From contig NZ_LT963434.1 of NCBI RefSeq assembly GCF_900199515.1, positions 1,802,180 through 1,834,179 of the forward strand: a stretch of DNA of 32,000 bases. Direction: 5' to 3'. This DNA comes from Massilicoli timonensis. Its GTDB lineage: Bacteria; Bacillota_I; Bacilli_A; Erysipelotrichales; Erysipelotrichaceae. How positions within the stretch are numbered: the stretch's first letter is position 1; every line of letters starts with the position of its first letter. The notes under the pieces were generated by a model. It was given only the letters and a program-made list of their open reading frames with translations, searched no databases and was not told the DNA's origin. Made by a program: the position numbers and the translations under genes. This document shows positions 1 through 32,000 of the stretch, one piece after another.

Positions 1-1446
1 ATTACCACTTTAACGACAACCTTTCAAAACTGCAAAAACATAACAGAAATCACAATCCCTTCACATGTCAGCGTACTTGATCGTACATTTATGGGGTGTA
101 CTGCGCTGACTGAGATAACGATTCCGGAAACAGTGGAATCTTATATCGGTGCATTTAACGGCTGCACCGGTTTAACAAAAGCCGTTATTGAAAGTAAAGC
201 AGACAATATCGGTGGAGATAATACTAATAATGCTTGGGGTGTGTTCGGAGGCTGCATAAACTTGAAAACAGTATCTGTCCCAGAGTGGGTAAAGGTGATC
301 GGCATAGCTGCATTCAGAGATTGCTCGTCGCTGGAAACAACAGATTTTATTGAGCAAGCGACAGTCATTAAAAGTCAAGCATTTCAAAATTGCACTGCAT
401 TAAAAGGCAGTTTACGTCTGGATGCTGTTACAATAGATGCACTTGCTTTTGATAATTGTTCAAATCTAGGTCCGCATATCAGTGTAGCAAACGCAGAAAA
501 AATGCCAAGCGATGCATTTCGCGGCTGTGATGGGGTTAATGGAATCGTATATGCACAAATGATTTCCGGCGGCGCCAACGAATTTGATTCCAGAGCAGTT
601 ACCGCTTTATTAAATGGCGGCACTTTCAAAGAAGGTACAGATCTCAATATTGCTACACTTGCTACACCGATCAAAAGAGATTATCGCTTTGAGGGATGGT
701 TTACGCAAGATGGGACAAATGATATATGGGGTGATCAAATAAATATACCGGAAAGCGGCAAAACTTACTATGCGAAATGGATCGAAAAGACAGATACCGC
801 AATATCATTCAAGGATAGCTTACAATTAGATAAAACATATGATAAACTGCCAATATCTTTATCATCAGCGGATTACACAGTAACCGCAGGTGCCGGTACG
901 GTTGATTTCCGATATCAGATGAAAGACAAAGATACTTGGCAGGAGATGGATACTGCGCCGATCAATGCCGGGACTTATCGGGTAAAAGCAGTTGTTCTGG
1001 AAAATGATACGCATAAAAGTGCACAGACAGATTGGCTGACTTTTTCGATTGAAAAAGCTGAACCGCTTTATTATGTGCCAAATGATCTGAGCGCATATGT
1101 GGGAACAAAACTGGCAGATATAGCTCTTCCGGAAGGCTTTGCATGGAAAGACGGCGATATGCAGATAGGCGGCATCGGGGAGAAGCAGTACATTGCAATC
1201 TACACACCTGAGGATCAGGTCAATTACAAATGTGTTGAGGTGGCAATCAAAATCAATGTGAAAGCGCAAAGCGAAGTTTCAGATGATACGCATGCGCAAC
1301 TGCCGACGGATAAAAATGAGGATACAAATACCGGAATCCAAACCGGTGATAACAGTCATGTTTATACATGGGGGATGATGGCAATTCTTTCTGCCTTATT
1401 CATCAGCGGTGCATTTGTGATGAAACAAAGAAAAAACGACCGTTAG
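1..1446 (+). CDS. Cell-surface protein, 5'-truncated by the window edge. Contains BspA-type leucine-rich repeats, a Listeria-Bacteroides-type repeat, an Ig-like region and a C-terminal sortase-type sorting signal.
   Basis: Frame 1 is open from nt 1; ITTLTTTFQNCKNITEITIPSHVSVLDRTF precedes the first Met at 91. Repeated F-x-x-C-x-x-L-x-x-I/V-x-I/L-P units. YRFEGWFTQDG...GKTYYAKW repeat. The C-terminus is IQTGD, then a hydrophobic segment, then a KQRKNDR tail. Confidence 0.75.
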   Translation: MTTLTTTFQNCKNITEITIPSHVSVLDRTFMGCTALTEITIPETVESYIGAFNGCTGLTKAVIESKADNIGGDNTNNAWGVFGGCINLKTVSVPEWVKVIGIAAFRDCSSLETTDFIEQATVIKSQAFQNCTALKGSLRLDAVTIDALAFDNCSNLGPHISVANAEKMPSDAFRGCDGVNGIVYAQMISGGANEFDSRAVTALLNGGTFKEGTDLNIATLATPIKRDYRFEGWFTQDGTNDIWGDQINIPESGKTYYAKWIEKTDTAISFKDSLQLDKTYDKLPISLSSADYTVTAGAGTVDFRYQMKDKDTWQEMDTAPINAGTYRVKAVVLENDTHKSAQTDWLTFSIEKAEPLYYVPNDLSAYVGTKLADIALPEGFAWKDGDMQIGGIGEKQYIAIYTPEDQVNYKCVEVAIKINVKAQSEVSDDTHAQLPTDKNEDTNTGIQTGDNSHVYTWGMMAILSALFISGAFVMKQRKNDR

Positions 1447-1484
1447 CGATCAACTGAATACTTCAAAACGATATCAAATCAATC

Positions 1485-1547
1485 GTGATCTTAAGCAAAG
1501 ATACTTCGATAAAACGAAGGATCTTATCACTTGAGATCACTTTTTTT
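1485..1547 (+). terminator. Rho-independent terminator after the surface-protein gene
   Basis: Long imperfect two-helix hairpin (GTGATCTTAAG..AGATACTTCG / CGAAGGATCT..CTTGAGATCAC) followed by T7. Confidence 0.6.
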
Positions 1548-1842
1548 ATGCGTGAGAAACTCACTTTTTCTTTATCTGCTTCCATACGTGAATCTTGCCC
1601 TTGCGCTGTTCAAAAAAGTAATAAAATATACAGAAAAAAATAACAAACATTCATTTTTTCTTTCCGCTGAAAGCGGCAAAATCTTCACTGTTTATCTGCG
1701 TATTTACCACTTTTATCCAAAAAATAGCAGGGCAGGAAACATTTTTTGTACTTTACAAACAGCTGAAAACATGCTTCTTTTACCGTTCTTTTTTAGTTTA
1801 GGAATTGTCTTTTTCAAGCACAAATATTGAACTGAAAAAACA

Positions 1843-1871
1843 TTGAAAAGGCTTACGAACTCTTTTATGAT
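1843..1871 (+). promoter_or_regulatory. Sigma-A-type promoter candidate for the PTS operon
   Basis: TTGAAA (1843-1848), 17-nt spacer, TATGAT (1866-1871), about 50 nt upstream of the EIIA start codon. Confidence 0.45.
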
Positions 1872-1919
1872 ACAAATGCAAACAAGCAATACAGTTTCAT
1901 GAACAGGAGGTGAATGTGA

Positions 1920-2360
1920 ATGTTAAAGGACTTGACAAATGAAAAGCTGATCAGGCTTGGCATTGAGGCAAAAGACTGGGAAGATGCGATCAGAAAAGCC
2001 GCACAGCCGCTGCTTGATGAACACAAGATCAAACAGTCCTATATAGACGACATGATCGCAGGTATCAAAGAAGTCGGACCTTATATCGTATTAGCGAAAC
2101 ACATTGCATTGCCGCACGCAAGGCCGGAGGCAGGGGCGCTGGAAAGTGCGATCGGAGTTGCGACCTTAAAAGAACCGGTCGTATTCGGCAATGAAGCAAA
2201 TGATCCGGTCAAATATCTGTTTTGCCTAAGTGCAAAAGATGATATGGAACATTTACAGGCACTTGCGCAACTGGCAGAACTATTTGAAGATCAGGCGTTC
2301 TTTGAACTGTTGGATCGTACAGATGATCCGCAAGAAATTATTGCATACATCAGCAAATAA
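1920..2360 (+). CDS. PTS EIIA component, ascorbate/mannitol-type (PTS_EIIA_2; SgaA/UlaC-like)
   Basis: AGGAGG RBS 9 nt upstream. HIALPHARPE phosphorylatable-His motif. Size of 146 aa is typical of the family. Confidence 0.85.
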   Translation: MLKDLTNEKLIRLGIEAKDWEDAIRKAAQPLLDEHKIKQSYIDDMIAGIKEVGPYIVLAKHIALPHARPEAGALESAIGVATLKEPVVFGNEANDPVKYLFCLSAKDDMEHLQALAQLAELFEDQAFFELLDRTDDPQEIIAYISK

Positions 2361-2374
2361 AGGAGGAAAACAAG

Positions 2375-2653
2375 ATGTATAAAGCATTGGTATGTTGCCG
2401 GGCCGGAATGGGCTCAAGCATGTTGTTAAAGATCAAAGCAGATCAAGTGATCAAAGAAAATAACTTCCCGATCCAGACGGAACATGGGAACTTAGATTCT
2501 TTGGTAGGATTCAGCGGTGATTTAGTCATCACGATGGAAGACTTAGCCGATGAATTGAAAAATCAGGTTCCTTACGCTTTGGGTATTCGCAACATTGTCG
2601 ATAAAGCGGAAATGAAAGAAAAGATCGAAGCATTTCTGAAATCAAAGGAATAA
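2375..2653 (+). CDS. PTS EIIB component, ascorbate-family (SgaB/UlaB-like)
   Basis: AAGGAGG RBS. N-terminal KALVCCRAGMGSS with the active-site Cys loop. 92 aa. Confidence 0.85.
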   Translation: MYKALVCCRAGMGSSMLLKIKADQVIKENNFPIQTEHGNLDSLVGFSGDLVITMEDLADELKNQVPYALGIRNIVDKAEMKEKIEAFLKSKE

Positions 2654-2703
2654 AGACAGGCGAATAGCGAAAGGGAAAATAAAAGAAAGAGGAGGATTTG
2701 AAT

Positions 2704-3990
2704 ATGTTAGATATGATTCTAGCACAGTCCCGTAACACGGCATTGATTATGGGGCTCATCGCTTTGATCGGTCTATTGCTGCAAAAGAAGTCAGCGACAG
2801 ATGTGATCAGCGGAACGATGAAAACAGTCATTGGATTTATGGTATTCAATATCGGTTCCAATGCGATGTCAGCGGTCGTACAGACTTTTACCGATCTGTT
2901 CAATACCGCATTCGGAATTGAGGGGGTTACCACACAGGTAGAGGTTGCGACCGGCTTGGCATTAAATGAATATGGTACAGAGGTTGCCATGGTCATGCTG
3001 CTTGGATTTGTGATCAACCTGATCGTAGCGAAATTTACCCGTTTCAAAGCGATTTTCTTGACAGGTCAGCATTTCTTGTATTTTGCATGTGTCATTGCGC
3101 TTATCTTCATCGCAAATGATCTGCCGATGGTAGTAACAGTTGTAGTTGGCGGTATCTTGTTAGGTTTCTGCGGTGCGGCGCTGCCTTCTTTCTGTCAGCC
3201 GTTCATGAATAAGATCACCGGCGCAGATAATCTGGCAATGGGACATTTCAACTGTATCGGTTATGCACTTTCCGGCTATATCGGAAAATTCTTAGGTAAG
3301 TTCAATAAAGGCGGCGAAGCAAAGGATGCAAGCAGCGTCAATATGCCGAAATTCTTTGAACTGTTCAGAGATTTCATCTTCTCTGTGGCATTATTCATGG
3401 TCGTATTGTTCTATGTAGCGGTAATCGCTTGTGTGGCAAACGGTCAGATGGACTTCGTATTAGAGAAAGCAGGAAACGATATTTGGTTCATTTATCCATT
3501 CTTGCAAGGCTTGCAGTTTGCGGCAGGTATGAGTGTCTTGATTTACGGTGTTCGTCAGTTCATCGCGGAAATCACTGCGGCGTTCGTGGCAATTTCGGAA
3601 AAATACATTCCGAACTCAAAACCGGCAGTTGACTGTCCGGCAATCTTCCCATTTGCGCCTACTGCGGTATTGATCGGCTTTGTCGGTGCATTCCTTGGCG
3701 GTTTGGCGGCAATGGCGCTGATGGTGGCATTCAACAGCAGTGTCATCATGATTCCGGCAGCAGGTATCTGCTTCTTCTCCGGTGGTACGGCCGGTATCTT
3801 CGGTAATGCTTATGGCGGATGGAAGGGCGCTTTGGTTGGTTCCTTTGTCGTAGGCTTAGCGCTTACCGGACTGCCGCTGATCCTATATCCTGCATTTGCG
3901 CAGCTGAATATTGTCGGCGCATCATTCCCGAATGTCGATTACAACATCATCGGGGCAATCCTGCATTGGATCTTGGGAATCTTCGGTTAA
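2704..3990 (+). CDS. PTS EIIC permease, ascorbate-family (SgaT/UlaA-like)
   Basis: Polytopic membrane protein of about 430 aa directly after EIIA/EIIB. GGAGGA RBS 7 nt before ATG 2704; the ORF track starts at TTG 2698. Confidence 0.85.
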   Translation: MLDMILAQSRNTALIMGLIALIGLLLQKKSATDVISGTMKTVIGFMVFNIGSNAMSAVVQTFTDLFNTAFGIEGVTTQVEVATGLALNEYGTEVAMVMLLGFVINLIVAKFTRFKAIFLTGQHFLYFACVIALIFIANDLPMVVTVVVGGILLGFCGAALPSFCQPFMNKITGADNLAMGHFNCIGYALSGYIGKFLGKFNKGGEAKDASSVNMPKFFELFRDFIFSVALFMVVLFYVAVIACVANGQMDFVLEKAGNDIWFIYPFLQGLQFAAGMSVLIYGVRQFIAEITAAFVAISEKYIPNSKPAVDCPAIFPFAPTAVLIGFVGAFLGGLAAMALMVAFNSSVIMIPAAGICFFSGGTAGIFGNAYGGWKGALVGSFVVGLALTGLPLILYPAFAQLNIVGASFPNVDYNIIGAILHWILGIFG

Positions 3991-4051
3991 TGCACAACGG
4001 GACAGGGAACAAACGATCCTTGTCCTGTTTTCTTAGAAAGCGAGGATCGAC

Positions 4052-4843
4052 ATGGACTTAAAGACAAGCATTAAAAATGAAACGGCAGTCGGTGTGCTGG
4101 TAAAGATCGTGGATAATCCGGCGATGCTGCTGATGGCAAAGGATGTCGGCTTAGATTTTGTATTCTATGATTGTGAACACGGCGCGCTTTCTTCAAATAT
4201 GCTGCATGATTTGTTGGTCTGTGCGAAAATGGCAGGCATTTATACACTGGTGCGTACAGCACAGTTAGCCAAAAGCGATATTGCGAGAACGCTTGATCTC
4301 GGTGCAGGCGGCGTAATGGTGCCGATGATCGAAAACAAAGAGCAGGCACAGCAGCTTGTGGACTTCAGCAAATATCCGCCCCTCGGTAAACGCAGTTATT
4401 CCGGAGGCGCCAATACCCATTATGCGGCAGGCGGCCGTCATGCTTATCATATGTCTGCCTTAAATGAGCAAACGATGAGTATCGTGCAGATCGAAAGTGC
4501 TGCCGGTATCGAACATATTGATGAAATTTTAAGTGTAGAGGGAATTGACGGTGCCATTGTCGGGCCATGTGATCTTGCCATTTCCATGGGACATCCCGAT
4601 GATCTTCTTTGCGAAGAAGAATTGCAAGCCATTCGCAAAGTTGCGGATGCCTGCAAAGCACACCATAAGGCATTCGGTGTGATTGGCAGCATGGAACTGA
4701 TAAAAAAACTGAATCGAAGGGTCGATTTGATCATCTCGGCGATCGACACCAATCTCATCAGAGCAGGACTCAAGCAGGCCTGTGACGATGTGAAAGCACT
4801 GAAACAGAAAGAAGGAACAACATGGGAACAAGAGATGAAGTAA
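4052..4843 (+). CDS. HpcH/HpaI-family (class II, pyruvate-specific) 2-keto-3-deoxy-acid aldolase
   Basis: 263 aa. The N-terminal pattern VDNPAMLLMAKDVGLDFVFYDCEHGA and IVQIES..GIDGAIVGPCDL are typical of the HpcH/GarL/YfaU family. Confidence 0.75.
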   Translation: MDLKTSIKNETAVGVLVKIVDNPAMLLMAKDVGLDFVFYDCEHGALSSNMLHDLLVCAKMAGIYTLVRTAQLAKSDIARTLDLGAGGVMVPMIENKEQAQQLVDFSKYPPLGKRSYSGGANTHYAAGGRHAYHMSALNEQTMSIVQIESAAGIEHIDEILSVEGIDGAIVGPCDLAISMGHPDDLLCEEELQAIRKVADACKAHHKAFGVIGSMELIKKLNRRVDLIISAIDTNLIRAGLKQACDDVKALKQKEGTTWEQEMK

Positions 4844-5427
4844 TAAAATTTACAGATATTGCGACGCAGGAGCTGCAAAGCTTTGCCCGAAATATGGATA
4901 TGGCAGCGTTGGAACAGGCAAAAGCATTGATCTTAGAAGCGGAAGCAGCGCATCATCGCGTTCATGTAACCGGCGTTGGAAAGCCGGGACATGTGGCAGG
5001 CTATATCGCATCTCTGCTTTCCAGTACAGGGACTCCGGCTTATGAACTGCATGCGACAGAGGCGGTGCATGGAAGCAGCGGGCAGGTGCTGGCAGGCGAT
5101 GTCGTGATCGCGATATCCAACAGCGGGGAAACAAGTGAATTAAAAGCGACGGTGGAAACGCTGAAAAGCAATGGAGCGAAGATCATTGCGGTAAGCGGGA
5201 ATACACGATCATGGTTAGCGAAGCAGGGAGATGTGGCGTTATTTGCGGGAGTGAAGCAGGAAGGCGATGCGATGAACAAGCCGCCGCGGGCATCGATCTT
5301 GGCAGAGATCTTGCTGTTACAAAGCTTGAGCATCCTGTTGCAGAATGCGAAAGGCTTGAACCCGCAGCAATATGTGAAATGGCATCCGGGCGGTGCATTA
5401 GGCGCCAGCATCAAAGGAGGCAAGTGA
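4822..5427 (+). CDS. SIS-domain sugar-phosphate isomerase, KpsF/GutQ-like SIS domain without CBS pair
   Basis: VTGVGKPGHVAGYIASLLSSTGTPAYELHATEAVHGSSG...VVIAISNSGETSE matches the KdsD/GutQ SIS core. Overlaps the upstream gene by 22 nt, which suggests translational coupling. Confidence 0.75.
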   Translation: MGTRDEVIKFTDIATQELQSFARNMDMAALEQAKALILEAEAAHHRVHVTGVGKPGHVAGYIASLLSSTGTPAYELHATEAVHGSSGQVLAGDVVIAISNSGETSELKATVETLKSNGAKIIAVSGNTRSWLAKQGDVALFAGVKQEGDAMNKPPRASILAEILLLQSLSILLQNAKGLNPQQYVKWHPGGALGASIKGGK

Positions 5428-5428
5428 T

Positions 5429-6313
5429 ATGAAAATGGAAGGGATCATAACACCGATCGTAACGCCGTTTCATCGTGATGCAGAAGAGAGCATCAACTAT
5501 GAAGCGACAAAACATCTCATCGATCATCTGATCGATCATGGGGTCAAGGGAATCTTTATCTTAGGCAGCAACGGTGAATTTCATGTCTTGTCGGAGGAAG
5601 AAAAGGTCGCTTATGCCAAAGCGGTCATCGACATCGTCGATCATCGAGTGCCGGTATATGTGGGAACAGGATGCTGCTCTACGAAAGAAACGATACGTTT
5701 ATCTAAAAAGATGGAAGCATTGGGTGCAGACGCATTGTCTGTCATTACCCCTTACTTCTTAAAACCAAGCGATGAAGATCTGTATGCACATTACAAAGCA
5801 GTGGCGGAAAGTGTATCCATTCCCATCATGCTGTATAATATTCCAAAAGCAACCGGCTGTCCGCTCAGTCCTCAGTTAGTAGATCGCTTGGCAGATATTG
5901 AAAACATCAAAGGGATCAAAGACAGCAGCGGAGAAGCGGAACGCTTACAGGCATATGCGCAGATCGCAAAAGAAAAAGACCTGCAATTATTGATCGGCTC
6001 TGATTCGAAGATATCTTATGGATATGGATTAGGGGCAAAAGGAGCAGTAGCAGGGACAAGCAATGTCATCGTGGATACGCTGGTCGGATTAGATAAGGCA
6101 TTAAAAGAAGGAAATGAAGAAAAAGCAAAGAAACTGCAAAATGATATTGATGTATTAAGAGGGGTGCTTCCGCTTGGCACGGTACCGAGCGTAATGAAAC
6201 GGGCAGTGGAATTAGCGGGGATCGCAGAAGTGGGACCGGCGCGAAGACCGGTGCGAGAATTAAGTGCAGAAGATGATGAAAAGATCAAAGAAATGCTGCA
6301 CTATTACTTCTAG
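5429..6313 (+). CDS. DapA/NanA-family class I (Schiff-base) pyruvate aldolase / dihydrodipicolinate-synthase-like lyase
   Basis: 294 aa. GIFILGSNGEF, YNIPKATG and IKGIKDSSG (Schiff-base Lys context) motifs. AAGGAGG RBS. Confidence 0.8.
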   Translation: MKMEGIITPIVTPFHRDAEESINYEATKHLIDHLIDHGVKGIFILGSNGEFHVLSEEEKVAYAKAVIDIVDHRVPVYVGTGCCSTKETIRLSKKMEALGADALSVITPYFLKPSDEDLYAHYKAVAESVSIPIMLYNIPKATGCPLSPQLVDRLADIENIKGIKDSSGEAERLQAYAQIAKEKDLQLLIGSDSKISYGYGLGAKGAVAGTSNVIVDTLVGLDKALKEGNEEKAKKLQNDIDVLRGVLPLGTVPSVMKRAVELAGIAEVGPARRPVRELSAEDDEKIKEMLHYYF

Positions 6314-6340
6314 GTACAGACTGAAAAAAGGAGCATGATG

Positions 6341-6838
6341 ATGAAACAATATATTGTGAAAGACGATCAGATAAAGCTGGCATGTTATACATTATTAAAC
6401 TTCACTCTAACTCTACTCTTATTATTTGCGATTCTTTATCTGTTCGGCAATCAGTACTTCCTGCTCGCTTTCTTTGCGATGACGGCGCTGTGGTTCAGTG
6501 TGAAATACATGTGCCGCTATGGAAGCAGATACATCAGAAAACAACCTGTCTGTGTATGCAAAGAACAATATGTTCTGTTTCACTCATGGACCAACGACGA
6601 AAAGAAACTTCGTTATCAGGAAATCAAAGAAGTGCGCCTGCTGCGCGATTGGAAATCAGTAAAACTGTTTTTTGCCGCTGACCAAGTCGATCACCCCTCC
6701 GGCTGGTGGTATGTCGGCATTGTCTATTATTTTAAGCGTGGAGAACTGGATGAAATCGAACAGACGCTCCTTGCTTTATTCAACAAGCATCATGTTAAAA
6801 TAAGCAAGACAGAAAAACAGAAAAAGCGAGTATCATAA
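6341..6838 (+). CDS. Small membrane protein of unknown function (two N-terminal TM helices plus a soluble C-terminal domain)
   Basis: AAGGAG RBS at 6328-6333; the third of three consecutive ATGs (6341) has the best spacing. Hydrophobic segments LLNFTLTLLLLFAILYLF and LLAFFAMTALWF. Last gene before a terminator. Confidence 0.55.
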   Translation: MKQYIVKDDQIKLACYTLLNFTLTLLLLFAILYLFGNQYFLLAFFAMTALWFSVKYMCRYGSRYIRKQPVCVCKEQYVLFHSWTNDEKKLRYQEIKEVRLLRDWKSVKLFFAADQVDHPSGWWYVGIVYYFKRGELDEIEQTLLALFNKHHVKISKTEKQKKRVS

Positions 6839-6886
6839 AAACGTCCCTGACAGTATCTAGGAATGTTAAAAAATGTATGTTAAAAT

Positions 6887-6914
6887 ACAGGCGTAGTAAT
6901 ATGCGCCTGTTTTT
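6887..6914 (+). terminator. Rho-independent terminator closing the PTS/aldolase operon
   Basis: ACAGGCG / CGCCTGT stem with a 10-nt loop, followed by TTTTT. Confidence 0.6.
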
Positions 6915-6981
6915 ACGTTATAAAAAGACATAGGTAAAAAATGAGGGTAGCCTATGACACATGGCAGGCAGGAGGAGAAAT

Positions 6982-9054
6982 ATGGATAATGAACTCATGA
7001 CGCTGCTGCGTTTTTTGTCAAAGAAAACATATGTAACGCTGAAAGATATTGAGCTTTACTTTAACATTACGACCAGACAGGCGTCTTATCGTCTGGACAA
7101 ACTGAATGATCTGTTAAAAAGCGCGCAAGTGCCGCAGCTCAGCTATTCTACTTCGGCACGGAAACCGATGAAGCTGTCAAAAGAAACCGGGGCGGCGATC
7201 GAAGCGTTTTTGACCTCTGCCAATGTGAATGAAGGCTATTATTTCAGTAAGAAGGAACGTCTGATCTATATTTATCTGTTATTGTTTTTAGATTTGGAAT
7301 ATGTGTCCCTGCCGGACTTTATCGATGCGATGCAGGTCAGCCGTTCTACGGTACTGATGGATCTAAAAGAATTGACGCAGATTTTGGAAGAACATCATAT
7401 CAAGATCAAAAATAATCGGGTAAAGGGCTATTATCTGGTCGGTTCGGAAATGGAGATCCGCCGCTATATGATGCGCGATGTCATCTATACGCTGGCAGAG
7501 GGCAGCGGCAAGGTGTTTGATGTTTTTATCGACAAGCAGCAGTTGGATATTTTCGACTATTCCCGTTTGGTGATCAGTGAATTGGCACAGACTTATCATA
7601 TTCGCTTTGTGGAAGATCGCCTTGCGGAATTTATTTATATTTTCATCTTCTTAAAGGCGAGAATGCAGCGCGGCAAAGACGCCTCTGCGGAAATCGAACA
7701 GATAATGGATCTGCAAATCATGACGTCCATGAAGGAATATGAATTTACAAGAGCGTTGTTGAAAAACTATAAGAATGCGGACGGCATCAAGGAAAGCGAT
7801 GTGAACTATATCGCCGCTTGGATCTTAGGAATTTCTTTCGGTGATATCAACGAAGATACGAAAGACTGTATCGTCATATCCGATCTGATCGGGAAAATCA
7901 TGACGCGTTTTGAATATTTAAGCGGTACGCATTATAAAAATACAGAAGAGATCTTTATACAGTTATATTCGCATTTTCGTCCGGCCTACTACCGGTTGAT
8001 CTTTAAGCTGCCGATCTTTAACCCACTGCGGGAAAAGGTAAAAGAGGAATATCCGGAACTGTATCGCTTGGTGGCGGAAACGATGAAGCCGTTTCAGGTT
8101 ATGTTCGGCGAAGCGCTGCCGGATGATGAGATCGCTTATTTGGCAATGCACTTTTCCATGATCTATTCCGGGAAGCAGGACCATAAGGGCGCGCCGCAGA
8201 AAGTAGCGCTCGTCGTTTGTTCACATGGCATTGGAAGCTCAGCGATCCTCTACAATGAGTTAAAAGCGATGTTTCCGGAATTTCACTTTCTGCCGCCGAC
8301 AGAGTCATTACAGGTACATGCCTATATCGGACAGGTGGATATCATTTTTTCCACCAATTATATAGCGGCGGATGTCAGCGGGCATATTCCGGTGATCAAG
8401 GTCAGTCCGATCATGTCTACTGCGGAACGCTATCAGGTATTCAGAGAGGTATATGTGCAGATGGGCGGTTCATTCTTAAAACAGCCAAGTGTCGATGTTG
8501 TGATGAATATTGTTTCTAAATATGCGGATATCAAGGAAGAAGAGGGGCTTTATCATGAGCTGATCGCTTATTTCTCGCATGTCGATACACTGCCGCAGAC
8601 CCAAAGCACTTTGACCTTATCGGATATGGTAAATGCAAAGATCATTCAGTTACAGGCAGCGGCACAAAACTGGGAAGAGGCGGTGCGGATCGGTTTTGCA
8701 CCGATGGTAAAGGAAGGTTATATCACACAAAATTATGTGGAGGAAACGATACGAAGCGTAAAAATGATCGGGCCTTATATCGTCATTACGCAGCATGTCG
8801 CATTGCCGCATGCTCGTCCTGAAGCTGGCGCCTTGAAAGAAGCCTTGGGCATTACCGTATTAAAGGAACCGGTCGTGTTCGGAAATGAGGCCAATGATCC
8901 GGTCAAATACATTTTCTCTTTAAGCGCCGTAAACAACGAAAATCATATCCGCGCCATGGCGAAATTGATGGAGCTGCTGAATGATCAGGCATTTTTCCGT
9001 TTATTAGATGAAGCAAAAAACGCAGAGGAAATCCTGCAATATATCAATCAGTGA
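6982..9054 (+). CDS. PRD-domain transcriptional activator of the LicR/MtlR/BglG-family type (HTH, two PRDs, EIIB-like and EIIA-like domains)
   Basis: N-terminal HTH region. Central PRD-like region. VALVVCSHGIGSS EIIB-like Cys loop. C-terminal EIIA domain with VALPHARPE. GGAGGAG RBS favours ATG 6982 over 6961. Confidence 0.8.
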   Translation: MDNELMTLLRFLSKKTYVTLKDIELYFNITTRQASYRLDKLNDLLKSAQVPQLSYSTSARKPMKLSKETGAAIEAFLTSANVNEGYYFSKKERLIYIYLLLFLDLEYVSLPDFIDAMQVSRSTVLMDLKELTQILEEHHIKIKNNRVKGYYLVGSEMEIRRYMMRDVIYTLAEGSGKVFDVFIDKQQLDIFDYSRLVISELAQTYHIRFVEDRLAEFIYIFIFLKARMQRGKDASAEIEQIMDLQIMTSMKEYEFTRALLKNYKNADGIKESDVNYIAAWILGISFGDINEDTKDCIVISDLIGKIMTRFEYLSGTHYKNTEEIFIQLYSHFRPAYYRLIFKLPIFNPLREKVKEEYPELYRLVAETMKPFQVMFGEALPDDEIAYLAMHFSMIYSGKQDHKGAPQKVALVVCSHGIGSSAILYNELKAMFPEFHFLPPTESLQVHAYIGQVDIIFSTNYIAADVSGHIPVIKVSPIMSTAERYQVFREVYVQMGGSFLKQPSVDVVMNIVSKYADIKEEEGLYHELIAYFSHVDTLPQTQSTLTLSDMVNAKIIQLQAAAQNWEEAVRIGFAPMVKEGYITQNYVEETIRSVKMIGPYIVITQHVALPHARPEAGALKEALGITVLKEPVVFGNEANDPVKYIFSLSAVNNENHIRAMAKLMELLNDQAFFRLLDEAKNAEEILQYINQ

Positions 9055-9064
9055 GGCGGGAGAG

Positions 9065-9478
9065 ATGGAACGGGCGATCATAAAAGATCCTGTGTTTCTC
9101 GCTGTTATCAGTACAGCGGCAACGAAGGAAGATCAGGTCATCGCACAGGATCTGTTAGATACACTAACTGCCAATCAAGCGCGCTGCCTTGGACTGGCGG
9201 CTAATATGATCGGCGCTTCTAAGCGCATCATTGCGTTTTTTGATGATAAAACGCCGGTCTTGATGTATAATCCGATCATCTTAAAAACAAGCGGGAAGCG
9301 ATATGAGAGCGAGGAAGGGTGCCTTTCCTTAACAGGAGTGAGAAAAACACTGCGCTATGAGAAAATAAAAGTGCAGTATGAAGATGTGCATTGGAAAAGG
9401 CGTATCCGATCTTTTCAGGGATTAAGCGCGCAGATCATCCAGCATGAAATCGATCATTGTGATGGGGTGATCATCTAA
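9065..9478 (+). CDS. def: Short peptide-deformylase-family protein (137 aa) with a divergent motif I
   Basis: EGCLSL (motif II) and QHEIDHCDG (motif III) are present. Motif I reads CLGLAANM instead of GxGxAAxQ. ATG 9065 follows the regulator stop by 10 nt. Confidence 0.7.
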   Translation: MERAIIKDPVFLAVISTAATKEDQVIAQDLLDTLTANQARCLGLAANMIGASKRIIAFFDDKTPVLMYNPIILKTSGKRYESEEGCLSLTGVRKTLRYEKIKVQYEDVHWKRRIRSFQGLSAQIIQHEIDHCDGVII

Positions 9479-9500
9479 GAACAGGGAACTGTTCTTTTTT
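9477..9500 (+). terminator. Rho-independent terminator after the def-like gene
   Basis: AAGAACAG / CTGTTCTT stem, GGAA loop, T-run; overlaps the stop codon. Confidence 0.75.
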
Positions 9501-9552
9501 ACGGTTTTATCAGGTGATCAATTATGGAATGGCCTGCACCTTTGACGGCGCA

Positions 9553-9565
9553 AAATTGGTTTTTT
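9553..9565 (-). promoter_or_regulatory. Copy of the intergenic AAAAAACCAATTT box (minus-strand orientation)
   Basis: The plus strand reads AAATTGGTTTTTT. Its reverse complement matches 13 of 15 nt of the box at 12722-12736 and 17386-17400. Confidence 0.35.
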
Positions 9566-9924
9566 GGCAGGGAAATATAAGAAACTAACTATGTTTTACA
9601 TGCAAGCGTTCAAATGGCGGTAATACTATTTTCACGTTTTTGCGGATATGGTAATATTTAATACAATGTGAGACAAGATCATGAAAACAAATACCGACGC
9701 AGCATCGTTTCATGTGAGAAAAAAAGTTGCGTTGTGTATAAAAAGCATGGTTAAGATGTTTAGATGACACATCCATGATCATTTTCCCATAACAGGAAAA
9801 CCTTTTCCTTGTCAGAAGGAATAAAGATCAGCATGATGGGAATCGATCATCTTGAAATAGCCGAAAGTTTGTTTGTTCACGCCATCCAAGAAAAGAAAAT
9901 CAAAAACGGGAGAGAATCAGTACG

Positions 9925-11508
9925 ATGAAAAGATATTATAGAAAAATCAAATATTTTATATTATTAGATATCATTTTATATGGAGTGAGTGTTTTGTCCA
10001 CTGCATATATGTCCATATTATTGATCAGATTTATTGATCGAGGCTATCAAAGCGAATTTATAAAAATCATTTTCCTATACGCTTTCGCAATAGGAATCCA
10101 TCTGCTCACTGCTTATCTCTGTAATCTATTGCAGTGGGTATATGGGAATCGTTTTCGTTTGCTTCTATCAGAGGACTATTTTACATCGGTCATTCAGCAG
10201 CAACCGACCGATTTTTACAGTAAACCGGCACAGTATTATACTGAGTTTCATACACAGGATCTAAAGGCGATCGAAGCAGACTACCTGATGCCAATGTTGT
10301 CTATTCTAAAATGTATCATGACCTTGCTGATCAATTTTTTGGTGTTAAAAATATATATACAGGAATGGATCTTGTTTGTTGTCATGTTTTTGGCGCTGGT
10401 CAGTTTGTTGATTCCTAAGATTACCGCAAAAAGTTTAGCTAAGCGCAGAGATCAGGCGATCGAACAAATGAAGAAATTTCAGTTATACAATCAGGACTTA
10501 TTACGAGGCTATAACTGGATCAATAATAGAACAAAAGCAGCCTTTCAGAAAGAAAACCGAAAACAGATAGACGAACAATTAGAAAAAGATTTTCGCTATG
10601 GAAAGTGCAAATCTGCCGCATTGGTAATGAATGCCGGCGCTAATATGATGATTATTTTAGTTGCGATCATTTTAGTCGGTATAGAATTAAAAAACGGCAG
10701 GATGTCTTTTGGCGTAGCCAGTTCACTTATGATGAATATCGCTACATTTGTCGATCCATTTGCGGAAATCACTTATTGTATCAATGCACTTCATACGGCA
10801 AGTACGCTCAAAGACCGCTTTTTACACTTTGTAAATAACCATCAAACACCGCTCATCAAGCAAAAAGCGACAAGCGGGAATCAAATCACGATGGAACACA
10901 TTGATTATCAGATTGGAACCTATCAGCTGAAAATAGAGGAACTGATCTTTGAAAAAGGAAAAAAATATCTCATTGTCGGTGAGAATGGAGCCGGGAAATC
11001 CACTCTATTGAATCTATTAGGCAGCCAATTACTCGATTATGAGGGCAGTGTAAAGATCGATGGAATGGATATCAGAGCAGTGGACTGCACGGATTGGATC
11101 GCTTATTTAAGACAGTCCGATCACTTGTTTTTATCTGATTATGAGAATAATGTTACTTTGTTTAACAGTTATCCGTTACAGGTGAATAAACTGATTTCCA
11201 ATGACAAGATACGGCGAAATAAAAACAGAGAAGGATTAAGCGGCGGCGAACAGAAATTTGTGCTGCTGGATCGTATTTTCAATATGGATCGTGCTTTCAT
11301 TTTATTAGATGAACCATTTGCGGAATTGTCGGAAGAAGCCAAACAAGAATATTATGCGTATTTCATGCAAAAGCCAAATACGATCATCATGATCAGCCAT
11401 GATCGGGTCGATTACAGTCTATTTGATGCCGTTGTGAAAGTAAAGAAAGAAAATAATTGCGCATATGCTTATGCAACGCATCCCTTTCATCAGGATGGAA
11501 CAGTTTGA
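9925..11508 (+). CDS. Fused ABC exporter half-transporter (N-terminal 6-TM-type domain plus C-terminal ATPase)
   Basis: Walker A GENGAGKST, signature LSGGEQ, Walker B ILLDEP and H-loop ISHD in the C-terminal third. The N-terminal 300 aa are hydrophobic. Confidence 0.8.
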   Translation: MKRYYRKIKYFILLDIILYGVSVLSTAYMSILLIRFIDRGYQSEFIKIIFLYAFAIGIHLLTAYLCNLLQWVYGNRFRLLLSEDYFTSVIQQQPTDFYSKPAQYYTEFHTQDLKAIEADYLMPMLSILKCIMTLLINFLVLKIYIQEWILFVVMFLALVSLLIPKITAKSLAKRRDQAIEQMKKFQLYNQDLLRGYNWINNRTKAAFQKENRKQIDEQLEKDFRYGKCKSAALVMNAGANMMIILVAIILVGIELKNGRMSFGVASSLMMNIATFVDPFAEITYCINALHTASTLKDRFLHFVNNHQTPLIKQKATSGNQITMEHIDYQIGTYQLKIEELIFEKGKKYLIVGENGAGKSTLLNLLGSQLLDYEGSVKIDGMDIRAVDCTDWIAYLRQSDHLFLSDYENNVTLFNSYPLQVNKLISNDKIRRNKNREGLSGGEQKFVLLDRIFNMDRAFILLDEPFAELSEEAKQEYYAYFMQKPNTIIMISHDRVDYSLFDAVVKVKKENNCAYAYATHPFHQDGTV

Positions 11509-11626
11509 TCAGGGAGTGTCATCTGTTTTGTAAACGCGCTTGATTTCAAAGAAAGTCGCTGAAAACATGATCATGCACGCGTTTTGTTCTTTATGATATT
11601 TGAAAACAGCGGAAATCGAATGCCAT

Positions 11627-11665
11627 GAAAAAAGGATGAGCGTCATCGTTTTATGACACTGATCC
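11627..11665 (-). terminator. Rho-independent terminator of the lipid kinase gene (minus strand)
   Basis: On the minus strand, a GGATCAGTGTCAT / ATGACGCTCATCC stem (2 mismatches) directly after the stop codon, followed by T6. Confidence 0.6.
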
Positions 11666-12538
11666 TTATTTTATTTCATTCACTAGTCTGATCGCTTTCG
11701 GTAATACCGTTATCTCGATTCTATCATCCGGGTAAGGCTCTCCGTCCAAATTCATTCCCTGTTTTGACAGAACTTGCAGATGCTCGCATTGAAAGATCGA
11801 ACACTCCTTTAATCGCTGTGGCTTATTGCCAAGCAAGGCAGGACACTTATATAAGATACGCCATCTGGGAAAAGATCGAATCAAGCAAACATCCATTTTT
11901 CCATCATCTAATTTGGCGTCAGGAGTAAAGCAGAAACCGCCGCCGTAAAACTTCGCGTTGTTGCAGGCAAGAAATAAGGCTTTTCCTTGATATACATGCC
12001 TGCCATCGGCAATCAGTTCCACTTCATTGCATGGATAGACAAACACTCTGCGCAAGACCGTTGTCAGGTATGCCAGTTTTCGAGGAATCAGCGACCAGTT
12101 TTCATCATGTACGTGCTTGGCGATATCACTGTCCAGCGCAAAACAAGCGGCGTTGATGCAATAATGATCATTTACTTTCAGCACGTCGATCGCCTTTGCC
12201 TCTTTTGCGAGCGAGTGGCGAAAATGTGCGAGGATATCTTTTCGATCCTTCAACATTCTGGAAAAGTCATTGCCGGTACCACAGGGAATCAGCACTAATT
12301 CATGGGAAGAACCCTGCAATGCGTTGATGACCTCATGCAAAGTGCCGTCGCCTCCGCATATATAAAAGCGGCATGGATCATGGTAAGAAGCGATAATGGC
12401 GTCTGCCTCCGCACTGCCCTTGGTAAGATGAATCGCATAAGGAAGCGCACGTGCACGAAAGGTCGTTTCCATCTCTTTCAATAATTCTTTTAGATTTTTC
12501 TGCTTTGCCATCCGATTGATGATGACCACATGTTTCAT
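11666..12538 (-). CDS. Diacylglycerol-kinase-family lipid kinase (YegS/BmrU/DagK type)
   Basis: 290 aa. GGDGTLHEV and GTGNDF motifs of the DAGK catalytic domain. Confidence 0.8.
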   Translation of the reverse strand: MKHVVIINRMAKQKNLKELLKEMETTFRARALPYAIHLTKGSAEADAIIASYHDPCRFYICGGDGTLHEVINALQGSSHELVLIPCGTGNDFSRMLKDRKDILAHFRHSLAKEAKAIDVLKVNDHYCINAACFALDSDIAKHVHDENWSLIPRKLAYLTTVLRRVFVYPCNEVELIADGRHVYQGKALFLACNNAKFYGGGFCFTPDAKLDDGKMDVCLIRSFPRWRILYKCPALLGNKPQRLKECSIFQCEHLQVLSKQGMNLDGEPYPDDRIEITVLPKAIRLVNEIK

Positions 12539-12671
12539 GTAAATTCCCTTCCTTTGTTATCCTTACTCATTTTACATGATTCAAAACCGATGTGCAATGA
12601 AATGTACGGATTATCTGCTGTTTTATAGGACATCAGATACGCGAACATACGCTATGGCAAAGGAATAAGAG

Positions 12672-12682
12672 AATTGGTTTTT
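12672..12682 (-). promoter_or_regulatory. Copy of the AAAAACCAATT box oriented toward the minus-strand lipid kinase gene
   Basis: The plus strand reads AATTGGTTTTT. It is embedded in the near-palindrome AAGAGAA-TTGGTTT-TTCTCTT (12667-12687). Confidence 0.35.
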
Positions 12683-12721
12683 CTCTTGTCAAAAGTAAAG
12701 TATTTGTTCGTTTTTATAGTT

Positions 12722-12775
12722 AAAAAACCAATTTATGAAAAAGTGTTTACAAGAAACCACTTGATATGCTTAAAT
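12722..12775 (+). promoter_or_regulatory. AAAAAACCAATTTAT box plus an extended -10-like element upstream of the permease/ATPase/secreted-protein operon
   Basis: The 15-mer at 12722-12736 is identical to 17386-17400. TGcTTAAAT at 12767-12775 lies 30 nt downstream. No good -35, as expected for an activator-dependent promoter. Confidence 0.45.
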
Positions 12776-12826
12776 TAGAACAACATTACTATCATATCTT
12801 CATATAAAAAGTGTAGGTGATCGACC

Positions 12827-14890
12827 ATGAAAAAAATTATTTCCGTATTCATCGTATTTATTTCCTTTTTGGTATTTCATATCAGTTTCCAAGAGTATGG
12901 AGAGATTGAATGGCTCAATTTAGAAAATCCGACAAGCAGCATCAGTAAAGCATTAAATCAAACGTCATATCGGGTGGTTCTTACTGATGATGGCAAGGGT
13001 AATCTGCTGGAGGATATCATGGATTTTGCCGATGAGAACGATTTGATCGTGTTCGGTGGAAGAACCGATCAGCATCCGGATTTTACCGATGTTTCCAGCT
13101 ATTATGTATATACAAAAGATTGCCGGATATTTGATGGAACCTTCTTTTTGTACGATGGCAAGCAGATATGTTTTGATGACCATAACGCATACTATACGAC
13201 TAATGTGAATGATGAGCAGGCAACCGGCTATATTGAAACGGTTAATCGTGAATATCTGAAAGCATACGGCGATAAATTTGAGTTTCATTACTTTGATCGT
13301 TTTTTTGAAAAAGGAGAACAGCCGTTTCTGGCAGCGTGGTTTATCACAGCGCATCCGGAGAAATTTATCTATCAGCTCAATCACTCTAATCTGAAACAGT
13401 ATATAAGAGAAGGAGATGAAGCGAGCATTTTTCATTCCGCCGAAAAACCTGCCGCAGTCAATCAACTGATCGTACTGCTGTTGTTTGTATCATTGATCTC
13501 AATGGTATTGCTGTTTCTATGTAAAATCGTGCAGGAACGAAAAGAGATCCTGATCAGGAAAATGCAGGGGATGTCGTCAATTTCCATTTTCATGAGGAAA
13601 TATTTATGGGAATTACTTGCTTTTTTCCTTATTTATATCGTTGTACAGATCATCTGCTTTTATTTCGCTGTCGGCAAGATCACTGCCGCAACGCATGGAC
13701 TGATTGACATACTGCTTCGCTATTTCACGATTTACAGCTGTATGATACTGGTGTTGGCAGTCGTTATGATCTTGTTCATTTGGAATAGGAAAGAGATTTC
13801 TTCCATCAAGCGAAGCAATACGCAAAAGCAGATTCCGATCATCAATATGATCTTAAAAATCGTTGTGATCATACTGATCATAGAACCGTTGATCAGTTTT
13901 ACAAAAACAGGGATACGGCAAGCACAAACCGCTCTCTATATGAATGAGCAGGGGCATGTATTATCCAATTTATTGTTCATCTATGGCTTGAAAGAAAATA
14001 CCGGCAATTTAGGACCGATCATCATAAAGATGAGAGAGTATTTTAATGAAAACGGGGGCTGGTATCAGGATTGGCGAAAATATATTCCGGAGATAAAATA
14101 TCCGTATGTGGTCGTAAATCAGAATTATCTGGAAAACTATGATCTTTATACAACTGACGGCAAGAAACTGGATCTTTCAAAGTTAAAACAAGATCAATTA
14201 TTAGTTCCGGAAAAGTACCAATATCAAGATTTGAGTTACTATGGAATGGAAAACAACAAGGGGTACTATGATGGGGAAATCATCGTTTTGAAGAACGGCT
14301 ATCATATTGATAATCTTGATGTTTATAGCTCTATGAATGGCTTTCTCGGTGCAGATGATCCGATCATCTATGTGAAAACTAAAATGGATTCTGACTGTCA
14401 ATGGAATTATTCGTACATGACGATCTATTTAGACGATGAGCAAAAAAAGGAAAAATTGAATCAGTACCTGCATGAAGTCGGATTAGAGGATGAGGTACTG
14501 TTGGCGACATCGCAGCAGCACTATCAAATAATGAAAGAGAAAGTAAAAGATGATCTGATATCGGTTTTATCCTTGTTTGTTATTTATTTGGTAATCATCT
14601 GCACCTTCTTATATGAAAATATATTTATCTACTTCATTGAGAACAAGACAAAGTTTGCGGTGCGTTATCTGAATGGAAGCAGTTATTGGGAACGACATGG
14701 CGATATGATAAAACTAAATTTAGGTGCATATGCAATACCGCTTTTATACGGATATTTCCGGCTGCATATCGCATTGTTTGACATATTGGCGTTTACTGCA
14801 TTGGCGATGATAGTGGAATTAGCGGCGGCTTACGTGATCATTACGCATTTTGAAAAAAATCGTATCGTGGAAGTGCTGAAAGGAGAGTAG
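12827..14890 (+). CDS. Large integral membrane protein with two FtsX-like permease modules; architecture of the bacteriocin-associated (DUF1430/TIGR01654-type) membrane proteins
   Basis: 687 aa. N-terminal TM, about 190-aa extracytoplasmic domain, TM cluster, second extracytoplasmic domain of about 200 aa, and a C-terminal TM cluster. Paired with a MacB/LolD-type ATPase. AGGTGA RBS. Confidence 0.65.
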   Translation: MKKIISVFIVFISFLVFHISFQEYGEIEWLNLENPTSSISKALNQTSYRVVLTDDGKGNLLEDIMDFADENDLIVFGGRTDQHPDFTDVSSYYVYTKDCRIFDGTFFLYDGKQICFDDHNAYYTTNVNDEQATGYIETVNREYLKAYGDKFEFHYFDRFFEKGEQPFLAAWFITAHPEKFIYQLNHSNLKQYIREGDEASIFHSAEKPAAVNQLIVLLLFVSLISMVLLFLCKIVQERKEILIRKMQGMSSISIFMRKYLWELLAFFLIYIVVQIICFYFAVGKITAATHGLIDILLRYFTIYSCMILVLAVVMILFIWNRKEISSIKRSNTQKQIPIINMILKIVVIILIIEPLISFTKTGIRQAQTALYMNEQGHVLSNLLFIYGLKENTGNLGPIIIKMREYFNENGGWYQDWRKYIPEIKYPYVVVNQNYLENYDLYTTDGKKLDLSKLKQDQLLVPEKYQYQDLSYYGMENNKGYYDGEIIVLKNGYHIDNLDVYSSMNGFLGADDPIIYVKTKMDSDCQWNYSYMTIYLDDEQKKEKLNQYLHEVGLEDEVLLATSQQHYQIMKEKVKDDLISVLSLFVIYLVIICTFLYENIFIYFIENKTKFAVRYLNGSSYWERHGDMIKLNLGAYAIPLLYGYFRLHIALFDILAFTALAMIVELAAAYVIITHFEKNRIVEVLKGE

Positions 14891-14894
14891 AGCG

Positions 14895-15530
14895 ATGGCA
14901 AAAATAATAGAAGTGAAAAAACTGTGCAAAGCGTTTGGCGATCAGCAGGTATTCGAAGATTTTTATGCGGAAGTAGAAGAAAATGAATTTGTGGCGATTG
15001 CGGGGAAATCCGGAAGCGGGAAATCGACATTGTTGAATATGATCGGTTTGTTGGATAAACCAAGCAGCGGAGATATCATCTTATTTGGGGAAAAGAATAT
15101 CAAACCGTTTTCCATGCGCGCCGAAAAAATGTTGAAGCATCACATCGGTTATTTGTTTCAAAACTTTGCCTTAGTGGAAAATGAGAGCGTCTATTACAAC
15201 ATGATGCTGGCGATAGAAAATCAGAAGATCAAAGATAAGAAAACGAAGATTGCGGAAGCGTTAAAGGCAGTCGGTTTAGAAGGGTATGAAAATAAAAAGG
15301 TCTATAAATGTTCGGGAGGGGAACAGCAGCGGATCTCGATTGCACGGCTTTTGATCAAGCCTTGTGATCTGGTCTTGGCAGATGAACCGACGGGAAGCTT
15401 GGATCACGAAAATAAAAAAATCGTGTTTGACTTATTAAAGAACTTACAGAAGTTAGGGAAAACGATCGTGGTCGTTACACATGATGAAGAGATGATTGCG
15501 GTGGCAGATCGGACGATCATGATTTCATAG
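14895..15530 (+). CDS. ABC transporter ATP-binding protein (MacB/LolD/FtsE-like)
   Basis: Walker A GKSGSGKST, signature CSGGEQQR, Walker B LVLADEPTGSLD and H-loop VVTHD. Starts 4 nt after the permease stop. Confidence 0.9.
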   Translation: MAKIIEVKKLCKAFGDQQVFEDFYAEVEENEFVAIAGKSGSGKSTLLNMIGLLDKPSSGDIILFGEKNIKPFSMRAEKMLKHHIGYLFQNFALVENESVYYNMMLAIENQKIKDKKTKIAEALKAVGLEGYENKKVYKCSGGEQQRISIARLLIKPCDLVLADEPTGSLDHENKKIVFDLLKNLQKLGKTIVVVTHDEEMIAVADRTIMIS

Positions 15531-15595
15531 CGGGGATATGATCATATTGTTTCTGTAATATGATGATATAAATTTGGTGAAAGGAGGAAAAGAAA

Positions 15596-15928
15596 ATGAA
15601 GAAAATCACCAAAACAGTTTTATGCAGTATGGCTTTGATAGCCGCATCGGGAGCAACTGTGTTTGCGGATATGAAGAAGATTCCGGATCCGGGCAGCGTG
15701 ACCTTAAAGTATGGAAGAGCCCAGACAATGGATACGCCAAATGGATTTGGAACACAGGGAAAATGTGATGATGTGAAAGATGCGCGTGTAGCCGTGTATG
15801 TGAAAGATACATACAATAATGTAATGGCAGCCGCCACGGTAAAACCGAATGCGACCGGTAGTTGTACGTGGAATGCACCGACCGGCACCCCACATGAACA
15901 TCACGCAGGCTCGGATTTATATAAGTAA
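15596..15928 (+). CDS. Small secreted protein (110-aa precursor, about 85-aa mature, two Cys); candidate Sec-dependent bacteriocin-like product
   Basis: AAAGGAGG RBS. Signal peptide MKKITKTVLCSMALIAASGATVFA|D. Last gene of the permease/ATPase operon. No family recognisable by eye. Confidence 0.6.
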   Translation: MKKITKTVLCSMALIAASGATVFADMKKIPDPGSVTLKYGRAQTMDTPNGFGTQGKCDDVKDARVAVYVKDTYNNVMAAATVKPNATGSCTWNAPTGTPHEHHAGSDLYK

Positions 15929-15956
15929 TAAGCAGCACGCATCGTGATAGGAAATA

Positions 15957-15989
15957 GGAGAAGCGAAGGAAATACGCTTGTCCTTTTCT
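15957..15989 (+). terminator. Probable rho-independent terminator after the secreted-protein gene
   Basis: GGAGAAGCG / CGCTTGTCC stem (1 mismatch), 9-nt loop, TTTTCT. Confidence 0.45.
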
Positions 15990-16092
15990 GCTTATCATGC
16001 GTATTCAATGTGATAGAAATAATTTCAAAAGTAGTGGGAAGATAAAAGAATCTATGGTAAGATAAATACGGTTATTTTAAGAGGGCGGTATT

Positions 16093-17325
16093 ATGGGAAA
16101 TAAAATGAAGACGATGTCACAGCAGGTAAAGGAAGAAATCTATTTGTTGTTGGAAACGTATCGTAAGATCAGCGGAAAAAGCGTAAAAGAATTTACAGCA
16201 AATAATGGGAAGATCGGCTGTTCTGTTACGAGCTATCGCAGAATGGGGCATCAAGGGGTTTCTGATTATCAATATTTAGATTTATTGGACTTTCATCAAA
16301 AAACATATTGCCAAACGATTCCGTTAAACGAACAAGAGCAGCATACTGTCAGGGAGTTACATCAGGCAGTTGTTTTTTATCGTTATGATACCTGCATCGC
16401 TTTGATTGATGAATTGACTGCACAATTAAAATCCAGTCAGGATATACGGGTGTATTTACTGTGGCTGTTTTTGGAAGAGCTAAGAGAATATTTTGAAAGT
16501 ATCAACTATTTAGACGAAGAGCAGATCAGGGCATATCTTAGCATTGCGCATTTATATCCGACAGAAATAAAGGATTTGATAGAGTTTTATTGTGTTTATT
16601 CAGCACAGAAGGTATCACGCTTATTGATGCATGAGATTTATCAAAATACTGAAATAGGATATAGTAAATTTCCGCCAGTTGTTGTGCATGCAATGGCGTA
16701 CGATTTTAATTATGAAGAATTTGAACGCGGGATTATAAAAAGTGCCGGTCTGAAAAAACAGGCAATGGAGACTGACAATCATGTACTGCTGTTTGAATAT
16801 TATGACAGCATGATCACTTACTATATTCAATGTGAACCGGATAAGGTTAAAGATGCATTGATCAGTATGGAAGAACTAATAAATAAGTCTTCTTTTCCAA
16901 ATGCGAAAAAAATCCAATTTTATAACAACGCAGCACATAATTATGTGTTTTTGAATTGTTTTGATCAAGCTCTGTATTATTTTGAACGCTATCTTCATGA
17001 GGCAAGTAAATTAAAATTGTGTTTAGATGGAAATATTTATACCAATATAGTTTTTTGTAAACATATGTGTGATATGCCATATGATATAGATTTAGAAGTA
17101 TTAACAACAAACAAATTTTATAGTTTGGCAGACTATTACTTATATGAATATTTTATGGAACAGTCTTTGCTTGAAACAAGAGATAAGAAAATTCGTTTTA
17201 TCAGAAATAAAATAATCAAGCACTTTAGTAAAGATGATAACTTCACTAAATATATGGTTCGATTAGAATTGATGAGAATAATCGATCAAAGTAAAAATTT
17301 AGATTTGATCCTACAAACGATGTAA
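16093..17325 (+). CDS. Cytoplasmic HTH (XRE-like) plus long helical-repeat (TPR-like) regulator; candidate RRNPP-type peptide receptor (paralog 1)
   Basis: 410 aa with no TM or signal peptide. N-terminal YRKISGKSVKEFT...CSVTSYRRM resembles an XRE HTH. The remainder is rich in Y/L/E/F helical repeats. Collinear similarity to the 29852-31066 product. Followed by a propeptide gene. Confidence 0.65.
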   Translation: MGNKMKTMSQQVKEEIYLLLETYRKISGKSVKEFTANNGKIGCSVTSYRRMGHQGVSDYQYLDLLDFHQKTYCQTIPLNEQEQHTVRELHQAVVFYRYDTCIALIDELTAQLKSSQDIRVYLLWLFLEELREYFESINYLDEEQIRAYLSIAHLYPTEIKDLIEFYCVYSAQKVSRLLMHEIYQNTEIGYSKFPPVVVHAMAYDFNYEEFERGIIKSAGLKKQAMETDNHVLLFEYYDSMITYYIQCEPDKVKDALISMEELINKSSFPNAKKIQFYNNAAHNYVFLNCFDQALYYFERYLHEASKLKLCLDGNIYTNIVFCKHMCDMPYDIDLEVLTTNKFYSLADYYLYEYFMEQSLLETRDKKIRFIRNKIIKHFSKDDNFTKYMVRLELMRIIDQSKNLDLILQTM

Positions 17326-17385
17326 TCATTAGAAAATGTGGTTTTTGCGGAATAAAACATGAGGAAAATTCAATAAAATAAAGGC

Positions 17386-17437
17386 AAAAAACCAATTTAT
17401 AAGAATCTCTTTCTTTTTGTGAGAGATTTGGTAAAAT
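17386..17437 (+). promoter_or_regulatory. AAAAAACCAATTTAT box plus an extended -10 (TGgTAAAAT) upstream of propeptide gene 1
   Basis: The 15-mer at 17386-17400 is identical to 12722-12736. TGGTAAAAT at 17429-17437 lies 28 nt downstream. An inverted partial copy, AGAGATTTGGT, sits at 17422-17432. Confidence 0.5.
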
Positions 17438-17465
17438 CATATCGTTAATAGGGAGGTTGTGTTTA

Positions 17466-17576
17466 ATGAGAAAAATGTTATTAGGTACTTTGATGTTCGT
17501 AATGCTGGCAGCTCTTGCTACACCGGTTTCGGCAGATGAGCCGATGCCTATGGGTACTTGGAACGAAAAAGTATAA
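17466..17576 (+). CDS. Unannotated 36-aa secreted propeptide (candidate quorum-sensing pheromone precursor 1): MRKMLLGTLMFVMLAALATPVSADEPMPMGTWNEKV
   Basis: GGGAGG RBS 9 nt upstream. Canonical Sec signal peptide with a VSA|DE cleavage site. 13-aa exported tail. Terminator immediately after the stop. Located 140 nt downstream of the regulator. Confidence 0.7.
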   Translation: MRKMLLGTLMFVMLAALATPVSADEPMPMGTWNEKV

Positions 17577-17603
17577 GATCATAGAACGCTATGGTCTTTT
17601 TTT
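17577..17603 (+). terminator. Rho-independent terminator after propeptide gene 1
   Basis: GATCATAG / CTATGGTC stem (one G-U pair), AACG loop, T7. Confidence 0.75.
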
Positions 17604-17671
17604 ATTGCCTGCGCTATACATTTTCAGACTTTTGAGATAAAATAATGAAGTTATCAGAAAGGACTGATGGT

Positions 17672-19042
17672 ATGAATAAAAGCCGTATGGAAACAGAGCC
17701 GATCGGGAAATTATTGTTTTCCCTCGCAGTGCCGACGGTATTGGCGCAGTTAGTCAATCTGCTTTATAATATCGTGGATAGAATTTTTGTCGGAAGAATG
17801 GCAGGAGTCGGTGATCTGGCATTGGCAGGTCTGGGCGTCAGTTTCCCGATCATCATGTTGATCAGCGCATTTGCGGCGTTGATCGGGATGGGCGGTGCCC
17901 CAAGAGCCTCTATTCATATGGGAGAGAAGCGCAATGATAAAGCGGAGAAGGTACTGGGGAACTGCGTGAGTGCACTTACGATCTGTGCGATCATACTTAC
18001 GATCGTCTTTTTATGGATCAAAGATCCGATCTTGCTGCTGTTTGGCGCCAGTGAAAAAACGCTGCCTTATGCAAGTGATTATCTGGGCATCTATTTGATC
18101 GGTACGATTTTTGTGCAGTTTGCATTAGGATTAAACATGTTCATCACTTCGCAAGGTTTTGCGAAAACCGGAATGGCGACCGTTTGCATCGGAGCGATCA
18201 TCAATATCATTCTGGATCCGATCTTTATCTTTGTGTTTGATATGGGAGTGCGTGGAGCGGCATTGGCAACGATCTTATCACAGGCGGTATCGGCGCTTTG
18301 GGTTTTGTACTTCCTTGTGGGGAAACGTACGATCTTAAAGATTCGTAAAGAGAATCTGAAATTAGAGCGAACGGTCATGATGCCGGTGCTGGCTTTAGGG
18401 ATTTCGCCTTTTGTCATGCAGGCGACGGAATGTCTGGTGCAATTAACCTTTAATAAAAGCATTGCTTATTATGGAAGCGATCTATATGTTACGATGATGT
18501 CGATCTTATTTTCGGTCATGCAGTTTATTTGGCTGCCGATGCAGGGATTTTCTCAGGGAGCACAGCCGATCCTAAGCTATAATTTCGGCTCGGGCAACTA
18601 TGAACGGGTACGCAAAACTTTTCGCTTGCTGTTTCAGGCGCTGATTGTTTATTCATTGCTTTTGGTCGGCAGTGTCGAGCTGTTTCCGCAGTTCTATATC
18701 GAGTTATTTGCACCTGACAATGCGGCGTTAATGGAGATTGCGGTGCCCGGCATTCGAATCTTTATGTTCGGCATGATGTTTATGGGCGCGCAAAGTGCTT
18801 GCCAGCAAACTTTTCTTGCACTGGGGGAAGCAAAGGTTTCTATGTTTCTGGCGTTTTTGCGCAAGCTGATCTTGCTTTTGCCGCTGATCTTGCTTTTGCC
18901 GCTGTTTGTCAAACCGGGAACGACCGGGGTATTGTTGGCGGAAGCGGTTGCCGATATTTTGGCGGTCAGCGTAACGGTGATCATATTTTCAAAGCGTTTT
19001 CCGCAGATCTTGGCAAAAAAGAGGCAAGAAACAAGTATGTAA
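17672..19042 (+). CDS. MATE-family efflux transporter
   Basis: 12-TM-type protein with the typical N-terminus PIGKLLFSLAVPTVLAQLVNLLYNIVDRIFVG. AAAGGA RBS favours ATG 17672 over 17645. Confidence 0.85.
   Translation: MNKSRMETEPIGKLLFSLAVPTVLAQLVNLLYNIVDRIFVGRMAGVGDLALAGLGVSFPIIMLISAFAALIGMGGAPRASIHMGEKRNDKAEKVLGNCVSALTICAIILTIVFLWIKDPILLLFGASEKTLPYASDYLGIYLIGTIFVQFALGLNMFITSQGFAKTGMATVCIGAIINIILDPIFIFVFDMGVRGAALATILSQAVSALWVLYFLVGKRTILKIRKENLKLERTVMMPVLALGISPFVMQATECLVQLTFNKSIAYYGSDLYVTMMSILFSVMQFIWLPMQGFSQGAQPILSYNFGSGNYERVRKTFRLLFQALIVYSLLLVGSVELFPQFYIELFAPDNAALMEIAVPGIRIFMFGMMFMGAQSACQQTFLALGEAKVSMFLAFLRKLILLLPLILLLPLFVKPGTTGVLLAEAVADILAVSVTVIIFSKRFPQILAKKRQETSM
18866..18901 (+). repeat. 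Perfect 18-bp tandem duplication inside the MATE gene
   Basis: CTGATCTTGCTTTTGCCG occurs twice back to back and in frame, giving LILLLP-LILLLP in the last TM region. Confidence 0.95.
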
Positions 19043-19043
19043 A

Positions 19044-19102
19044 AAAGATGTCGGATAGAGCGAATGTTTACCGCATTCTCTTTGTCAAAGGGCATCTTTT
19101 TT
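19044..19102 (+). terminator. Probable terminator after the MATE gene
   Basis: An outer AAAGATG / CATCTTT stem encloses an inner imperfect hairpin and is followed by a T-run. Confidence 0.45.
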
Positions 19103-19209
19103 CTTTGCTGAGAGATGGGAAAAGCGCTTCTTTCTTTCATGCGTTGTAACCAGCGCTAAAATAGACTATAATAAGGGAGACACAAAGTGAATGGAGAGCG
19201 AGGATAAAC

Positions 19210-19662
19210 ATGAAAGTATATGTAGCGGGCAGTTTGTTTAATGAAGCGGAAGTTGCACAGCGCAAGCGGGAAGGGGAACTGCTGCGGGCAGCTTTTCCGA
19301 ATCTGGAGATCTTTAATCCGATCGATCAGCCCTTTAATGAAAATAAAGCGTCGCTGCCTTCACCGGAGATGATATTTGACGGTGATACGGAAGCGGTCTT
19401 AGACTGTGATATTTTCATCGCTGATTTGACCAATGATGATCCGGGAGTCATGTGCGAATTGGGGATTGCGATCATGAATGAGAAAACCAAGATCATCATC
19501 GGCATTAACAGTGATATTCGCCTACGGGATGCGCATCGTTATGAACTTCCTACTTATGGTGTGAATCATTATGTATTAGGCGGGGTGTTAAAGCACGGGC
19601 ATTTTGTTTACAGCTTTGCGGAAGCGATCGAAAAACTGAAGGAATTGTTAGAGCAGGCATGA
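19210..19662 (+). CDS. Nucleoside 2-deoxyribosyltransferase-family protein
   Basis: 150 aa. MKVYVAGSLFNEAE N-terminus and DPGVMCELGIA (catalytic Glu context) are typical of the family. Confidence 0.7.
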   Translation: MKVYVAGSLFNEAEVAQRKREGELLRAAFPNLEIFNPIDQPFNENKASLPSPEMIFDGDTEAVLDCDIFIADLTNDDPGVMCELGIAIMNEKTKIIIGINSDIRLRDAHRYELPTYGVNHYVLGGVLKHGHFVYSFAEAIEKLKELLEQA

Positions 19663-21005
19663 AAGAGCAGTTTTTAGCAAGGATGAAGCAGATGCTTGGC
19701 GAGGAGTATGACGCCTATTTGGAAACCTTGCAAAAGCCGCCGTATCGCGGTCTGCGTGTCAATACCTTAAAATGTACTGCCGATCAGATACAGGAAAGTG
19801 GGATCGCGGTACTTCGTCCTGCATCGATCTGTGCCGACACCTTTTATATAGAAGATGATACCAGACTGGGGAATCATCCTTATCATATGGGCGGTATGTT
19901 TTATCTGCAAGAGCCTTCGGCTGCCGGTGCAGTGGAAATCTTAGATGTAAAAGAACATGACTGGGTGCTGGATCTTTGTGCGGCGCCCGGTGGGAAGAGT
20001 ACACAGATTGCGGCGAAATTAAAAAATACCGGTTTTTTATTAAGCAATGAAATTGACAGCGGACGCGCCATGACGCTGCTTTCTAATTTAGAGCGGATGG
20101 GAGTCAGTGAGAACATGGTAACCTGTGCGGATCCACGTGTGCTTTGTGAGCAGTTAAAAGGCTGTTTTGATAAAGTTTTGATCGATGCGCCGTGCAGCGG
20201 AGAGGGCATGTTTAAGAAGCATGCGCGGGCAATGGAGGAATGGAGCGAAGCACATGTGCAGGCATGTGCAAAGCGGCAGCTTCACATTTTGGAAAGCGGC
20301 TGCGCTTGTGTGAAAAGCGGTGGTACGCTTGTTTATTCCACCTGTACTTATGCGCTTGAGGAAAATGAAGCGGTGATCGATCAGTTCCTGCGCAGCCACC
20401 CGGAAATGGAACTGGAAGATTGTGCGGTTTCCTTTGGAAGAAGCGGGATCGCTTATGGTGATTTAGATGCTGAAAAGGTACGGCGCATCTTGCCGATGGA
20501 TGGTGGAGAAGGTCATTTCATCGCAAAAATGCGCAAGATCGGACCGGAAACAAGCAGCAAACTCTATTTTCAGGAAGCAAAACCGCGAAAAGATGTGGCA
20601 GAATGGCTGGCCGGTATCGTAGATGAGGCATTTCCTTATGCGATGGAAGAAAACGGACTGATCTATTTGAAAAAGACACCGTTTCTGCTGTTAAAGAAAG
20701 TAAAGGTATTACGGCAAGGAATCCAGGCCGGCATCCGTAAAGCAAAGCGCATTGAACCGATGCATCACCTTTATATGAGCGCCGTTTTGCGGTCTCATTT
20801 CAAACAGGTCTGCGTTTTGCATGAATTAAGCGAAGCGTATGCGTATCTGCAAGGCAATTTGATCATGAAAAGCGGCTGGCACGGTTATGTGGCGATTGCT
20901 TATCGAGGCTGCATCCTAGGCTTTGGCAAGGGAGATGGAACACAGATCAAAAACCATTATCCAAAAGGGCTGCGGCTCAGTGCAACCGCGCATTATGAGC
21001 GGTGA
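19659..21005 (+). CDS. RsmB/RsmF-family RNA (cytosine-C5)-methyltransferase
   Basis: SAM-binding DLCAAPGGKST and catalytic DAPCSGEGMF and STCT motifs. ATGA start/stop overlap with the upstream gene. Confidence 0.85.
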   Translation: MKEQFLARMKQMLGEEYDAYLETLQKPPYRGLRVNTLKCTADQIQESGIAVLRPASICADTFYIEDDTRLGNHPYHMGGMFYLQEPSAAGAVEILDVKEHDWVLDLCAAPGGKSTQIAAKLKNTGFLLSNEIDSGRAMTLLSNLERMGVSENMVTCADPRVLCEQLKGCFDKVLIDAPCSGEGMFKKHARAMEEWSEAHVQACAKRQLHILESGCACVKSGGTLVYSTCTYALEENEAVIDQFLRSHPEMELEDCAVSFGRSGIAYGDLDAEKVRRILPMDGGEGHFIAKMRKIGPETSSKLYFQEAKPRKDVAEWLAGIVDEAFPYAMEENGLIYLKKTPFLLLKKVKVLRQGIQAGIRKAKRIEPMHHLYMSAVLRSHFKQVCVLHELSEAYAYLQGNLIMKSGWHGYVAIAYRGCILGFGKGDGTQIKNHYPKGLRLSATAHYER

Positions 21006-21037
21006 ATCTTACCGTTTTGTTAGAAATGTTTTCCGTA

Positions 21038-21066
21038 TTTCCAATTAGAGTGGAATATGGTATAAT
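21038..21066 (+). promoter_or_regulatory. Promoter candidate for the teichoic acid locus
   Basis: Perfect extended -10 TGgTATAAT (21058-21066) with a weak -35 (TTTCCA) 17 nt upstream. Confidence 0.5.
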
Positions 21067-21122
21067 GTCTTAAATTATCGGAAGCATTGTGATATTGGGA
21101 CAAGGAGTAAGGAGCAACGCGT

Positions 21123-21965
21123 ATGTTTAGAAGTGTCCGTTATGTATTAAGTGAGAACTTTAGAAATCTGAATCGGATCTTTTCCATCTCTAAATACGAA
21201 CTGCTGGCGGATATGCGCGATACCAGACTGGGACTGTTCTGGAACTTCGCCAATCCGGTGATTCAGGTCTTGACCTATTGGCTGGTATTCGGCGGTATTT
21301 TGCGAGGCGATCGCGGTTCTATTTTAGGCATTGCCTATATCGACTGGATGATCGTCGGCATTTTTGTGTGGTTTTTTGTATCGAAGTGCATTACCGGCGG
21401 ATGCAATGCCATTCATGCCAAGGTGAATGTCATCACAAAGATGAAATTTCCGGTAGCGATCTTGCCGGTTACGGTCGTATTGAAGGAGTTTTTTAATCAT
21501 TTGTGCATGCTGCCGATCGTATTGGCGGTCTATGTCTTTCATGCCGGCTTTTCTTTAGGCGACATCGACTGGCTGATGCTTGGCTATTATTTGTTCTGCA
21601 CCTTGTTTTTATGTATTTCGATCTCCATGGTAACTTCGGTATTGACGATGTTTACCCGCGATGTAAAAAAACTGGTAAATTCCTGCATGCGTCTGCTTTT
21701 ATATTTGACGCCGGTGCTCTGGGAGCCGGCAGAGGCGCTGGTGAAAAGCGCTTTGGCAGACCAGGCTTATACCGTTATCAATATTTTGAAGATCAATCCG
21801 CTTTATTATCTGGTAAAGGGATATCGCGACTGTTTTTACTACCATTATGGCTTCAGTACGGTCCCAAACCAGACGATCGTATTTTGGACGGTTACTTTGA
21901 CTTTGTTTGTAATCGGCAGTTTCTTGATGTATAAGTTCAAACATAAATTCATTGATATGTTCTAA
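21123..21965 (+). CDS. tagG: Teichoic acid / polysaccharide ABC-2-type export permease
   Basis: 280-aa, 6-TM ABC-2 permease directly upstream of a TagH-like ATPase and tagD. Confidence 0.8.
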   Translation: MFRSVRYVLSENFRNLNRIFSISKYELLADMRDTRLGLFWNFANPVIQVLTYWLVFGGILRGDRGSILGIAYIDWMIVGIFVWFFVSKCITGGCNAIHAKVNVITKMKFPVAILPVTVVLKEFFNHLCMLPIVLAVYVFHAGFSLGDIDWLMLGYYLFCTLFLCISISMVTSVLTMFTRDVKKLVNSCMRLLLYLTPVLWEPAEALVKSALADQAYTVINILKINPLYYLVKGYRDCFYYHYGFSTVPNQTIVFWTVTLTLFVIGSFLMYKFKHKFIDMF

Positions 21966-21975
21966 GGAGTAAAGC

Positions 21976-22803
21976 ATGGAAAAAGAATGTGCGGTCGTAT
22001 TTGACCATGTGTCAAAAATTTACAAACTGAAGAAAAAAGGAAAAAACGCAGGGAAACCGGTCTATTTTTATGCGCTCAAAGACATCAGTTTTCAAATACC
22101 CAAAGGGGAGGTTGTCGGAGTGCTGGGGACAAACGGATCGGGGAAAAGCACGCTTTCCTCTATCTTAGCGGGGATTTCCAGCATCGACAGCGGAACGATA
22201 AAGATCAGCGGCGAACAGGCGCTCATCGCAATCAATTCCGGTTTGAACAACCAACTGACCGGATTAGAAAACATCAAGCTGAAAGGAGCGCTGCTTGGTT
22301 TATCGAAAAAACGGATTAAAGAGATCATTGACGGAGTGATCGATTTTGCGGAATTAGGTGATTTCATCGATCAGCCGGTAAAAAAATATTCCAGCGGGAT
22401 GAAGAGCCGTTTAGGATTTGCGATCTCGATCAACTTAAATCCTGATATCATCATTATCGACGAGGCGCTTTCCGTTGGCGACAAGGGCTTTGCGGAGAAG
22501 TGCATGAAGCGTATGAATGCGTTTAAGGAAGAAGGAAAGACGATCTTTTTCATTTCTCATTCGCTCAGTCAAGTCCGAAGGTTTTGCAATATGGGGCTTT
22601 GGATCGAAGGCGGGCAGATGATGGAATATGATGAAATCAATGCGGTGTGCGATCATTATGACGCTTATGTGGAAGCAGACAGACAGCGCAGCGAGGAAGA
22701 AAAAAAGGCATTCCGTAAAAAGAAGTTTCAAAAGCGTGTTGTTAAAAACGTAAAAGTCAGCTTGATTGAACGGGTGCTGCTGAAAGTGAAAGGAGGGAAA
22801 TAA
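21976..22803 (+). CDS. tagH: Teichoic acid export ATP-binding protein
   Basis: Walker A GTNGSGKST, signature YSSGMKSRL, Walker B IIIIDEALSVGD. Genomic context. Confidence 0.85.
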   Translation: MEKECAVVFDHVSKIYKLKKKGKNAGKPVYFYALKDISFQIPKGEVVGVLGTNGSGKSTLSSILAGISSIDSGTIKISGEQALIAINSGLNNQLTGLENIKLKGALLGLSKKRIKEIIDGVIDFAELGDFIDQPVKKYSSGMKSRLGFAISINLNPDIIIIDEALSVGDKGFAEKCMKRMNAFKEEGKTIFFISHSLSQVRRFCNMGLWIEGGQMMEYDEINAVCDHYDAYVEADRQRSEEEKKAFRKKKFQKRVVKNVKVSLIERVLLKVKGGK

Positions 22804-23195
22804 TGAGAAAGGTCATAACATATGGAACTTTTGATTTATTTCATGTCGGACATTTGAATATTTTGAAAAGAGCGAAGGCACAGGGCGATTATCTGGTCGT
22901 TGCGGTATCCTCTGATGCTTTCAATGCCGGGAAGGGCAAGAAAGCCTATTATTCGCAGGAAGATCGCATGGAGATCTTAAAGGCGATCAAATATGTGGAT
23001 GAAGTGATCTTAGAAGAATCATGGGATCAGAAGATCCGTGATGTAAAAGAACATGATATTGATGTCTTTGTCATGGGCGATGACTGGAAAGGGAAGTTTG
23101 ACTTTTTGAAGGATTATTGCGAAGTGGTGTACTTGCCGCGTACGGAGGGCATTTCCTCTACCAAGATCAAACAGGATCTCAGCATCAAGTCCTGA
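22803..23195 (+). CDS. tagD: Glycerol-3-phosphate cytidylyltransferase
   Basis: 130 aa. The TYGTFDLFHVGHLNILKRAK (HxGH) and RTEGISST motifs are characteristic of TagD/TarD. Confidence 0.9.
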   Translation: MRKVITYGTFDLFHVGHLNILKRAKAQGDYLVVAVSSDAFNAGKGKKAYYSQEDRMEILKAIKYVDEVILEESWDQKIRDVKEHDIDVFVMGDDWKGKFDFLKDYCEVVYLPRTEGISSTKIKQDLSIKS

Positions 23196-23207
23196 TCGGA
23201 GCTTGAC

Positions 23208-25820
23208 ATGGAAACGGGAAATAGGATGAACCGCGATCTTGGCTTAGTGAAGATCGAAGGCAGCCGCAATGCCTATTATTATCTGGCGGCAGAAACAGCA
23301 GCGCTGCGGCTCAATGTGGAAAACGGCTTCTTTTCGGTGCGTACTTTATTACAGGAAAATGCGCATCTGATGGGAGCGCATACGACCTTTCGTCTTATGG
23401 AAATCGAGATGCAGGGGGAGCGTGCGGCTGTAATCGAGAATACCCAGGAAGCACGTACCTTGCTTTGGAACGGTGCGCTTTATCGTTATGCGTTAAGGCA
23501 GGATGAGCAAGGTGCGCTTTTTGACATAGAAAAGCTGCCGTTTGGCAAAGGAATTTCATGTACGGGACTTGGCATCGAGGATGGTAAGATCAAACTGTAT
23601 TTAGATCAGGCAGTGGAAGGACTTTGTCTGATCGCCGTGCATCAGGAAGAAAGCATCGAATTGGCGATGCTGCAGGATCACGCATTTACCATTGAGCCAT
23701 CGGCTTTCACAAAGCTGCATGGGTTGCAATATGAATTATTTTTTAAGAAAGCGGAGCGGTTATTCCCGATACAGGTGGAAGAGACACTGCACTGCATGAT
23801 TCCTTTCCTGCAAGAGCAGGCGGCAAGTCTTGTAAAGATCGATATGGGAAAACAGGCAACGCTTACTTTTACAGGCATTGAGGAGGCGCTGCATCCGGAA
23901 ATCTATGCGCTGATCGCTCACGATGAACAAATCGAGGTAAGCGGAAAGTGGAATGCGCCGCTTTCTTTGATACAGAACTGTGAAAAAACAATGCTTTTTT
24001 GCGCCGGCGATGACAGTGCGATAGAAAGCGTGGATATGGACGGTGATGAAAGCGAGTTTACCTTGCATATTACCGAAAAACAGCTGGAAGAAATGCAGAA
24101 GCGTTTTTCCAAACGCTGGGATCTGTATTTGGAATTAAGACGAGGCGATGATGTGATCGCCATGCTGCCGATCGTCAAAGGGAAAACCTTAAATGCCGCT
24201 ATCCTGTATGAAGCGACATGGGGCAGCGAAACGCTTTGTTCTTTGCAGCTAAGCGCCACTAAGCAAAAAGGCAATGTCTATGTGCAGTTCCTTGCGCCGG
24301 TTCATATCAGCAAGATCAATTATATGGAGCATTTATTTGGGCATTTGCGTATCCATATGCGGATGCAGCAGGATGTAAGCGCCATTTATCGCGGTTTGTC
24401 ATATCAGGTGAAAATAGGCGATGCTTGGCAAAGCGCCAGACTGCAAAAACGCGGTGCAAGAACACTGCTGCTGAAGGTTCCCTGCAAAGACTTAGAAGCG
24501 ATGATCGCACAGCTTCGGCAATCCGGATTGGAAATGATGCTCGGCTATCGGGAGCAGCGCTATTGCTATACGATCAAAGAGCTGGATTACAGCCGTATCT
24601 ATGCGACTTTTTCTCAGCATGTCTTTCAATCACGCCGTTACCGTACCTTAGGCAAGCGTTTGTACCGTCTGTTTTTGAAATTGCCGGTGCGTAAAAACAA
24701 GATCTTGTTTGAAAGCTTTTTAGGGCGAAATGTATCCGGCAATCCGAAATATCTCTATGAATATTTATGCAACCATGAGATCGGCAAGTCTTATCGCATG
24801 TACTGGATCTTAAATGATCCCGATGAAACGATCAGCGCGCCCGGTAAAAAGATCCTGCGCCGTTCGATTCGCTACTATTATCATATGGCGACAGCCGGTT
24901 TTTGGATTTTCAATACACGTCAGGACAGTGATATCATCAAGCGCAAAAAGACGATTTACTTACAGACATGGCATGGCACGCCGCTAAAACGTCTTGGTTT
25001 TGATATGGACGATGTGAACATGGCATCACAGAGCAATATCGTAGAATACAAGCGGCAGTTTTATGCCAATTCCCGCCGCTGGGATTATCTGCTTGCGCAG
25101 AATCAGTATTCCGCCGATATATTCAGACGCTGCTTCGTATTCCGTAAATCGTTATTGGCATTGGGCTATCCTGCTAATGACGTGCTGTTTACGAAAAACA
25201 ATGAACAGGATATTCGCTCATTAAAGGAAAAGATGGGGATCCCGCTCGATAAAAAAGTCATTTTATATGCGCCGACATGGCGAGATGATCATTTTGTGCG
25301 CAAAGGCTACTATCAGATGAAGATGGAATTGGATCTGAAATTGATGCAGGAGCGTTTAGGTGAAGAATATGTGGTGCTGTTAAGAATGCACTATCTGATC
25401 ATGAATGTTTTGGATATTCACGCTTACCAGGGCTTCGCCTATGATTTCAGTGCGGGGTCTGATATTCAGGAACTGTATTTGGTATCCGATCTGTTGATTA
25501 CCGACTATTCATCGGTCATGTTCGACTATGCCAATCTGCGCCGTCCGATCGTGTTTTATACTTATGATATCGACGCTTATCGCGATTCCCTGCGCGGCTT
25601 CTATTTCGATTTTGAAAAAGAGGCGTGCGGTCCGATCTGCCGTACGACTTCGGAAGTGGTGGAAGCCATTGAGAAACAGGCGATCTGGCGTGAGGAATAC
25701 GCGGAAAAGATCGCTTCCTTCCATCAGAAATTCAACCATATCGATGATGGCAACGCTTCTAAACGCATATTAGAAATCGTACTCGATCGAAGCAGACAGG
25801 AGCAGCACGATGATCATTAA
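23208..25820 (+). CDS. CDP-glycerol glycerophosphotransferase (TagF-like polymerase) with an N-terminal region of about 500 aa of unknown function
   Basis: The C-terminal ~370 aa (NPKYLYEYL...TWHGTPLKRLG...YAPTWRD...ITDYSSVMFDY) match the Glyphos_transf family. The N-terminal half has no motif I recognise. Confidence 0.8.
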   Translation: METGNRMNRDLGLVKIEGSRNAYYYLAAETAALRLNVENGFFSVRTLLQENAHLMGAHTTFRLMEIEMQGERAAVIENTQEARTLLWNGALYRYALRQDEQGALFDIEKLPFGKGISCTGLGIEDGKIKLYLDQAVEGLCLIAVHQEESIELAMLQDHAFTIEPSAFTKLHGLQYELFFKKAERLFPIQVEETLHCMIPFLQEQAASLVKIDMGKQATLTFTGIEEALHPEIYALIAHDEQIEVSGKWNAPLSLIQNCEKTMLFCAGDDSAIESVDMDGDESEFTLHITEKQLEEMQKRFSKRWDLYLELRRGDDVIAMLPIVKGKTLNAAILYEATWGSETLCSLQLSATKQKGNVYVQFLAPVHISKINYMEHLFGHLRIHMRMQQDVSAIYRGLSYQVKIGDAWQSARLQKRGARTLLLKVPCKDLEAMIAQLRQSGLEMMLGYREQRYCYTIKELDYSRIYATFSQHVFQSRRYRTLGKRLYRLFLKLPVRKNKILFESFLGRNVSGNPKYLYEYLCNHEIGKSYRMYWILNDPDETISAPGKKILRRSIRYYYHMATAGFWIFNTRQDSDIIKRKKTIYLQTWHGTPLKRLGFDMDDVNMASQSNIVEYKRQFYANSRRWDYLLAQNQYSADIFRRCFVFRKSLLALGYPANDVLFTKNNEQDIRSLKEKMGIPLDKKVILYAPTWRDDHFVRKGYYQMKMELDLKLMQERLGEEYVVLLRMHYLIMNVLDIHAYQGFAYDFSAGSDIQELYLVSDLLITDYSSVMFDYANLRRPIVFYTYDIDAYRDSLRGFYFDFEKEACGPICRTTSEVVEAIEKQAIWREEYAEKIASFHQKFNHIDDGNASKRILEIVLDRSRQEQHDDH

Positions 25821-26997
25821 GGCAAAAAAAGCGATCCGCGCAATACTGGCGTTTTTGTATCGTCATACGTATCGTCATGTAAAAGTAAAAGAAAGAACGG
25901 TATTTTTCCTGTCTTTTCATGGACGGGGATACAGCGACAATCCTAAAGCCATCTACGAATATATGCGCAGCTGCGGTGAGTATGCGAACTATCGCTTTAT
26001 CTGGGCGCTGCGTGATCCTAAGCGCAAGATCGAGGGCGCTAAGGTCATTCGCTACAACGGTCCGTTTTACTTCTATTATCTGATGCGTTCACAATACTGG
26101 ATCGTAAACTGCAAACTGGCAGATTATTTCCTGAAGAAAGACGAGCAGATTTATTTACAGACGTGGCATGGCACACCGTTAAAAAAATTGGCGCATGACA
26201 TTGATGTGAGCGATGATACGACTTTTTATCGCACCAAGATGAGCAAAGCGCAGATGCAGACTACCTATGACAGGGATGTGGCAAAATACAATTATATGAT
26301 CAGCCCCAATCCTTTCTGCACCGAGGTGTTTCAAAGCGCTTTTCGCATCGACCGGGCACGCTTGATCGAAACCGGCTATCCGCGTAATGATTTTCTTTCT
26401 CATTTCAGCGAGCAGGATGTTTTACAAATGAAGCGGAAGCTGCATCTTCCGACCGATAAAAAAGTCATTTTATACGCGCCGACATGGCGGGACAACAGTT
26501 ATCGTCTATCCGGCTATACCTTTCAGCTGGAAGTTGATTTTCTAAAATGGAAGCAGGTGTTAGGCGATTCGTATATCGTATTGTTCAAGCCGCATTATCT
26601 GATCGTCAATACCTTTGATATGAGTCAGGTAAAAGACTTTGTTTACGAGATCGACGCCAAGGCAGACATCGCCCCGCTTTATCCGCTTGCGGATCTGCTG
26701 ATCACCGATTATTCCAGTGTCTTTTTCGATTACGCGATCCTAAAGCGGCCGATCTATTTCTATATGTATGACATCGAAAGCTATGCAAATGAGCTGCGCG
26801 GCTTTTATTTCGATTTGTATGAGACATTGCCGGGGCGCATCTATACGGAGGAAGACTTGTTGCTGGCGGATATTGCCGGCGGTGTATATGAAGAAAACCG
26901 TATTTCCGCATTTCATAAGCGTTTCCATGTGCATGAAGACGGATGGGCAAGCAAGCGTGTTTGTGATATAGTATTTAAGAAAGAACAGACGAGATGA
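25810..26997 (+). CDS. CDP-glycerol glycerophosphotransferase-family protein (TagF/TagB paralog)
   Basis: NPKAIYEYM, TWHGTPLKKL, YAPTWRD and ITDYSSVFFDY are collinear with the catalytic half of the upstream gene. 11-nt overlap. Confidence 0.85.
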   Translation: MIIKAKKAIRAILAFLYRHTYRHVKVKERTVFFLSFHGRGYSDNPKAIYEYMRSCGEYANYRFIWALRDPKRKIEGAKVIRYNGPFYFYYLMRSQYWIVNCKLADYFLKKDEQIYLQTWHGTPLKKLAHDIDVSDDTTFYRTKMSKAQMQTTYDRDVAKYNYMISPNPFCTEVFQSAFRIDRARLIETGYPRNDFLSHFSEQDVLQMKRKLHLPTDKKVILYAPTWRDNSYRLSGYTFQLEVDFLKWKQVLGDSYIVLFKPHYLIVNTFDMSQVKDFVYEIDAKADIAPLYPLADLLITDYSSVFFDYAILKRPIYFYMYDIESYANELRGFYFDLYETLPGRIYTEEDLLLADIAGGVYEENRISAFHKRFHVHEDGWASKRVCDIVFKKEQTR

Positions 26998-27006
26998 GGT
27001 GAAAGC

Positions 27007-28119
27007 ATGTCTCTTGCCAGATTGGTATTAAATATGATCATGGGTCCGATGTATGTCATTACCCTGCTGTTTCCCATTAAGCCGAATAAGATCGCTTTTA
27101 TTTCTTTGAGCAGCGAGAAGCTGGAAGGAGATTTCAAGATCATCGCCCGCAAGCTGGAAGAACATCCGGAATATGAAGTCGTATCGGTATTGGCGAAGTT
27201 CAAGCGCAATCTGCCCGGCTGTTTTGCCTATTTCTTTGCGCTGTTAAAACAGTTGTACCATATCAATACTTCTCATTTGGTATTATTGGATTCCAATAAC
27301 TATGCGGTTTCTTATTTCAAGAAAAAGCAGGTAAAGGTATTGCAGGTGTGGCATGCGAGCGGAGCGATCAAAAAGTTCGGCAATGATGTCAAACGCAGTT
27401 ATCCGATCAAAAACTATGACTATGTACTGGCATGCGCCGATATTTGGAAGCCGTATTATGCCAGCGCCTTCGGGGTAAAGGAAGAACAGGTGATTCCGAT
27501 CGGGATTCCGCGAACGGACCGCATCTTTTCAAAAAAGCGGATGAAGAAATATCAGAAAGAGATCGAAGCATTGTATCCGCAGATCTTAGGTCATAAGGTC
27601 GTCTTATATGCACCTACTTTCCGCGGCAATGTCATGCAGGACTATCATTATGAAAAGATCGACTTAAAGGCGATGAAACAAACGCTTGGCGAAGCGTACT
27701 GCATTATTTATAAACTGCATCCGTTGTTAAGAGAAGCATCGCTCGATGAGATGAATGATCCGATGATCATCAATGCCAATGATATCAGCATCAAGCGCTT
27801 ATTTGCGGTCAGCGATTATTTGATCAGTGATTATTCCAGTGTGATCTTTGAATATTCGGTACTGGGGAAACCGGTCTTGTTTTATACACCGGATCTTGCG
27901 CAGTATCAGGAAGAGGTCGGCATGTATCTGGACTATGAAGCAATCATGCCAGGACCGATCTGCTATGATGAAAAGGAGCTGAGCGCTTATATCTTAGCTG
28001 ATCAGTTTGACTTAAAGCGCATCAAGCAGTTCAGAAATCAGTTTTTCCGTTATCGGGATGGGAAATCGACAAAGCGGGTCATGGAATTCATTGATGAGAT
28101 CATGCAGACACCGTTATAA
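27007..28119 (+). CDS. CDP-glycerol glycerophosphotransferase-family protein (TagB-like, more divergent)
   Basis: VWHASGAIKKFG, YAPTFRG and ISDYSSVIFEY are variants of the same family motifs. 370 aa. Confidence 0.8.
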   Translation: MSLARLVLNMIMGPMYVITLLFPIKPNKIAFISLSSEKLEGDFKIIARKLEEHPEYEVVSVLAKFKRNLPGCFAYFFALLKQLYHINTSHLVLLDSNNYAVSYFKKKQVKVLQVWHASGAIKKFGNDVKRSYPIKNYDYVLACADIWKPYYASAFGVKEEQVIPIGIPRTDRIFSKKRMKKYQKEIEALYPQILGHKVVLYAPTFRGNVMQDYHYEKIDLKAMKQTLGEAYCIIYKLHPLLREASLDEMNDPMIINANDISIKRLFAVSDYLISDYSSVIFEYSVLGKPVLFYTPDLAQYQEEVGMYLDYEAIMPGPICYDEKELSAYILADQFDLKRIKQFRNQFFRYRDGKSTKRVMEFIDEIMQTPL

Positions 28120-28121
28120 CG

Positions 28122-28146
28122 ATCAGGGAGCTTCCCTGATTTTTTG
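28122..28146 (+). terminator. Rho-independent terminator closing the teichoic acid operon
   Basis: Perfect ATCAGGGA / TCCCTGAT stem with a short loop, followed by a T-run. Confidence 0.8.
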
Positions 28147-28199
28147 TATGGGAAGACAGAAAGTGCACATACTAGCAATGAAATGTGAGGAGTGATACG

Positions 28200-28838
28200 A
28201 TGTTTCAATATGTGAAAAACGAAAAACAGGACGTCTATCAGATCAAAACAGATGGAATGCTGTATGTGTTTTTAAGCAAGAGCGCCCAGCATTTACAGCT
28301 TCAAATGGCAAGATGGTGTCTGGAAGCATCATCGCATCTGGGATCAGAGCAGCAGGCGGACTGGATGATGATACAATGTGTGAATTGGCTGAATCTGGCA
28401 GAGCAGGCAGGCATTGCTCTGCGGAAATTACAGGGGAATGACGCGCGCATGATCGATGTGATCGATCTGGGCAATCCTGATGATGAGGCCATTCGTTTAT
28501 CGAGCGGACAGTTGTTTTTGGAACAGGAACCGATTGAGGAAAAGTGCCCCGATGATTACTGTAGCTTGTTGATGCGGCTTGCAGAAGGCTGTGAAACATT
28601 AAAACAGGTATATGCACAGGCATTAGGCATGAGCAAAGACGAAATGATGAAAAAGGTGCTGAAAGGCTGGATCCGATGTTTAGAGGAAATGCGTTTTGCT
28701 TATCGGCAGGTGATCGCACAGATGACGCATGACAGTGAGCGGCATTTCAGTGATGATTATGAAAATGAGCGGGCATGGGAATTAGACAGCGGTAATTATA
28801 TCGATCCGAAGACACCTGTTTTCCATGAGTTTGAATAG
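28200..28838 (+). CDS. Hypothetical acidic cytoplasmic protein (212 aa), no recognisable family
   Basis: GTGAGGAG RBS 7 nt before ATG 28200. Long ORF with no TM or signal peptide. Confidence 0.5.
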   Translation: MFQYVKNEKQDVYQIKTDGMLYVFLSKSAQHLQLQMARWCLEASSHLGSEQQADWMMIQCVNWLNLAEQAGIALRKLQGNDARMIDVIDLGNPDDEAIRLSSGQLFLEQEPIEEKCPDDYCSLLMRLAEGCETLKQVYAQALGMSKDEMMKKVLKGWIRCLEEMRFAYRQVIAQMTHDSERHFSDDYENERAWELDSGNYIDPKTPVFHEFE

Positions 28839-28898
28839 GGAAAAAGATGCTTTATGTCTGTAAATAGAATGTGTTATCATAGACATGAGGTGATGGAA

Positions 28899-29762
28899 AT
28901 GAAAATTGCATGGATCGGCACCGGTGTCATGGGCAGTGCGATGGCTTGTCATTTACAAAAAGCAGGTCATGAAGTCAAAGCGTATAATCGAACCGGTAAA
29001 AAAGCAGAAGCATTACAGGCAGTGGGCATACGGGCGATGAAAACGATCGCGGACTGTGTGGCAGATTGTGAGGTCGTCTTTACGATGGTGGGAGAACCGC
29101 ATGATGTGGAAGCGGTGTATTATGGTGAGCAGGGAATTTTGGCACACGCGCCAAAGGGCGCGTATTTGATCGATATGACAACTTCCGCGCCGTCTTTGGC
29201 ACGCAGGATCGCACATGACGCACATGATTTCCATGTGTTGGACGCACCGGTATCAGGCGGCGACATCGGCGCACAAAAAGGAACGCTTACGGTAATGTGC
29301 GGCGGGGATCATGCTGATTTTGAAAAGATGGAGCCGCTTTTTTCCTGTTTTGCGGAAACGATCACTTACCAGGGGGAAGCCGGCAGCGGGCAGCACTGCA
29401 AAGCATGTAATCAGATCGCCTTGGCGGGGTGCATTGCCTCAGCAGCAGAAGCACTCACTTATGCGCGAACATCAGGTTTGGATCCCAAGCAGGTATTGGC
29501 AGCGATCGCAAAGGGAGCGGCTGGAAGCTTCCAACTGACCCACAACGGGGAGAAGATGTTGTGTCATGATTATGAACCGGGATTCTATATCAAGCATTTT
29601 ATCAAGGATATGAACATCGCGGCAGCAGAACTGAAGCAGATGGATTTGCATTTCCCGATCTTAACGCAGGTGCAAAGCATTTATGAAACGCTGCGGGAAA
29701 TGGGATATGATGACGCGGGCACACAGGCGATATGGGAATATTATCAGTCAAAGCAGAATTGA
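28899..29762 (+). CDS. NAD(P)-dependent beta-hydroxyacid dehydrogenase (3-hydroxyisobutyrate / tartronate-semialdehyde reductase family)
   Basis: N-terminal MKIAWIGTGVMGSAMACHL Rossmann motif. DAPVSGG and the catalytic-Lys region GSGQHCKACNQ. GAGGTGA RBS favours ATG 28899. Confidence 0.85.
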   Translation: MKIAWIGTGVMGSAMACHLQKAGHEVKAYNRTGKKAEALQAVGIRAMKTIADCVADCEVVFTMVGEPHDVEAVYYGEQGILAHAPKGAYLIDMTTSAPSLARRIAHDAHDFHVLDAPVSGGDIGAQKGTLTVMCGGDHADFEKMEPLFSCFAETITYQGEAGSGQHCKACNQIALAGCIASAAEALTYARTSGLDPKQVLAAIAKGAAGSFQLTHNGEKMLCHDYEPGFYIKHFIKDMNIAAAELKQMDLHFPILTQVQSIYETLREMGYDDAGTQAIWEYYQSKQN

Positions 29763-29774
29763 TCTGCTTTTTTT
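29751..29774 (+). terminator. Rho-independent terminator after the dehydrogenase gene
   Basis: AAGCAGA / TCTGCTT stem with the stop codon in the loop, followed by T5. Confidence 0.7.
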
Positions 29775-29790
29775 ATGAAAAGAAGCGTGT

Positions 29791-29819
29791 TTGTTTTTCT
29801 ACTTACATCCTGTTATAAT
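29791..29819 (+). promoter_or_regulatory. Promoter candidate for regulator paralog 2
   Basis: TTGTTT (-35), 17-nt spacer including TGt, and a consensus TATAAT at 29814-29819. Confidence 0.55.
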
Positions 29820-29851
29820 AGAAACAGAAAACATCTGGGAGGAGGCACGAT

Positions 29852-31066
29852 GTGCTGTCATTACAGAAAAAAAGAAATCTTTATCATGAATTAGAAATGT
29901 ATCGCCTCTGGCATTGCTGGTCGCAAAATCGTTTTGTTTCAGACATGATATCTTATGCGACGTATGCCAAAATGAAGGAAGCGAATAATCGCATACAGGA
30001 CCAGAGCTACGTTGATTTACTGTCATATTATGGGTTTGACATTGAACATGATCTGGTCTATCACGAAATAAAAGAACAAATCGTATCGCTGCATGATGCT
30101 TTGAGCAGATGTGAATTAGAAAGCAGCAGTGCATTGCTTGAACAATTAGAACATCATTTATCTATACAAAATACCTGTATAGAGAGCATCAATCTGCGAT
30201 TGTTTTTGCATAGACTGTTACAGTATGTAAAGAATGATGTTTATTTGAGTGAAAGCCAAATTGAAGCATTGTTATCTTATTATCAGAATAAGCCAAAACC
30301 ATTGAAGGACCTCATTTTATATTATATGATCTATTCTGCTACTAAGATCAGCTTTACCTATCAGCAATATTTATATGAGAAGATAGAAGCATTACGCGTA
30401 TCGGATTATTTGCCGATCATGGTTCATTATATGGGATATTTGATCAACTGCAAACAATTTCAAAAAGCGTTGTTATTAGGAAACGAAATCTATCAAAAAG
30501 CGCATGAAACAAAAAATCACTATATGCTGTTTGAGTATTATGAGAATATGCTTGCTTATTATATTCGATATGAACCAAATCAAGTAGAGAAAACCCAGAA
30601 ACAGATAGAAGCAATCATGAAGCAAATCCATTTTCCGAGAATCAAAAAGATGCAATACTATCGTAATTATGCCAAACGGTGTATTTCAAAGCATGAATAT
30701 CAAAAGGCTTTAGCCGCATTTCAAGAGATACAAGAATACAGTTTACAAGGGAATGTTCATGATCGTGTGAGCATTATATATAATATCACTTTTTGCGAAA
30801 GCCAACTTCAAATTCCTTATAGCATCGCTTATGATTATGCATTGAAAAAAGAACATTTTGAAAGCAAGGCTGATTATTATTTGTTTCAATATTTACTAAA
30901 GAAGAACGATATGACAAATGCACAACGGGTTCGTTATTTGCATAAGATTGCGAAAGTCATGAAAGATCATGAGGATTATACGAAATTTCAAATAAGGGAA
31001 GAATTATATATGATTAGTATGAAAGATAAAAAGGCAGATCTTTTCCGCTATCTGGAGAATAGATAA
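29852..31066 (+). CDS. HTH (XRE-like) plus helical-repeat regulator; candidate RRNPP-type peptide receptor (paralog 2)
   Basis: GTG start 6 nt after GGGAGGAGG. N-terminal YRLWHCWSQNRFVSDMISYATYAKMKEANNRI resembles an XRE HTH. Blocks shared with paralog 1 include HYMLFEYYENMLAYYIRYEPNQV vs HVLLFEYYDSMITYYIQCEPDKV and LKDLILYYMIYSATKIS vs IKDLIEFYCVYSAQKVS. Confidence 0.65.
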   Translation: MLSLQKKRNLYHELEMYRLWHCWSQNRFVSDMISYATYAKMKEANNRIQDQSYVDLLSYYGFDIEHDLVYHEIKEQIVSLHDALSRCELESSSALLEQLEHHLSIQNTCIESINLRLFLHRLLQYVKNDVYLSESQIEALLSYYQNKPKPLKDLILYYMIYSATKISFTYQQYLYEKIEALRVSDYLPIMVHYMGYLINCKQFQKALLLGNEIYQKAHETKNHYMLFEYYENMLAYYIRYEPNQVEKTQKQIEAIMKQIHFPRIKKMQYYRNYAKRCISKHEYQKALAAFQEIQEYSLQGNVHDRVSIIYNITFCESQLQIPYSIAYDYALKKEHFESKADYYLFQYLLKKNDMTNAQRVRYLHKIAKVMKDHEDYTKFQIREELYMISMKDKKADLFRYLENR

Positions 31067-31194
31067 ATCACATAAAAAGTAAACAATTATGCAACTTTTT
31101 TCAGCGTTATCTAACCTATTTGTAAACAGTGGCATTTTGTTATGGCGTGTGATAATCTAAAGATAGGAAAGGAGTTTATAATAAAATTGTTGTA

Positions 31195-31317
31195 ATGATG
31201 AAAAGAACTAAGATATTATTAAAATTAGCATTGCTTTTCTGCTTGATCGTTTTGACGGCAAATGCAGTAGAAAGCATGCAACCGCGTTCAAGAGAAACGT
31301 GGATAGAAAAAAATTAA
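31195..31317 (+). CDS. Unannotated 40-aa secreted propeptide (candidate pheromone precursor 2): MMKRTKILLKLALLFCLIVLTANAVESMQPRSRETWIEKN
   Basis: Sec signal peptide with an ANA|VES cleavage site. 16-aa tail whose end, ETWIEKN, parallels GTWNEKV of peptide 1. Lies 128 nt after the regulator. The RBS is poor (GGAAAGGAG is 20 nt upstream), which lowers confidence. Confidence 0.55.
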   Translation: MMKRTKILLKLALLFCLIVLTANAVESMQPRSRETWIEKN

Positions 31318-31342
31318 ATCATTTAATGAGAGAGGAGCAAAA

Positions 31343-31963
31343 ATGAAAAAAAAGATATTTATAACGGTATTGTTATGTTTGTTTTCAATTTCACCGATTT
31401 CTTTGCGAGCCAATGAACTTGAAAGAAACACGGTGGAATCAGATCATGAAATTGTAATAGAAAACGTTGATGAATTAAGTGATGCGGAAATTGATAGAAT
31501 CATGAAAAAAGAAACCGAAAAGTATTTAGAGCGTGTTGTTCCGGGTTATGCGGATGAAAAGAAAGTAAGAGCCAGACCGACCTATGAAACGGTCTACGGA
31601 ACAGCCAAAACGGTAACGATTGGCGGATATGCCGGAAATCAGCCGGCAGGAGGCAGAAGATTTAACACAGGAGGAGGCTTTTGGTTCTCTGATAGCGGTG
31701 GACCTACTGCTTCATTAAATGTATCTTTTCCTGCACCTTATGATTTGATCAGTGTTTCCGTTACGCTGGGATCAGTTGGAAGTAGCGGCGTATTTGTACT
31801 AGCTCCTGATACGACCCATTATTTTAAGCTTTATGTTTCCAAAAAAGTTCGTGTACAGCCATATGTCGTATATTATACAAACAGCCAAGGGAAGAAAACC
31901 GTATGGCTTAGAAGTAAAACTACGACAGTAACGAAGGTGGATCAATATGCAAAGCAAGTATAA
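31343..31963 (+). CDS. Secreted protein of unknown function (206-aa precursor), Gly/Ser/Thr-rich beta-type C-terminal domain
   Basis: GAGAGGAG RBS. Signal peptide MKKKIFITVLLCLFSISPISLRA|NE. Begins 25 nt after propeptide gene 2 with no intervening terminator. Confidence 0.65.
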   Translation: MKKKIFITVLLCLFSISPISLRANELERNTVESDHEIVIENVDELSDAEIDRIMKKETEKYLERVVPGYADEKKVRARPTYETVYGTAKTVTIGGYAGNQPAGGRRFNTGGGFWFSDSGGPTASLNVSFPAPYDLISVSVTLGSVGSSGVFVLAPDTTHYFKLYVSKKVRVQPYVVYYTNSQGKKTVWLRSKTTTVTKVDQYAKQV

Positions 31964-32000
31964 ATTATTTGGCAGCATCATTTCTGTTATTTTGATCATT
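31947..32000 (+). CDS. 5' end of a further gene, truncated by the window edge; the N-terminus looks like a TM/signal-anchor segment
   Basis: GAAGGTGG RBS 6 nt before ATG 31947. Encodes MQSKYKLFGSIISVILII... and overlaps the end of the upstream gene by 17 nt. Confidence 0.35.
   Translation, partial: MQSKYKLFGSIISVILII

What the first reader, a model, noticed from the sequence alone, without database searches (positions are those of the whole stretch)
12667..12775. Identical 15-bp box with the same promoter geometry in front of the transporter operon and propeptide gene 1
AAAAAACCAATTTAT occurs identically at 12722-12736 and at 17386-17400. An exact 15-mer shared by two short intergenic regions is very unlikely by chance.
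- In both cases an extended -10-like element follows at nearly the same distance: TGcTTAAAT after 30 nt and TGgTAAAAT after 28 nt.
- Neither has a convincing -35. This is the layout of activator-dependent promoters, where the operator replaces the -35 region.
- The first copy precedes the permease/ATPase/secreted-protein operon. The second precedes the propeptide gene.
- Together they suggest an autoinduction loop plus an output operon controlled by the adjacent receptor.
- A shorter inverted copy (AATTGGTTTTT, 12672-12682, inside the palindrome AAGAGAA-N7-TTCTCTT) points toward the divergent lipid kinase gene.
- The related elements AGAGAATTGGT (12668-12678) and AGAGATTTGGT (17422-17432) match at 10 of 11 nt.
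- A degenerate relative, AACCTATTTGT at 31113-31123, lies upstream of TGtGATAAT (31148-31156) before propeptide gene 2.
Basis: partly seen in the sequence, partly recalled or inferred. Interest (0 to 1): 0.72.

Follow-up and report, generated by a model that had tools for sequence, protein, structure and literature searches.

The report
Shared promoter box in quorum-sensing bacteriocin locus
A short DNA box repeated four times around a peptide-signalling regulator gene of the gut bacterium Massilicoli timonensis is most likely the site where that regulator switches on both its own signal peptide and a neighbouring bacteriocin-immunity-type transporter operon, the standard wiring for this class of system in a previously undescribed family.

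Summary
AAAAAACCAATTTAT is identical at 12722-12736 and 17386-17400. With the inverted 11-mer at 12672-12682, the core AAAAACCAATT occurs four times, all intergenic and all within 8 kb. It is the most repeated 11-mer in the window and rarely arises in shuffles.

The 410-aa protein has no Pfam hit. Profile search and an AlphaFold model show an HTH plus TPR receptor distantly related to PlcR and Rgg. It belongs to a tiny family whose members are each followed by a small signal-peptide-bearing ORF. In two distant relatives the regulator again sits beside a ~110-aa secreted protein, a DUF1430 permease and a lactococcin-972-type ABC ATPase.

The best reading is therefore an operator shared by the propeptide promoter and the output operon, as in ComRS or PlcR circuits. 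Binding is not shown.

Several details fail:
- The box lies at about -60 to -44, so it does not replace the -35.
- The operon's proposed -10 (TTAAAT) is weak, and a -35-like TTTACA exists.
- The "degenerate relative" at 31113 and the 10/11 match are at chance level.

This is a new member of a known kind, of moderate interest.

The parts
12722..12736 (+). Box copy A, AAAAAACCAATTTAT, 90 nt upstream of the DUF1430 permease start codon
   Evidence: Invariant in 8 other M. timonensis contigs, although SNPs fall 2 nt upstream and in the flanks.
17386..17400 (+). Box copy B, AAAAAACCAATTTAT, 65 nt upstream of the propeptide 1 ATG (17466) and 60 nt downstream of the receptor stop codon
   Evidence: Invariant in 9 contigs; SNPs occur at 17402 and 17408 in one strain.
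9551..9565 (-). It lies just after the def terminator, about 360 nt upstream of a strain-variable ABC exporter gene.
   Evidence: (pair I16). Conserved in L146 and L147. The whole segment is absent in strain L005.
12672..12682 (-). Box copy D, core AAAAACCAATT on the minus strand, in the loop and right arm of the palindrome AAGAGAA-N7-TTCTCTT (12667-12687)
12746..12775 (+). Candidate P1 promoter: TTTACA (12746-51), 18 nt, TG-c-TTAAAT (12767-75). The -10 is weak because it lacks A at position 2.
   Evidence: Read. Not listed by the consensus scan.
17429..17437 (+). Extended -10 TGgTAAAAT of the propeptide promoter P2. No -35-like hexamer lies 16-18 nt upstream.
   Evidence: Read
16093..17325 (+). 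Receptor/regulator gene, 410 aa: an N-terminal XRE-like HTH followed by a TPR-like superhelix
17466..17576 (+). Propeptide 1 gene, 36 aa, MRKMLLGTLMFVMLAALATPVSADEPMPMGTWNEKV, followed by a terminator-like hairpin at 17575-17598
   Evidence: Called as a gene in all same-species contigs.
12827..15928 (+). Output operon: a DUF1430/FtsX-like permease (12827-14890), a lactococcin-972-type ABC ATPase (14895-15530) and a 110-aa secreted protein (15596-15928)
17404..17428 (.). 7-bp inverted repeat AATCTCT-N11-AGAGATT between box B and the -10. Its meaning is unknown. One arm carries a SNP in strain L008.

Best explanation
The box is a cis-regulatory site, or at least one half-site of one. Through it the adjacent HTH-TPR peptide receptor (16093-17325) co-regulates two things. 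One is its own secreted propeptide gene, giving autoinduction. The other is the neighbouring operon, which encodes a DUF1430 permease, a lactococcin-972-type ABC ATPase and a ~110-aa secreted, probably bacteriocin-like, protein.

Proposed mechanism (inferred):
1. The 36-aa precursor is exported by Sec and trimmed.
2. A C-terminal fragment containing the T-W-x-E-K region is re-imported and binds the TPR domain.
3. The receptor, bound at about -60 to -44, then recruits RNA polymerase to a promoter that has an extended -10 but no -35 (P2), and boosts a weak promoter (P1).

Copies C and D may be auxiliary sites, or a site for the strain-variable ABC exporter gene.

Shown here: the repeat and its clustering, the receptor fold and family, the propeptide adjacency, and the conserved synteny. 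Inferred: binding, the direction of regulation, and the transcription starts.
For: **The motif**
- The two flanking promoter regions share an exact 15-mer, P about 0.001.
- The core occurs 4 times, all intergenic, all within 9.5-17.4 kb. It is the top 11-mer of the window.
- Shuffles reached 4 copies of an 11-mer in 1 of 300 and 3 copies of a 13-mer in 0 of 300.
- There are no further copies in about 18 kb of flanking genome.
- Copy B sits where RRNPP operators are expected, between the receptor and propeptide genes, upstream of a good extended -10 with no -35.

**The receptor**
- The family profile matches the PlcR HTH and first TPRs (2qfc, E=1.5e-7), Rgg structures (E 0.004-0.03), HipB-type HTH domains and consensus TPRs.
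- The AF2 model has pLDDT 90.7 and is all helical.
- Foldseek lists Rap, AimR, PlcR, ComR and Rgg3 among the TPR hits.

**The family**
- Family members in five other contexts are each followed by a 38-57-aa ORF with a signal-peptide-like N-terminus.
- Regulators at about 17-23% identity are again next to a ~109-aa secreted protein, a DUF1430 permease and an ABC ATPase in L010 and L023.
- In L010 the receptor-propeptide spacer holds ATAAAACCATTTTAT (13/15, P=0.013). It ends 66 nt before the peptide ATG, against 65 nt in the window.
- The HTH segment is the best-conserved part between these two proteins: 36% identity over 45 aa.

**Precedent**
- The ComR-box occurs in both the comS and comX promoters (PMC5131891).
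- Lactococcin-972-like clusters in streptococci are flanked by Rgg, PlcR or TprA regulators (PMC6120550).
Against: - There is no binding or expression data.
- The box has no dyad symmetry, whereas HTH dimers of PlcR, ComR and AimR recognise (pseudo)palindromes (PMC5131891, PMC6458997).
- The distance to the -10 differs by 2 nt between P1 and P2, and the P1 -10 is poor.
- Copy C points away from any gene, and copy D is about 100 nt from either promoter.
- Within-species SNP data are too sparse to show purifying selection on the box. About 1.2 variable sites were expected in it and none were seen, which is not significant.
- An unbiased motif search across five propeptide promoters of the family found only the ribosome-binding site.
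- Paralogous system 2 and three other loci show no significant shared word among their intergenic regions.
- The L010 match is only marginal after correcting for six tests.
Confidence: 0.5

Rival explanations
1. The box is a real shared promoter element but is not read by the adjacent receptor. It could be an A-tract/UP-like element contacted by the RNA polymerase alpha subunit at -60 to -40. It could also be a site for another, possibly global, transcription factor that happens to control both promoters.
For: The box lies exactly in the UP-element zone of both candidate promoters and is A/T-rich with an A6 run. It is asymmetric, as UP elements are. No palindrome typical of RRNPP operators is present (for the PlcR box).
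Against: UP elements do not need 15 identical bases or a conserved CC. Two of the four copies are not at UP positions of any recognisable promoter. The copies cluster around the receptor locus rather than at the other promoters of the 50-kb sample. I recognised no match to common Firmicute regulator consensus sites, but this was from memory and is not a test.
Confidence: 0.2
2. The copies are relics of sequence duplication or horizontal acquisition and have no present regulatory role. They could be duplicated promoter fragments or junction sequences of imported gene cassettes.
For: Similarity between copies A and B extends weakly to 34 nt at 76% (D7). The region 9.5-17.5 kb has lower G+C (0.30-0.40) than its flanks (0.45-0.47). 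Copy C lies in a 2-kb segment that is absent in another strain. Copies A and B bracket the operon plus the receptor gene as direct repeats.
Against: Copies C and D share only the 11-14-nt core with no flanking similarity, which is unlike repeats of a mobile element. None of the contigs examined lacks the 12722-17386 segment. A bracket that separates the receptor from its own propeptide makes no sense as a mobile unit. The exact core persists while the flanks have diverged completely, which suggests constraint.
Confidence: 0.15
3. The receptor does bind the box, but as a repressor that the peptide releases (TprA, PrgX or AimR style) rather than as an activator. In that case it may use two or more boxes together.
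For: P1 has its own -35-like hexamer, so it may not need an activator. There are two inverted copies 51 bp apart centre to centre in P1 (copies D and A). P2 has a partial inverted partner, ATTTGG, overlapping the TG of the -10, 27 bp after CCAATT. This recalls the 6-mer boxes with a 25-bp spacer bound by the similarly sized AimR (PMC6458997).
Against: The main box lies upstream of the polymerase footprint. P2 lacks a -35, which is typical of activated promoters. The partner half-sites are degenerate and are arranged differently in P1 and P2.
Confidence: 0.15

Closest known systems
ComR/ComS (XIP) circuit of streptococci
   Same: One cytoplasmic HTH-TPR peptide receptor. The same box sits in the promoter of the propeptide gene (positive feedback) and in the promoter of the output gene (PMC5131891).
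   Different: The ComR-box is a 20-bp pseudo-palindrome with a GACA/TGTC core next to the -10; the box here is asymmetric and lies further upstream. ComS has no Sec leader. ComR is about 300 aa (my knowledge). The output there is a sigma factor, not a transporter/bacteriocin operon.
PlcR/PapR of the Bacillus cereus group
   Same: This is the closest solved relative by sequence profile (2qfc, E=1.5e-7 over the HTH and first TPRs). The propeptide is encoded immediately downstream of the receptor and carries a Sec leader, and the active part is C-terminal (my knowledge).
   Different: The PlcR chain is 293 aa in the PDB, against 410 aa here. No PlcR box (TATGNAN4TNCATA) lies in the relevant promoters. 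There is no Pfam or NCBIfam hit to any PlcR-type model.
TprA/PhrA and Rgg regulators flanking bacteriocin clusters in streptococci, including lactococcin-972-like 'streptococcins'
   Same: A peptide quorum-sensing regulator sits next to a cluster of bacteriocin, DUF1430-type immunity protein and ABC transporter (PMC6120550).
   Different: The receptor family is different. The ~110-aa secreted protein here does not match the lactococcin 972 model. The gene order here is permease, ATPase, then secreted protein.
AimR/AimP (arbitrium) and NprR/NprX
   Same: Large (about 390-420 aa) HTH-TPR receptors with a Sec-exported propeptide encoded downstream. AimR shows that such receptors can use operators with half-sites 25 bp apart (PMC6458997). 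AimR is among the Foldseek hits.
   Different: Structural similarity is weak (TM about 0.4, E about 0.03). AimR boxes are perfect inverted 6-mers at a single site. No such dyad is shared by P1 and P2.

Membership tests
RRNPP-type quorum-sensing pair (five-criteria signature of PMC10075063) | Propeptide is small (10-100 aa) | tested here: met
   36-aa ORF at 17466-17576 with a GGGAGG ribosome-binding site. Called as a gene in all same-species contigs.
RRNPP-type quorum-sensing pair (five-criteria signature of PMC10075063) | Propeptide carries a Sec signal sequence | tested here: inconclusive
   By inspection only: an MRK N-region, a hydrophobic core (MLLGTLMFVMLAALATPV) and VSA before DEP. No SignalP-type predictor was available.
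RRNPP-type quorum-sensing pair (five-criteria signature of PMC10075063) | Receptor is 250-500 aa | tested here: met
   410 aa
RRNPP-type quorum-sensing pair (five-criteria signature of PMC10075063) | Receptor contains TPR-type repeats | tested here: met
   The window protein alone hits no Pfam TPR model. The family profile matches consensus TPR proteins (E down to 5e-44) and PlcR. The AF2 model is a helical-hairpin superhelix that retrieves TPR proteins and RRNPP receptors. Remote family members have sub-threshold TPR_1/TPR_8 hits.
RRNPP-type quorum-sensing pair (five-criteria signature of PMC10075063) | Receptor and propeptide genes are adjacent | tested here: met
   140 nt apart on the same strand. 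The same arrangement is seen in L010, L018, L024, L148 and window system 2.
RRNPP-type quorum-sensing pair (five-criteria signature of PMC10075063) | The mature peptide binds the receptor and changes its activity | not testable with these tools
   Needs biochemistry or genetics
DNA-binding RRNPP subgroup (PlcR/Rgg/ComR/PrgX/NprR/AimR) | N-terminal XRE-type helix-turn-helix domain | tested here: met
   Profile positions 8-67 match HipB, PezA and the PlcR HTH. The model has short helices at 10-27, 31-35, 45-51 and 58-67. Remote members have weak HTH_3 hits.
DNA-binding RRNPP subgroup (PlcR/Rgg/ComR/PrgX/NprR/AimR) | (Pseudo)palindromic operator in the target promoters | tested here: not met
   The 15-mer has no dyad symmetry (read). 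Candidate partner half-sites are degenerate and arranged differently in P1 and P2.
PlcR subfamily proper | PlcR box TATGNAN4TNCATA in front of the propeptide and target genes | tested here: not met
   The only match, with one mismatch, lies inside the def gene at 9377.
Lactococcin 972-type bacteriocin cluster | ABC ATPase of family TIGR03608 | tested here: inconclusive
   Best hit by far at 250.8 bits over the full length, just under the curated cut-off of 254.85.
Lactococcin 972-type bacteriocin cluster | DUF1430 / TIGR01654 seven-TM 'immunity' membrane protein | tested here: met
   Pfam DUF1430 scores 41.4 bits against a cut-off of 28.2. NCBIfam TIGR01654 scores only 69 bits, below its cut-off of 189.
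Lactococcin 972-type bacteriocin cluster | Secreted precursor matching the lactococcin 972 family model | tested here: not met
   The 110-aa protein has no such hit in Pfam at E<=10 or in NCBIfam at E<=1. It does have ~109-aa counterparts in the same operon position in L010 and L023.

The most novel reading that the evidence does not exclude
The receptor belongs to a new RRNPP subfamily, invisible to Pfam and probably to TPR-HMM-based detectors. It would recognise an asymmetric 13-15-bp box in either orientation at several sites spread over 8 kb. Acting from about -52, and possibly by bridging distant sites, it would drive a previously unrecognised class of Sec-exported ~85-aa bacteriocins with lactococcin-972-type immunity, together with a strain-variable ABC exporter.
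Probability: 0.15. Interest if true: 0.55.

Novelty: new member of a known kind. Interest (0 to 1): 0.38.

Why it matters
If confirmed, this gives a ready-made regulon for an uncharacterised peptide-signalling system in a human and chicken gut commensal: a receptor, a propeptide, an operator and an output operon. It also points to a likely new bacteriocin/immunity module.

The receptor family is very small, with 22 clusters in 1.84 billion representative proteins, and carries no annotation. A defined operator and cognate peptide would make it experimentally tractable. It would also extend the catalogue of RRNPP systems beyond Bacilli and Clostridia.

The regulatory logic itself is textbook, so the gain is incremental rather than conceptual.

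Tried and rejected
1. **Orthologous loci.** Searches of genome contigs and metagenome contigs with a family alignment found nothing.
2. **Word-index protein search.** It returned only the protein's own cluster and P0007.
3. **Box plus -10 pattern scan.** None lay near a family regulator and none was from Massilicoli. This was uninformative and shows the pattern alone is not specific in a 596-Gb collection.
4. **De novo motif search.** Across five family propeptide promoters it recovered only the Shine-Dalgarno sequence.
5. **Shared boxes in other systems.** Paralogous system 2 and loci L010, L018 and L023 showed no significant shared word.
6. **Population variation.** Nine same-species contigs carry too few SNPs to test constraint on the box.
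7. **Structured RNA.** There are no Rfam hits in the window, and the box has no self-structure.
8. **Direct-repeat partner.** AAGAAACCACTTGAT at 12751-65 (12/15) would fit a LytTR-style site. I rejected it because P2 has no partner, its ACC is mutated in strains L004 and L008, and I saw no two-component system among the genes examined near the locus.
9. **AGAGA/TCTCT palindromes as the operator.** I rejected these because the arm order is opposite in P1 and P2 and one arm is polymorphic.
10. **Alternative sigma-factor -35 (ECF-type AAC).** No matching -10 was found; this was by inspection only.

Full report
**1. Observation**

The window is from Massilicoli timonensis; the 410-aa protein is 100% identical to an NCBI hypothetical protein of that species. 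The 15-mer AAAAAACCAATTTAT is present exactly at 12722-12736 and 17386-17400 on the + strand.

The first copy lies in the 288-nt divergent spacer between a DAGK-type lipid kinase gene (11666-12538, minus strand) and an operon starting at 12827. The second lies in the 140-nt spacer between the 410-aa ORF (16093-17325) and a 36-aa ORF (17466-17576).

**2. Is it more than chance?**

- For the specific pair of spacers, a shared exact word of 15 nt or more arose in 6 of 5000 dinucleotide-preserving shuffles.
- Taken over all intergenic DNA of the window (2.48 kb), some shared 15-mer arose in 12% of shuffles. Several unrelated exact 15-mers are shared within the 32 kb. 'Very unlikely by chance' therefore holds only if the two regions are chosen a priori.
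- A third near-full copy exists at 9551-9565 on the minus strand (AAAAAACCAATTTTG; 14 nt exactly complementary to 17385-17398).
- With the inverted 11-mer, the core AAAAACCAATT occurs four times. It is the only 11-mer with four copies in the window, and AAAAAACCAATTT is the only 13-mer with three.
- All four copies are intergenic. In shuffled intergenic DNA, four copies of any 11-mer arose in 1 of 300 trials and three copies of any 13-mer in 0 of 300.
- About 8 kb to the left and 10 kb to the right of the window in other M. timonensis contigs hold no further copy.

The motif is real, and it is clustered between 9.5 and 17.4 kb.

**3. The genes around it**

The operon at 12827 encodes three proteins:
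- A 687-aa membrane protein with DUF1430 (above the Pfam cut-off), a weak FtsX match, and a partial match to TIGR01654, 'bacteriocin-associated integral membrane protein'.
- A 211-aa ABC ATPase whose best model by far is TIGR03608, 'putative bacteriocin export ABC transporter, lactococcin 972 group' (250.8 bits; cut-off 254.85).
- A 110-aa protein with a signal-peptide-like N-terminus.

The 110-aa protein does not match the lactococcin 972 model. It does have counterparts of 108-109 aa in the same operon position elsewhere, sharing PNG-G and P-G-H-H motifs.

The 410-aa protein has no Pfam or NCBIfam hit. It has a 31%-identical paralogue at 29852-31066. That paralogue is also followed by a small leader-bearing ORF (MMKRTKILLKLALLFCLIVLTANAVESMQPRSRETWIEKN), and then by secreted proteins and a MacB-type ABC transporter. 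The two propeptides share a C-terminal T-W-x-E-K motif.

**4. What the 410-aa protein is**

An exhaustive HMMER search of 1.84 billion representative proteins with a profile of the two paralogues found only 22 proteins at E<=0.001. The remote members start with an obvious XRE-type HTH signature and give sub-threshold HTH_3 and TPR hits.

A 19-sequence family profile matches the following:
- PlcR (2qfc, E=1.5e-7, covering the HTH and first repeats).
- Rgg structures (5w4m, 4yv6; E 0.004-0.03).
- HipB- and PezA-type HTH domains.
- Consensus TPR proteins.

The AlphaFold2 model is confident (pLDDT 90.7, pTM 0.85) and entirely helical. It has a small N-terminal helical domain and a long helical-hairpin superhelix. 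Foldseek against the PDB gives only weak scores (E 1e-3 to 5e-2). Apart from generic TPR proteins, the list contains Rap (TM 0.46), AimR, PlcR, ComR and Rgg3.

The pair meets the operational RRNPP signature of PMC10075063 in four respects: small propeptide, receptor length, TPR content and adjacency. The Sec leader was judged by eye only. Because the window protein alone hits no TPR HMM, detectors based on such HMMs would probably miss it.

**5. Comparative context**

Contigs encoding family members were retrieved:
- **L010** (P0007, about 17-23% identity): regulator, 57-aa leader-bearing ORF, 109-aa secreted protein, DUF1430 protein, ABC ATPase, all co-directional.
- **L023** (P0011): regulator divergent from a small ORF, a 108-aa secreted protein, a DUF1430 protein and an ABC ATPase.
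- **L024** (P0013), **L148** (P0010) and **L018** (P0003): regulator followed by a 38-39-aa leader-bearing ORF.

The receptor-propeptide pairing is thus a family trait. The link to the DUF1430/ABC/secreted-protein module recurs in three very divergent lineages, which is good evidence for a functional connection.

At the DNA level the evidence is thin. In L010 the receptor-propeptide spacer contains ATAAAACCATTTTAT (13/15 to the box; P=0.013 in shuffles, marginal after six tests). It ends 66 nt before the peptide ATG, against 65 nt in the window. The HTH segment is the most conserved part between these two regulators, at 36% identity over 45 aa. All other propeptide promoters show only chance-level matches, including the 'degenerate relative' before propeptide 2 (10/15, P=0.61). 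An unbiased motif search found only the ribosome-binding site.

Same-species contigs are nearly identical. The box copies are invariant while SNPs occur 2 nt upstream of copy A and 2 and 8 nt downstream of copy B. The numbers are too small for significance.

**6. Promoter anatomy**

- **P2** has a good extended -10 (TGgTAAAAT, 17429-37) and nothing resembling a -35. This is the layout of an activator-dependent promoter.
- **P1** is less clear. TTAAAT lacks the critical A at position 2 and the consensus scan called no + strand promoter in the spacer. A -35-like TTTACA (12746-51) does lie 18 nt upstream of TTAAAT.
- In both cases the box ends 28-30 nt before the TG. It therefore occupies about -60 to -44, upstream of the -35 position rather than in its place.
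- The box has no dyad symmetry.
- Candidate partner half-sites exist but are degenerate and differently arranged in the two promoters. In P2, ATTTGG lies 27 bp after CCAATT. In P1, the inverted copy D lies 51 bp upstream of copy A, centre to centre.
- The AimR precedent of 6-mer boxes with a 25-bp spacer (PMC6458997) shows that large RRNPP receptors can use widely spaced half-sites. The present data do not establish such an operator.

**7. Interpretation**

The most economical reading is the standard RRNPP circuit. The receptor binds the box in front of its propeptide gene (feedback) and in front of the output operon. ComR does this at comS and comX (PMC5131891), and Rgg, PlcR and TprA regulators do it next to lactococcin-972-like clusters in streptococci (PMC6120550). 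I put this at about 0.5.

Rivals:
- A shared promoter element read by something else, such as the polymerase alpha subunit or another factor.
- Relics of cassette acquisition. The 9.5-17.5-kb stretch has lower G+C, and the 2-kb segment holding copy C and an ABC exporter gene is missing in one strain.
- The same binding but with repression instead of activation.

**8. Novelty and score**

The regulatory logic is known. The receptor family, the box sequence and the ~110-aa secreted protein family are undescribed as far as the libraries searched show. I found no paper linking DUF1430 with quorum sensing, and the four papers that mention the species are taxonomy or microbiota studies by title and abstract.

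I class it as a new member of a known kind and give it moderate interest.

Noticed in passing
window 9479-11665 versus L005:1460-1573: A roughly 2.1-kb segment is replaced by an unrelated 114-nt spacer in one M. timonensis contig. The segment holds box copy C and a 527-aa ABC exporter gene (ABC_membrane plus ABC_tran; best models are peptide/bacteriocin exporters). This is a presence/absence polymorphism between def and the lipid kinase gene.
   Followed up: partly
L018:2962-9654 (also L019-L021) versus L146/L147:7527-9346 and window 91-1830: Next to smpB, some closely related strains carry an insert with a large serine recombinase, a Mob_Pre relaxase and a third paralogue of the receptor (P0003, 357 aa) plus a 38-aa leader-bearing ORF. 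The receptor family is therefore also spread by a mobilisable element. The window strain has a different 451-aa gene at this spot.
   Followed up: partly
window 29852-31963 and L012:8001-16942: A second receptor-propeptide pair is followed by secreted 206-aa, 136-aa and 122-aa proteins, an ABC ATPase, a 1065-aa MacB-type permease and a 497-aa protein. The two propeptides share a C-terminal T-W-x-E-K motif (GTWNEKV and ETWIEKN). No shared box was found in this locus.
   Followed up: partly
window 9500-17500: G+C is 0.30-0.40 across the ABC exporter, the DUF1430 operon and the receptor gene, against 0.45-0.47 in the flanking genes. This suggests horizontal acquisition. The lipid kinase gene in the middle is at about 0.44.
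   Followed up: no
window 18865-18900: A perfect 18-nt tandem duplication (GCTGATCTTGCTTTTGCC, two copies) lies inside the MatE transporter gene. It would add six residues in frame.
   Followed up: no
window 5815-5844 and 9818-9847: A 30-nt inverted repeat (80% complementary, with a 15-16-nt exact core) links the inside of ORF 5429-6313 to the spacer just upstream of the variable ABC exporter gene.
   Followed up: no
window 2199-2215 and 8893-8909: An exact 17-nt direct repeat (AATGATCCGGTCAAATA) occurs in the PTS EIIA gene and in the EIIA domain of the Mga/PRD-type regulator gene. It is most likely paralogous coding sequence.
   Followed up: no
L011:2384-2419: Downstream of the closest non-Massilicoli homologue (P0002) there is no leader-bearing ORF. 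There is only an 11-codon ORF, MNGPFREIWTL, whose end resembles the RETWIEK end of propeptide 2. It could be a leaderless SHP/XIP-like peptide, or it could be chance.
   Followed up: no
window 12751-12765: A second, degenerate direct copy of the box (AAGAAACCACTTGAT, 12/15) lies 29 nt downstream of copy A. Its ACC is changed to GTC in strains L004 and L008.
   Followed up: yes

Follow-up and report, generated by a model that had tools for sequence, protein, structure and literature searches.

A putative peptide-regulated cassette of lactococcin 972 type in Massilicoli timonensis with a candidate bacteriocin

What is the function of a tight three-gene cluster, encoding a permease, an ATPase and a small secreted protein, in the chromosome of the gut bacterium Massilicoli timonensis? 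The cluster lies in a stretch of 32,000 nucleotides, here called the window. A sequence-only reading had proposed an operon for a Sec-dependent bacteriocin and its immunity transporter, under peptide quorum-sensing control. The three open reading frames on which that proposal was built are all present, on the + strand. The permease gene (12827-14890) codes for 687 residues, the ABC ATPase gene (14895-15530) starts 4 nt past the permease stop codon and codes for 211 residues, and the small gene (15596-15928), preceded at a distance of 8 nt by the ribosome-binding site AGGAGG, codes for a Sec precursor of 110 residues. The operon consists of these genes alone, without modification genes or a dedicated C39 exporter. 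An inverted repeat on the + strand, ATATGATCATAT ... ATATGATGATAT (15536-15569), separates the ATPase and small genes; the motif has two exact matches in the whole window, both within these coordinates. The repeat can form a hairpin (RNA fold -13.4 kcal/mol, z = -2.35), which is not a canonical terminator because there is no T-run 3′ of the stem.

The permease is a single fused chain of about eight transmembrane (TM) segments. By hydropathy, an N-terminal TM segment is followed by a loop of approximately 190 residues, a cluster of four TM segments, a second loop of approximately 210 residues and a C-terminal TM cluster, in agreement with the earlier description of TM clusters split by large extracytoplasmic domains. 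Profile searches place a DUF1430 domain (PF07242) in the C-terminal half, at residues 585-686, with 41.4 bits against a Pfam gathering score of 28.2. The match to FtsX (21.2 bits, residues 214-326) falls under the gathering score of 25.5, and that to TIGR01654, the 'bacteriocin-associated integral membrane protein' model, is confined to model positions 400-681, with 69 bits against a cut-off of 189. A cluster mate at least 90% identical to the permease bears the name 'DUF1430 domain-containing protein [Massilicoli timonensis]', and Orf2 of the reference lactococcin 972 (Lcn972) operon on pBL1 displays the same C-terminal DUF1430 match. The permease is a putative immunity component.

The ATPase had been described as a MacB/LolD-type protein and indeed scores highly on the FtsE (171 bits), LolD (162 bits) and MacB (138 bits) models. 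Among NCBIfam models its highest score, 250.8 bits, is to TIGR03608 ('L_ocin_972_ABC'), 4 bits short of the cut-off of 254.85, and it shares 42% sequence identity with pBL1 Orf3 from the Lcn972 operon (E 3e-56). On these alignments it is effectively an ATPase of the Lcn972-operon type, though the curated TIGR03608 threshold is narrowly missed.

If the transporter genes resemble those of the Lcn972 operon, is the small protein then a lactococcin? The precursor carries a typical Sec signal peptide (15596-15667, + strand; residues 1-24, with MKKITK, a hydrophobic core and predicted cleavage between VFA and D), as the sequence-only reading had recognized. The mature protein (15668-15928 with the stop codon, + strand) would comprise 86 residues, of 9.2 kDa and pI about 8.0, with two Cys and the tail HEHHAGSDLYK. 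Searching 1.84 billion representative sequences with phmmer yielded three further full-length relatives, with approximately 34% identity, and a profile search extended these to 10 full-length clusters and two fragments, all without Pfam domains. The family forms about four 50%-identity clusters among 15 billion proteins, and the largest cluster includes two records named 'hypothetical protein [Holdemanella biformis]'. It is small and unannotated, with members only in Erysipelotrichaceae (Massilicoli and Holdemanella). The cleavage junction is conserved, Ala24 being invariant and Asp25 present in 10 of the 11 members, and the C-terminal region carries an invariant W...H-x-H-x-A-x-S motif. What had been seen as a His-rich tail is present as such, but is better described as a conserved H-x-H-x-A-(G/A)-S motif.

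The small protein might be a very divergent Lcn972 member, of the same ancestry, with a beta-sandwich and lipid II as target, in a cluster of shuffled order. The partner genes are the same, a DUF1430 protein and a TIGR03608-like ATPase, and both proteins have a Y-G dipeptide after the cleavage site. Both are also small, Sec-dependent, unmodified and all-beta (the Lcn972 structure is cited in PMC12345188 and PMC11796350). The Lcn972 family is itself very divergent, mediterrocin being a member at only 18% identity to Lcn972 (PMC12345188). Nevertheless, Pfam and NCBIfam searches with all 11 family members yield no PF09683 or TIGR01653 match at E<=10, whereas two true Lactococcin_972 proteins, run as positive controls, score 53.6-55.5 bits on PF09683. 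The comparison of the two families with hhalign gives a probability of 2.2%, with an alignment confined to the signal peptide, and 2LGN, the Lcn972 structure, is absent from both a PDB profile search and the top 50 Foldseek matches. The size differs as well, with eight predicted strands in 86-94 residues as opposed to the 66 residues of mature Lcn972. The absence of a visible Lcn972 match, noted earlier, therefore holds: no relationship of the small protein to Lcn972 is detectable by these profile and fold comparisons, and we regard common ancestry as quite improbable.

The structure of the mature protein was predicted with AlphaFold2 using the family alignment, giving a confident all-beta sandwich of eight strands (pLDDT 94.6, pTM 0.83). 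No close fold match occurs among the top 50 from Foldseek, where the best are unrelated Ig-like domains with a TM score of about 0.5. Such a fold, together with weak sequence similarity to Big_1 (E 0.0039), is compatible with a secreted factor that is not antibacterial, serving in host- or surface-directed adhesion or immunomodulation, or as a protein signal, and released or sensed by the transporter. The gut habitat of the organism (PMC6796691) would suit such a role, and host effects are reported for some Lcn972-family proteins (Sil, Lmo2776). The Ig-like similarity is generic though, with matches spread over unrelated BACON, fn3 and Big_3_5 domains, the protein has no LPXTG motif, lipobox or cell-wall-binding domain, and a conserved coupling to an ABC pair of 'immunity' type would be unexpected of a simple adhesin. 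We consider this explanation very improbable.

The genomic neighbourhood of the family is more informative. In all relatives with enough flanking sequence the family gene is directly 5′ of genes for a DUF1430 protein (676-678 residues) and an ABC ATPase (209-210 residues). This holds for a set of 11 contigs (L002/L003, L005/L006, L007, L011, L016, L017 and L019-L021), representing four genomic contexts other than that of the window. The cassette occurs in at least four different contexts, one of which is an integrase/Mob_Pre/Abi_2 island. A regulator of 422-430 residues, with HTH_3 and TPR domains, adjoins the cassette in L002-L005, L007, L016, L018, L019 and L021, and a regulator of approximately 420 residues is near the cassette wherever the contig flank covers its position. 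Identities between lineages are congruent, at approximately 32% for the small protein, 25-30% for the permease and 60% for the ATPase; judged by these values the three cassette genes have co-diverged. The window ATPase itself shares 60-64% identity with those of the related loci.

The comparison also qualifies two features that had been given weight in the window. The two Cys residues are present in the window protein yet are not conserved across the family, and the order with immunity genes first, true of the window, is peculiar to M. timonensis, the relatives placing the family gene ahead of permease and ATPase. Neither is a family trait.

One Holdemanella contig, L009, retains a permease and ATPase 96.5% identical to the others and lacks both the small gene and the regulator. 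The homology stops approximately 14 nt 5′ of the permease start. We caution that L009 is a single contig from a metagenome-assembled genome and could be a chimeric assembly.

Do these arrangements distinguish a toxin with its immunity proteins from some other partnership? The small protein could instead be an extracytoplasmic accessory partner, a substrate-capturing or sensing subunit, of a transporter whose task is resistance to, or export of, exogenous peptides. In Bacillus subtilis a small secreted protein, YxeA, is encoded after the BceAB-type genes yxdLM, and an accessory partner would resemble it. Strict adjacency and co-divergence are as compatible with a stable protein partnership as with a toxin and its immunity proteins, the window order places the transporter genes first and the small gene last, and a generic Ig-like sandwich is a fold often used in binding. 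The charge is also relevant. Unlike the basic Lcn972 and Holdemanella proteins, the window protein is near-neutral and not strongly cationic, a point against the bacteriocin reading. On the other side, L009 indicates that the pump can be retained without the small protein, and a mobile, patchy module beside signal-type regulators is typical of competition loci. There is no DUF1093/YxeA match to the small protein by Pfam (E<=10) or fold search, and gene calls for the window and the same-species contig L001 show no histidine kinase or response regulator of a Bce-type two-component system adjoining the operon. All characterized small Sec-secreted neighbours of DUF1430/ABC pairs that were found, namely Lcn972, streptococcin B and mediterrocin, are bacteriocins (PMC4055356, PMC11796350, PMC12345188). 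On balance we judge an accessory role unlikely.

We now consider how the operon might be controlled. Downstream of it a gene at 16093-17325 (+ strand) encodes a cytoplasmic protein of 410 residues, a putative peptide receptor or regulator, a role suggested by its position and by the propeptide gene paired with it. It is an orphan. The sole relative found is a paralogue encoded at 29852-31066 (31% identity, E 4e-50), with no homologues detected outside the species, and neither protein has an HTH, TPR, Pfam, NCBIfam or PDB sequence match. Nor is there homology to the Holdemanella HTH_3 and TPR regulators, for which hhalign returns a probability of 0.8%. The gene that follows (17466-17576, + strand) encodes a secreted propeptide of 36 residues, MRKMLLGTLMFVMLAALATPVSA followed by DEPMPMGTWNEKV, with a signal peptide predicted from its sequence. 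The exact propeptide sequence is present on 488 contigs, and L001 has a called gene at the corresponding position. The propeptide C-terminus, GTWNEKV, resembles ETWIEKN of the paralogous second propeptide, the common motif being (G/E)TW(N/I)EK. An intrinsic terminator with a 10-bp stem and a T-run (17575-17598) is the only terminator-like site on the + strand within 12400-17700. It sits 3′ of the propeptide gene, and therefore this first receptor/propeptide cassette has no downstream target of its own.

Cassette and operon have a sequence element in common. The 15-nt box AAAAAACCAATTTAT, reported earlier as a shared box preceding the operon, has exact copies at 12722-12736 and 17386-17400 and is a putative receptor-binding site. 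Each copy has an inverted partner 35-40 nt upstream. At the operon the left arm AATTGGTTTTT (12672-12682, + strand) is 100% complementary to 12723-12733 within the box, with 40 nt separating the arms; at the propeptide gene the inverted repeat spans 17334-17400 (+ strand), with arms at 17334-17348 and 17384-17398, and contains the second box. The 11-nt core, AATTGGTTTTT, has four exact copies in the window, all intergenic, where 0.12 are expected, and none of 100 shuffled sequences reaches four. The shared box is non-random. L001 likewise has two copies of it, and the remaining 20 loci have none. Putative promoters follow both copies. That of the operon (12746-12775, + strand) reads TTTACA, an 18-nt spacer and TTAAAT, with TG at 12767-12768 forming an extended -10 element, and that of the propeptide gene has an extended -10 element, TGgTAAAAT, at 17429-17437. 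The distance from box to -10 element is similar, 33 nt and 31 nt respectively. These promoter elements were assigned by eye; a generic promoter scan of the region returned sites no more frequently than chance.

Taken together, we consider it somewhat more probable than otherwise that the locus is a quorum-sensing-controlled producer and self-protection cassette of the Lcn972 type, in which the toxin position is occupied by a different, undescribed family, making the small protein a candidate bacteriocin. The computational checks suggested with the sequence-only reading, on permease, ATPase and small protein, all turned out as it had predicted. This reading is strengthened by the presence of the family gene beside DUF1430/ABC genes in independent contexts, by the co-divergence and by the transporter-only variant, and also by precedent, peptide/RRNPP control having been published for one Lcn972-type locus (PMC11796350).

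The precursor of 110 residues would leave the cell by the Sec route, and cleavage after VFA would free an Ig-like beta-sandwich protein of 86 residues and approximately 9 kDa that may act on the envelope of competing Bacillota. The DUF1430 permease would constitute a fused, double FtsX-type unit with two extracytoplasmic domains of about 200 residues and, with the MacB/LolD-like ATPase, may shield the producer. The likely mechanism would be ATP-driven mechanotransmission that strips the small protein from its envelope target. The immunity role is proposed by analogy with orf2-orf3 of Lcn972, themselves assigned to immunity only putatively, and with type VII ABC systems. For regulation, we infer that the 410-residue protein binds a processed peptide derived from the propeptide and probably switches on expression at the inverted-repeat box common to the operon and propeptide promoters, which would give autoinduction together with expression of the toxin and immunity genes.

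A stronger claim is that the small protein founds a new Sec-dependent bacteriocin family, Ig-like and marked by the W...H-x-H-x-A-x-S motif, unrelated to Lcn972. We put this forward tentatively, as possible and somewhat short of an even chance. If true, the DUF1430/ABC pair would be a general plug-in immunity platform that serves at least two toxin folds, and the Massilicoli wiring would employ an orphan, lineage-specific receptor/propeptide family with operator half-sites 35-40 nt apart.

How does the locus compare with known systems? The Lcn972 operon of Lactococcus lactis (lcn972-orf2-orf3, plasmid pBL1, NC_004955.1) likewise has three genes, for a small, unmodified Sec-secreted protein, a membrane protein of approximately 650-690 residues with a C-terminal DUF1430 domain and an ABC ATPase of approximately 210 residues. 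Its toxin-first order is shared with the relatives of the window cassette but not with the window itself, which is transporter-first. The two small proteins differ in length, as noted above, and the permeases can barely be aligned pairwise. Lcn972 is plasmid-borne, whereas the window cassette is chromosomal and beside a receptor/propeptide pair.

Type VII ABC systems (MacB, FtsX and BceAB-like) offer a second comparison. The high scores of the ATPase on the FtsE, LolD and MacB models are in keeping with this class, as are the large extracytoplasmic domains of the permease and its FtsX-like cluster of TM segments, the FtsX match being sub-threshold. The order of TM segments and loops is compatible with an FtsX-type unit of four TM segments, in which an extracytoplasmic domain separates TM1 from TM2. 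The single fused chain of about eight TM segments with DUF1430 in its C-terminal half, and the lack of an adjacent Bce-type two-component system, are differences. By this analogy, immunity could plausibly work through mechanotransmission or through protection of the target.

The regulatory genes recall RRNPP systems (PlcR-PapR, NprR-NprX and TprA-PhrA) in layout, the gene for a cytoplasmic protein of about 400 residues preceding a small signal-peptide ORF of the same strand that has a conserved C-terminal part, in the presence of two paralogous receptor/propeptide pairs in the genome, and in an inverted-repeat box, here a putative operator, 5′ of both propeptide gene and target operon. RRNPP receptors, however, combine an N-terminal HTH with a C-terminal TPR-like domain, for which the window proteins give no match, and their operators are compact palindromes in contrast to arms 35-40 nt apart. 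The Holdemanella relatives have a recognizable HTH_3 and TPR regulator, not detectably related to the window protein.

Streptococcin B (scbABC) of Streptococcus pneumoniae and S. pseudopneumoniae adjoins a ComR-type regulator, ScbR, and responds to a locus-encoded peptide, ScbS; natural pneumococcal variants, scbBC, carry immunity genes only (PMC11796350). ScbA is a true Lactococcin_972 member, whereas no similarity to that family is detected for the small protein of the window, and ScbR is a recognizable ComR/Rgg protein where the window has an orphan without recognizable domains. The streptococcal peptide is XIP-like and lacks a Sec signal; the window propeptide has one, in the style of PlcR-PapR or NprR-NprX. 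The layout is alike nonetheless, an Lcn972-type cassette beside a cytoplasmic regulator, putative in the window, and a locus peptide, and the scbBC variants are comparable to L009.

Finally, the mediterrocin cluster (mdc), a further precedent, belongs to Mediterraneibacter gnavus, a gut Lachnospiraceae species, and its activity has been demonstrated experimentally (PMC12345188), that of the window protein being putative. Mediterrocin is annotated to the Lcn972 family, unlike the window protein, and one of its tryptic peptides, NGNGSFSGSNVGK (PMC12345188 tables), is absent from the new family. The two are otherwise alike as human-gut Bacillota loci, mediterrocin being a Sec-dependent protein bacteriocin of 89 mature residues with a DUF1430 protein (mdcH), an ABC protein (mdcI), a transcription regulator and mobile elements as neighbours (PMC12345188).

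The three open reading frames (ORFs) of the cassette proposed by the sequence-only reading are all present: a 687-aa permease (12827-14890), a 211-aa ABC ATPase (14895-15530) starting 4 nt past the permease stop, and a 110-aa small protein (15596-15928) preceded by a strong AGGAGG ribosome-binding site. The chromosomal neighbours are ordinary, a YegS-type lipid kinase, a MATE pump, RsmF and teichoic-acid genes. The GC content of the window, about 42%, does not agree with the species description of Massilicoli timonensis, which gives 53% for a 3.1-Mb genome (PMC6796691). The reading that we favour, with modest confidence, is of a quorum-sensing-controlled producer/immunity cassette carrying a new Sec-dependent, β-sandwich, bacteriocin-like family confined to Erysipelotrichaceae. 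The small protein would be a Sec-secreted bacteriocin-like toxin, the DUF1430 permease and ABC ATPase would confer self-immunity on the producer, and a 410-aa receptor with its propeptide would exert quorum-sensing control of the upstream operon via a shared box. Killing, immunity and induction by the cassette are steps that we infer.

A hydropathy scan of the permease reveals TM1 at residues 4-22, a loop of approximately 190 aa, four TM segments between 214 and 363, a second loop of approximately 210 aa and a C-terminal TM cluster at 577-671; we read the protein as a probable fused double FtsX-like unit. Its earlier assignment, on sight, to a bacteriocin-associated, FtsX-like type was checked with HMMs. 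The C-terminus scores 41.4 bits against Pfam DUF1430, above the gathering score of 28.2, the central TM cluster matches FtsX weakly (21.2 bits, gathering score 25.5) and TIGR01654 matches in part, over the C-terminal 280 model positions only, with 69 bits against a cut-off of 189. According to the TIGR01654 family description, membrane proteins of this kind may also occur alongside other bacteriocins, so far uncharacterised; the architecture is therefore a known one, and the effector family new. The top NCBIfam model for the ATPase is TIGR03608 'L_ocin_972_ABC' (250.8 bits, cut-off 254.85), then FtsE, LolD and MacB. The ATPase is 42% identical (E 3e-56) to Orf3 of pBL1, which carries the reference lactococcin 972 (Lcn972) operon. 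Orf2 of pBL1 gives the same DUF1430 match as the window permease, and pairwise alignment of the two is barely possible. PADLOC found no defence-system match except generic ATPase similarity.

The 65-nt spacer ahead of the small gene carries two ATATGAT(C/G)ATAT motifs, the 12-nt near-palindromes ATATGATCATAT and ATATGATGATAT (15536-15569, 22 nt apart), which are the sole exact copies in the window. Together they form a hairpin that lacks a T-run (-13.4 kcal/mol, z = -2.35) and could be an operator, or an mRNA processing or stability element setting the toxin-to-transporter ratio. On the 3′ side of the small gene a terminator was not called, the hairpin there being non-significant (z = -1.5) and without a T-run.

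The small protein has a Sec signal peptide with predicted cleavage between VFA and D, and no lipobox; the mature protein (D25-K110) comprises 86 aa (9.2 kDa, pI 8.0), against 94 aa for the Holdemanella version. Comparison with Pfam and NCBIfam assigned no family, and a word-indexed homology search with the single protein returned its own cluster only. Exhaustive HMMER searching of 1.84 billion representatives gave three full-length relatives of approximately 34% identity, and a profile search with the family yielded two fragments as well as 10 full-length clusters, none with a Pfam domain. In the largest cluster two records are titled 'hypothetical protein [Holdemanella biformis]'. Contigs carrying the H. 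biformis version number in the hundreds, and those with the Massilicoli version about 480; tblastn of the small protein against plasmids found no match.

Twelve positions are invariant in the family (L37, G40, A42, T53, G55, V67, Y68, W92, H100, H102, A104 and S106). The His-rich tail noted from the sequence alone does exist, but is better described as a conserved H-x-H-x-A-(G/A)-S motif, because H100, H102, A104 and S106 are among the invariant residues. The two cysteines noted at the same time are a property of the window protein and not of the family, whose members contain one, two or three Cys at differing positions. Substitutions in Massilicoli variants (P0037-P0048) gather at two places, residues 27-28 just past the cleavage site and the 89-103 loop (S89T, N93K, T96A, G97D, E101K, H103Q). 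There is no within-species variation elsewhere, and H100, H102 and both Cys are retained.

A model of the precursor calculated with AlphaFold from the single sequence was useless (pLDDT 35). When the 11-sequence family alignment was supplied, AlphaFold2 modelled the mature protein confidently, with eight β strands (pLDDT 94.6, pTM 0.83). Foldseek searches of the PDB and BFVD gave nothing below E 0.008, the viral-structure matches being uninformative, and the best matches are assorted Ig-like sandwich domains with TM scores of about 0.5. Three giant proteins found by phmmer (P0003, P0004, P0008) were considered as evidence of a known Ig-like domain and rejected, since they carry unrelated BACON, fn3 and Big_3_5 repeats; their resemblance appears to be generic β-strand, Ig-like sandwich similarity only. 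A weak Big_1 match of the small protein (E 0.0039) is regarded likewise as generic β-strand similarity, and a 'JUQZ_fam_ocin' NCBIfam match of one family member (E 0.04) is not significant in a search of 11 proteins against 18,950 models.

Is the small protein a very remote homologue of Lcn972? The ATPase and DUF1430 similarities to pBL1 might invite that explanation, which we consider improbable. In positive controls Lcn972 and a Streptococcus salivarius homologue score 54-55 bits with PF09683; none of the 11 family members has a Lactococcin_972 match at E≤10 with PF09683 or the NCBIfam models. Alignment of the family to the Lcn972 pair with hhalign gives a probability of 2.2%, with the signal peptides alone aligned. 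The Lcn972 structure (PDB code 2LGN) is absent from a PDB sequence search with the family profile and from the best 50 Foldseek matches to the model. The small protein thus has no detectable Lcn972 kinship in any test run, and HMM, profile and fold searches bear out the initial impression of no visible match. Identity of the family with mediterrocin was also rejected: the tryptic peptide NGNGSFSGSNVGK (PMC12345188 tables) is not found in the family, and mediterrocin is annotated as Lcn972 family.

In every relative with enough flanking sequence (L002/L003, L005/L006, L007, L011, L016, L017 and L019-L021) the family gene lies directly upstream of genes for a DUF1430 protein of 676-678 aa and an ABC ATPase of 209-210 aa. 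Toxin first is the canonical Lcn972 order. The transporter-first order remarked on earlier is real in the window but, because the relatives are all toxin-first, represents a local rearrangement rather than a family feature. The module is found in at least four unrelated contexts: beside uvrB, in an integrase/Mob_Pre/Abi_2 island, beside a C39 ABC exporter and on the Massilicoli chromosome. Divergence of the components is congruent between the three lineages (identity about 32% for the small protein, 24-31% for the permease and 60-64% for the ATPase), and they have therefore evolved as a unit. This conserved DUF1430/ABC synteny is the key new evidence for the cassette reading, and the original proposal of a bacteriocin with its immunity transporter is supported and sharpened. 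A non-antibacterial secreted factor is very unlikely in our estimation.

Constant adjacency would equally suit a small protein acting as an accessory partner of the transporter, an explanation that we rate as unlikely though the most credible of the alternatives. A transporter-only variant bears on this point: a Holdemanella sp. MAG (L009:1711-4456, NZ_CAKVMR010000079.1, a single contig) encodes the DUF1430 permease and ATPase, with 96.5% identity to their counterparts in the island loci L016, L005 and L019, and has neither small-protein gene nor regulator. Homology ends approximately 14 nt ahead of the permease start, and upstream lies a gene for an unrelated 449-aa membrane protein. Pneumococcal scbBC is a known example of this 'immunity-only' arrangement (PMC11796350). 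The contig derives from a scan of a genome collection with the permease alignment, which is no census; two loci are among the matches listed, and at both the family gene is absent beside the permease. In two metagenome loci a gene is divided into two ORFs, that of the DUF1430 permease in one (L020:849-2877) and that of the regulator in the other (L021:2216-3487), which could represent module decay in some strains or assembly errors.

Returning to the producer/immunity cassette, the question of its control concerns the 410-aa putative receptor (16093-17325) downstream of the small gene and a 36-aa propeptide (17466-17576), which carries a signal peptide and whose gene precedes the sole intrinsic terminator of the region. 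A paralogous cassette comprises a 404-aa receptor (29852-31066) and a secreted propeptide of about 39 aa (about 31199-31318). Identity between the two receptors is 31% (E 4e-50), and the propeptides end in GTWNEKV and ETWIEKN, respectively; variants P28A, N33Y and V36E of the first occur. Upstream of the second propeptide AAAGTAAACAATTAT bears a loose likeness to the box of the first cassette. Downstream are a secreted orphan protein of 206 aa (31343-31963), for which neither Pfam nor PADLOC gave a match, and the start of a hydrophobic ORF running past the window end.

The 15-nt box AAAAAACCAATTTAT occurs as exact copies at 12722 and 17386, with an inverted partner 40 and 35 nt upstream, respectively. 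On direct reading, extended -10 elements follow 33 nt (TGcTTAAAT) and 31 nt (TGgTAAAAT) downstream; a consensus promoter scan of the region performed at chance level, no better than shuffles. The 11-nt core AATTGGTTTTT has four exact copies in the window, all intergenic, against 0.12 expected. The fourth (9554-9564) lies between a peptide deformylase gene (end 9478) and an ABC exporter gene, in left-arm orientation with the right arm absent nearby. The exporter (ABC_membrane+ABC_tran, 527/558 aa, 9832 or 9925-11508) has peptide/bacteriocin exporters as its top NCBIfam matches and is perhaps a third target of the regulator. Given the terminator right after the propeptide, and no downstream target in this cassette, the upstream box-carrying operon is the natural target. 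The receptor/propeptide pair and shared box thus lend support, within limits, to peptide-dependent control. That part of the sequence-only reading holds in respect of an exact shared box and a propeptide; of the putative receptors, neither paralogue has an HTH or TPR match. The 410-aa protein has no match in Pfam or NCBIfam, no relative in the PDB when searched as single sequence or profile, and no homologue beyond the species among 5.8 billion proteins.

In relatives a 422-430-aa HTH_3+TPR regulator adjoins the module (L002-L005, L007, L016, L018, L019, L021); hhalign detects no profile similarity between the 410-aa receptor and these Holdemanella regulators. The palindrome AAAGAGCTCTTT is conserved before Holdemanella small-protein genes (L002:7960-7990, L005:7935-7965, L007:1870-1895), between the likely -10 element and the ribosome-binding site, and may be an operator for the HTH_3+TPR regulator. 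The Massilicoli 15-nt box is absent from these three loci. In the island locus L005 the regulator gene starts exactly at the end of an ORF (6425-6622) whose 65-aa product carries a signal peptide (MKKLITSLLALLCVFGSQPITMYA...) and could be the propeptide of the regulator.

Unmodified, Sec-secreted protein bacteriocins aimed at the cell wall come from few sources, one of them being Lcn972-type loci, whose DUF1430/ABC 'immunity' partners still lack mechanistic characterisation. If our reading is true, there would be a second toxin family, not detectably related but sharing these partners, with which to compare how the transporter recognizes its cognate protein. It would also offer a new antimicrobial scaffold from prevalent human-gut commensals and, as the family escapes the present Pfam and NCBIfam models altogether, a new search model for bacteriocin-mining tools. 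With the orphan receptor/propeptide pairs, peptide quorum sensing would reach Erysipelotrichaceae as well.

In its proposed workings the cassette is like the Lcn972 operon. Lcn972 is a Sec-dependent lipid II binder, with orf2-orf3 as putative immunity genes (PMC4055356). Mediterrocin of M. gnavus is similar, with 89 aa in the mature protein and with DUF1430 and ABC genes as neighbours (PMC12345188). The streptococcin B locus, which also resembles the window cassette, has a ComR-type regulator as its neighbour and answers to a peptide encoded in the locus; for streptococcin E, control by TprA/PhrA is predicted (PMC11796350). In contrast to Lcn972, mediterrocin and streptococcin B, the toxin slot in the window is occupied by a family that does not pass the defining test, that for Lactococcin_972, and the regulator/propeptide pair belongs to an orphan family.

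Follow-up and report, generated by a model that had tools for sequence, protein, structure and literature searches.

In Bacillota, competence, virulence, bacteriocin production, conjugation and phage lysogeny are under the control of RRNPP-type peptide quorum sensing, and to our knowledge Bacilli, with a few Clostridia, are the source of nearly all that has been learned about it. The question raised by the locus described here, from a gut bacterium of the Erysipelotrichaceae (Massilicoli timonensis), is whether a 410-residue protein labelled 'hypothetical' and a 36-codon open reading frame directly downstream of it constitute such a signalling system and, if they do, what it controls. The receptor gene and the secreted-peptide gene look like a previously unrecognised peptide-signalling family. 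The locus is probably a sequence-orphan RRNPP-type quorum-sensing cassette that is autoinduced by its own peptide and that controls an adjoining bacteriocin-like module. (The window, in what follows, is the whole 32-kb stretch of DNA that was analysed, and coordinates refer to it.) The parts of the cassette, and of a paralogous cassette in the same window, are these:

16093-17325, + strand: receptor gene, 410 aa, WP_102269201.1, database label 'hypothetical' (ORF list)
Receptor residues ~10-67: XRE-like HTH; residues ~80-409: TPR-like solenoid of ~8-9 helical hairpins (AF2 model)
17451-17456, + strand: Shine-Dalgarno sequence GGGAGG, 9 nt 5' of the ATG (sequence)
17466-17576, + strand: propeptide gene, 36 aa, MRKMLLGTLMFVMLAALATPVSADEPMPMGTWNEKV (sequence and public gene calls)
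17466-17534, + strand: predicted Sec signal peptide, residues 1-23 (read by eye)
17535-17573, + strand: predicted exported tail DEPMPMGTWNEKV, 13 residues, then stop TAA (sequence)
17575-17605, + strand: intrinsic terminator, 10-pair hairpin (17575-17598) and T-run (sequence)
29852-31317, + strand: paralogous cassette C2, with a 404-aa receptor (29852-31066) and an ORF for a predicted 40-aa exported peptide (31195-31317, MMKRTKILLKLALLFCLIVLTANAVESMQPRSRETWIEKN)

The receptor and its fold

A preliminary description of this DNA, made from the sequence and a list of open reading frames, had proposed the pairing of the two genes, and both are found where it had placed them (16093-17325 and 17466-17576), on the same strand and separated by a spacer of 140 nt. 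It had also proposed that the receptor consists of an N-terminal XRE-type HTH followed by a helical-repeat region, and prediction of the structure bears this out. The AF2 model built on an alignment of only 4 homologues (pLDDT 85.6, pTM 0.77; the single sequence gives pLDDT 36.5 and is of no use) is all-helical, with four N-terminal helices (residues 10-67) followed by helical hairpins that form a TPR-like solenoid. The best 50 matches of this model in a Foldseek search of the PDB are TPR solenoids, and RRNPP structures are among the matches listed: PlcR (3u3w), NprR (5dbk_B), AimR (5zvv and 6s7i), ComR (5jub) and Rap (4gyo and 8rsv_B). The highest TM among the matches listed is that of Rap 8rsv_B (0.50/0.55), with NprR 5dbk_B at 0.47/0.53 (rmsd 8.4) and the two AimR structures at 0.42-0.47. 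Of the proteins suggested for comparison, PlcR, NprR and AimR, all three are among the matches and all three match weakly. Every listed E-value is at least 2e-3 and generic eukaryotic TPR proteins outrank the RRNPP members, so that the fold class of the receptor is supported and homology to RRNPP receptors is not. A structure search of BFVD with the receptor returned generic TPR/Sel1 matches only.

The XRE-type HTH is seen in profile comparison: the N-terminal profile of the receptor family aligns in register with XRE HTH domains over 58 columns (hhalign, 83% probability, E 9e-6, against a set of 7 sequences, 6 of them entered by hand). For the HTH, HipB gives the best match among PDB sequences (E 0.54), and the turn of this HTH is 4-5 residues longer than that of a canonical HTH. 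Neither a TPR nor an HTH hidden Markov model of Pfam or NCBIfam matches the 410-aa receptor significantly, and the TPR models of both collections have no match at E <= 1 on this receptor or on its paralogues. HTH_3 gives a weak match (E 0.16) on a paralogue from other strains (paralogue B), and a PHROG 'transcriptional regulator' matches the same region (E 0.04); the consensus TPR aligns locally and weakly with one repeat of the receptor, residues 279-302 (hhalign, 8% probability). More generally, the receptor has no significant match in Pfam-A, NCBIfam, PADLOC or PHROGs, and none among PDB chains at E <= 10 by phmmer/hmmsearch, in agreement with the earlier remark that it carries the signature of no characterised family.

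The RRNPP signature was taken as the five criteria of Bernard et al. 2023 (PMC10075063): a propeptide of 10-100 aa, its export by Sec (SignalP) or an SHP model, a receptor of 250-500 aa, TPR HMMs (E < 1e-5, coverage > 65%) and adjacency of the two genes. The propeptide has 36 aa, the receptor has 410 aa and the genes are adjacent (140 nt, same strand), an adjacency that is repeated in cassette C2, in paralogue B and in the closest relative from another organism (locus L018). The receptor is not picked up by the TPR HMMs of Pfam and NCBIfam and shows its solenoid at the structural level (AF2 and Foldseek); the TPRs of AimR are also poorly caught by generic HMMs (PMC10075063). An XRE-type HTH, the effector domain of the DNA-binding RRNPP members, is present by hhalign. 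Size, HTH, TPR-like solenoid, a predicted Sec-type small ORF downstream and the lack of any known family signature thus give computational support to the RRNPP-type reading put forward at the outset. No sequence similarity was found between the receptor and the models or members of NprR, PlcR, Rgg/ComR, AimR, Rap or PrgX, and the locus is therefore filed under none of these families.

Candidate operator, adjoining operon and sign of regulation

The DNA upstream of the peptide gene shares an 11-bp box with two other promoter regions of the window, one of which precedes a bacteriocin-type operon:

17336-17346, no strand: candidate operator, left degenerate arm ATGTGGTTTTT, inverted partner 40 bp from the right box
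17387-17400, no strand: candidate operator, right box AAAAACCAATT(TAT), ending 31-34 nt upstream of the -10 (11-mer count, promoter alignment)
17404-17428, no strand: second inverted repeat (AATCTCT-N11-AGAGATT), covering the place of the -35 in the peptide promoter
17429-17437, + strand: peptide-gene promoter element TGgTAAAAT, extended -10-like (read from sequence, promoter alignment)
12672-12733, no strand: AATTGGTTTTT-N40-AAAAACCAATT, a perfect inverted pair ahead of the DUF1430 operon
12767-12775: extended -10 TGcTTAAAT of the DUF1430 operon (promoter alignment)
9554-9564, no strand: third left-box copy AATTGGTTTTT, right arm degenerate; an extended -10 (9649-9657) follows 98 nt downstream
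12827-15928, + strand: putative regulated output operon
12827-14890, + strand: DUF1430 'bacteriocin-associated integral membrane protein' (Pfam DUF1430, 1.8e-10, 41.4 bits vs cutoff 28.2)
14895-15530, + strand: lactococcin-972-group ABC ATPase (TIGR03608, 250.8 bits vs cutoff 254.85)
15596-15928, + strand: orphan 110-aa Sec-exported protein
9925-11508: strain-variable ABC exporter gene behind the third box

The boxes are shared and non-random: AAAAACCAATT has 4 exact copies in the window, against 0.05 expected, and none of 100 shuffles reaches 4. The two inverted pairs (ahead of the peptide gene and of the DUF1430 operon) have the identical spacer of 40 bp, and the three promoter regions (17429-17437, 12767-12775 and 9649-9657) align box by box to the extended -10. 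The boxes are kept in all strain loci; none were found at homologous loci. The receptor is tied to them by proximity only, as the candidate protein to bind them. The second inverted repeat was set aside as a shared operator, having no further copies (one strain has a substitution at 17408, in its left arm), and the 140-nt spacer was likewise rejected as a structured RNA or riboswitch (fold z = -1.45, not significant; Rfam matches none).

A lactococcin-972-type module would comprise a DUF1430/TIGR01654 membrane protein, a TIGR03608 ABC ATPase and a bacteriocin of the lactococcin-972 family. TIGR01654 matches the DUF1430 protein partially (69 bits vs 189). The 110-aa protein was considered as a recognisable relative of lactococcin 972 and rejected, as it matched no bacteriocin model and has no homologues. 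The ABC exporter gene at 9925-11508 is missing from one strain locus (L005).

On the favoured reading of the locus as an RRNPP-type cassette, the 36-aa product would be exported via Sec and cut after VSA, and its 13-residue tail would be trimmed extracellularly to a C-terminal oligopeptide containing T-W-N-E-K-V. This oligopeptide would be re-imported, through Opp if the mechanism of RRNPP systems applies, and would dock in the cytoplasmic 410-aa receptor, on the concave face of its TPR-like domain; the XRE-type HTH of the receptor would read the AAAAACCAATT boxes, inverted and 40 bp apart. Those ahead of the peptide gene would close an autoinduction loop; boxes placed equally far from an extended -10 ahead of the lactococcin-972-type operon (DUF1430, ABC ATPase and 110-aa protein) and a partial site ahead of the accessory ABC exporter gene would bring these genes under the same control. 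The most likely sign is that the receptor activates when it carries the peptide, so that dense cultures would turn on bacteriocin-type production and immunity, and the cassette probably switches on the adjoining bacteriocin-type cluster.

The opposite sign, as in AimR and PrgX, is the alternative that fares best, and is nevertheless unlikely: the apo receptor would bind the long-spacer operator, and peptide would release it or alter its oligomeric state, shutting off or re-programming the operon and its own gene. The long-spacer inverted boxes do resemble the AimR operator, at which peptide compacts the dimer so that the half-sites are no longer spanned (PMC6458997). AimR structures are also among the Foldseek matches, and a fair -35 (TTTACA) is present in the DUF1430 promoter, which may not need an activator. 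The peptide promoter, on the other hand, has no good -35 hexamer, indeed none that is recognisable, and its right box lies ~31-34 nt upstream of the -10, which is a typical activator position. Chromosomal RRNPP systems (PlcR, NprR, ComR) less commonly have a pheromone that represses its own gene.

The propeptide gene and its relatives

The features of the small gene that had been read in the sequence beforehand are all there on re-examination: GGGAGG lies 9 nt ahead of the ATG, the N-terminus is signal-peptide-like with a VSA/DE cleavage site that leaves 13 residues, and a hairpin of 10 pairs with a T-run lies right behind the stop. By inspection, M-R-K forms the n-region, residues 4-19 make up the hydrophobic core (16 residues; best 10-residue Kyte-Doolittle mean 2.76) and P-V-S-A/D-E obeys the -3/-1 rule. 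NprX_fam matches the signal-peptide part, not significantly (E 0.072, 12.9 bits vs cutoff 33). The gene had been called unannotated, which as far as we can tell is true of the reference annotation: the peptide has no NCBI accession or name. Gene finders do call it in public metagenome assemblies, and the exact 36-aa peptide is present on 488 public contigs. The ORF tool used here enters the gene from an upstream TTG at 17457.

Related cassettes were compared at the peptide level. The receptor of C2 is 31% identical to the 410-aa receptor, and its 40-aa ORF has a predicted signal peptide with the cleavage site ...TANA/VESMQPRSRETWIEKN and the C-terminus ETWIEKN. In L018 (receptor 37-47% identical) a 27-aa ORF (L018 1258-1341) with the RBS GGGGAG follows the receptor gene and ends ...PIPDWYEKD; this peptide has no charged n-region, and its export route would therefore differ. 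Paralogue B is followed by a 38-aa signal-peptide ORF, seen on 27 contigs, which lacks the W-x-E-K motif. In a further relative (L016) there is no recognisable exported small ORF downstream of the receptor. The expectation that the small ORF would be kept beside receptor homologues is thus borne out by C2, B and L018 and not by L016. When GTWNEKV, ETWIEKN and PDWYEKD are aligned at the stop codon, W, E and K fall at fixed positions; C-terminal W-x-E-K-x is found in three of the four small ORFs (the 36-aa ORF and those of C2 and L018), and [T/D]-W-x-E-K-x-stop is the family peptide motif as judged from these sequences.

How far the family extends was explored by several searches. An exhaustive phmmer run gave 4 distant relatives and 1 fragment; it returned neither the full-length cluster of the query nor C2, so that the library apparently lacks M. 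timonensis and the family is under-counted. No receptor relatives were found by tblastn against plasmids and phages, and no relatives by a related-locus search of GTDB genomes and JGI metagenomes. A scan of the latter two with back-translated [FY]EYYxxMxxYY gave 109 and 30 pattern matches, of which tblastn identified 0 as relatives. Three apparent leads were discarded. Stop-codon reassignment, considered for in-frame stops in homologues, was dropped because the locus concerned (L010) is M. timonensis itself (flank 99.2% identical) and an intact 403-aa allele exists; linkage to a MATE transporter came from a contig (L017) that is an adapter chimera; and the resemblance of an ORF downstream in L018 to a 206-aa protein is not significant.

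These comparisons bear on two further alternatives. It is improbable that the HTH-TPR receptor is deaf to the neighbouring peptide and that the small ORF is instead a bacteriocin-like or accessory peptide of the module, or a signal for some other (membrane) sensor. The locus does adjoin a putative lactococcin-972-type export/immunity module, L016 has no exported small ORF, and the binding of the peptide by the receptor is something that we infer. The small ORF nonetheless accompanies the receptor and not the module: C2 and L018 keep the receptor-peptide order and W-x-E-K-x with no adjoining DUF1430/ABC genes. The 13-residue tail is acidic (net charge -2), and we know of no unmodified bacteriocin that resembles it in this; there is no histidine kinase or response regulator near the cassette.

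The 36-aa ORF itself is more than chance, because it is unique under a strict filter (no other ATG ORF of 20-80 aa in the 32 kb has >= 2 K/R in its first 8 residues, a 10-residue hydrophobic core and a Shine-Dalgarno sequence 4-20 nt upstream), because it is invariant in strains (no polymorphism across 8 strain loci) and because the motif at its C-terminus is seen again in a paralogous cassette and in a second organism. That this short ORF, with neither database name nor accession, arose by chance, or that the intergenic region has a role solely as RNA or DNA next to an orphan regulator, is accordingly very hard to credit given the strong Shine-Dalgarno sequence, the window-unique signal-peptide architecture, the terminator right behind the stop, the constancy among strains, a C-terminal motif kept in two more cassettes at 31-47% receptor identity and, for the RNA reading, the lack of significant RNA structure or an Rfam match.

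Significance and comparison with known systems

A wider claim is advanced tentatively, the balance being somewhat against it: that a self-contained, sequence-orphan RRNPP-like lineage resides in Massilicoli and in a few uncultured gut bacteria related to it, with at least 3 paralogues in one species pan-genome, pheromones with C-terminal [T/D]-W-x-E-K-x and receptors reading 11-bp inverted boxes 40 bp apart, to which HMM-based detectors such as RRNPP_detector are blind. If this were true, counts of peptide quorum-sensing systems would be systematically too low for Erysipelotrichia and for other gut Bacillota that are under-sampled. A human-gut Erysipelotrichaceae family that no HMM recognises marks a blind spot of current detectors, and the locus supplies a defined peptide motif, DNA boxes and a target operon, which make for concrete and cheap experiments. 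Cell-cell signalling would, moreover, be tied to bacteriocin-type competition in the gut.

In PlcR-PapR and Rap-Phr a cytoplasmic TPR-type receptor is paired with a downstream Sec-exported propeptide whose signal lies in its C-terminal part. The present receptor/propeptide pairing would be of that kind, and PlcR 3u3w and Rap 4gyo/8rsv are among the Foldseek matches. PlcR, however, is far shorter (~285 aa) and binds a compact palindrome, while Rap carries no HTH but a three-helix bundle and targets proteins, not DNA; neither has sequence similarity to the receptor described here. NprR-NprX of the Bacillus cereus group has a receptor of ~420 aa (HTH and long TPR array) and a Sec-exported propeptide of ~43 aa; the layout here is alike, with a predicted Sec-type propeptide behind the receptor, and NprR 5dbk_B is among the best structural matches. 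It differs in the lack of sequence similarity (the NprX family model is missed, 12.9 vs 33 bits), in the genes regulated and in the conserved motif that stands at the very C-terminus of the present peptide.

The setting resembles that of the ComR-type regulator ScbR, which with the XIP-like peptide ScbS adjoins and controls the lactococcin-972-like scbABC in Streptococcus pseudopneumoniae and S. pneumoniae (PMC11796350): in both, an RRNPP-type regulator and a small peptide gene lie beside a lactococcin-972-type module (a putative one here), and ComR 5jub is a Foldseek match. ComR-type receptors have ~300 aa and work with leaderless peptides that are not exported by Sec (PMC10075063), whereas the receptor here has 410 aa, its peptide has a predicted Sec-type leader and there is no sequence similarity. 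The module order also differs from that of scbABC (here DUF1430, ABC, secreted protein), and the 110-aa protein fits no lactococcin-972 model.

AimR-AimP of the SPbeta-group Bacillus phages shares with this cassette a receptor of similar size with an N-terminal HTH and a TPR-like domain, a peptide gene directly downstream on the same strand that encodes a Sec-type propeptide with its signal at the C-terminus (both as predicted here), and inverted boxes with a long spacer. The M. timonensis locus is chromosomal, whereas AimR is phage-borne, and there is no sequence similarity; its boxes precede the peptide gene and the bacteriocin-type operon instead of following the peptide gene. The AimR operator has 6-bp inverted boxes and an unusually long spacer of 25 bp (PMC6458997), compared with 11 bp and 40 bp here. 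The 40-bp spacer, if the lineage is as proposed, exceeds the 25 bp considered unique to AimR and would call either for a looping tetramer or for a dimer of very extended shape; should the receptor bind an operator so spaced, the unusual way in which AimR recognises DNA would be taken further.

Anatomy of the proposed cassette and predicted fold of the receptor

In Massilicoli timonensis (Erysipelotrichaceae), the 410-aa receptor ORF and the 36-codon propeptide gene 3' of it probably constitute an autoinduced quorum-sensing cassette of RRNPP type (the class of cytoplasmic receptors with small-peptide genes that includes Rap, Rgg/ComR, NprR, PlcR, PrgX and AimR), representing a new, very narrowly distributed family and controlling a bacteriocin-type module. 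The anatomy set out in the preliminary description, including a 140-nt spacer between the two genes, is present in full:

16093-17325 (+): receptor ORF, 410 aa (ORF call)
17451-17456: Shine-Dalgarno sequence GGGAGG, 9 nt 5' of the ATG
17466-17576 (+): propeptide ORF, 36 codons, product MRKMLLGTLMFVMLAALATPVSADEPMPMGTWNEKV (sequence)
17575-17598: 10-pair hairpin, then a T-run (hairpin search)

By inspection, the 36-aa product has the signal-peptide architecture ascribed to it (RK in the n-region, a hydrophobic core of 16 residues and P-V-S-A/D-E fitting the -3/-1 rule), and its predicted cleavage leaves a tail of 13 residues, as described. A strict small-ORF filter retains this gene as the sole ATG ORF of its kind in 32 kb. 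The gene had been called unannotated, which holds in the sense that no NCBI accession or name for the peptide is found among public records, but the gene callers of public assemblies do predict the ORF. The exact 36-aa peptide is present on 488 public contigs; in 8 strain loci (chosen for identical receptor protein) the propeptide ORF has 0 substitutions and the receptor gene synonymous changes only.

Comparison of the receptor with the Pfam, NCBIfam, PADLOC and PHROGs models and with PDB sequences gives no match, in keeping with the previously noted absence of a known-family signature. When 1.84 billion representatives were searched exhaustively with phmmer, the receptor's only relatives were 4 distant proteins and 1 fragment. 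That library returned neither the receptor's own full-length cluster nor C2 (the paralogous cassette within the window), and scans of GTDB genomes did not find M. timonensis; the species seems to be absent from both collections, and family size is therefore a lower bound.

The AF2 model (pLDDT 85.6, pTM 0.77), for which a thin alignment of 4 sequences (A1) was needed, a single sequence giving no usable model, places 4 short N-terminal helices (residues 10-67) ahead of ~17 helices arranged as hairpins. The N-terminus aligns in register with the classical XRE HTH (hhalign, 83% probability, E 9e-6; a set of 7 template sequences), HipB, an XRE protein, is the PDB sequence that its profile matches best (E 0.54), and the corresponding region of paralogue B (a third cassette, in other M. 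timonensis strains) weakly matches HTH_3 and phage 'transcriptional regulator' entries. Foldseek retrieves only TPR-type solenoids from the PDB, none with an E-value below 1e-3; proteasome-lid and LGN TPR proteins are at the top, and the best 50 include PlcR, NprR and AimR, with which comparison had been proposed, as well as ComR and several Rap proteins. The top TM-scores among the matches listed are those of Rap-phi3T (0.50/0.55) and NprR (0.47/0.53). At the level of sequence, one receptor repeat only (residues 279-302) is weakly similar to the TPR consensus. Both the XRE-like N-terminus and the helical-repeat region noted earlier are borne out by these comparisons. As modeled, the receptor is an HTH joined to a TPR-like solenoid. 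DNA-binding RRNPP receptors share this architecture, but homology between the receptor and any such protein is not demonstrable.

Candidate operator and the bacteriocin-type genes

The 11-mer AAAAACCAATT occurs 4 times in the window vs 0.05 expected (none of 100 shuffles gives as many), all copies lying in 3 intergenic regions upstream of + strand genes; these boxes are kept in all strain loci. Inverted box pairs with an identical 40-bp spacer precede the peptide gene (17336/17387) and the DUF1430 operon (12672/12723), and a partial third site lies upstream of the gene for a 527-aa ABC exporter. The 3 regions align box for box down to an extended -10 element (TGgTAAAAT, TGcTTAAAT, TGgTAATAT), 96-98 nt from the left box. 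Neither a significant RNA fold nor a match to Rfam is seen in the 140-nt spacer.

The boxed operon (12827-15928, +) has three products: a 'bacteriocin-associated integral membrane protein' of the DUF1430 family, an ABC ATPase whose score on TIGR03608 (lactococcin-972 group), 250.8 bits, falls just short of the 254.85 cutoff, and an orphan 110-aa protein predicted to be Sec-type secreted. Operon, receptor and peptide gene are spanned by a low-GC island (12600-17800; 25-40% GC vs 44-50% in the flanks), and this low GC suggests horizontal acquisition as one block. Since the receptor is the only DNA-binding protein encoded in the island, the boxes are tentatively assigned to it, and proximity suggests that it would bind them. 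Candidate boxes in the peptide gene promoter would provide for autoinduction, and those before the DUF1430 operon would place the bacteriocin-type module under the cassette's control. There is direct precedent for this regulatory logic in streptococci, where ScbR, a ComR-type RRNPP regulator, and a XIP-like peptide control the lactococcin-972-like scbABC locus (PMC11796350); the M. timonensis locus likewise combines a candidate RRNPP-type regulator and peptide with a module of putative lactococcin-972 type, which they would control.

The main rival to activation is an AimR-like inhibitory mode. AimR is also the one precedent for long-spacer inverted boxes, its operator consisting of 6-bp boxes with a 25-bp spacer (PMC6458997), compared with 40 bp here. 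For the peptide gene promoter no good -35 element is evident, which is consistent with activator dependence. For the reading as an autoinduced cassette, the main uncertainties are the weak structural E-values, the thin alignment and the unproven link between receptor and boxes.

The exporter gene and its boxed promoter constitute a ~2.07-kb indel (9479-11665) that is missing from one strain locus (cf. L005 1459-1574); the 265-nt leader between this promoter and the ATG contains ORFs, including one of 28 aa (9681-9767). The interval between the ABC ATPase and 110-aa protein genes contains a perfect inverted repeat of 8 bp, ATCATATT-N8-AATATGAT (15541-15564).

Related cassettes, the peptide motif and comparison with RRNPP systems

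Conservation of the receptor/small-ORF pairing is the most informative test. The pairing recurs in C2, in cassette B and in L018, a locus from a Logan gut-type assembly that is the closest relative found outside M. timonensis (37-47% identical), but in the relative L016 no exported small ORF is seen.

29852-31066: C2 receptor, 404 aa, GTG start, WP_102269221.1 'hypothetical', 31% identical to the 410-aa receptor
31195-31317: C2 peptide ORF, 3' of the C2 receptor, 40 aa, MMKRTKILLKLALLFCLIVLTANA/VESMQPRSRETWIEKN, signal-peptide type, ending ETWIEKN
L019-L022 8001-11067 and L010 5863-8928: cassette B, with 403-aa receptor, 38-aa signal-peptide ORF, 64-aa ORF and 321-aa lipoprotein

In L018 a hairpin terminator comes after the receptor gene, and then a 27-aa ORF, MYALLMYFIKLSFNNIPTPIPDWYEKD, with a GGGGAG RBS. 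Cassette B sits between smpB and a PTS operon; its receptor gene, of which there are two alleles, one intact (403 aa) and one with a TAG nonsense codon, is followed by the 38-aa ORF (27 contigs). Anchored at the stop, GTWNEKV, ETWIEKN and PDWYEKD place W, E and K identically in 3 of 3 and T in 2 of 3, a coincidence that we estimate, informally, to be very unlikely by chance because there is no alignment freedom and Trp is rare. The W-x-E-K motif is missing from paralogue B's peptide.

Numerous RRNPP systems and computational candidates exist. Set against a five-point RRNPP signature (PMC10075063), the cassette has a small propeptide (36 aa), Sec export that is plausible from inspection, a receptor within 250-500 aa (410 aa) and adjacent genes; TPRs go undetected by HMM and appear in the predicted structure, so that the locus would escape HMM-based detectors. 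By sequence it belongs to none of the NprR, PlcR, Rgg/ComR, AimR, Rap and PrgX families, and the text and supplements searched of PMC10075063 do not mention Massilicoli or Erysipelotrichia. The cassette is RRNPP-like on each point open to computational checking, and gene anatomy, fold and the pairing in other cassettes lend computational support to the quorum-sensing reading first put forward. The orphan family, the conserved W-x-E-K motif of the putative pheromones, the presence of three paralogues within a single gut species and the candidate operator with its 40-bp spacer make this a well-defined and readily testable case.

The C2 region (29852-31963) extends to an orphan 206-aa secreted protein encoded 25 nt beyond the 40-aa ORF, with no terminator between them; that ORF is absent from the protein collection and its AGGAG is 20 nt from the ATG. 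The 11-mer GCAACTTTTTT just past the C2 receptor stop (31091-31101) has a reverse-complement copy in the ABC exporter gene leader (9720-9730), and a similar AAAAAGTTG...CAACTTTTT hairpin lies 3' of the L018 receptor (1157-1186), which is frameshifted; the GCAACTTTTTT element may act as a terminator or as an operator of C2 type.

Stretches of L016 (~100-150) and L017 (~480-520) that translate to VSYTHL, DVYKRQ, CIRDR and the like correspond to Nextera adapter sequence, which marks these metagenome contigs as evidently chimeric; the MATE/RsmF adjacency to the receptor in L017 is accordingly not trustworthy. In L016 an in-frame TGA immediately precedes the receptor ATG.

In about half of the cassette B contigs the in-frame TAG severs the HTH, and the remaining product is 357 aa long and lacks that domain. 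Upstream of both the receptor gene and the lipoprotein gene of cassette B stands a copy of a box, AAAAACTGCAT, with extended -10. Mobile elements differing by strain adjoin smpB just upstream of this cassette (L010 1443-5312; L020 3581-7450; L022 1-7603), one with a serine recombinase and Mob_Pre relaxase, another with serine recombinase, DEAD/ResIII and HTH genes, and the smpB site looks like an integration hot spot. The position of cassette B is occupied in the window by a gene at 91-1446 (451-aa frame from the first ATG at 91, the ORF being open at the window's 5' end); its product is a surface protein of the BspA leucine-rich-repeat type that carries Listeria-Bacteroides repeat and MBG domains and has a membrane anchor at its C-terminus.

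Follow-up and report, generated by a model that had tools for sequence, protein, structure and literature searches.

Candidate Receptor/Propeptide Pairs of Massilicoli timonensis Share a W-x-E-K-x Motif at the C Termini of Their Predicted Propeptides

Introduction

In the AimR/AimP and Rap/Phr systems, TPR receptors bind the C-terminal 5–6 residues of a Sec-exported propeptide that is encoded next door. PlcR of the Bacillus cereus group consists of an XRE-type HTH followed by degenerate TPRs, and its gene is followed on the same strand by the small gene of the Sec-exported propeptide PapR. In the PapR signal, the core P-F/Y-E, which includes one aromatic and one acidic residue, is invariant, and the variable residues set the pherotype (PMC2441798). 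Most RRNPPA pheromones are the C terminus of a propeptide, and in the allele families of AimR/AimP and Rap/Phr, part of the peptide is common and the rest varies (PMC9765709). In TprA/PhrA of S. pneumoniae and S. mitis, a PlcR-type regulator is paired with a peptide that is exported by Sec and of which the 10 C-terminal residues form the signal, and the pair controls the adjacent lactococcin-972-like sceABC (streptococcin E) bacteriocin/immunity/ABC locus; two divergent paralogous TprA/PhrA copies can coexist per strain, the second by other secreted- or surface-protein genes (bioRxiv 10.64898/2025.12.10.693483). Rgg/SHP and ComR/XIP also combine HTH plus TPR-like receptors with a short peptide whose C-terminal part is the signal. 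An N-terminal XRE-type HTH marks the PlcR-like subgroup (PlcR, TprA, NprR, Rgg, PrgX, and AimR). Export of the SHP and XIP precursors relies on PptAB and their processing on Eep, instead of on Sec and signal peptidase I (PMC10075063).

Here, we analyzed a 32,000-nt stretch of Massilicoli timonensis DNA, hereafter the window, for which the original prediction held that two small ORFs encode pheromone propeptides ending in a shared x-T-W-x-E-K-x heptad.

Results

Peptide gene 1 (17466–17576, forward strand) was translated as MRKMLLGTLMFVMLAALATPVSADEPMPMGTWNEKV (36 residues plus stop), with a predicted signal peptide encoded at 17466–17534 and the pro-region DEPMPMGTWNEKV at 17535–17573, the last seven residues of which are the heptad G-T-W-N-E-K-V (17553–17573). 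A Shine-Dalgarno sequence, AGGGAGG (17450–17456), lies 9 nt 5′ of the ATG, and an intrinsic terminator hairpin with a T-run (17575–17598) lies directly 3′ of the stop codon; the exact product is a called gene on 488 contigs. Peptide gene 2 (31195–31317, forward strand) was translated as MMKRTKILLKLALLFCLIVLTANAVESMQPRSRETWIEKN (40 residues plus stop), with a predicted signal peptide (31195–31266), the pro-region VESMQPRSRETWIEKN, and the C-terminal heptad E-T-W-I-E-K-N (31294–31314). Its context is weaker, an AGGAG 20 nt 5′ of the ATG providing a poorly spaced ribosome-binding site. Peptide 2 is unannotated in public collections; within a collection of 15 billion proteins, no gene caller had called it, and it was absent with either ATG start. 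Identical copies of peptide 2 were present in three further strains (L018–L020). At the DNA level, the strains with R2 variant P0040 show 99.9% identity, which makes them uninformative on peptide 2 variation.

A rule-based check found the N-end of both precursors to be basic and the core hydrophobic, and identified an A-x-A-type site in each, in agreement with the Sec/SPI signal demanded by RRNPP_detector (PMC10075063). The predicted cleavage, between VSA and DE in peptide 1 and between ANA and VE in peptide 2, fits the −3/−1 rule and would leave tails of 13 and 16 residues, and the signal-peptide heuristic kept only 12 of the 397 small ORFs of the window, both peptides among them. At 36 and 40 aa, the precursors fall within the 10–100 aa allowed for propeptides, and as same-strand direct neighbors of the receptor candidates, at gaps of 140 nt (locus 1) and 128 nt (locus 2), they agree with the adjacency required there as well (PMC10075063). 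The signal-peptide architecture of both, together with the Shine-Dalgarno sequence, terminator, and 488 contigs of peptide 1, bears out the claim that both small ORFs are real genes.

Counted back from the stop codon, GTWNEKV and ETWIEKN have T, W, E, and K at matching positions, as the original prediction states. The accompanying statement that the upstream parts of the tails differ requires an amendment: they are otherwise unrelated, but both pro-regions start with x-E-x-M (DEPM and VESM). TW.EK had no further occurrence in the six-frame translation of the window beyond the two peptides. Of the 78,606 possible pairings of small-ORF tails within the window, 44 agreed at four or more of seven positions, and therefore a four-in-seven match is not rare in an all-against-all comparison; for a pair fixed in advance, its frequency is ~5.6e-4, and shuffling the two post-signal tails gave P = 6.5e-4.

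The gene preceding peptide gene 1 encodes R1 (16093–17325, forward strand), a 410-aa "hypothetical protein" that matches an M. timonensis protein at 100% and is a candidate cytoplasmic receptor with a degenerate XRE-type HTH and a TPR-like solenoid. Its paralogue R2 (29852–31066, forward strand; 404 aa; GTG start with GGAGG upstream; RefSeq WP_102269221.1, also a "hypothetical protein") precedes peptide gene 2 and shares 31% identity with R1 (E = 4e-50). Both lengths lie within the 250–500 aa set for receptors by RRNPP_detector (PMC10075063). Individually, neither R1 nor R2 gave a sequence match in Pfam, NCBIfam, or PDB, HTH and TPR included. No Pfam TPR match occurred even at E ≤ 0.1, compared with the E < 1e-5 and coverage >65% required of TPR HMMs (PMC10075063), and therefore a pipeline of the RRNPP_detector type would miss both proteins. 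A tblastn search with R1 found no match in plasmid and phage collections.

The AlphaFold2 model of R1 (pLDDT 90.7, pTM 0.85) is all-helical, with an HTH followed by a TPR solenoid of helical hairpins. Residues 10–67 form four to five short helices with an insertion, and the usual XRE signature is missing from the HTH of R1 and R2, neither of which gave an HTH match by itself. Foldseek with this model retrieved TPR solenoids, including AimR, PlcR, Rap, and ComR, yet RRNPP receptors did not stand apart from TPR proteins in general: the top matches were Rpn6 and LGN, and the RRNPP matches had E values of ~1e-2 and TM-scores of 0.18–0.42. The C-terminal TPR-like superhelical domain by which RRNPP receptors are structurally defined is thus indicated by the model, by Foldseek, and by homology at the family level.

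An exhaustive HMMER search among 1.84 billion proteins yielded a receptor family of 22 representatives (clusters at 50% identity); the family was reached in this way only, as word-indexed protein searches returned almost nothing but the query. Searching genome and metagenome contigs with the close-subfamily alignment gave no confirmed relatives. Of the family members, one was traced to a named organism, the gut bacterium M. timonensis. Pfam TPR_1 matched 8 of 20 family members and HTH_3 matched one. HHalign joined the close subfamily to a distant HTH+TPR group over its full length (99.9%, E = 2e-31, 387 columns). The family profile matched PlcR (2qfc) at E = 2.4e-7 over PlcR residues 4–147, comprising the HTH and the first repeats, aligned with consensus TPR at positions 267–300, and matched Rgg2/3 at E = 3e-3 to 2e-2, with HipB/PezA HTH domains matched as well. 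The close-subfamily profile alone had no PDB match, as was the case for R1 and R2, and therefore the link to PlcR is transitive, via the distant members. With the HHalign result, the PlcR profile match, and the confident HTH+TPR model, the premise that these are RRNPP-type receptors holds at the family level.

Of 10 distinct loci with sufficient flanking sequence, 8 (R1, R2, L002, L013, L014, L015, L016, and L017) have a small ORF with a signal peptide next to the receptor gene. The other two are L008, which has a small ORF with no clear signal peptide, and L001 (receptor P0002), where neither the 263 nt preceding a convergent MATE gene nor the region upstream of the receptor contains a peptide ORF; L009–L012, too short or chimeric, do not reveal what lies downstream. 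The receptor precedes the peptide on the same strand in L002, L008, L013, L015, L016, and L017, and the two genes are divergent in L014.

The L008 receptor is 29–37% identical to R1/R2, and the small ORF directly downstream, MYALLMYFIKLSFNNIPTPIPDWYEKD, has its own Shine-Dalgarno sequence and ends in PDWYEKD. The rule-based check found no canonical Sec signal in this peptide, which has no basic N-region. Its W, E, and K keep the spacing to the stop codon seen in peptides 1 and 2. The TW-EK pattern proposed for homologous loci was accordingly recovered in part, W, E, and K being kept and T replaced by D, and therefore the core is W-x-E-K-x and T is not invariant. A complete lack of this pattern at homologous loci had been named as an outcome that would refute the idea; the PDWYEKD tail shows otherwise. 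Identity of all three tails at three or more positions occurred in 0 of 200,000 shuffles. In six-frame translations of the window and 14 loci, the relaxed pattern W.[ED][KR].{0,3} followed by a stop occurred three times, each directly after a receptor homologue. The independent motif-bearing sequences number three only.

Natural variants of peptide 1 provided a second view of the tail. In the five variants of its 90% cluster, among them GTWYEKV, GTWNEKE, PMAM..., and M4V, the changes were confined to the signal peptide, the pro-region, and the "x" positions and never affected T, W, E, or K. These variant sequences come from one contig each, and that of strain L022, the one examined, has ~2.3× coverage. 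L022, a truly diverged strain, is 98.5% identical at the DNA level, with 21 SNPs over 1,424 nt. Its peptide 1 gene, 111 nt long, has a single SNP, which changes N to Y at an x position; R1 has four amino-acid changes, and the terminator has two SNPs (window positions 17585 and 17587), both in the loop, so that the stem is kept. The most variable position is the last tail residue (V, E, N, or D). Together, the L008 tail and the peptide 1 variants support the proposal of a conserved scaffold with variable positions.

Other tails in the family differ. P0003, the closest homologue with a peptide gene and located on a mobile element, has an unrelated tail, ...PLLSDRR. The peptides of a second receptor subfamily are longer and cysteine-rich and have their own conserved C terminus, GG-x-F-acidic (NGGEDFWE, DGGEFED, and SGGYFDD), and therefore C-terminal conservation recurs in the receptor-linked peptide family; more distant receptor subfamilies have other tails.

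Just upstream of R1, a putative lactococcin-972-type pair of candidate regulated genes (12827–15530, forward strand) encodes a membrane protein (12827–14890) and an ABC ATPase (14895–15530). The ATPase matches TIGR03608 best, with a score of 250.8 bits (cut-off, 254.85), and the membrane protein matches TIGR01654 at 69 bits (cut-off, 189) and Pfam DUF1430 at 41.4 bits, above the cut-off of 28.2. Large genes also adjoin the receptor homologues of L013 and L014, with weak precomputed DUF1430 matches, and of L015, with none recorded. Between the ATPase and R1 lies a gene for a 110-aa signal-peptide protein (15596–15928, forward strand), a candidate bacteriocin-like cargo or target. L013, L014, and L015 have secreted proteins of ~110 aa at the corresponding position; these are mutually homologous, and the window protein is only weakly similar to them, with a common C-terminal H-x-H. 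None of these proteins matched Pfam Lactococcin_972 or a PDB sequence, and hence their assignment as lactococcin 972 precursors was not retained.

At locus 2, a 206-aa signal-peptide protein (31343–31963, forward strand), another candidate target, is encoded 25 nt beyond the end of peptide gene 2. Its gene has a strong Shine-Dalgarno sequence and is probably co-transcribed with peptide gene 2; in other strains, a 136-aa membrane-anchored protein follows. No convincing operator-like inverted repeat common to both loci and no PlcR-box-like palindrome was found. The 7-bp repeat AATCTCT/AGAGATT upstream of peptide 1 was rejected as an operator, as it has no counterpart at locus 2 and is broken by a SNP in L022. 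The 32,000 nt contain neither an Opp system nor a processing protease, and no phage or plasmid context.

Discussion

We consider it fairly probable that R1, R2, and their small genes are PapR/PhrA-like receptor/propeptide pairs, the pheromone being the propeptide's C-terminal portion, with processing and binding proposed by analogy. R1 and R2 would be paralogous RRNPP-type cytoplasmic receptors similar to PlcR and TprA, with an N-terminal XRE-like HTH and then a TPR-like peptide-binding solenoid, and the small gene downstream of each would encode its cognate pre-pro-pheromone. The 36- and 40-residue precursors would be exported by Sec and cut by signal peptidase I after VSA and ANA to give pro-peptides of 13 and 16 residues. 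The mature, receptor-binding signal would be the C-terminal 5–10 residues, as the examples of PapR and PhrA suggest; extracellular trimming probably yields a C-terminal peptide of ~6–8 residues containing [T/D]-W-x-E-K-x, which an oligopeptide permease would re-import. The peptide may then sit in the TPR groove of its own receptor, with W, E, and K as a common anchor and the flanking and intervening residues, at −7, −4, and −1 from the end, setting the specificity between the two systems. The occupied receptor would alter transcription of the peptide gene and of the adjacent secreted-protein genes; the putative targets are 12827–15928 at locus 1, including the putative lactococcin-972-type ABC/immunity genes, and 31343 onward at locus 2.

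Among described systems, PlcR/PapR shares with R1/R2 the order of receptor and same-strand propeptide gene, the HTH-then-TPR layout as far as the family level indicates it, and, by prediction, Sec export of the propeptide; no other natural PDB entry matches the family profile as well as PlcR. R1 and R2 are, however, ~120 residues longer than PlcR (404–410 aa versus 293 in the PDB chain) and, unlike the profile of the whole family, are not detectable as PlcR homologues individually, and the W-x-E-K core is unrelated to the PapR-type L-P-F-E-F. In a comparison by description, locus 1 resembles TprA/PhrA in adjoining TIGR03608/TIGR01654-type genes and locus 2 in adjoining a secreted protein. The ABC/immunity genes nevertheless lie upstream of R1 rather than downstream, the candidate cargo, unlike that of the sce locus, has no lactococcin-972 match, and the host belongs to the class Erysipelotrichia, not to the streptococci. 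PhrA tails (...LDVGKAD) bear no resemblance to W-x-E-K-x. AimR and Rap structures were among the Foldseek matches of the R1 model, no better than generic TPR proteins; Rap proteins differ from the R1/R2 model in having no HTH, and the window differs from AimR/AimP loci in having no phage or plasmid context. Rgg2/3 matched the profile weakly, over ~205 residues. Peptides 1 and 2 have classical Sec-type signals and hydrophilic charged tails, in contrast to the hydrophobic SHPs, and it is the short L008 peptide, without a basic N-region, that resembles the leaderless hydrophobic precursors of the SHP type.

Other explanations were weighed against this one. The small genes might encode secreted signals that act via the receptors while W-x-E-K-x is not the binding core, being instead a processing or export determinant, with the active species internal or longer or with the end trimmed. 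The variability of the last residue (V, E, N, or D) and the x-E-x-M shared right after the predicted cleavage sites accord with such a role, and some RRNPP pheromones, e.g., NprX, are not strictly C-terminal. Multi-copy Phr propeptides have also been described (PMC9765709). Nevertheless, only 13–16 residues are left after signal removal, the sole conserved block among them is C-terminal, and the C-terminal end is the signal in PlcR/PapR, TprA/PhrA, AimR/AimP, and most Rap/Phr systems, so we regard this explanation as unlikely.

Alternatively, the tail could be a remnant of duplication of a receptor-peptide cassette, under no functional constraint and marking no active peptide. The paralogy of R1 and R2 makes paralogy of the peptides almost certain; furthermore, all three genes encode E and K with the same AT-rich codons, gaa and aaa, and for W only one codon exists. 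Mere descent, however, sits poorly with W, E, and K holding exact positions in three lineages whose receptors are 29–37% identical and whose signal peptides and pro-regions have become unrecognizable. The within-species variants likewise spare T, W, E, and K, and the T codon has undergone a synonymous change (act in peptide 1, acg in peptide 2). A remnant is, in our judgment, quite improbable.

We give marginally less credence still to the small ORFs being secreted effectors of, e.g., a bacteriocin-like or immunity-related kind, as part of the neighboring lactococcin-972-type loci, with the large neighbors acting as non-binding regulators or scaffolds. The putative lactococcin-972-type ABC/immunity pair by R1, the large membrane-protein genes by the receptors of L013–L015 (DUF1430 weak or undetected), and the longer, cysteine-rich, more toxin-like peptides of the second subfamily are what suggest it. 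Cysteine-free hydrophilic tails of 13–16 residues are atypical of bacteriocins, though, and cargo would more plausibly be the separate secreted proteins of ~110 and 206 aa; moreover, the strict receptor-then-peptide order is kept in L016 and L017, without any ABC/immunity genes. Finally, that one or both ORFs are chance intergenic frames with a coincidental motif, as the uncalled status and poorly spaced Shine-Dalgarno sequence of peptide 2 and the 44 all-against-all tail matches of four in seven might suggest, is scarcely credible given a pair chosen beforehand for its location behind paralogous genes (P ~6e-4), the repetition of motif and position in L008, the signal-peptide architecture of both ORFs, and the Shine-Dalgarno sequence, terminator, and 488 contigs of peptide 1.

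Taking the receptor/propeptide reading further, we tentatively suggest, as a possibility rather than an expectation, that R1 and R2 represent an unrecognized PlcR-like receptor clade that is invisible to sequence models and uses hydrophilic W-x-E-K-x pheromones. The two M. timonensis cassettes might then form an intragenomic pherotype pair differing at three positions, at which they would discriminate or cross-talk, and might switch on lactococcin-972-type bacteriocin/immunity and secreted-protein genes. Neither Massilicoli nor the peptide appears in the portion of the supplementary files of the RRNPP_detector paper that was consulted (PMC10075063). The system would be an uncharacterized, HMM-invisible, yet conventional type of peptide quorum sensing with parallels in PlcR/PapR and TprA/PhrA-sce. 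If so, a human-gut Erysipelotrichaceae species would gain two candidate circuits of peptide quorum sensing, for each of which a specific ligand can be proposed (...TWNEKV and ...TWIEKN), with bacteriocin-like competition genes as a plausible output. It would also follow that HMM-based RRNPP surveys overlook whole receptor clades, as R1 and R2 fail the TPR-HMM test despite full-length homology to HTH+TPR proteins and a predicted fold of that kind.

The two predicted secreted peptides share a tail core in register with the stop codon

Peptide gene 1 (window 17466-17576, forward strand; translation MRKMLLGTLMFVMLAALATPVSADEPMPMGTWNEKV) and peptide gene 2 (31195-31317, forward strand; MMKRTKILLKLALLFCLIVLTANAVESMQPRSRETWIEKN) both encode products that start like a Sec signal peptide, with basic residues at the N-terminal end, then a hydrophobic core and a site of the A-x-A type. 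Signal peptidase was predicted to cut between VSA and DE in peptide 1 and between ANA and VE in peptide 2, and the 13- and 16-residue tails described in the original prediction obey the -3/-1 rule. Translation of both ORFs placed T, W, E, and K of the two tails (GTWNEKV and ETWIEKN) in register when numbered from the stop codon, in agreement with the proposed common x-T-W-x-E-K-x heptad. A second similarity, weaker than the heptad and unmentioned in that prediction, is the x-E-x-M that opens both predicted pro-regions (DEPM and VESM) directly past the signal-peptidase site. Peptide gene 1 is preceded at 9 nt by AGGGAGG, a Shine-Dalgarno sequence, and its stop codon is immediately followed by an intrinsic terminator; at peptide gene 2, AGGAG lies 20 nt upstream. 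The peptide genes lie 128-140 nt downstream, on the same strand, of two genes of 404-410 codons, encoding the receptor candidates R1 (16093-17325) and R2 (29852-31066).

When the last seven residues of 397 small ORFs of the window were compared all against all, at least four identities occurred in 44 pairs, so four matches in seven say little by themselves. The rate for a position-prespecified pair was approximately 5.6e-4 in this comparison, and 6.5e-4 upon shuffling the post-signal tails of peptides 1 and 2. Translated in all six frames, the window holds no TW.EK other than those of these two peptides, and a three-way match including the peptide at a related locus, L008, arose in 0 of 200,000 shuffles. 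The related loci supply the decisive evidence against chance, and the shared tail is real and non-random.

W-x-E-K-x recurs at a related locus and is kept among strains

The close receptor subfamily comprises R1, R2, and the proteins P0002, P0003, and P0004. Locus L008, a Logan contig, carries a receptor 29-37% identical to R1, R2, and P0002, followed 114 nt past the receptor stop by a peptide ORF (1258-1341) with a Shine-Dalgarno sequence and ATG, whose product is MYALLMYFIKLSFNNIPTPIPDWYEKD. A six-frame scan of the window and 14 related loci with the relaxed pattern W.[ED][KR].{0,3}* found three sites only: peptides 1 and 2 and the L008 ORF. Examining small ORFs downstream of receptor homologues, as had been suggested, thus recovered W-x-E-K-x. 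W, E, and K of the heptad were kept at identical distances from the stop codon, but T was replaced by D, and the conserved core should be better stated as W-x-E-K-x.

No peptide ORF was found beside P0002 (L001), and the other close-subfamily contigs end too soon to reveal the region downstream of the receptor. P0003 (L002-L007) is followed by a 38-aa signal-peptide ORF with an unrelated tail, ...SNEISVPLLSDRR. This cassette (L002 1-2312 and 6582-7074; also L003-L007) is carried by an apparent mobile element that has serine recombinase (resolvase) and Mob_Pre relaxase genes upstream of the receptor and peptide genes and is inserted beside PTS EIIA/EIIB genes resembling window 1920-2653; in some copies the N-terminal (HTH) part of the receptor is detached as a separate 43-aa ORF. 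Receptor homologues were broken into two ORFs in the metagenomic contigs L008 (3-1144; 302 + 78 aa) and L009 (3-1274; 304 + 102 aa), which could be pseudogenes or assembly errors, and P0004 and P0009 are two halves of one gene. At L012, an ORF beginning MCIRDRL (503-544) fuses a MATE C terminus and an RsmF fragment to a receptor gene. MCIRDRL is a typical Nextera adapter translation, and therefore this contig is probably a chimeric assembly whose synteny is not trustworthy.

Within the species, gene calls for peptide 1 exist on 488 contigs, and its 90% cluster has five other members: three with tails ending ...GTWNEKE, ...GTWYEKV, and ...PMAMGTWNEKV, one with the signal-peptide substitution M4V, and one longer form starting further upstream. 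T, W, E, and K were unchanged in all five. The N-to-Y strain (L022) is genuinely diverged, differing at 21 SNPs over 1,424 nt. Only one lies in the peptide gene, the non-synonymous N-to-Y itself; R1 of this strain has four substitutions, and two SNPs in the terminator are both in the loop. Since the L022 contig has approximately 2.3x coverage and each other variant lies on a single contig, this sparing of the four residues is no more than suggestive. Three other strains, which match the window at 99.9% DNA identity, carry peptide 2 unchanged; the peptide is absent from the public protein collection.

The candidate receptors belong to a small family with adjacent putative secreted peptides

The two receptor candidates are paralogous, with 31% identity (E=4e-50), and R1 has a 100% match in Massilicoli timonensis, an Erysipelotrichaceae member from the human gut (PMC6796691), where it is annotated as a "hypothetical protein". 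Searches against Pfam and NCBIfam gave no match for either protein, and a search of PDB sequences, run with R1, found none. Exhaustive HMMER searching of 1.84 billion proteins with an R1 + R2 profile retrieved only 22 cluster representatives. An XRE-type HTH signature is obvious in the more distant members, and among 20 aligned members Pfam detected TPR_1 in eight and HTH_3 in one. In HHalign, the close subfamily and the distant group aligned across 387 columns (probability 99.9%, E=2e-31).

With designed consensus TPR proteins set aside, the combined family profile matched PlcR best among PDB entries (2qfc, E=2.4e-7), spanning the HTH and first repeats, followed by HipB/PezA HTH domains and Rgg2/3; the PlcR link is only transitive, because the close-subfamily profile alone matched nothing in the PDB. 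AlphaFold2 with the 20-sequence alignment gave a confident model (pLDDT 90.7, pTM 0.85) in which helical hairpins form a solenoid after a small helical domain at the N terminus. Foldseek matched it to TPR solenoids in the PDB, the top 50 including AimR, PlcR, RapF/J, ComR, and plasmid and phage Rap; none of these scored better than Rpn6 or LGN, and a search with this predicted model cannot distinguish RRNPP receptors from TPR proteins in general.

In a second subfamily (P0007, P0011, and P0016), the adjacent ORFs (L013 3810-3983; L014 2141-2308, reverse strand; L015 3670-3834) encode 54-57-aa peptides, each with a signal peptide, a cysteine-rich middle (C-x-C...C...H), and a C terminus of the form GG-x-(x)-F-acidic (NGGEDFWE, SGGYFDD, and DGGEFED). 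These constitute a different class, conserved in its own right. Two distant members adjoin 39- and 44-aa signal-peptide ORFs with unrelated tails. A small secreted-peptide gene beside the receptor is therefore a family trait; tails are kept within subfamilies and differ between them, which is the expectation for cognate ligand-receptor pairs.

Neighboring genes include candidate outputs

Three same-strand genes (12827-15928) lie directly upstream of R1. The first two form a lactococcin-972-like pair and encode a membrane protein of 687 aa with matches to DUF1430 and TIGR01654 ("bacteriocin-associated integral membrane protein") and an ABC ATPase best matched by TIGR03608 ("lactococcin-972-group bacteriocin export"), at 250.8 bits against a cut-off of 254.85. 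The third, 3′ of these, encodes a 110-aa signal-peptide protein named DUF5666-containing in UniRef. The receptor homologues at L013, L014, and L015 likewise adjoin an approximately 110-aa secreted protein and an approximately 680-aa membrane protein; DUF1430 had only a weak precomputed match at L013 and L014 and none recorded for L015. None of the approximately 110-aa proteins from the window or L013-L015 matched lactococcin 972. A 13-nt inverted repeat (ATATGATCATATT / AATATGATGATAT, 8-nt spacer; 15536-15569), located in the gap from the stop codon of the ABC ATPase gene to the gene for the 110-aa protein, could be an operator or terminator-like element.

At the second locus, a well-initiated gene with a strong ribosome-binding site (31343-31963) begins 25 nt 3′ of peptide gene 2 and encodes a 206-aa secreted protein that matches nothing in Pfam or NCBIfam. 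Other strains have, overlapping this gene, one for a 136-aa protein anchored in the membrane at its N terminus (L018 3596-4006), and downstream of the L008 peptide gene there are also an ORF with a signal peptide and a frame of similar appearance. Between the two receptor loci lies a wall teichoic acid gene block (21123-28119) with an ABC-2 permease and ATPase (TagG/H-like), a TagD-like cytidylyltransferase, and three CDP-glycerol glycerophosphotransferase paralogues.

The systems resemble known RRNPP pairs

The gene arrangement at both loci is that of PlcR/PapR, in which the Sec-exported PapR precursor is encoded just downstream of the receptor gene, its C-terminal heptapeptide is the in vivo signal, and variable residues of the heptapeptide determine pherotype (PMC2441798). 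A close parallel is also found in TprA/PhrA of S. mitis and S. pneumoniae, where PhrA signals through its last 10 residues and some strains have two divergent copies (bioRxiv 10.64898/2025.12.10.693483). Of the five criteria of the RRNPP signature (PMC10075063), the window systems show four, namely peptide size, signal peptide, receptor size, and adjacency; R1 and R2 do not match the fifth, a TPR HMM, and therefore HMM-based surveys would miss these systems, of which no mention was found in those supplementary files of that study that were searched.

The best explanation of the two tails is still the one proposed originally: both belong to RRNPP-type propeptides and hold the pheromone core at the C terminus, where variable positions sit in a conserved scaffold. 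For the window peptides we infer secretion, processing, re-import, binding, and a regulon. The systems are very narrowly distributed, unannotated, and newly found; their kind is well known, and they represent no new mechanism.

Follow-up and report, generated by a model that had tools for sequence, protein, structure and literature searches.

A probable RRNPP-type receptor-propeptide cassette and its diverged paralog in Massilicoli timonensis

The window, by which we mean the whole 32,000-nt stretch of Massilicoli timonensis DNA analysed here, carries two cassettes in which a receptor-like gene precedes a small open reading frame (ORF). We conclude that the second cassette, R2/pep2, is probably an RRNPP-type peptide quorum-sensing cassette with an organisation like that of PlcR-PapR or NprR-NprX, belonging to an unannotated subfamily restricted to Erysipelotrichaceae, and that it is an old paralog of the first cassette, R1/pep1. 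The branch formed by R1 and R2 belongs to the well-known RRNPP systems and is not a new kind of system. Many new RRNPP subfamilies have already been predicted by large surveys. Table 1 gives the coordinates of the features.

Table 1. Features of the two cassettes, in window coordinates. Promoter elements and operators are candidates.
Feature	Position	Strand	Details
R1, paralogous receptor of the first cassette	16093-17325	+	410 aa; WP_102269201.1, annotated 'hypothetical protein'
Candidate R1 operator	17386-17400	+	AAAAAACCAATTTAT; exact second copy at 12722-12736
pep1 propeptide	17466-17576	+	36 aa from ATG 17466; MRKMLLGTLMFVMLAALATPVSADEPMPMGTWNEKV; TWNEK at 17556-17570
Terminator-like hairpin and T-run of the upstream dehydrogenase gene	29750-29770	+	8-bp stem, then TTTTTAT
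Putative sigma-A promoter of R2	29791-29819	+	TTGTTT, 17 nt, TGtTATAAT (extended -10)
R2 ribosome-binding site	29841-29845	+	GGAGG, 6 nt 5' of GTG
R2 receptor gene	29852-31066	+	404 aa, GTG start; WP_102269221.1, annotated 'hypothetical protein', Massilicoli timonensis
N-terminal XRE-type HTH domain of R2	29852-30037	+	aa 1-62, four helices
C-terminal TPR-like domain of R2	30056-31060	+	aa 69-403, all-alpha, ~17 helices; presumed peptide-binding
Intergenic R2-pep2 region	31067-31194	+	128 nt; presumed pep2 promoter and operator
Candidate pep2 promoter	31129-31156	+	GTGGCA-16-TGtGATAAT
Sole Shine-Dalgarno of pep2	31170-31174	+	AGGAG, 20 nt before ATG 31195
Candidate pep2 -10	31177-31182	+	perfect TATAAT
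pep2, candidate Sec-exported propeptide	31195-31317	+	40 aa; MMKRTKILLKLALLFCLIVLTANAVESMQPRSRETWIEKN
Predicted signal peptide of pep2	31195-31266	+	aa 1-24, MMKRTKILLKLALLFCLIVLTANA; predicted cut between ANA and VES
Predicted exported pro-region of pep2	31267-31314	+	16 aa, VESMQPRSRETWIEKN; TWIEK core 31297-31311
Secreted protein of unknown function	31343-31963	+	206 aa; 25 nt past pep2; own GAGGAG

The sequence-only reading had placed a 404-aa ORF at 29852-31066 and called its product collinear with the protein of the first cassette. The ORF is found at these positions on the plus strand and its product is identical to the database entry. BLASTP aligns it with R1 over the full length at 31% identity and 53% positives (E 4e-50), and all six blocks that had been matched by eye fall within the aligned columns. 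R1 and R2 are true full-length paralogs. The intrinsic-terminator-like hairpin with its T-run sets the 5' limit of the R2 cassette. The putative R2 promoter was read from the sequence itself; a consensus scan missed it because its -35 element is weak.

Downstream of R2, the unannotated small ORF reported earlier is present, starting 128 nt past the R2 stop on the same strand. Its leader parses by our own heuristic as MMKRTK, then ILLKLALLFCLIVL, then TANA followed by V, which corresponds to a positively charged n-region, a hydrophobic core of 14 residues and A-N-A preceding V25. Among all window ORFs with a length of 25-90 aa, 297 in number, a crude n/h/c-region plus AxA score of our own for signal-peptide likeness puts pep2 1st and pep1 2nd. 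Rank and features together support the Sec-type leader and the 16-aa tail that had been proposed. As in PapR, Phr and AimP, the mature signal is presumably a C-terminal 6-7-mer. A lipoprotein was ruled out, as Phe precedes Cys (LLFC) and the motif is not lipobox-like.

The badly spaced ribosome-binding site noted before is borne out: the distance from Shine-Dalgarno to ATG is 20 nt, compared with 6-9 nt in six other peptide genes of the family, and no canonical in-frame start lies closer to it. This spacing makes it uncertain whether pep2 is translated. The region is AT-rich (GC 0.33-0.36), and gene callers left pep2 uncalled in four conspecific contigs (L001-L004). The ORF is undisrupted in five of five conspecific contigs; these contigs are 99.86% identical, too close for a comparison within the species to be informative on selection. 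RNA structure around the pep2 start is not significant (z = 0.56) and the window contains no Rfam family, which rules out a riboswitch, a leader RNA or a hairpin bridging Shine-Dalgarno and ATG. No repeated motif resembling an operator was found for R2; by k-mer search, the pep2 upstream region shares none with the other intergenic regions around R2. Pep2 is probably co-transcribed, as the head of an operon, with the genes of the 206-aa secreted protein and of a 136-aa membrane protein. The latter gene sits beyond the window end, and a terminator first appears after it (L002 12507-12535). Homologs of the 206-aa protein pair with a partner of ~130 aa on conjugative elements, and some occur elsewhere without any R2-type receptor.

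The AlphaFold (AF2) model of R2 (pLDDT 89.4, pTM 0.83) has the PlcR-PapR7-DNA complex (3u3w) as its top Foldseek match, with weak E-values (~5e-3) and generic TPR proteins interleaved among the matches. The best TM-scores belong to NprR (5dbk, 0.54/0.60) and to Rap (4gyo) and phi3T Rap (8rsv), both 0.50/0.55. For the HTH domain, modelled with pLDDT 90.4, the first 48 of the best 50 PDB matches are XRE-family HTH domains (best TM 0.6-0.77), and matches include the ComR DNA-binding domain and Rgg2-DNA. A profile of this domain reaches the PlcR HTH at E 1.7e-6, followed by HipB, PezA, Rgg and SinR. Compared with the PDB, a wide family profile matches PlcR (E 1.3e-7), Rgg2/Rgg3 (E 3e-3) and consensus TPR proteins; PlcR and Rgg are reached solely through its N-terminal part, and its positions 267-300 match the consensus TPR proteins. 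Of 19 family members, 16 conserve Asn222 of R2 and 16 conserve Asn272. Models and profiles support an R2 in which an XRE-type HTH precedes a TPR-like superhelix, as in cytoplasmic peptide receptors.

With the single sequence of R1 or R2, no matches were obtained in Pfam, NCBIfam or the PDB (phmmer). A word-indexed search of 5.8e9 proteins with R2 returned only R2 itself, and a close-subfamily profile had 0 matches in Pfam, NCBIfam and all PDB chains. Since neither R2 nor this profile matches anything in these databases by itself, the link to RRNPP is transitive plus structural. A viral fold library gave generic TPR, Sel1 and SNAP proteins only, an AimR-like match being absent.

The published RRNPP signature comprises a Sec-exported propeptide of 10-100 aa and a receptor of 250-500 aa with a TPR HMM match, encoded as direct neighbours with a reference intergenic range of -50 to 191 bp (PMC10075063). 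With 40 aa for pep2, 36 aa for pep1 and 404 aa for R2, the sizes lie within these limits, as do the same-strand gaps of 128 nt (R2/pep2) and 140 nt (R1/pep1). Both peptides have the Sec leader by the heuristic described above, in which they are the top two. No Pfam TPR match was found in R1, R2 or the relative P0002, so the TPR HMM match is missing at the sequence level; the AF2 model of R2 shows a TPR-like fold of ~17 paired helices. R2 has in addition the HTH of the transcription-factor branch (PlcR, NprR, Rgg, PrgX, AimR). In substance, all five elements of the signature (PMC10075063) are present, the TPR by fold and not by HMM. Rgg and PrgX are also without recognisable TPR sequence motifs (PMC9765709), and the lack of an HMM match is therefore no bar to RRNPP membership of R2. 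For the same lack, the R1/R2 family would escape RRNPP_detector and other HMM-based detectors; the RRNPP_detector supplements searched here list neither the accessions nor Massilicoli. R2 shows no recognisable pairwise sequence homology to the named subfamilies (Rap, Rgg/ComR, NprR, PlcR, PrgX, AimR), and we therefore file it as a new RRNPPA subfamily, not as PlcR or NprR. No opp genes were found within the 32-kb window.

Translated in six frames, the window has TW.EK nowhere but in the two peptide tails, ..GTWNEKV in pep1 and ..ETWIEKN in pep2, against 0.05 matches expected; at least two occurred in 1 of 300 shuffles. The core adjoins the C-terminus in both tails. In the family, tails are alike within a receptor clade (TW.EK here; IHV[RI]V/KVRV in the P0010 clade, with the conserved C-termini GSGIHVRV, GGGIHVIV and STKVRV) and unrelated between clades, as pair-specific signalling predicts. 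The core common to pep1 and pep2 makes cross-talk between R1 and R2 possible. The term pherotypes, which had been suggested for the two pairs, is wrong here: it denotes alternative alleles of one quorum-sensing locus in different strains of a species, and R1 and R2 are two loci in one genome, 31% identical. Among conspecifics the copies of R1, and likewise those of R2, are 98-100% identical.

HMMER, run in full against 1.84 billion representatives, yielded only 22 relatives of R1/R2, of ~400-440 aa and with significant full-length matches (E 5e-11 to 1e-3); those that are named are Erysipelotrichaceae. Distant relatives have HTH_3 and TPR_1/2/8 matches, all below the gathering score. A search of genome and metagenome contigs with the close-subfamily profile found no further related loci. 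A same-strand Sec-type small ORF lies 3' of the receptor in 9 of the 14 family loci with sufficient downstream sequence. This agrees with the earlier proposal that the receptor/peptide pairs form a family. In seven of these loci (L007, L012, L013, L014, L016, L025, L027) the peptide ORF lies 111-362 nt past the receptor, and in six of the seven a Shine-Dalgarno precedes the peptide start by 6-9 nt. In four family loci we could not find a recognisable downstream peptide ORF.

In the first cassette, pep1 has GGGAGG 7 nt upstream and a terminator at 17575-17598. It is monocistronic and no effector genes follow it. The box AAAAAACCAATTTAT outranks every other direct repeat between 12400 and 17700; with up to 2 mismatches allowed, 0.32 matches would be expected. 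Its second copy lies upstream of a DUF1430/ABC/110-aa operon, and the box can serve as a template in looking for an R2 operator. An inverted repeat that also lies upstream of pep1, AATCTCT-N11-AGAGATT, was rejected, as it recurs no more than chance. The receptor-to-peptide intergenic DNA of the two cassettes gives an uninformative alignment, and the DNA of pep1 and pep2 cannot be aligned apart from the tail motif. A lactococcin-972-type locus is defined by a DUF1430 seven-TM immunity-like protein, an ABC ATPase and a Sec-dependent Lcn972-family bacteriocin of ~90-115 aa. Near R1, the DUF1430 protein has a Pfam match above cutoff (TIGR01654 reaches E 3e-19 yet stays below cutoff), an ABC ATPase is present, and the 110-aa secreted protein has no Lcn972 match. 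The layout of DUF1430, ABC and ~110-aa Sec protein matches the lactococcin-972/mediterrocin cluster (PMC12345188). By analogy, R1 would control pep1 and this lactococcin-972-like locus through the AAAAAACCAATTTAT box.

Three other explanations have to be weighed against a functional RRNPP-type pair. R2 could be a genuine HTH/TPR regulator that is an orphan or listens to pep1. In that case 31195-31317 would be what is left of a duplicated propeptide gene, decaying or poorly translated and without signal function. The 20-nt spacing where other family members have 6-9 nt, the failure of gene callers to report pep2 and the four receptors without a recognisable peptide gene are in line with such a remnant, and through the common TW.EK core pep1 could serve both receptors. 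We regard it as unlikely: pep2 is intact, has the top signal-peptide score in the window, is undisrupted in all five conspecific contigs and retains the tail motif despite DNA that is otherwise unalignable with pep1, while the TATAAT at 31177-31182 permits a near-leaderless mRNA that needs no Shine-Dalgarno. Far less probable still is that pep2 is a chance open frame in AT-rich intergenic DNA and R2 a divergent TPR protein of unrelated function. The absence of annotation support, the low GC content and the weak or mis-spaced Shine-Dalgarno would fit, but this reading is already disfavoured by the first rank among 297 ORFs, by two TW.EK matches at the same place in both paralogous cassettes where 0.05 were expected, by the recurrence of receptor and small ORF in 9 of 14 family loci and by the well-supported HTH and PlcR-like fold of the R2 model.

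The small ORFs might also encode small secreted effectors, or be first cistrons of the secreted-protein or bacteriocin-like operons that follow them; Sec-dependent small peptides with an antimicrobial or immunity-related role are one example. The HTH/TPR proteins would then control these loci in response to some other cue. Pep2 indeed lies 25 nt upstream of a gene for a secreted protein, Cys-rich peptides of 55-57 aa head ~108-aa/DUF1430/ABC operons in L012 and L015, and the arrangement near R1 is that of lactococcin-972/mediterrocin loci. We nevertheless consider it improbable, more so than a remnant. Known Sec-dependent bacteriocins are longer than the predicted, unmodified tails of 13-16 aa. 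Pep1 is monocistronic, ends in a terminator of its own and has no effector genes behind it. The tails co-vary with the receptor clade, and the order of receptor, then Sec propeptide, is what defines RRNPP systems (PMC10075063).

For the preferred reading, a peptide quorum-sensing cassette, we propose the following mechanism. R2 would be transcribed from its own promoter at 29791-29819. Pep2 would be exported via Sec and cut after ANA, and its 16-aa pro-region trimmed extracellularly to a short C-terminal peptide with TWIEK(N). At high cell density, this peptide would be re-imported via an oligopeptide permease and bind R2 on the concave side of its repeat domain. Peptide-bound R2 would then switch its DNA binding at the promoter in 31067-31194, and thereby expression of pep2, as positive feedback, and of the 206-aa secreted and 136-aa membrane proteins.

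Our literature search found no paper that names RRNPP together with Erysipelotrich*. The family indicates that RRNPP-type signalling extends to Erysipelotrichaceae of the gut, in a guise that would escape HMM-based detection, and it suggests peptide control of secreted-protein and bacteriocin-like loci relevant to gut competition. Beyond that, a wider picture seems possible, and we offer it tentatively. Erysipelotrichaceae may have their own RRNPP subfamily, invisible to sequence detectors for want of a TPR or HTH HMM match, whose propeptide genes head secreted-protein or lactococcin-972-like bacteriocin/immunity operons. M. timonensis would then have two chromosomal channels and, on a mobilisable island, a third that varies between strains; the two chromosomal ones may be partly coupled via TW.EK, by cross-talk or hierarchy, and not orthogonal. 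If true, peptide signalling would be tied to competition among bacteria in a lineage of gut commensals without described quorum sensing.

Among known systems, PlcR-PapR of the Bacillus cereus group shares with R2/pep2 the XRE-type HTH followed by helical repeats, and PlcR is the best profile match. Both have the propeptide gene directly 3' on the same strand, a Sec leader and a C-terminal tail that is likely the active part. In contrast to PlcR, with 285 aa and 5 TPRs, R2 has 404 aa and ~17 repeat helices; the two show no pairwise sequence similarity and a global TM of 0.19-0.26. A PlcR-box-like palindrome was not found, the output genes are unrelated and the host of R2 belongs to the class Erysipelotrichia. 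NprR-NprX of Bacillus, Rap-Phr and the phage phi3T Rap are similar in length (~360-420 aa) and in their long TPR superhelix; NprR and Rap give the best global superpositions with R2, and their downstream propeptides are Sec-exported. Unlike R2 with its clear HTH, Rap proteins have no HTH and act on proteins. The three-helix bundle of NprR and Rap (PMC9765709) was not identified in R2, and sequence similarity to them is not detectable.

Streptococcal Rgg/SHP and ComR/XIP resemble R2 in having an XRE HTH and a TPR-like fold without TPR sequence motifs (PMC9765709), a peptide gene that can head the regulated operon and several paralogs per genome. Rgg is shorter (~285 aa), and its peptides use PptAB and have no Sec leader, whereas leaders in the R2 family are of Sec type. 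In TprA/PhrA of Streptococcus pneumoniae, the receptor is PlcR-like, the Sec propeptide gene lies beside it, and the system is presumed to control an adjoining bacteriocin/immunity/ABC locus. This is similar to R1 and the relatives P0007 and P0011, which adjoin DUF1430/ABC/~110-aa loci. TprA differs in its receptor subfamily and in a lantibiotic locus in place of a lactococcin-972-like one, and R2 itself adjoins the uncharacterised 206-aa/136-aa pair.

The reading of the second locus made from sequence alone proposed that R2, the receptor candidate encoded there, is co-linear with R1, its counterpart upstream. This is borne out by BLASTP, which aligns both proteins over their full length with 31% identity and 53% positives (E 4e-50), and all blocks matched by eye sit in aligned columns. 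The GTG start of R2 has GGAGG 6 nt upstream. The proposed small ORF behind R2, pep2, is present as well and has a signal-peptide-like leader. By a simple heuristic score built on n-region, h-region and AxA motif, pep2 and the ORF behind R1, pep1, are the top two among all 297 small ORFs (25-90 aa) of either window strand. Translated in six frames, the window holds just two TW.EK motifs (expected 0.05; two or more in 1/300 shuffles), one in pep1 and one in pep2, each a single residue short of the C-terminus. These findings confirm that the second cassette of receptor and small ORF is real and no chance effect.

Features of the two cassettes and of related loci (window coordinates unless a related contig, L, is named; P denotes receptor relatives)
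Feature	Position	Strand	Remarks
AAAAAACCAATTTAT, exact 15-nt repeat	12722-12736; 17386-17400		upstream of the DUF1430/ABC/110-aa operon and of pep1
DUF1430/FtsX membrane protein (687 aa), ABC ATPase, 110-aa Sec-signal protein	12827-15928		adjoins R1
R1	16093-17325	+	410 aa; WP_102269201.1, 'hypothetical protein', Massilicoli timonensis, Erysipelotrichaceae (exact look-up)
pep1	from ATG 17466		36 codons, MRKMLLGTLMFVMLAALATPVSADEPMPMGTWNEKV; 140 nt after R1
Terminator upstream of R2	29750-29770		insulates R2
Plausible R2 promoter	29791-29819		extended -10
R2	29852-31066	+	404 aa, GTG start; WP_102269221.1, 'hypothetical protein', Massilicoli timonensis (exact look-up)
pep2	31195-31317		40 codons, MMKRTKILLKLALLFCLIVLTANAVESMQPRSRETWIEKN; 128 nt after R2
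206-aa secreted protein	31343-31963		25 nt after pep2
136-aa membrane protein	L002 12096-12506		beyond window, after 206-aa gene
Terminator	L002 12507-12535		first past pep2, after 136-aa gene
P0010-clade propeptides	L013 4404-4523; L025 3320-3448; L027 2254-2379		ends GSGIHVRV, GGGIHVIV, STKVRV
P0007-adjacent small ORF	L012 4310-4483		ends NGGEDFWE
P0011-adjacent small ORF	L015 2641-2808	-	candidate start codon; ends SGGYFDD

Neither R1 nor R2 has a match in Pfam, NCBIfam or PDB sequences. In the PDB, a profile of 19 family sequences detects PlcR (E 1.3e-7), Rgg2/Rgg3 (E 3e-3), HipB-type HTH domains and consensus TPR proteins, while a profile of the N-terminal 68 residues finds the PlcR HTH best (E 1.7e-6), followed by HipB, PezA, Rgg and SinR. 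The AlphaFold2 model of R2, built from the 19-sequence alignment (pLDDT 89.4, pTM 0.83), is all-alpha, with four N-terminal helices and ~17 paired helices. Its top Foldseek match in the PDB is the PlcR-PapR7-DNA complex, with E-values that are weak and generic TPR proteins mixed among the matches; the best global TM-scores are those of NprR (0.54/0.60), Rap (0.50/0.55) and phi3T Rap (0.50/0.55). Residues 1-68, modelled separately (pLDDT 90.4), match XRE-family HTH DNA-binding domains in the first 48 of the top 50 matches (best TM 0.6-0.77), and the ComR DNA-binding domain and Rgg2-DNA are among the matches. By the profile matches and both models, R2 is an XRE-HTH plus TPR-like protein.

The family is small. 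A word-indexed search of 5.8e9 proteins retrieved R2 alone, and an R1+R2 profile, run by HMMER against all 1.84e9 cluster representatives, gave only 22 relatives. Five are close (P0002-P0006, ~30% identity) and 17 are distant, full-length proteins of ~390-440 aa (E 5e-11 to 1e-3) with sub-threshold Pfam matches to HTH_3 and a single TPR. R1 and R2 themselves are missing among the matches in the 50%-identity representative library. All named relatives are Erysipelotrichaceae (Longicatena, [Eubacterium] hominis and Erysipelotrichaceae MAGs), and one of these MAGs holds two paralogs. Scans of genome and metagenome contigs with R1- and R2-based patterns brought up no relative in the GTDB species-representative collection, although M. 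timonensis has a species name and, elsewhere in the protein collection, a contig of 2.09 Mb. Contig L007, from another M. timonensis strain and 99.4% identical over window 1471-7414, holds a third family member, P0003, on a serine-recombinase/Mob island (Mob_Pre relaxase) adjoining smpB (3443-10928). The P0003 gene has an in-frame stop (7992-7994) between HTH and repeat domain; behind it lie, in turn, a signal-peptide ORF of 38 aa, an ORF of 64-69 aa and the gene for a lipoprotein of 321 aa. The island is strain-variable; the window strain instead has a BspA-type LRR protein (91-1446) there.

Conspecific contigs are 99.86% identical across the cassette and thus uninformative on selection, so the test was drawn from other family loci. 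A same-strand, signal-peptide-like small ORF lies 111-362 nt past the receptor in L007 (P0003), L012 (P0007), L013 (P0010), L014 (P0008), L016 (P0013), L025 and L027, ranking 1 or 2 among the small ORFs of each locus. With R1 and R2 included, a peptide ORF is present in 9 of 14 informative loci, the truncated L011, L023 and L028 lying outside this count. The candidate in L015 (P0011) is divergently placed and less certain, and no downstream peptide ORF was found in L006, L024, L026 and L029. Translations of L006 and L011 (ENA ERZ27236797) hold the Nextera-adapter-derived strings VSYTHL, MYKRQ and CIRDR. Both short contigs are likely chimeric, and the absent peptide ORF after P0002 therefore deserves little weight.

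If the cognate ligand lies at the C-terminus, tails should be conserved clade by clade. This is observed: peptide tails are alike inside receptor clades and unrelated across them. C-terminal conservation in the P0010 clade is clade-specific, parallel to TW.EK of R1 and R2. With 55-57 aa, the Cys-rich small ORFs beside P0007 and P0011 exceed the others in length, and they come first in ~108-aa/DUF1430/ABC operons. The suggestion that the two window pairs are pherotypes does not hold, since they are paralogs at two loci. They may be orthogonal or may cross-talk, because both tails share the TW.EK core.

The poor spacing of the pep2 ribosome binding site, already suspected, is real. Its sole Shine-Dalgarno sequence, AGGAG (31170-31174), lies 20 nt from the ATG at 31195, and neither a nearer canonical in-frame start nor an RNA structure spanning the gap was found. 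For comparison, six family peptide ORFs, pep1 included (GGGAGG 7 nt upstream, terminator downstream), have a Shine-Dalgarno sequence 6-9 nt from the start. Gene callers left pep2 uncalled in 4 contigs and called peptide genes in 5 other family loci. A perfect TATAAT (31177-31182) lies between AGGAG and the ATG and would give a nearly leaderless pep2 mRNA; such a transcript could explain the odd spacing.

In the surroundings of R1, AAAAAACCAATTTAT lies within a 34-nt repeat (12715-12748/17379-17412), is the best direct repeat of the R1 region (0.32 matches expected at <=2 mismatches) and is a candidate R1 box or operator; no operator-like counterpart was found for R2. The 687-aa protein beside R1 matches TIGR01654 with E 3e-19, below its cutoff. 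The DUF1430/ABC/~110-aa trio also flanks P0007 (L012) and P0011 (L015), and its small proteins share a weak pattern, PNG..G / H.H..Y, and nothing more. DUF1430, ABC and a small Sec protein form the layout of lactococcin-972/mediterrocin clusters (PMC12345188); the trio resembles it in layout, whereas its small proteins have no Lcn972 match. Past the L002 terminator lies a MacB-type ABC transporter, preceded by a membrane protein of 122 aa and followed by one of 506 aa. The 206-aa module behind pep2 has no match in Pfam or PDB, and its homologs (L017-L022) always have a ~128-136-aa membrane partner. This module is portable, because homologs often ride conjugative or mobile elements (T4SS coupling protein, RepA_N, ParA) without an R-type receptor. 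Both cassettes (16001-18000, 30001-32000) have a GC content of 0.33-0.36 versus 0.44-0.48 in flanking core genes, which suggests acquired or fast-evolving islands; a teichoic-acid gene cluster (21123-28119) sits between them.

The receptor/propeptide reading was essentially right, and by fold, leader and adjacency R2/pep2 is a second RRNPP-type pair. The published RRNPP signature has five elements: the propeptide is small and exported by Sec, the receptor measures 250-500 aa and has TPRs, and the two genes adjoin at -50 to 191 bp (PMC10075063). In substance, R2/pep2 shows all five, the lone exception being that its TPRs emerge from structure and profile but escape HMMs. Processing, import, binding, operator and regulon we infer by analogy. 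XRE-HTH plus TPR-like, as in R2, is the architecture of the RRNPPA transcription-factor branch (PMC9765709). The literature searched has no RRNPP paper on the Erysipelotrichaceae lineage, and R2/pep2 belongs to a new, rare, unannotated subfamily, though systems of this kind are well known.
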